Shown here: piece by piece, positions 1-18,729 of the stretch | Layout of the letters: each line of letters starts with the position of its first letter | How positions within the stretch are numbered: position 1 is the first letter of the stretch | Source: Nitrososphaeraceae archaeon | Lineage (GTDB): Archaea; Thermoproteota; Nitrososphaeria; Nitrososphaerales; Nitrososphaeraceae | NCBI GenBank assembly: GCA_035297365.1 | Contig: DATGZA010000038.1 | Coordinates: 1-18,729 of the forward strand | Length of the DNA: 18,729 nucleotides | Reading direction: 5' to 3' | The notes under the pieces: generated by a model | Database searches by the model: none | What the model saw: the letters and a program-made list of their open reading frames with translations, nothing else | What the model was told of the DNA's origin: nothing | Translations under genes and position numbers: made by a program

Positions 1-1
1 A

Positions 2-226
2 GGACATCTTCACAATGAAGAGAAATTATGGATAGCTTTTAGTATAATAATAAGTATAATTGGATTTTCAGCTTTTAATTCTACCATTACTCAATTTACC
101 AACAATGTCTTGGCTAATATTTCAATTGCATTCGGATTCGGATTTTCATCAGAAAAAATTCTTGAATTAGCCAGATCATTTACAACTAAATATAGATCCG
201 TTGAAGAAAGCTTTCAAAATAAATAG
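2..226 (+). CDS. 3' end of a membrane protein, truncated by the window edge
   Basis: Stop-free frame from base 2 to TAG at 224-226: GHLHNEEKLWIAFSIIISIIGFSAFNSTITQFTNNVLANISIAFGFGFSSEKILELARSF...QNK*. It has two hydrophobic segments. Not in the ORF track because the start lies outside the window. Confidence 0.7.
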   Translation, partial: GHLHNEEKLWIAFSIIISIIGFSAFNSTITQFTNNVLANISIAFGFGFSSEKILELARSFTTKYRSVEESFQNK

Positions 227-247
227 CCATATAACAAACCTATAAAG

Positions 248-339
248 TAACTGGTCCCACTTAATCGAAGGGTTCAAATCCCACACATTAGCTGAAAAAA
301 AGAGTACTGAACCCCTGTACTTTTGCTGGTCCCATTTAC
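248..339 (+). repeat. Family B repeat, copy 1 (~92 bp): tRNA T-arm-like core GGGTTCAAATCCCAC flanked by direct TGGTCCCA repeats
   Basis: Aligns along its length with the reverse complement of 9456-9547. GAAGGGTTCAAATCCCACACATT and TACTGAACCC are identical in both copies. Confidence 0.9.
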
Positions 340-446
340 TCTTTATAATAAACTTCATATTCAATATTGCCTATTTGACAGTACAATTTAAAAAAATTTA
401 TATCTAGATAGCATTATAAAATCAGAAATAGTAAACAAATATTTAT

Positions 447-662
447 TCAATTAATTAGGTTTTTTTGTTCAGACCAATATATTCTACTATTTTTGCCACA
501 CTCATTGCATTTATGTAATGTTTCAATATCGTCTCTATTAATTCTATTTTTATTTGGTTTTGTATGTATATCGTCTGGTTTTACAACAGTAAATTCAGCT
601 CCACAATAAATACAACTAAAATATTTACCTGTATTAGCTGGCATGAGAAATCTATATATCAT
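447..662 (-). CDS. Small zinc-ribbon protein (likely start ATG at 644)
   Basis: Two CxxC pairs (CIYC, CNEC) in a 65-71 aa protein, typical of archaeal small Zn-finger proteins. Confidence 0.7.
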   Translation of the reverse strand: MIYRFLMPANTGKYFSCIYCGAEFTVVKPDDIHTKPNKNRINRDDIETLHKCNECGKNSRIYWSEQKNLIN

Positions 663-811
663 CTTCTTAATCTAAATTTATCCTCTAGATTTTTTAAAAA
701 TAGTTAAGATATTTCTATATTTTTATTATTATTATTGTCATTTTATTTTAAAAATATTGATCTATTTTAAATATTTAATTTCTTAAACATTATATAGATT
801 CTTTTAAAAAA

Positions 812-884
812 GACCAAATTTTAGGTCAAATTTGTTTCACATCCCACTGCCCCCATTGCGATATTAGTTATCAAATTGAATTCA
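812..884 (+). repeat. Family A repeat, copy 1 (core 826-858)
   Basis: Core TCAAATTTGTTTCACATCCCACTGCCCCCATTG. Left arm GACCAAA-TTT is shared with copies 3 and 5. Right arm (to TCAAATTGAATTCA) is shared with copy 4. Confidence 0.9.
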
Positions 885-969
885 CTCTTAAAAATAAAAA
901 CCTACATTTTTGGTAGTTGTTCTCGCAAAAAATACAAAAAAAAGCAGAAATATATTTCTAAATTATTAG

Positions 970-1929
970 TTAAATATCAAGAAATGTATTTACCAATGTA
1001 CTTAATCTTTCAGGGTATTGAAACATTACCCCGTGACCACCATCTTTGAACTGTGCCAACCATGCCCCGGGAATTTTCTCTGTTAATATTATGGAATTAG
1101 CAGATGATAATAGAAGATCATTTGTTCCTACTATTACAAGTGTGTCTTGAGATATGTCTTTTAATTGATTACATGTTCCTTCCCAAGAGAAAATTGCATT
1201 GAGTTGTTTTTCAAGTATATCAACAGGAGGAAATTCTAAAGATGCAAATTTTTCCATATAGGTAGGATTTTGTTTAATCCAGTTTTGTGTAAATAAAAGA
1301 GGAATAAATCTAGTCTTTATATCTTCAGAAGAACCTGATAAATCTGTAAATTGTTCTACAATTTGCTGGTTTGGTGGAATCGATTGATTTCCACCACAAT
1401 AAGAAGCATATATTATTAAATCGTCAACTTTGTCTGGATAGTTTAATGTTAACTGCTGAGCAATCATTCCACCCATGGAATATCCCAATACGTCAGATCT
1501 ATTAATCTTGAGAGCATCTAATAATCCTGCACTATCTGCAGTAAATTGAGCAATTGTAAAATTTTTGAATCCTACTGAAGTGTTACCAATACCACGATTA
1601 TCAAAAACTATGACTGTATGATTTGTAGATAATCCTTTCAAAAAAATAGGATCCCAATCATTCTTTGAACCTGCATAACCCATAATCAACAAAATTGGAT
1701 CTCCTTTGCCAAAGGTTTTATAAGAAATATCTATATCTCCAACTCTAACTTGTTTGGTTGGAATGTTCTCTAATTTGATGATATTAGTATTACCAGTATT
1801 ATTGTCTGAATCTATAGTCTGAGCATCAATTAAAAGTATCCCGTCGTCGTAATTATAATTACTAATAATTCCAAAACTAAGAATACTTATTAAAGAAATA
1901 ATTACTAAAATATTGAATTGTTTTTTCAA
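970..1929 (-). CDS. Alpha/beta-fold hydrolase with N-terminal signal peptide or membrane anchor
   Basis: Nucleophile elbow G-Y-S-M-G, DNRGIG motif, acid residue in GTND, catalytic His in GGHG, hydrophobic N-terminus. Confidence 0.92.
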   Translation of the reverse strand: MKKQFNILVIISLISILSFGIISNYNYDDGILLIDAQTIDSDNNTGNTNIIKLENIPTKQVRVGDIDISYKTFGKGDPILLIMGYAGSKNDWDPIFLKGLSTNHTVIVFDNRGIGNTSVGFKNFTIAQFTADSAGLLDALKINRSDVLGYSMGGMIAQQLTLNYPDKVDDLIIYASYCGGNQSIPPNQQIVEQFTDLSGSSEDIKTRFIPLLFTQNWIKQNPTYMEKFASLEFPPVDILEKQLNAIFSWEGTCNQLKDISQDTLVIVGTNDLLLSSANSIILTEKIPGAWLAQFKDGGHGVMFQYPERLSTLVNTFLDI

Positions 1930-2301
1930 CTTAATTTAGATCATTTGTTCATACAATTTAAATATTTATTCCTTCCATAAACGTAAAATCTTCCCTTTCT
2001 CTAGTATCAATAACAAAGATATCGTCAATGATTCTGTTGAAAATTGTTCCTCTTTGGCATTTAAGGCAGTAGAATATTAGTTTAATGATTATTATAACAT
2101 TTAATATTGTTAATAGAAGAATTTTATTTACTATCTCTCCCTCTCTTCAACGGTCTCTATTAAATTTATAATACTATCGATTTTCTTTCACTTAGCAGAT
2201 TAGCAGGGATATGCTGAAATCTTGGAATCACTTCGAAATAGCATTTTTTGTAATCTCGTTTTCTACATCTAATTTTATTTTGTCAGGTAGTAAAAAAATC
2301 T

Positions 2302-2510
2302 CTCGAATATAAGAAAAGTAATATTTCTTCAGAACATCATCAAAATAACAATTTGAAAGTTGTAATAACATTTGGCAATTATAGGTAAAGATAATTCATT
2401 TTATGACATTAACAACAAAGAACAAGAACAAATTTTAGAATTTCTTAATACTAAAATTAAGTCATGATGAAGATCCATATAAGAGATGCGTAACAACTTG
2501 GAACAAGTTC
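2302..2510 (+). pseudogene. Frameshifted N-terminal fragment of a Nitrososphaeraceae-type tyrosine integrase
   Basis: Manual translation across two frameshifts: LEYKKSNISSEHHQNNNLKVVITFGN / IGKDNSFYDINNKEQEQILEFLNTKIKS / DEDPYKRCVTTWNK. This matches my recollection of the N-terminus of thaumarchaeal integrases (..SE.HQNNNLK..FLDTKIK...DPDKRWITTWN). The catalytic domain is absent. Confidence 0.7.
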
Positions 2511-2598
2511 ACGAGGTCCAATATGGGATCACCATATCCTGATGTTTCTTTAAAGTGGTCGAAATCAATTGCTAAAATTACCTAGTAATTGAAAACCT

Positions 2599-3000
2599 GT
2601 GGAATTGGACAACGGGAGGGGTCAACCGGCATATAAACTCTACCGTAAGATCACACTTAACATTTTTTGCCATTCAACACTACTTCTTAATAATAAAATA
2701 ATAGCGTTAAGTTCAATATGCTTTAACTCTAAAAACGAAAGATTTATTGTCAATCATACATTCCGAAATGCTATGGAAGTACGATTACATGATATAAGTA
2801 TTCAGTCCGAAGAACAATTTGATAGACTCAATGTTGTTTTATATGATGATTCAGTTAGCAACATAATATCAGATAAAATAATAGAAGTTCAAGTAAAAAT
2901 ATTTACTCGATGAAAATTGACATTGGTAAAAATGGAAATAAATTAGTAAATATACTTTATAGTGATAAAATAAGTTATAAAAAAGAAAAAAATAATCGTG
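2599..3000 (+). pseudogene. Possible decayed MCM-helicase-like N-terminal (Zn/OB-fold) fragment; joins ORFs 2599..2913 and 2910..3128
   Basis: C..N...F....FRNAMEVRLHD...DRLNVVLYDDSVSNIISDKIIEVQVKI resembles the MCM OB segment (F.D.Q.I.LQE...PRSI.V.L.DDLVD...PGD.V.V.GI). It appears to continue by frameshift into KIDIGKNGNKLVNILYS. No AAA+ domain is present. Confidence 0.4.
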
Positions 3001-3033
3001 ACAAATATAATATAAAAATGAGGAATGATTCAC

Positions 3034-3844
3034 TCAGAGAAATGGAGAAACAAACTTCAAAATACATTCGGCCATATCTGCAGCAAATTTTTCACGGCAA
3101 TACCGATTATCTCGGATACAATGAATAACCTCAATCTGTATTGCCACTAGTCCTGGTTTGGTTCGGTTAGTACTGCCATACGTTTTTATAGTGTATCCTC
3201 CGTCTAGCGGGTGATTCTCCAGTTCTTGACTTTCATTTTCTGGGAATACTCTTATTCTTTTTGTTGCTAATAACGGTATTAGACCATTTTTGTGACTCCA
3301 GAAATAATTAGGATCTCTTTCGGTTAATGCTTGCCTTGAGCGTGTTTGATCAGTCCCAATAAGTACCTCAATAAAATTACGTTCGGGGTCCAGTTGTAGG
3401 TGACTTTTCTTCCATTGTACCATGAATATCAAAAAGAAAGGCCAAACCTTTGTCACCTTCAGGAAGCATTTCTTCAATTTTTTGTGAAATTTCATTGTGA
3501 TATTTTAGATATTCTTCCTTAGCCTTAACGCTTGACGGTTCGTTAACGCTTGACGGTACAAATGCACATCTTTCGTTTCTATTATAATCAATAAATTCTT
3601 TCTTAAATTCTGCGTATACTGTATATGGATCTTTTCCGCTTAAACTTTGTATATTTCTAACGATTTCCTCAGTAAGCTTTTCAGTCAATAAATCATTATC
3701 TTCACTAAAACCTTGTCCATCCTCAGGACGACAGATATTAGCAGGAAAGTGAATTGGTCCTCTCTTTATTATGGGCGGATTTGTTGTTGTCCCATCATTT
3801 TTCCCATTATGTGCACATGTAAATAACAATTTTATTTTTGGCAT
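3034..3844 (-). pseudogene. N-formylglutamate amidohydrolase-like gene split by one frameshift (~3377-3410)
   Basis: ORF 3377..3844 has LFTCAHNG, D..T, DYNR, Y..YH and FLFDIHG. The overlapping ORF 3034..3495 supplies IGT, GGYTIKTYG and AIQIEV...R. Together they make one FGase-fold protein. Confidence 0.75.
3525..3557. repeat. Short in-frame tandem duplication (TTAACGCTTGACGGT x2, 18-bp period)
   Basis: Seen directly; encodes PSSVNE-PSSVKA. Confidence 0.85.
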
Positions 3845-4169
3845 ATAATCACATATTTAATGAATAATTGCATATTAATAAGAATTTACCAGACATTTAG
3901 TTAGCAGCTATAAAGAATTTGACACTTTCTCTTAATCGAAATATATTTCTATAATATAATAGAATAGCTGCAATAAGATCTATCACAAAACCAATCAGGA
4001 TTATAGATTCTGTCAATATTCTGATTTTAGTTTGAAAAAAATCTTTATTCTTACAAAGTCAAAATGTGATGGTGTTCTATGACATTTTCAAGAATTAGAT
4101 GGAAGATTAAGCATAATTAAACTGGTTTAATGGAATAGCATTCTTGGTAATTTTTATATAAAAAATTGC

Positions 4170-4218
4170 AAATACTCTTTTTAGGTCAAATTTGTTTCAC
4201 ATCCCGCTGGCCTCATTG
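4170..4218 (+). repeat. Family A repeat, copy 2 (core 4186-4218)
   Basis: Core TCAAATTTGTTTCACATCCCGCTGGCCTCATTG. Left arm AAAT(A/C)CTCTTTTT is shared with copy 4. Confidence 0.9.
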
Positions 4219-4273
4219 AACTCGGGGTTCTAATCCTATTTTCAGAAGAATTCATGGAGCAACAATGAAACCT

Positions 4274-5542
4274 TTACAAATTAAAATCGAATTTCAAAGG
4301 CTCATTATATGCCAACTTTTCCAGCATTTTTCTTTCCCCTTGTTCTATTAATTTTTTTGTTGTTTTAGTTGAGAAATCTGCATTATTTAATATTGTAGGC
4401 GACTCTAATTCACTTCTTGTAATTCTTGTAACAGATTTTATTTCTGCACCATAGTTTTCAATTAGATTAGCATACTCTTCTTTTATTTTTTTTAATTCCT
4501 CTCCTTTGATTTTGATTTTGTCGGCATGTTTTTCGAATATGTCATATAATTTTTCTATGAGGTTTATATGTCTAGTTATTAACTTTGACAATTGTATATT
4601 GTACATATCTTTGTCACAGAATAGAATATCTTTATAACGACTAATGACTTCAACCATATTTGTTGGAAGACGATCTATTTTTTGGGGATAGTTTTCGACA
4701 ATAAAAATATTTTTATCATTTCTTGGAGATACAAAAAGAACCTCTCTAATTGGTGTATTACTAAGTAGGCTTCCATCCCAACCATATACATTGTCTTCTA
4801 CCTTAACCCAAGGAAATCCATAAATTGGATAACCCGAACAGGCTAGGATATGTTTTGCCTTAATTTCTGTTAGAGTATTATCAAAAACAAGAGGTTTTCC
4901 AGTCATAACATTTACAGCAGTTATAATAAGTCGGTAGACATTTGGTTTTTCTTCTTGTCTGGCAGCAAGATTTAATTTTTTATAATCGATATACTTTTCA
5001 AGTGTTTTTTCGAGTGGCGAGTGATCATATATATAAGTCCAATTTTTGGGATCAAAATAACTACCCTCATCCATTTTTCTTATTAGACTAGAACTATTTC
5101 CCAACTCCCACCTGGGAACAAACATTTTTGGAACCCCAAAAATTGCAGCGTTTACAGAAGCTGACGATATTTTTTTGACCAAATATTCTTTATTATAGGA
5201 GTCCCACTCATACATCCATAAATCCGGAATAATCTGCATATTACTTTCACTTACCTCAAGCCAAAAATCCTCTAGATCTTTTTCTGGTTGATCGCTTTTA
5301 CTACCTGCAATAATGGCAGCATTTACAGCACCTATAGAAGTTCCAGCAACTATGTCTATATTTATTTTTTGTTTTACTAGTGCCTTAAACACACCGCAGG
5401 CAAAAGATCCAAAAGAACCACCTCCTTGCATAATAAGAACATTTTCTAAATCTCTTGTTCTTTTATGTCTTGGTGGACTTTCTTCTTTTATTTCATAACT
5501 CATATCTATAATATCTTTTTCAAAGACTAAAAATTTTCTCAT
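4274..5542 (-). CDS. Patatin-like phospholipase (likely start ATG at 5503)
   Basis: Gly-rich loop QGGGSFG, catalytic G-T-S-I-G, and WDGS (variant of the DGG motif). Confidence 0.93.
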   Translation of the reverse strand: MRKFLVFEKDIIDMSYEIKEESPPRHKRTRDLENVLIMQGGGSFGSFACGVFKALVKQKINIDIVAGTSIGAVNAAIIAGSKSDQPEKDLEDFWLEVSESNMQIIPDLWMYEWDSYNKEYLVKKISSASVNAAIFGVPKMFVPRWELGNSSSLIRKMDEGSYFDPKNWTYIYDHSPLEKTLEKYIDYKKLNLAARQEEKPNVYRLIITAVNVMTGKPLVFDNTLTEIKAKHILACSGYPIYGFPWVKVEDNVYGWDGSLLSNTPIREVLFVSPRNDKNIFIVENYPQKIDRLPTNMVEVISRYKDILFCDKDMYNIQLSKLITRHINLIEKLYDIFEKHADKIKIKGEELKKIKEEYANLIENYGAEIKSVTRITRSELESPTILNNADFSTKTTKKLIEQGERKMLEKLAYNEPLKFDFNL

Positions 5543-5594
5543 TTGTATTGTTAATTATATTGTTTTTACTATCGACTCTCCTCTAGAAATGTTT

Positions 5595-5634
5595 GGGAAC
5601 GAAATTTCTGTCAAATTTGTTGCACACCCCACAG
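5595..5634 (+). repeat. Family A repeat, copy 3 (degenerate, 3'-truncated; core from 5611)
   Basis: GGGAACGAAATTTCTGTCAAATTTGTTGCACACCCCACAG versus copy 5 GGGACCAAAATTTGTGTCAAATTTGTTTCACATCCCACTG. Confidence 0.8.
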
Positions 5635-5749
5635 AAAGAGATATAAAAATGGTATTAATTCATTGATTTATCAAATAACAAAGTCCTTATCTAACAAATC
5701 TCTTTAATAATATACTTGATACAACAACAAAAGAGGCAATTGGTAGAAT

Positions 5750-5985
5750 GGTTTTCATGATTCCAAAATAGCTAGACTAGCAATGGTTGATCTTGAGAAT
5801 AATCAACCTTATGTTGTTACAGTAGTATTTGTTTTTGATGGTAATAATATTTTCATTCCAATAGATGATAAACCTAGAAGAGTAAATTCAAACCAATTGA
5901 AAAGAGTAAAAAATATTCAAAAAATCCTAATGTTTCTTTTCTAATAGATATATATGATGACAAAGACTGGAATCTCTTATTTGAT
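5750..5985 (+). pseudogene. PPOX-class (pyridoxamine 5'-phosphate oxidase-like, probable F420-dependent, Rv0121-like) fragment
   Basis: IARLAMVDLENNQPYVVTVVFVFDGNNIFIPIDDKPRR...QLKRVKNIQK, then a frameshift in an A-run, then NPNVSFLIDIYDDKDW. This fits the ARLAT..P.VVP.VF..D.KP..R..NI..NP.VS.L.D.Y..DW signature. No start codon and the C-terminus is lost. Confidence 0.8.
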
Positions 5986-6086
5986 GATCCTATTAAAATT
6001 ACCCTCTTGTTATTGTAGTTATCATCTTATTTAGATAACTAGTTGAGTTATGATCCATATTTTCATTCTGCTAGAAATTAATCAAA

Positions 6087-6776
6087 TTAATTTCTTCCTA
6101 ACATTTCTATTACTTTTTGTGCCGCAACAAATGACGATGCAGGATTCTGACCTGTAATCAACTTTCCATCAGTTACAACAAAGGGTTTAAAATTTTCAGC
6201 TTTTTCAAATTTCCCACCTAATTCTTTCATACGATCTTCTAACAAAAATGGAACTACTTTCTCTAGATGTACAGCACTTTCTTCACTGTCTGTAAATCCT
6301 GTTACCTTTTTACCTTTCAATATTGAATTTCCATCTTTATCTGTAGCCTGTAATAATCCTGCTGGGGCATGACATACGGCACTAACAAATTTTCCACCAA
6401 AGTAAAAATCTTCAACTAATTTTTTTAAATTTTTATCTGTTGCTAAATCCCACATGGGTCCATGACCTCCTGGGATAAATAATGTATCATAGTCGTTAGC
6501 TGACACTTGGCTTAATACCAACGTATTTGCTAACTTTTCTTGAGCAGATTTATCTTTTTGAAAACGTCGTGTAGAGTCAGTCTGCCATTCTTTTAGATTG
6601 CTCTTTGGATCCATTGGAGGTTGTCCCCCCTTTGGAGAAGCAATTGTCACACCGTATCCATTATCTATAAACTCATAGTAGGGAGAAGCAAATTCTTCTA
6701 ACCAAAATCCTGTTTTTTGTCCAGTATTTCCTAATTGATCATGAGAAGTCAAAACAAAAAGAACTTTTTTCTTCAT
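6087..6776 (-). CDS. DJ-1/PfpI family (class I glutamine amidotransferase-like) protein, Hsp31/glyoxalase III-like
   Basis: TGFWLEEFASPY (conserved Glu), PGGHGPMWDL, AVCHAP (Cys-His), LITGQNPAS. Confidence 0.93.
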   Translation of the reverse strand: MKKKVLFVLTSHDQLGNTGQKTGFWLEEFASPYYEFIDNGYGVTIASPKGGQPPMDPKSNLKEWQTDSTRRFQKDKSAQEKLANTLVLSQVSANDYDTLFIPGGHGPMWDLATDKNLKKLVEDFYFGGKFVSAVCHAPAGLLQATDKDGNSILKGKKVTGFTDSEESAVHLEKVVPFLLEDRMKELGGKFEKAENFKPFVVTDGKLITGQNPASSFVAAQKVIEMLGRN

Positions 6777-6796
6777 AAAATTTTTATTCTGTTTAT

Positions 6797-6806
6797 TATA
6801 TTTAAG
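6797..6806 (-). promoter_or_regulatory. Candidate archaeal TATA box for the DJ-1/PfpI gene (leaderless transcript)
   Basis: Minus-strand CTTAAATATA centred ~25 bp upstream of ATG 6776. The AT-rich background limits specificity. Confidence 0.4.
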
Positions 6807-6823
6807 ATTTAAAATAATACTTT

Positions 6824-7138
6824 GGTACTGTCAATTATTCTGTTAGCTATGACAATTAGGAAAATTATTCAAGATTTAGAACTAAACCAAGTTTTTTGGG
6901 AGATTAAGGTTAACTGTTGATGTAAAGCTTACATTCACATTCCTATGAAAAGGGCATAAAAAAGAACCATTGAATATGTAAATGATAGAACAGAAAATTT
7001 TGACTTTAATCTTTCCCATGTCTACAACTGGATTCAATTATTTGTATGTATGCACAATAGTATAAGAAGGTCTCATCTAAAATTTCGATTATTGATGTAC
7101 CTTTTAGGAGGTGGTACAAGTATATCCTTAACATTGCC
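6824..7138 (+). mobile_element. Internally deleted IS6-family relic with a C-terminal transposase fragment (~6938-7114)
   Basis: HSYEKGI/KRTIEYVNDRTENFD..NLSHVYNWIQLFVCMHN matches the archaeal IS6 transposase C-terminus as I recall it. Imperfect terminal inverted repeats: GGTACTGTCAAT at 6824 and the reverse complement GGCAATGTTAAG ending at 7138. Confidence 0.7.
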
Positions 7139-7202
7139 TATAATAATATACAAGACAAAATAAATAGATACCAACTTTAATCCATGATTACTAACTAATT
7201 AA

Positions 7203-7277
7203 AAATCCTCTTTTTGAGTGAAATTTAATTCATATCCCACTGACCCCATTGTGACAATAGTTCTCAAATTGGATTCA
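7203..7277 (+). repeat. Family A repeat, copy 4 (core 7219-7251)
   Basis: Core TGAAATTTAATTCATATCCCACTGACCCCATTG. Right arm TGACAATAGTTCTCAAATTGGATTCA matches copy 1 CGATATTAGTTATCAAATTGAATTCA. Left arm matches copy 2. Confidence 0.88.
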
Positions 7278-7446
7278 TTTATAAATATTAAAGACAATTG
7301 ATCTTTCTAATTAATCAAAATATCCCAGTCTAGAAACAATTAAAAACTTTTTTAGAAACAGAGAGAATATGTAATGCTTATTTCATCATTCACTTCCATG
7401 ATGTCTTTTTGAGATTAATATTACTATTCTACTAATTAATTATAAC

Positions 7447-7752
7447 CTATTTACTATCAACCGCCTCTATTATCATACCTATATTACTAACTATGTAATT
7501 TGATACATATGGCAGAGCTGTGTTGATGTCTTTAGTTGAAAAACCTTGTTGCCTAGCAATAGATCTGAAATTTGCTCTTATACCACCAATTACATATCCT
7601 ATGTAAAAATCCGCATTACCCCTCACTAGTCTATCTTAGCCAATTCTTTCAAACGTGTCCTCAAGTTGATCTCTGGCAGCTTTAAATTCTGCTATTGTAG
7701 CATTAAGTGCCTCAAAAGATAATATAAGCATTTGATTATCATTGAATGTCAT
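7447..7752 (-). pseudogene. 101-codon hypothetical gene with one in-frame TAA (7636-7638)
   Basis: MTFNDNQMLILSFEALNATIAEFKAARDQLEDTFERIG*DRLVRGNADFYIGYVIGGIRANFRSIARQQGFSTKDINTALPYVSNYIVSNIGMIIEAVDSK*. One frame from ATG to TAG with protein-like composition. Confidence 0.7.
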
Positions 7753-7925
7753 ATTAACTAACTTCAGTGAGAGGAGTTAATATTTTTCGTTTCAAAGCCA
7801 TTGAATTTTAATTCTTCATTTATCTTTTTAAATCGCACCTTCTTAGATAAGCTTTCAAAATAATTGCCTATACACAAAATACTTCTTAAAATCTTGACAA
7901 GAAAAAAAGAAAATTTGTGATATGG

Positions 7926-8540
7926 TTATTTGCTGCTTTTATTTTCTAGTATTGTTGTACCTGCAGTTGTCATTGACTGCCCTTGCAATTTCATTGGTTC
8001 AAACACGATCCCAAATAGTGGTTTGTCACCAAAATGATTTTGTAATTTTGACTGATCTAACATGACGTTAACAACTTCATGATTATCGACTTTTATTGTG
8101 ATAGGAACTTCATTAACTGGACTATTTTTCATAGTAACTGTCACTGTTCCTTTGTATACTGGCATATTGTCTTCTTTGGTTGCCTCTTTTAATACAAAGT
8201 TTGAAATCTCATGCATATGTTTTTCTATACCATCAGGTTTCACCATATGTAATGTGGCATCGAACAAAGCTTTATTAGTTTCGCTAAATTGTGTAGTGTT
8301 TATAACGTTGGTTTTAAAATGTCCTGATATTAACCATTCTGTTTTTCCTGCTTTATCTTGAACCATTCCAATAATTTGTCCATAACCTAGTCCTTTTTCG
8401 TTCATTCCTTTATTATATCCAATAGGGTAGGCAAAGGTCATTTTATTTAGTGATGGCGCTGCGAATATTAAAATGAACGCTACTGTGACACTTGCATAGA
8501 CTATCGTTGATTTATAGGTTTTATTTAGCATTAATAGCAT
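7926..8540 (-). CDS. Secreted or membrane-anchored hypothetical protein (thaumarchaeal beta-rich family)
   Basis: N-terminal hydrophobic segment; WLISG..F..M.K.DG...H.H.ISNF..GTVTVT..HFG..P.FG pattern; TATA-like sequence at ~8554-8565. Confidence 0.8.
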   Translation of the reverse strand: MLLMLNKTYKSTIVYASVTVAFILIFAAPSLNKMTFAYPIGYNKGMNEKGLGYGQIIGMVQDKAGKTEWLISGHFKTNVINTTQFSETNKALFDATLHMVKPDGIEKHMHEISNFVLKEATKEDNMPVYKGTVTVTMKNSPVNEVPITIKVDNHEVVNVMLDQSKLQNHFGDKPLFGIVFEPMKLQGQSMTTAGTTILENKSSK

Positions 8541-8650
8541 TGTGTCTTGATTGTTTATATATATTAGTAAACCAAGTTAATATATATCATTACAACAACG
8601 TCTGTTAATTTAAGCAGCAAAAGATATAGCTAAGAACATTCTGTTTATCA

Positions 8651-8806
8651 TATGAAATTAAATTTGAAAGAAATAAAACATCTTCTTTTATTGTAATGTA
8701 CTCTATTTATCTATACTTAGTTTAAGTTTAAAAAAACTGTAAAGCATTCAGGCCATTTAAAGATCGAAAACGAAGTCATGTTGCTGTTTGGGAATGGATT
8801 CAATGA
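8651..8806 (+). mobile_element. IS6-family transposase N-terminal fragment (pseudogene)
   Basis: YEIKFERNKTSSFIVMYSIYLY / LSLKK..KAFRPFKDRKRSHVAVWEWIQ* matches the archaeal IS6 HTH region (MY.LYLYF.GLS.R...AL......RSHV.VW.WIQ). Confidence 0.75.
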
Positions 8807-8913
8807 ATTCAAACTATTATTCTTCTATGGTGATAGTTATTACACTTCTAACATGAACTACAAATATAAATTCTGATATTATGCATATAATAGCAGGAAA
8901 AAAGAATAGAAAT

Positions 8914-9302
8914 ATGTCTACACTTTCAAAAACTCTTACATTACGAATTCCCTCCAATATAATTTAACATGCTTTAAATGATACAAGATTAGAAATCCTT
9001 TTTTCTGAATTTTTCATGGGCATAAAAAGAAAATTATATCTGATAAAATAAATAAGGAGATTAGTTTTAGTACAATAACTGAAGGAGAACAGATTGAAAT
9101 TATTGAAACATTCAAATTTAAAATATCTAATAATAACAGAACAATTGTCGAATATAATAATGAAACAAAAAGTATAGAAGAAAACAATATAATATTAGAA
9201 TCTATAGTACATACACATGTAGCTAATATTTTATATTCACTTTTGATACTTGAGACGGGATATATTAATGGAGTATTAGAAAATAAGGAAAAAAATAGAT
9301 AA
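8914..9302 (+). pseudogene. Hypothetical gene (possibly SRPBCC/START-like) with an in-frame TAA (8965-8967) and a frameshift near 9030
   Basis: MSTLSKTLTLRIPSNII*HALNDTRLEILFSEFFMGIKRK / IISDKINKEISFSTITEGEQIEIIETFKFKISNNNRTIVEY...ILYSLLILETGYINGVLENKEKNR*. The listed minus-strand ORF 9014..9307 is its antisense shadow. The fold assignment is a guess. Confidence 0.65.
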
Positions 9303-9455
9303 TTCAATATGAAAAAGGAAAAAGTGTAGAGATTGCAAACTTTAAGATTTTATGAGCAATAGGATAGATTCATATCTGCTTGGTGCTATTAACTAAATGG
9401 TATTACATTTCAAATAACAATATTAAATATGTTACCAAATCAATTAAAAAATATT

Positions 9456-9547
9456 GTATATGGGACCACCTAATCACAAATGGGTTCAGTAATGTTATTT
9501 AGCTAAATGTGTGGGATTTGAACCCTTCTATAAAGTGGGACTAGTTA
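9456..9547 (-). repeat. Family B repeat, copy 2 (inverted relative to copy 1)
   Basis: Reverse complement reads TAACTAGTCCCACTTTATAGAAGGGTTCAAATCCCACACATTTAGCT...TACTGAACCC...TGGTCCCATATAC. Confidence 0.9.
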
Positions 9548-9780
9548 ATATTTTTTATTTCTTTCCTAATTTAACAGATTATCAATAATAGATCAGTTAT
9601 ATCAAATTCTCAAGATTAATCTGTTCTGAATTGTACCCAATCTAGTGCACCGGTTAAATAACCATCAAACAAACAATATAACTGAACTCCTCTGCATCTA
9701 CTAATATCAGGAAATACTTAGGTCATTCAATCCAATGCTCCATATACAAATATTACATACTATGCAATTATTACCATTAA

Positions 9781-10968
9781 GTGGCTACAGCAAAACAAAT
9801 CTTAATTTTAGGAGCAGGTTTTGGAGGATTGGCATCAGCCAACTTATTACGAAAGAGTCTTCAAAAGGAAGAATGTCAAATTACTGTCATTGACAAAAGC
9901 AAGTATTTTATGATGGGCCTTGTGAACTTATGGATACTAAATGGAACTAGAAGATTGGAGAATTCCCAAGTTGCTTTGAAAAAGCTAGAAGCTAAAGGAA
10001 TTAAATTTTTGAACGATGAAATAATAAGGATAGATCCATCTGAAAATAGCGTTACTACTAAAACCAACGATAATAAATTACAATACGATTATTTGATAAT
10101 AGCGTTAGGTGCAGAACTTGTACCAAAACGAATCAATGGATTTGAAAATAATGGAAGTTGTTTTAACATATATGATGCTCAGCAAGTCCCAAGTCTGCGA
10201 GAAAAAATACTTTCTCTAACAAGCGGTCGTATAGTAATCTGTATAGCGGATATTCCATATAAATGCCCCCCAGCACCTTATGAGGTGTCATTATTGATCA
10301 ATGATATATTGATTAAAAATGAAACAAGAGATTCCATTGATTTGGATATATACGTACCAACACCAATTTCATTACCTGTAGCTGGAGCAAATATAAGTCA
10401 AGATGTTGTCAACTTGCTCAACGATAACCACATCAATTTCCATCCTCTACATAAAATAAAAAAAGTATTAGATAAAAAAACAATAGAATTTGAAAATGGC
10501 AGTAAGACAAGCTATGAAGTATTAGTACTAATTCCTCCTCATCAAGTTCCTCAAATCATCAAGAATTCTGATCTGCTAGGAGATGGCGATCAACATTGGA
10601 TCAATGTTGACAAATTTACCCTTAGAACAAAATACAAAAATGTCTTTGCAATAGGCGACGTAACCGAGATTAGACTTGATAAAACCACAACCATCCCTAA
10701 AGCTGGAATATTTGCAGAGGGCGAAGCAAAGGTAGTCAGCCAGCAAATTATCAATGAAATTAAAAATAACAATAACAATAAAGCACTTACAAAGTTTGAT
10801 GGAAAAGGGTTTTGCTTTATGGAAATAGGAGATAAAAAAGCTGGATACATCTATGCAGACTTCTATAATGAAAGAGGTCCTACTACGAGGCTTGATCCAC
10901 CGTCAGACGAGTTCTATCAAAAGAAACTTGATTTTGAAAGAAGCAGATTAAACGAATGGTTGCTGTGA
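9781..10968 (+). CDS. Sulfide:quinone oxidoreductase-like FAD-dependent oxidoreductase
   Basis: GAGFGG Rossmann motif, YDYLIIALG, YKCPPAPYE (Cys), NVFAIGD, PKAG, GFCFME (second Cys). This is the SQR/FCSD superfamily pattern. Confidence 0.88.
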   Translation: MATAKQILILGAGFGGLASANLLRKSLQKEECQITVIDKSKYFMMGLVNLWILNGTRRLENSQVALKKLEAKGIKFLNDEIIRIDPSENSVTTKTNDNKLQYDYLIIALGAELVPKRINGFENNGSCFNIYDAQQVPSLREKILSLTSGRIVICIADIPYKCPPAPYEVSLLINDILIKNETRDSIDLDIYVPTPISLPVAGANISQDVVNLLNDNHINFHPLHKIKKVLDKKTIEFENGSKTSYEVLVLIPPHQVPQIIKNSDLLGDGDQHWINVDKFTLRTKYKNVFAIGDVTEIRLDKTTTIPKAGIFAEGEAKVVSQQIINEIKNNNNNKALTKFDGKGFCFMEIGDKKAGYIYADFYNERGPTTRLDPPSDEFYQKKLDFERSRLNEWLL

Positions 10969-11297
10969 TAATAATATGACTTTAGTCCTAACACCTTCTT
11001 TTTTTTTAAGTTCTACTATTTAACCAATAAATGCTTGTTTTTCAAAATTGGTAAGAGAATAAAAATTCATTTAATATATAATATTATGTAAAAAAATTCT
11101 ATTTTAACATAGGTATATTGAATATGTTACCTAGAATTACTTACTTTGTAAAGATTTGCATGAGTATATAAATGTTAACATGTTAAACCTGGGGCATACA
11201 ACTGTTATATAGCCAAGATATCAGATAAGGAGTAAGGTCAAGTACAGACCACAAAACCGTAGAGAATAATATAAAAGAACTGTACATTAACACGAAT

Positions 11298-11425
11298 GTG
11301 TTATCAGTATCTTGTAGGGACGTAGGAGTAAACTGTGACCTTAAGGAATTGGAGAAACAGAAGAAGAGTTAATGAATAACTTGGTAGACCATGAATTAGA
11401 TAAATACCAAAGCGATGCTAAATAG
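11298..11425 (+). pseudogene. DUF1059-type small metal-binding protein, frameshifted near 11341
   Basis: (M)LSVSCRDVGVNCD / GIGETEEELMNNLVDHELDKYQSDAK* fits the C.D.G..C.....G.TEEE......H signature. Confidence 0.75.
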
Positions 11426-11467
11426 CAAGCAATATCCAAAAATAGATGTTTGTTATTGAGTATTCAC

Positions 11468-11977
11468 ATGGATAGCAATGAGCCATTTGCTTTATATCCT
11501 AGGACAATAAATCATATAGCAGTTAGTGTTTCTAATCTAGAGGAAGCAATAAAATGGTATCAGGATATACTAGGGTTTACATTAATAAAGCAACCTATAG
11601 AATTTGTAGCAGATGATTCCCTGACTGGGATGGCGGTCAAAGATTTTCATGGTCCGAAGTTAAAGAGAATGAAAATAGCTTGGTTAAGTTCCGCCAATCA
11701 GGTAGGATATGAAATTATTGAATATATTGAGCCTAAAGTCGAAAGACGGGCAGATAGTTTTGAGTACTGGAAATAAGGAATTACCCATATTTCTGTTACT
11801 GATCCAGATATTGAAGGACTGTGTAAAAGAATCTCTGAGAGTGGAGGAAAGCAACGAAGTAAGATTTGGGAGATAGTTCCGGACAAGCATTATAAAGTAG
11901 CCTTTTGTGAAGATCCATTCGGCAATATCATTGAAATCTATGACCATAGTAACGAGCAGTTAATACTCTCTCTTTAA
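11468..11977 (+). pseudogene. VOC/glyoxalase (lactoylglutathione lyase-like) gene with a premature TAA at 11774-11776
   Basis: PRTINHIAVSV...GYEIIEY...FEYWK*GITHISVTDPDIEGL...GGKQRS...FCEDPFGNIIEIY...SL*. The same frame continues past the stop and supplies the second His/Glu metal-ligand pair. Confidence 0.9.
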
Positions 11978-12333
11978 GTATCCTACGACCATTTCTTTTT
12001 AATCCAATATGGTCTTGGTATTCTAATAGATTGCAAAGGGCACTTTTCATTTACAATCATTCCTCAGAGAATTTCGGACTTCATAGAATTTTATTATTCA
12101 GGATCAGAATTTTTATATCAATTCTGTTTCTGAAAAATTGCCTCTCCTTTAGGGACAATAATTACAACACTAGGAGTAATTGTAGGAAGTATTGTGCGGT
12201 CAGTAAATGGTTCCTTACCCAGAAAAAATCGGAAAAAGATGAGAAAAAATATGATATATATCAATTTTTAATAAAACTAATTTTTACTAGAATTATTCAT
12301 TATGAAAATTAAAATAAATAGAAAAAATGAAAA

Positions 12334-12412
12334 GGGACCAAAATTTGTGTCAAATTTGTTTCACATCCCACTGGCCCCATTATATAAGCGGATTCATATA
12401 CTCAAATTGGAT
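12334..12412 (+). repeat. Family A repeat, copy 5 (core 12350-12382)
   Basis: Core TCAAATTTGTTTCACATCCCACTGGCCCCATTA. CTCAAATTGGAT at 12401-12412 is also present in the copy 4 right arm. Confidence 0.9.
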
Positions 12413-12823
12413 ATTAGATGTTGAAATAATAAGAGGAAGAAAATAGATAAATGCCATTTCTAGATGATCGAATAATTTAATTTCAAATAAACGGGTCCAT
12501 TCATCTGAGAAGAAAATTGACTAATTATCATCTCTTTTTTTGGTTAAAATTAAATATTTTAATTTGTCATAATAATTAAAAACTAATATTATTTTTCATT
12601 ATGTGTCCTAGTCTTGGATAGCCATTTAACTCTGCATGTGTTGCCAATTCTCCAAAAGCTCATCCAGTTCCCTTTTATAATGGTTCGATATCCTGGTTAG
12701 ATAGTGACTTTGTCTTTCTCTTCTCTTTAATCAATTTATTATACAGCACGTTTAAAAAAAGATTAATACATTCATCAATTATATTTTAATAGATTCTACT
12801 TTCGAATCTTAAATTAATTTTAT

Positions 12824-13756
12824 ATGTATTATCTTTTCATGTTAAATCACTTTATTATTACCTTCATTACGTTGCTCTTAACAATTTTTTTTATAACCGC
12901 TCTAGTGGTAGAATCAGTTATAGCAGCACCAAATACAATTGATATTCGAAGTAAAGAGAAAAAATCTACCGCCAATGATGATGATTTGATTGTAATCTCA
13001 AATATTAATTTACAAAATATAGAAAAAACAGGATTTCTTAGAGTAGTTGGTTTTATAAATGCGCAAGAATTTTCCAAGGATATTCCTTTATCAAATATAA
13101 GCGAATCAACAATGAAATTAACGGTTAAATTTATAGCGGATAGAGAGAATGAGATAGTTAACGCTAACTCACCAGATGAATTTTTTATTTGTGTATATCA
13201 TGTTAAAAATCAACACGATCCAATACATCATTTTGATTGCAATGAAGGCGATATAACGTCTACTACTGGACCTACCAAGGCGAATCTCTTCAAGCCGTTA
13301 TCGCAAGTATATCAAAAGAGTATAGACTACTATAATTTGTATGGAAAAACCCAGATAACTTCGTTTTCTTTATTACGTAATGATACTATTAGTTCCAATG
13401 ACAGTATTAATCCTAATCCGGATATCAATCCAACTAATCAAGAGAAAGTAAAGGTGAAGGTAATTGTACCATTAGAAGATAGAAAAGACACGAAAAAAAT
13501 CAAGGTGATGGCAATGCTAAAGGGCCAGATCCAATCAGAAGTGGTAGATGTTCAAAAGGAATTCGATAAAATTGGTGGTTATACAATAGAAAGAATATTT
13601 GCTTTTGACAGAGACACAGATATAGGGAAAATACAACCTGGAGATAGATTTCATGCATGTGTATCAGGAGAAGGACTAAAACCGCCAGAAGGGACAGAAT
13701 GTGAAAAGAGAATAATAAAAGGTCTGGATAAAGTCAATTCATTGGCGGCTAGATAA
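12824..13756 (+). CDS. Secreted hypothetical protein with two internally repeated Cys-pair domains
   Basis: Signal/TM segment; repeat 1 (LRVVGFINAQ...DEFFICVY...DCNEG) and repeat 2 (IKVMAMLKGQ...DRFHACVS...ECEKR) are separated by an N/P/S-rich linker. Confidence 0.85.
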   Translation: MYYLFMLNHFIITFITLLLTIFFITALVVESVIAAPNTIDIRSKEKKSTANDDDLIVISNINLQNIEKTGFLRVVGFINAQEFSKDIPLSNISESTMKLTVKFIADRENEIVNANSPDEFFICVYHVKNQHDPIHHFDCNEGDITSTTGPTKANLFKPLSQVYQKSIDYYNLYGKTQITSFSLLRNDTISSNDSINPNPDINPTNQEKVKVKVIVPLEDRKDTKKIKVMAMLKGQIQSEVVDVQKEFDKIGGYTIERIFAFDRDTDIGKIQPGDRFHACVSGEGLKPPEGTECEKRIIKGLDKVNSLAAR

Positions 13757-13796
13757 AATCTGGATAAAGTCAATTCATTGGCGGCTAGATAAAATC
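13723..13796 (+). repeat. Perfect 36-bp tandem duplication spanning the stop codon of the 12824..13756 gene
   Basis: TCTGGATAAAGTCAATTCATTGGCGGCTAGATAAAA at 13723-13758 and 13759-13794, followed by TC. Confidence 0.97.
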
Positions 13797-14007
13797 AAAG
13801 TTTTATTTGTTTTTTTGTATTTTAATAAAAGTTATAAAAAAATATTATAAAATGTGTTTCATAAAAACAAGATTTTTTATAGATCATCAATATTTATAAT
13901 CAAAAACTTTATGCATAATTTAATTTAATGAAGTATATGTGAATGTAAATAACCCGTCTAAATTATGTTACCCAAATTTATCAAAAATAGAATATACTCA
14001 TAATGAT

Positions 14008-14462
14008 TAATCAGTAGGTGCTATTGTAAATCCTTCCTGCTAGTAGAGATTATCCAGTAAATCTTTTACCCTTTCTTAAAACTTCTCTTCTTTTAATGCC
14101 ATATTTAGACGTACTCTTCTTGGTACCTTATCCCTGAATCCTCACTTTTGAAGTAATGTATTGATGAAAATATGATGGTATTATACTCCTCTTTCTCCTA
14201 TTATGACATCTTTAACCTGCTTTGTAATCCAATGTCCTGCTTGCTGATAAGAGATCCTTTTTTATCCTGTATGCTATATCATGTGATACATCTCTGCCCT
14301 CTTCTCTTTATCCTTCTTTAACCAATCTGATATTCATGTCCTGCTTCTGTGAATATTTCTTGCTACCTGTGCAGGAGTCTATTTTCCATCTAATAAATTT
14401 AAAACAACTAATATTCTTTCTCTTACATACATATCATGTTCTGATCAGTATAGTTTTTCAAA
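14008..14462 (-). mobile_element. IS630-family transposase relic (HTH / winged-helix part), with multiple stops and frameshifts
   Basis: EKLY*SEHDMYVRERILVVLNLLDGK*TPAQVARNIHRSRT*ISDWLKK ... WITKQVKDVI...GV*YH......LLQK*GFRDKVPRRVRLN..LKEEK ... EGFTIAPTD. This matches the IS630 W....V...I....GV.Y.......L...GF..KVPR motif leading towards the first catalytic Asp. Confidence 0.8.
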
Positions 14463-14605
14463 TCTTGTTTTTGAAATTATACTGGTACTAGTAGTAATAA
14501 ATAAGATATAAGATGTTAATAGTAATATGTAATACCTATTCTGAAATAAAATGTATTCCCCATATAGGAAAATAATTTCAGGATACTTATGCTAATTAGT
14601 ATAGT

Positions 14606-14875
14606 TTATGTTTGAAACATCATCTTCTTATCTTTACTAGATCTTTTCCATATTGAATATGGTGTAGGTCCCTTCATCATGCTAGTTTTATTCATCTGTT
14701 TCATCATTTTCTGCATCTGGATTGGGTCCGTCATCATAGCTCCCGGCATAGGAGTTTGCTGTCCCCCCATCATTATTCCTGGATTTATCATACAGGGTAT
14801 GATACCCATTATAATCTGATTTCATATCATCATCGGTCCCATCATCATACATGGCATTGCCATACCTGGTCTCAT
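14606..14875 (-). pseudogene. Fragment of a methionine-rich protein with an internal TGA (14822-14824), overlapped out of frame by the upstream gene
   Basis: MRPGMAMPCMMMGPMMI*NQIIMGIIPCMINPGIMMGGQQTPMPGAMMTDPIQMQKMMKQMNKTSMMKG... Confidence 0.65.
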
Positions 14876-15992
14876 GTGGAGGTACTATTTCTCTTATTTC
14901 TATATCATAGATATCAAATTTGAAATCATTTGCCTTGATTATAACTATTGGAGAACCCCACGTAATTGCTTGACCATCTGTCTCCGCACCACATACTTTC
15001 ATAGCATCACCCCAATTACCATTATCTATTACTTCATGTACTTTTTTATAAGGTCCCTTGCCACCATTTTCTACGTCTACCCAAGTTTCTAGTTTTACTG
15101 CGGTATCGTTTATATTGTATATTATACCTTTGAAACCTACTATTTTATCATAAATGTCTCCCACGCTTAAGCTTTGGTTATAGCGTTCCCATTCATAATC
15201 AATATGAAATTGTTCTTTTTTCATTCTTATGTTTCCATCATTAGATATATTGTGGTGGTAACTTGACCCACCACAAAAAAATTTGGGTTGACCATCAGAT
15301 ATTTTATATTCATTATCAAGTTGACTATGCGATATTGATCTGGTTACTATTGAAAGAGAATGCTGTTCTCCGTTAGAACGTGATGAATCAAGGAGTTTAA
15401 AAATCAAAGTCACTTCTATATTTTTCCAATCACTTGGTTTATACCAATGTCCTATCTCTTTTAATTCAGAAAAATTCCAACTTTGAATTTTATTACCTTT
15501 AGACATGTTATTTAATTCTGATGGCTTATCGGGTAGTATTCCCGCATCCATGGTATGAATGTCTATCCTTGGTCTGCCAAAATCTATTCTCCAACTTCCA
15601 TCAATATTTTGCTGTGTAAAAATATTTTCTTTATCACTTTTATCTACTTGAACAAGATCATTTGGATTGTTGATATTCAATCTATATGTTTCTCCATTTG
15701 AAATAGATTGGTAAATCTTTGGTATTATTATTTTTTTTATAGGAAAGAATGGTCTGTACATGGGATCTAGTGCAGTAGAATATGATTCATTTTTATCCTT
15801 CTTTTTATCCTTCTTTTCTATTTTTTTGTTTTGTTCATCTTCATCTTCTTCATTATCCGGTTCGGCATAGATGGACAAAATGGATAGGGTATTATTAGAA
15901 TGATTAAAATTAAAAATAATACCTATGATAATGATGAAAATTGCAATAAAAGATAACCAAGATATTGCAATTTCTGTATTTCCAAGTCTCAA
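14688..15992 (-). CDS. Secreted or anchored hypothetical protein with a probable lectin-like beta-sandwich domain; the last ~60 aa are probably spurious read-through
   Basis: TM segment, charged linker, then WKNIEVT..CGGSSYH..KEQFH..GFKGIIYN..VKLETWVD..DNGNWG..C...ITWGSP..REIVPP, a pattern I recall from a thaumarchaeal surface-protein family. Function is inferred. Confidence 0.78.
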   Translation of the reverse strand: MRLGNTEIAISWLSFIAIFIIIIGIIFNFNHSNNTLSILSIYAEPDNEEDEDEQNKKIEKKDKKKDKNESYSTALDPMYRPFFPIKKIIIPKIYQSISNGETYRLNINNPNDLVQVDKSDKENIFTQQNIDGSWRIDFGRPRIDIHTMDAGILPDKPSELNNMSKGNKIQSWNFSELKEIGHWYKPSDWKNIEVTLIFKLLDSSRSNGEQHSLSIVTRSISHSQLDNEYKISDGQPKFFCGGSSYHHNISNDGNIRMKKEQFHIDYEWERYNQSLSVGDIYDKIVGFKGIIYNINDTAVKLETWVDVENGGKGPYKKVHEVIDNGNWGDAMKVCGAETDGQAITWGSPIVIIKANDFKFDIYDIEIREIVPPHETRYGNAMYDDGTDDDMKSDYNGYHTLYDKSRNNDGGTANSYAGSYDDGPNPDAENDETDE

Positions 15993-16399
15993 TTTTTAAT
16001 CTATGAACATTTATTTTATTTATTAACTATCTAAATTTGTTAGATAATTTTCTTACTGTAATTTGTATCATATCTGCAGAAAATAAAATTTTATTTCATT
16101 TATTGCAAAAATACAAAAATGTATAAATATATTATCTAATTTTTCATTGTAACGTTATTATATAACATCTTTACTAAATCAAAGTAATATATTATATCTG
16201 TTATTTTAATGCTTAAGATGTCAATATAATTGTTTTATATTAAGGTCTGTCGCAAAGAACATTTAGATAGTCAATTTATTCTAATGTAACTAATCCTTAT
16301 GTGTAATAGTTATATTCTGAAACATACTGTATAAGGATACCTTTACAATCATTTTCTTATCATGTTCTCAAATCTGATTAAAGTAGCATATTTATCAAA

Positions 16400-16512
16400 G
16401 ATGCAGTGACAAAGTGACGGTTTTGTGGATATATTACATCTTTACTGATAATAAATCAGAACAGGAAATTGACCTTCAGATGTAGAGTATACAATATTAG
16501 AAGAATGCTGAA
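16400..16512 (+). mobile_element. Possible IS5-family transposase C-terminal relic
   Basis: DAVTK*RFCGYITSLLIINQNRKLTFRCRVYNIRR resembles S.IKR.FGE...SR....QN.EL.F.C..YN..R. An IS-end-like GGTCTGTCGCAAAG lies upstream at ~16244. Confidence 0.45.
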
Positions 16513-16608
16513 GTGGGTTTTATTGGCTGGTAACTATAAAGGGTTAGAACATTTCTCAGTAGAGAAACTAGATAAAGTTTTTTAATTATATTTTTTAAGA
16601 TTAACAAA

Positions 16609-17976
16609 ATGCTTTTGGAATTTATAAGGTGCGAATTTAAGCATCCTTTTATTGTTGGTATTTTATTATTTCTTATCTGTTTACAAACTTTAACTTTTCA
16701 TGAAGGTTTTTCAACAAATAACAAATCTTTCATGTCTCCAGATAAAGGTAATTTTACTAAAAGTATAAAGAAAGATTTTATTAATACAAGTAATGATAAT
16801 AACAGTAGTACTTCTGTTAAACAAAATCAGACTATAAATGAACAAAAAATAAAAATTGTTGCTGCAGGTGATTTTGGTTGTGGACCTGTGGCACAAAATA
16901 ATATTAAACAAATTGAATTGCGAAATCCAGATATTTTCTTGGTACTGGGAGATTTATCATATGAACCAAGTTTGGATTGCTGGTACAATATGACTAGAGC
17001 ATTGGATTCAAAAATTAAAGTTGCTATAGGTAATCATGAGGATGACGAAGAAAAAGCAAAAGGAGGTTCTAAAGAACTAAAAGATTCATTGTTAGAACAT
17101 TATAATTTACAAAACTCATACTATTCATTCGATTATGGAAATGTACACTTTTTAGTGTTAGATACACAATTAGAATTTTCGCTTAATGTTTTTAAGCCCG
17201 AGGAAGGAGAAGACGAAGAAGATAATGAAAGTAATAAAGATACTGGAAGTAATGAGAAACCTGGCGCAAAATATCATGTTACAACACTTAAAGATCTATT
17301 AGCCAAAAATAGTATAAAGGCCGAAATACCTCCATATCATTTGTTAAATGAAGAAGTGATTGTTGAAGATATTCCATTTCATACAGAACAATATAAATTT
17401 GCTGTAAATGATCTAGAGAAGGCTAATAATGACTCCTCTATAGATTGGATTATAGTTATGTTCCACAAGCCATTATATTCTTCACTTTCAAGTCACATTC
17501 AAGAGTATATTATGAGAGATAAATATCAACCTGTATTTGACAGATATGGAGTTGATATAGTATTACAAGGTCACAATCATATATATGATAGAACTTTACC
17601 TCTTCAGTTTAATCCTAATAATATTAGTAAACCAATCGTAAATGAATCGAATAATACAAATAAATTTTCTAATCCAGAAGGATCAATTTTTTCTGTTATT
17701 GGTCTAGGAGGTAGGAGTAGTCATATAATGTTAAATCAACCCAATTATGTAGTAAGTCAGCATAATGGTTTCGGATTTCTTGATATCGAGATTAATGGAA
17801 AAGAGTTAGATGCAAAATATTATGATATAGGATACAAATGCAAAGAAGATAAATTAAAAGAAAGTGATTTAGATAAAGGAGATTTTACCATATTTGAAAT
17901 GCCATCATGTAAAATGTATAAAGGTACAAACTCTTTAAAAATAATTGACCATTATACTATATCTAAGGTACAATAA
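16609..17976 (+). CDS. Secreted metallophosphoesterase, purple acid phosphatase-like
   Basis: All five motifs are present: GDFG, GDLSY, GNHE, FHKP and GHNH. Hydrophobic N-terminal segment. Confidence 0.93.
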   Translation: MLLEFIRCEFKHPFIVGILLFLICLQTLTFHEGFSTNNKSFMSPDKGNFTKSIKKDFINTSNDNNSSTSVKQNQTINEQKIKIVAAGDFGCGPVAQNNIKQIELRNPDIFLVLGDLSYEPSLDCWYNMTRALDSKIKVAIGNHEDDEEKAKGGSKELKDSLLEHYNLQNSYYSFDYGNVHFLVLDTQLEFSLNVFKPEEGEDEEDNESNKDTGSNEKPGAKYHVTTLKDLLAKNSIKAEIPPYHLLNEEVIVEDIPFHTEQYKFAVNDLEKANNDSSIDWIIVMFHKPLYSSLSSHIQEYIMRDKYQPVFDRYGVDIVLQGHNHIYDRTLPLQFNPNNISKPIVNESNNTNKFSNPEGSIFSVIGLGGRSSHIMLNQPNYVVSQHNGFGFLDIEINGKELDAKYYDIGYKCKEDKLKESDLDKGDFTIFEMPSCKMYKGTNSLKIIDHYTISKVQ

Positions 17977-18299
17977 TTTTATCAAATAATTTTTATCATA
18001 TTGTTGCTTTTTATGATTTATATAAAAGATATTGAAGAATAATGTAAACACAATATTTTAAAAATTATATTTATCTATGAATAATTTCTAGTCAATAAAC
18101 TATTGAATAATAGATTTTATTTAATTATTGAATTTATGTGTCGTATAGTGTATATCATTTCTTAAAACACATAATGAAATTGAATCTAAATAATAGTAGG
18201 GCAATACTGTTATGCAAAAATTATCTTAATGTTTAGTATATTATAAAGTAATGTTTATTACCTGCTTGTAGTTTATTAAGTTCCAGTCCTTTTTTAGAA

Positions 18300-18590
18300 T
18301 CAATATCGCAATGGAAATGACTGGCCACATATTGTATAAGGGAACACTAAATTATATTAACATTTTCAATAAACACAAAAATGATATATTATTTTCACCA
18401 AGATAAGAATTTCCTAAATATTCAGAAATTGTCAATATGAAAGATATCAAAACTAAAACTAACTCTATCATTATAAGAAACGAACAATGGGTTTTCGATT
18501 CTCTAGAATGAAATTATAATTCCAATGAAGTATATGATGCTAAATAAGATACATTTACTATTACTGGCAAATTTAAAGGTAATTCCTAAC
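18300..18590 (+). pseudogene. Possible decayed gene of unknown family
   Basis: One frame reads protein-like with scattered stops: AMEMTGHILYKGTLNYINIF...SPR*EFPKYSEIVNMKD...NEQWVFDSLE*NYNSNEVYDAK*DTFTITGKFKGNS*. No family recognised. Confidence 0.3.
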
Positions 18591-18729
18591 GGTAAGATAT
18601 AAATTATAATAGATGATGACGAATATAATTTATACGATTTAAATCTCTGAGTACAATATGCAAAAATGTATCCTTCAATATTTCTCGTTTCTTCTTTTAG
18701 AATCATTCTAAAATGTTGTGTACTTCTTT

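Follow-up and report, generated by a model that had tools for sequence, protein, structure and literature searches.

The repeats that divide this archaeal contig into gene blocks are probably att junctions: integrative elements would have entered serially at the 3' end of a single tRNA-like gene and built up a tandem array. The contig, 18,729 nucleotides from a Nitrososphaeraceae archaeon, was analysed as a whole and is called the window here. A tandem tRNA-island fits because the core of the repeats is a tRNA 3' end, because a co-oriented array of the same repeats is anchored at that gene in a congener (G017), where synteny with relatives breaks at the tRNA 3' end, because a recombinase gene adjoins related junctions, and because neighbouring sequence changes at the core. 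The first-pass annotation had proposed that a tyrosine recombinase, possibly encoded outside the region, acts on the repeats to capture or shuffle gene blocks, and this proposal is supported in the form of tandem tRNA-targeted islands, one of the options it named; its suggestion that they represent a different system gives way to the classical pattern of tandem tRNA-att integration. We suspect that the window is an internal stretch of such an island that carries no integrase of its own, and the array is best read as a series of elements plus decayed or non-autonomous remnants.

The five co-oriented copies of a 33-bp core that had been reported are real: all lie on the + strand, at spacings of 3360, 1425, 1608 and 5131 bp, and all are intergenic as described, falling between ORFs of at least 60 amino acids. 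The consensus core is matched at 826, 4186 and 12350 with 0, 2 and 1 mismatches, respectively (matches in 0 of 200 shuffles), and the copy at 7219 differs from it at 4 positions. At 5611 the first 22 nt match with 2 mismatches and the sequence is divergent beyond, in agreement with the 3' truncation noted for this copy. The length did not stand, since the repeat extends over about 90 nt by nhmmer rather than 33. Each core is composite, its right 22 nt being a copy of the 3' end of the tRNA-like gene that covers the T loop, T stem, acceptor strand and discriminator, and its left portion a conserved arm that belongs to the unit on the left. The same system contributes two more co-oriented junctions, which have different left arms, and one inverted arm copy, giving the following features:

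248 to 289, + strand: att-like junction with an arm of type M4, whose 15-nt stretch GGGTTCAAATCCCAC is also found in the T arm of the anchoring tRNA-like gene, with divergence beyond it
807 to 898, + strand: att junction 1, with left arm (807-833), tRNA-derived 22 nt (834-855) and "type a" right flank (856-898)
4162 to 4259, + strand: att junction 2, with tRNA-derived sequence at 4194-4215 and a "type b" right flank
5588 to 5632, + strand: att junction 3, with left arm and tRNA-derived sequence at 5619-5632, cut after CCCAC
7198 to 7292, + strand: att junction 4, with a degenerate arm, tRNA-derived sequence at 7227-7248 and a type a flank without integrase
9506 to 9547, - strand: M4 arm in inverted orientation, within the block that bears the sulfide:quinone-oxidoreductase (SQR)-like gene
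12328 to 12424, + strand: att junction 5, with tRNA-derived sequence at 12358-12379 and a "type c" right flank
18292 to 18329, + strand: att-like junction whose core is degenerate and whose arm is of a third type (M5), an empty site relative to contig C72 of the same genome and to a contig of sequencing run X15

The tRNA-derived stretch of junction 2 carries 2 changes within its last 13 nt, and the right side of junction 3 is an unrelated flank, "type f". At other loci the type a flank precedes an integrase gene; at junction 1 no integrase follows it. The short right flanks of types b, d and f recur ahead of unrelated cargo. The cargo families named in the first-pass annotation (hydrolase, patatin, DJ-1, SQR-like and VOC) were all confirmed by Pfam:

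970 to 1929, - strand: alpha/beta hydrolase (PF00561, E 1.6e-20)
4274 to 5542, - strand: patatin-like phospholipase
6087 to 6776, - strand: DJ-1/PfpI family protein
9781 to 10968, + strand: SQR-like flavoprotein (Pyr_redox_2/FCSD)
11450 to 11776, + strand: glyoxalase/VOC family protein

ORFs occur on both strands, and gene orientation is mixed within units. The "many pseudogenes" that had been claimed were checked in part: 5757-5990 is frame-broken and has a weak match to Pyridox_ox_2 (E 0.0084), and 2599-3844 contains short overlapping ORFs without family matches.

The tRNA-like gene itself lies in the same genome as the window, at C63:71127-71222, near the end of that contig. The copy at 12350 is identical to its last 15 nt (15/15), identity from the T loop to the discriminator reaches 20 of 22 nt, and the other full copies differ from the gene at one or two of the last 13 nt. 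With up to two mismatches allowed, the terminal 13-mer of the gene occurs 22 times in the 2.52-Mb genome, and 4 of these occurrences fall in the window's 18.7-kb contig, where 0.16 would be expected. The gene was not listed by the Rfam tRNA model in a genome-wide scan, and the sole cmscan match at its locus is to the tmRNA clan, at 20 bits; ARAGORN found no tRNA in the window. Contig C63 ends 336 nt past the gene, leaving the link between anchor and window unassembled in this genome, where we presume that the two are connected.

The arrangement is contiguous in the congener assembly G017:C8, in which the same tRNA-like gene stands at 91508-91603 and is directly followed by 16 co-oriented partial copies (nhmmer, + strand) that reach to 172900, or over 81 kb, with a median spacing of about 3.5 kb. 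Matches to the 13-mer in the 160 kb examined are likewise all on the + strand (16/16, the gene's own end included). Upstream of the tRNA, G017 shares synteny with genomes G014, G016 and G018, and the homology of G014 to G017 stops at 91604, one base beyond the gene. Simple serial integration predicts neither the recurrence of short flanks ahead of unrelated cargo nor the placement of "type d", which resembles the post-tRNA sequence of G000 and G018 yet is found four times inside the G017 array. A scan of 71 ORFs of at least 90 amino acids at 90-176 kb of G017:C8 found no replication, conjugation or virion genes.

The tyrosine-integrase relic that had been placed inside the array was not recovered. 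A six-frame PF00589 search of the genome gave nothing in the window, an HMM of the associated integrase family gave a best E of 0.11 against all six window frames, and tblastn of four integrases from this genome gave a best E of 1.0 against the window. Outside it, a tyrosine recombinase ORF adjoins type a flanks, and the recombinase is found beside junctions at C78:17775, at 107.4 and 155.7 kb in G017, and in L042, L043, L046, L048 and L049; in the metagenome-assembled genome L046 the full tRNA-like gene is directly followed by a type a flank and the recombinase gene. Judged by profile matches, conserved residues and predicted structure, the type a-adjacent ORF is a divergent tyrosine recombinase. 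NCBIfam XerA_Arch matches protein P0001 with E 6.4e-10 (39 bits, under the family cut-off of 220), the type a ORF matches the PHROG 1 integrase with E 3.7e-5, and Pfam PF00589 matches this genome's copy under its cut-off (E 0.054). The homologue in L047 is intact, with 377 amino acids and a PF00589 score of 29.7 bits (cut-off 27.1), and a family B DNA polymerase comes after it. All 16 aligned homologues conserve the catalytic residues R173, H299, R302, H325 and Y333/Y334 without change; a catalytic Lys was not found in P0001 and its homologues. Since neither phmmer nor a 16-sequence integrase profile found a recombinase among PDB sequences, a fold search was needed, and the predicted model (pLDDT 73) has XerA (5hxy), XerH, Cre and IntI as its top Foldseek matches in the PDB, with a probability of 1.00 and an E of 3.4e-7.

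In the window's genome the one long integrase copy, C78:16593-17705, lacks about 50 amino acids at the C terminus compared with most homologues, and an inverted partial copy overlaps its end; the reading frames of the integrase copies in the G017 array are broken. At the tRNA end of that array there is no integrase, the integrase genes being located inside units beside their own att. The family comprises 2994 database proteins at E ≤ 1e-5. Among IMG/VR viral contigs, 83 pattern matches for relatives of the integrase were obtained and none was confirmed by tblastn, giving no link to a known virus.

A search for the core across relatives, as the first-pass annotation had suggested, found the motif in all 18 genomes analysed from the same genus and in none of 12 genomes from other genera of the order. 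Copies are clustered, occupying 8 of 110 contigs of the window's genome, and by a hand tally of the matches listed they lie on one strand only in 25 of the 28 contigs with at least two copies, the three with both strands being C78, G003:C248 and G003:C388. Alignment breakpoints are enriched at the junctions: among the matches listed, 26 of 124 BLAST ends of congeners within window positions 1-12500 lie in junctions, which make up 4.8% of that sequence and would be expected to hold 6. Breakpoints fall inside the 13-22 nt tRNA-derived core, even where the arms differ. The patatin unit (4268-5632), for example, recurs in at least six other genomes, with the same ends in several. Its arm is retained, but the downstream sequence to which the core connects it is a different one in each of G000, G005, G003 and G013 (four in all), and the homology of the unit in the latter three ends at 5631/5632. 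The hydrolase block (904/964-1921/1983) is found alone in other genomes, as is the DJ-1 block (6080-6818) in several, and the block 244/249-857/858, of which the junction at 248-289 is the left boundary, is present in two contigs of G010 and in G000:C78. Longer collinear stretches connect the window with G017:C8 (7218 to 11282, 95% identity) and with G014:C56 (12317 to 18339), and the SQR-bearing block is oppositely oriented in G010:C301.

Contigs of metagenomic runs depart from the window at the same features: those of X5 and X6 diverge leftwards at 252, one of X6 diverges after 4204 (junction 2), those of X2, X5 and X6 break at 12352-12380 (junction 5), and all four runs, X15 included, have loose contig ends at 9511 and 9546. 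Close strains keep the order of units, as seen in X5 contigs that span 2334-7795 and X15 contigs that span 4272-13722, and rearrangement is therefore not frequent. The site at 18292-18329, single in the window, is duplicated in C72 around a 2812-bp unit that has one NHL-repeat gene and no integrase, the two site copies forming direct repeats of 38 nt, and a contig from run X15, another metagenome, has about 2.85 kb at this site. The window's contig, C38, and C72 may come from different strains placed in one bin instead of representing separate loci. We also considered whether G014:C56, where the NHL gene flanks the 12350 unit on its opposite side, demonstrates transposition of the NHL unit; the match covers the gene core only, at 89% identity, and was rejected as proof because the family has many paralogues.

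We propose that each junction would be made up of three parts: on the left, the conserved right-end arm of the preceding unit; in the middle, 13-22 nt copied from the tRNA 3' end, within which crossover would occur; and on the right, the left-end flank of the next unit. A tyrosine recombinase belonging to the family seen on C78 and in relatives would recombine the arm-core-flank site of a circular element either with the end of the tRNA or with a junction already present, and each fresh entry would push older units farther from the tRNA. Most units would then lose their integrase and persist as short cargo blocks, and recombination between junctions could delete, invert or re-insert these blocks to generate a mosaic between species.

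The junctions might instead belong to an integron-like platform, where the tRNA-anchored array captures short integrase-less cassettes, each with an arm-core-flank site of its own, an integrase acting in trans excises and re-inserts them, and most units were never autonomous. This would account for the many integrase-less units of 0.8-3.5 kb that hold a single cargo gene, for arms conserved beside unrelated cargo, for the constant ends of the patatin unit, for the presence or absence of the single-gene NHL unit at one site and for the result of the 71-ORF scan. We nevertheless judge it unlikely, as the integrase genes lie inside units by their own att and not at a fixed array end, the intact relative in L047 bears a replication gene as autonomous elements do, and gene orientation is mixed within units. 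In addition, three junctions folded on both strands gave z-scores of -0.30 to +1.24, and a structured-RNA or attC-like fold was rejected. Integrase-less units are accounted for just as well by decay of autonomous elements, a course described for tycheposon islands (10.1101/2020.12.28.424599).

Very unlikely, in our view, is a tRNA-derived dispersed repeat, SINE/MITE-like or duplicated, that exchanges by homologous recombination only and involves no site-specific recombinase. Repeats of 40-90 nt with conserved arms would suffice for homologous exchange, some copies are inverted, the empty and occupied sites form a pair with 38-nt direct repeats, and no excision product in the form of a junction-to-junction joint was found in contigs of runs X2, X5, X6 and X15, the check having used assembled (Logan) contigs, which drop rare variants. 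However, the copies lack terminal inverted repeats and target duplications that would be their own, they are grouped in one orientation behind the tRNA-like gene rather than scattered, a tyrosine recombinase gene adjoins them repeatedly, and breakpoints keep to the short core where arms differ too. For MITE or IS ends specifically, the clustering, the co-orientation and the composite of arm, tRNA end and flank speak against them. That the motif is regulatory or a terminator, placed at a fixed position relative to transcripts, is hardly credible even though every copy is intergenic and the type a flank probably covers the integrase promoter region: the distance to the nearest genes ranges from 38 to about 650 nt with varying side and strand, the folding energy is no better than that of shuffles on both strands, Rfam gave no match over the whole window at E ≤ 1, and the motif is a tRNA end.

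Should the tandem-array interpretation be true, much of the flexible gene content of this genus of soil Nitrososphaerales would sit behind one tRNA-like gene, as a store of hydrolases, redox enzymes, sensors and copper proteins that is swapped in small blocks, and the poor assembly of such regions in metagenome bins would be explained. The recombinase family of 2994 proteins would be the likely driver, and the island-building pattern of Prochlorococcus tycheposons would extend to archaea. Partial tRNA ends with conserved arms would provide a simple marker for mapping accessory genes. A bolder possibility, to which we give only a small chance, is that this is an archaeal platform of the integron/tycheposon type, with a tRNA-like landing pad at which integrase-less cassettes are captured, excised and re-ordered in trans. 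The anticodon region of the anchor would then be free to vary, the gene being kept mainly as a landing pad, the cassettes would be single-gene units with a few standard arm/flank modules, and the driver would be a large, mainly unannotated tyrosine recombinase family of soil Nitrososphaerales. Such a platform would amount to a dedicated gene-cassette exchange system for these archaea.

A literature search turned up no description of such arrays for this archaeal group, and tandem accretion at tRNA genes is already known from arrays of archaeal integrated mobile elements (iMGEs) and from Prochlorococcus tycheposon islands. According to the available text of Krupovic et al. 2019 (PMC6563490), thaumarchaeal iMGEs and cryptic integrated elements integrate at the 3'-distal part of tRNA genes, introns included, with short att of a median 17 bp. 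As far as the accessible parts of that paper and of Badel et al. 2021 (PMC8371274) go, re-use of one site by archaeal iMGEs gives tandem elements, integrases are lost after integration, and many integrated elements have no recognisable virus or plasmid genes. The arrays described there hold two elements in tandem, whereas here the junctions number at least 16 in 81 kb and the units measure 1-6 kb; this genome's integrase copy also falls under the Pfam cut-off, and the anchor is an atypical tRNA-like gene. Like integrons, the array has co-oriented short cargo units between tyrosine-recombinase sites, and its cargo is accessory and strain-variable. Unlike integrons, it has no IntI beside an attI at its head, its integrases being inside units, and its sites are tRNA ends with arms rather than folded attC palindromes, with mixed ORF orientation. 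Streptococcal CIMEs (cis-mobilisable elements) are att-flanked, lack recombination genes and stand in tandem with integrase-bearing elements that could mobilise them; they differ in their bacterial host, in the conjugative nature of the elements and in having few units per site. Tycheposons, as the available text of Hackl et al. presents them (10.1101/2020.12.28.424599), use tyrosine recombinases and tRNA integration at seven tRNA sites per genome, usually with 1-2 live elements, and newer entries push older ones inward, producing islands with partial tRNAs, fragmented integrases and niche-adaptation cargo to which rearrangements are confined. From the same portions of that account, they have a bacterial host and a shared replication module, whereas PolB appears here only once, in the relative L047, and their mobility was shown by PCR and culture. 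On the reading proposed here, our array would share with them tyrosine-recombinase elements integrated at a tRNA gene, older units pushed inward, partial tRNAs, fragmented integrases, accessory cargo and rearrangements kept within the island.

The five 33-bp cores described in the first-pass annotation stand with the strand, positions and spacing reported for them: all lie on the + strand of the window (the complete contig C38, 18,729 bp, from a genome of 2.52 Mb, 110 contigs and 30.5% G+C), and all fall between open reading frames of at least 60 aa. The consensus is matched at 826, 4186 and 12350 with 0, 2 and 1 mismatches, respectively, and found no match in 200 dinucleotide-preserving shuffles. 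The copy at 7219 has 4 mismatches, and the one at 5611 follows the consensus for its first 22 nt and diverges thereafter. Pfam likewise bears out the cargo assignments (alpha/beta hydrolase, patatin, DJ-1/PfpI, SQR-like flavoprotein and glyoxalase/VOC). Alignment of all copies revealed a composite structure, here called a junction, in which a conserved left arm is followed by a tRNA-derived core and a short right flank of one of about six types, named a to f. Seven co-oriented junctions are present in the window (248, 826, 4186, 5611, 7219, 12350 and 18292), plus one inverted arm. The left arms are of three types:

Left half of the 33-bp core: arm type M1
248-289: arm type M4
9506-9547, inverted: arm type M4
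18292-18329: arm type M5

At type-a junctions (e.g. C22:465 of this genome, G000, and C8:107391 of the congener G017), a 5-bp inverted repeat, TCACA ... TGTGA, brackets the 13-nt tRNA-derived core; window copies have a mismatch on one side. Judging by this arrangement, the repeats are possible core-type binding sites of a recombinase.

The origin of the core became apparent when a profile of the five window copies and their flanks was searched against the whole genome. It matched 25 places (21 at E < 0.001), concentrated on eight contigs: C38 with 5, C78 with 7, C18 with 5, C72 with 3, C22 with 2, and C13, C11 and C63 with 1 each. The C63 match coincides with the 3′ terminus of a tRNA-like gene of 96 nt (C63:71127-71222), here called the anchor, which lies 336 nt short of the end of that contig. 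The right 22 nt of the core correspond to its T loop, T-stem 3′ strand, acceptor-stem 3′ strand and discriminator. The copy at 12350 is identical to the gene over its last 15 nt and matches it at 20 of 22 nt overall, and those at 826, 4186 and 7219 carry 1-2 changes in the last 13 nt. Across the genome there are 22 matches to a 13-mer of the tRNA end (≤2 mismatches), 4 of them in C38 versus 0.16 expected. The 22-nt arm-plus-core pattern (≤3 mismatches) is present in all 18 same-genus genomes, at 1 to 43 copies each, and in 0 of 12 genomes from other genera of the order. In a hand tally that took in 150 of 217 rows, with G010 and part of G017 left out, 25 of the 28 contigs with at least two copies had them on a single strand among the matches listed; the contigs with copies on both strands were G000:C78, G003:C248 and G003:C388.

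The same tRNA-like gene occurs in G017, a congener genome of 10 contigs, at C8:91508-91603, and is followed directly by 16 further + strand profile matches, up to 172,900, and one weak match on the - strand (E 0.0027). Neighbouring matches in this array are 0.8 to 18.8 kb apart (median about 3.5 kb). The 13-mer was also looked for across 160 kb, where its 16 occurrences, counting the one that ends the gene itself, all share the + strand. The gene was found in each of five further congeners queried, at 88-100% identity. Upstream of it, G014, G016 and G018 are syntenic with G017; homology to G014 ends at G017 position 91604, one base past the gene, and the genomes differ downstream. In G012 and G001, two of the five, the contig stops no more than about 300 nt past the gene, as it does in G000, which would be expected if a repeat-rich island comes next. 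The G017 island may extend past 320 kb: an NHL unit that is whole in C72 of G000 is split in G017:C8 into halves at 172935-174116 and 319568-321619, about 145 kb apart, with DDE transposase genes directly after the first half. In the anchor itself the acceptor stem and T arm are canonical and, like a GC-rich extra arm, invariant among eight aligned homologues. A hairpin (ATACC...GGTAT) replaces the anticodon arm; between congeners its inner 10-15 nt differ both in length and in sequence, and ARAGORN gives it a loop of 8 nt rather than 7. The gene is absent from the Rfam tRNA model matches; it may be a tRNA with an intron, or a tRNA-like sequence that serves as a landing pad.

Blocks change neighbours at the junctions. 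In a BLAST comparison with 30 relatives, the window matched all 18 congeners only piecewise (pieces include 244-857, 904/964-1921/1983, 4268-5632, 6080-6818, 7218-11282 and 12317-18339), with the pieces on different contigs and in differing company. Within 1-12500, 26 of 124 alignment ends fall in junctions, which make up 4.8% of the sequence, versus 6.0 expected, or 11 of 63 versus 3.0 once ends ≤10 nt apart are collapsed, a descriptive excess because the relatives are not independent; the remaining ends mostly coincide with gene borders. In G000, G005, G003 and G013 the patatin unit retains the M1 arm, with a different sequence past the core in each of the four; in G005 it has junctions at both sides and is then followed by the flank that comes after 12350 in the window. 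On G010:C301, block 244-857 leads through a junction into the SQR block in reversed orientation. Site 18292-18329, single in the window, has its 38 nt twice in C72, around a 2812-bp insert with a type-b flank at its start, a single NHL-repeat gene and no integrase; identity to the window is 95-97% on both sides. Whether or not C72 represents a second strain in the bin, as it may, the two contigs are an empty and occupied pair with ends at the junction, and a 21.7-kb contig of metagenome run X15 has about 2.85 kb at the same site.

A candidate for the responsible enzyme is a conserved open reading frame adjoining type-a flanks, whose copy at C78:16593-17705 encodes 370 aa (P0001). It matches Pfam PF00589 at E 0.054 only, PHROG 1 (integrase) at E 3.7e-5 and NCBIfam XerA_Arch at E 6.4e-10, with a score well under the family cut-off, and shares 26% identity with the XerA-like protein that C26 of this genome encodes. 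All 16 aligned homologues have R173, H299, R302, H325 and Y333/Y334 in common. The best PDB matches of its AlphaFold model (pLDDT 73) are XerA, XerH, Cre, IntI and Tn1549 Int (best E 3.4e-7), with TM-scores that are low (0.35-0.55), as is usual for two-domain proteins. The family is large, comprising 2994 database proteins at E ≤ 1e-5 from 4033 candidates; most members are 410-430 aa long, and a PF00589 match or the label 'integrase' is attached to some of them. In the relative L046, the complete tRNA-like gene, a type-a flank and the recombinase gene follow one another without a gap, the classical attL-int layout, and in L042, L043, L048 and L049 a junction sits before the recombinase gene. 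A more distant Nitrososphaeraceae MAG, L047 (locus at 4724-5968), carries an intact 377-aa integrase above the Pfam cut-off behind another tRNA-like end and a similar flank; next come an ORF of 167 aa and a family B DNA polymerase. From this gene content, the locus may be a self-replicating integrative element of the P0001 family.

Activity in the present genome is another matter. Relative to most homologues, the C78 copy is short. Its 3′ end, on the - strand, overlaps an inverted + strand partial copy (aa 18-202, 52% identity); the two lie head to head within C78:16056-17705, which suggests that a rearrangement cut the gene short. Other copies in G000 are N-terminal relics (C18, C22 and C25) or cut by a contig end (C64), and those in the G017 array, at 107.5 and 155.8 kb, are frame-broken. 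No recombinase copy was found in the window, where the first-pass annotation had placed a tyrosine-integrase relic. All of this counts against activity here. Unit order is the same among close strains, with contigs of independent runs crossing several junctions unchanged (X5, 2334-7795; X15, 4272-13722 and 13759-18306). The sole large difference is in X15, where 363 other letters replace 2790-4271, the right end coinciding with the patatin-unit border. No junction-to-junction joint was found among the run contigs, which drop rare forms. A perfect 36-nt tandem duplication (13723-13794) sits at the end of ORF 12824-13756 and is present as one copy in X5, X6 and X15 contigs (joint 13722>13759). 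Run contigs diverge inside a 434-aa ORF without a family match (14688-15992, - strand), whose centre (14878-15726) has several paralogues at 70-86% identity in every congener. Finally, the window shares about 235 nt (5757-5990) at 84-87% identity with most congeners, where the block is often multicopy, and with C20:9074-9310 of G000. The block reads as broken in frame and matches Pyridox_ox_2 weakly (E 0.0084).

Among 71 ORFs of at least 90 aa in G017:C8 90-176 kb (the array and slight surroundings), we found enzymes, sensors, copper proteins and two IS transposases and no replication, conjugation or virion genes, so that most units are not autonomous now. Short flank types recur ahead of unrelated cargo, and four instances of type d, which resembles the post-tRNA sequence in G000 and G018, lie within the array of G017. 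Such internal repeats would not be expected from serial integration by itself; they suggest that junctions later exchanged sequence with one another or that flanking DNA was captured.

The layout has the hallmarks of tandem, site-specific insertion at a tRNA gene. An integron, a MITE and a regulatory motif were each considered, and the layout fails the tests for all three; the boldest reading, a minority one, is an integron-like system of cassettes mobilised in trans. In openly available full-text articles, we found no account of this island, nor of tycheposon-like arrays in ammonia-oxidising or other archaea. Tandem integration at tRNA genes has itself been described for archaea, among them thaumarchaea, whose att sites are short (PMC6563490; PMC8371274). 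What is unusual here is the scale, with at least 16 junctions over 81 kb, together with units that are mostly short and integrase-less, modular arms and an odd anchor gene. The layout is also much like the tRNA islands that tycheposons build in Prochlorococcus (bioRxiv 10.1101/2020.12.28.424599).
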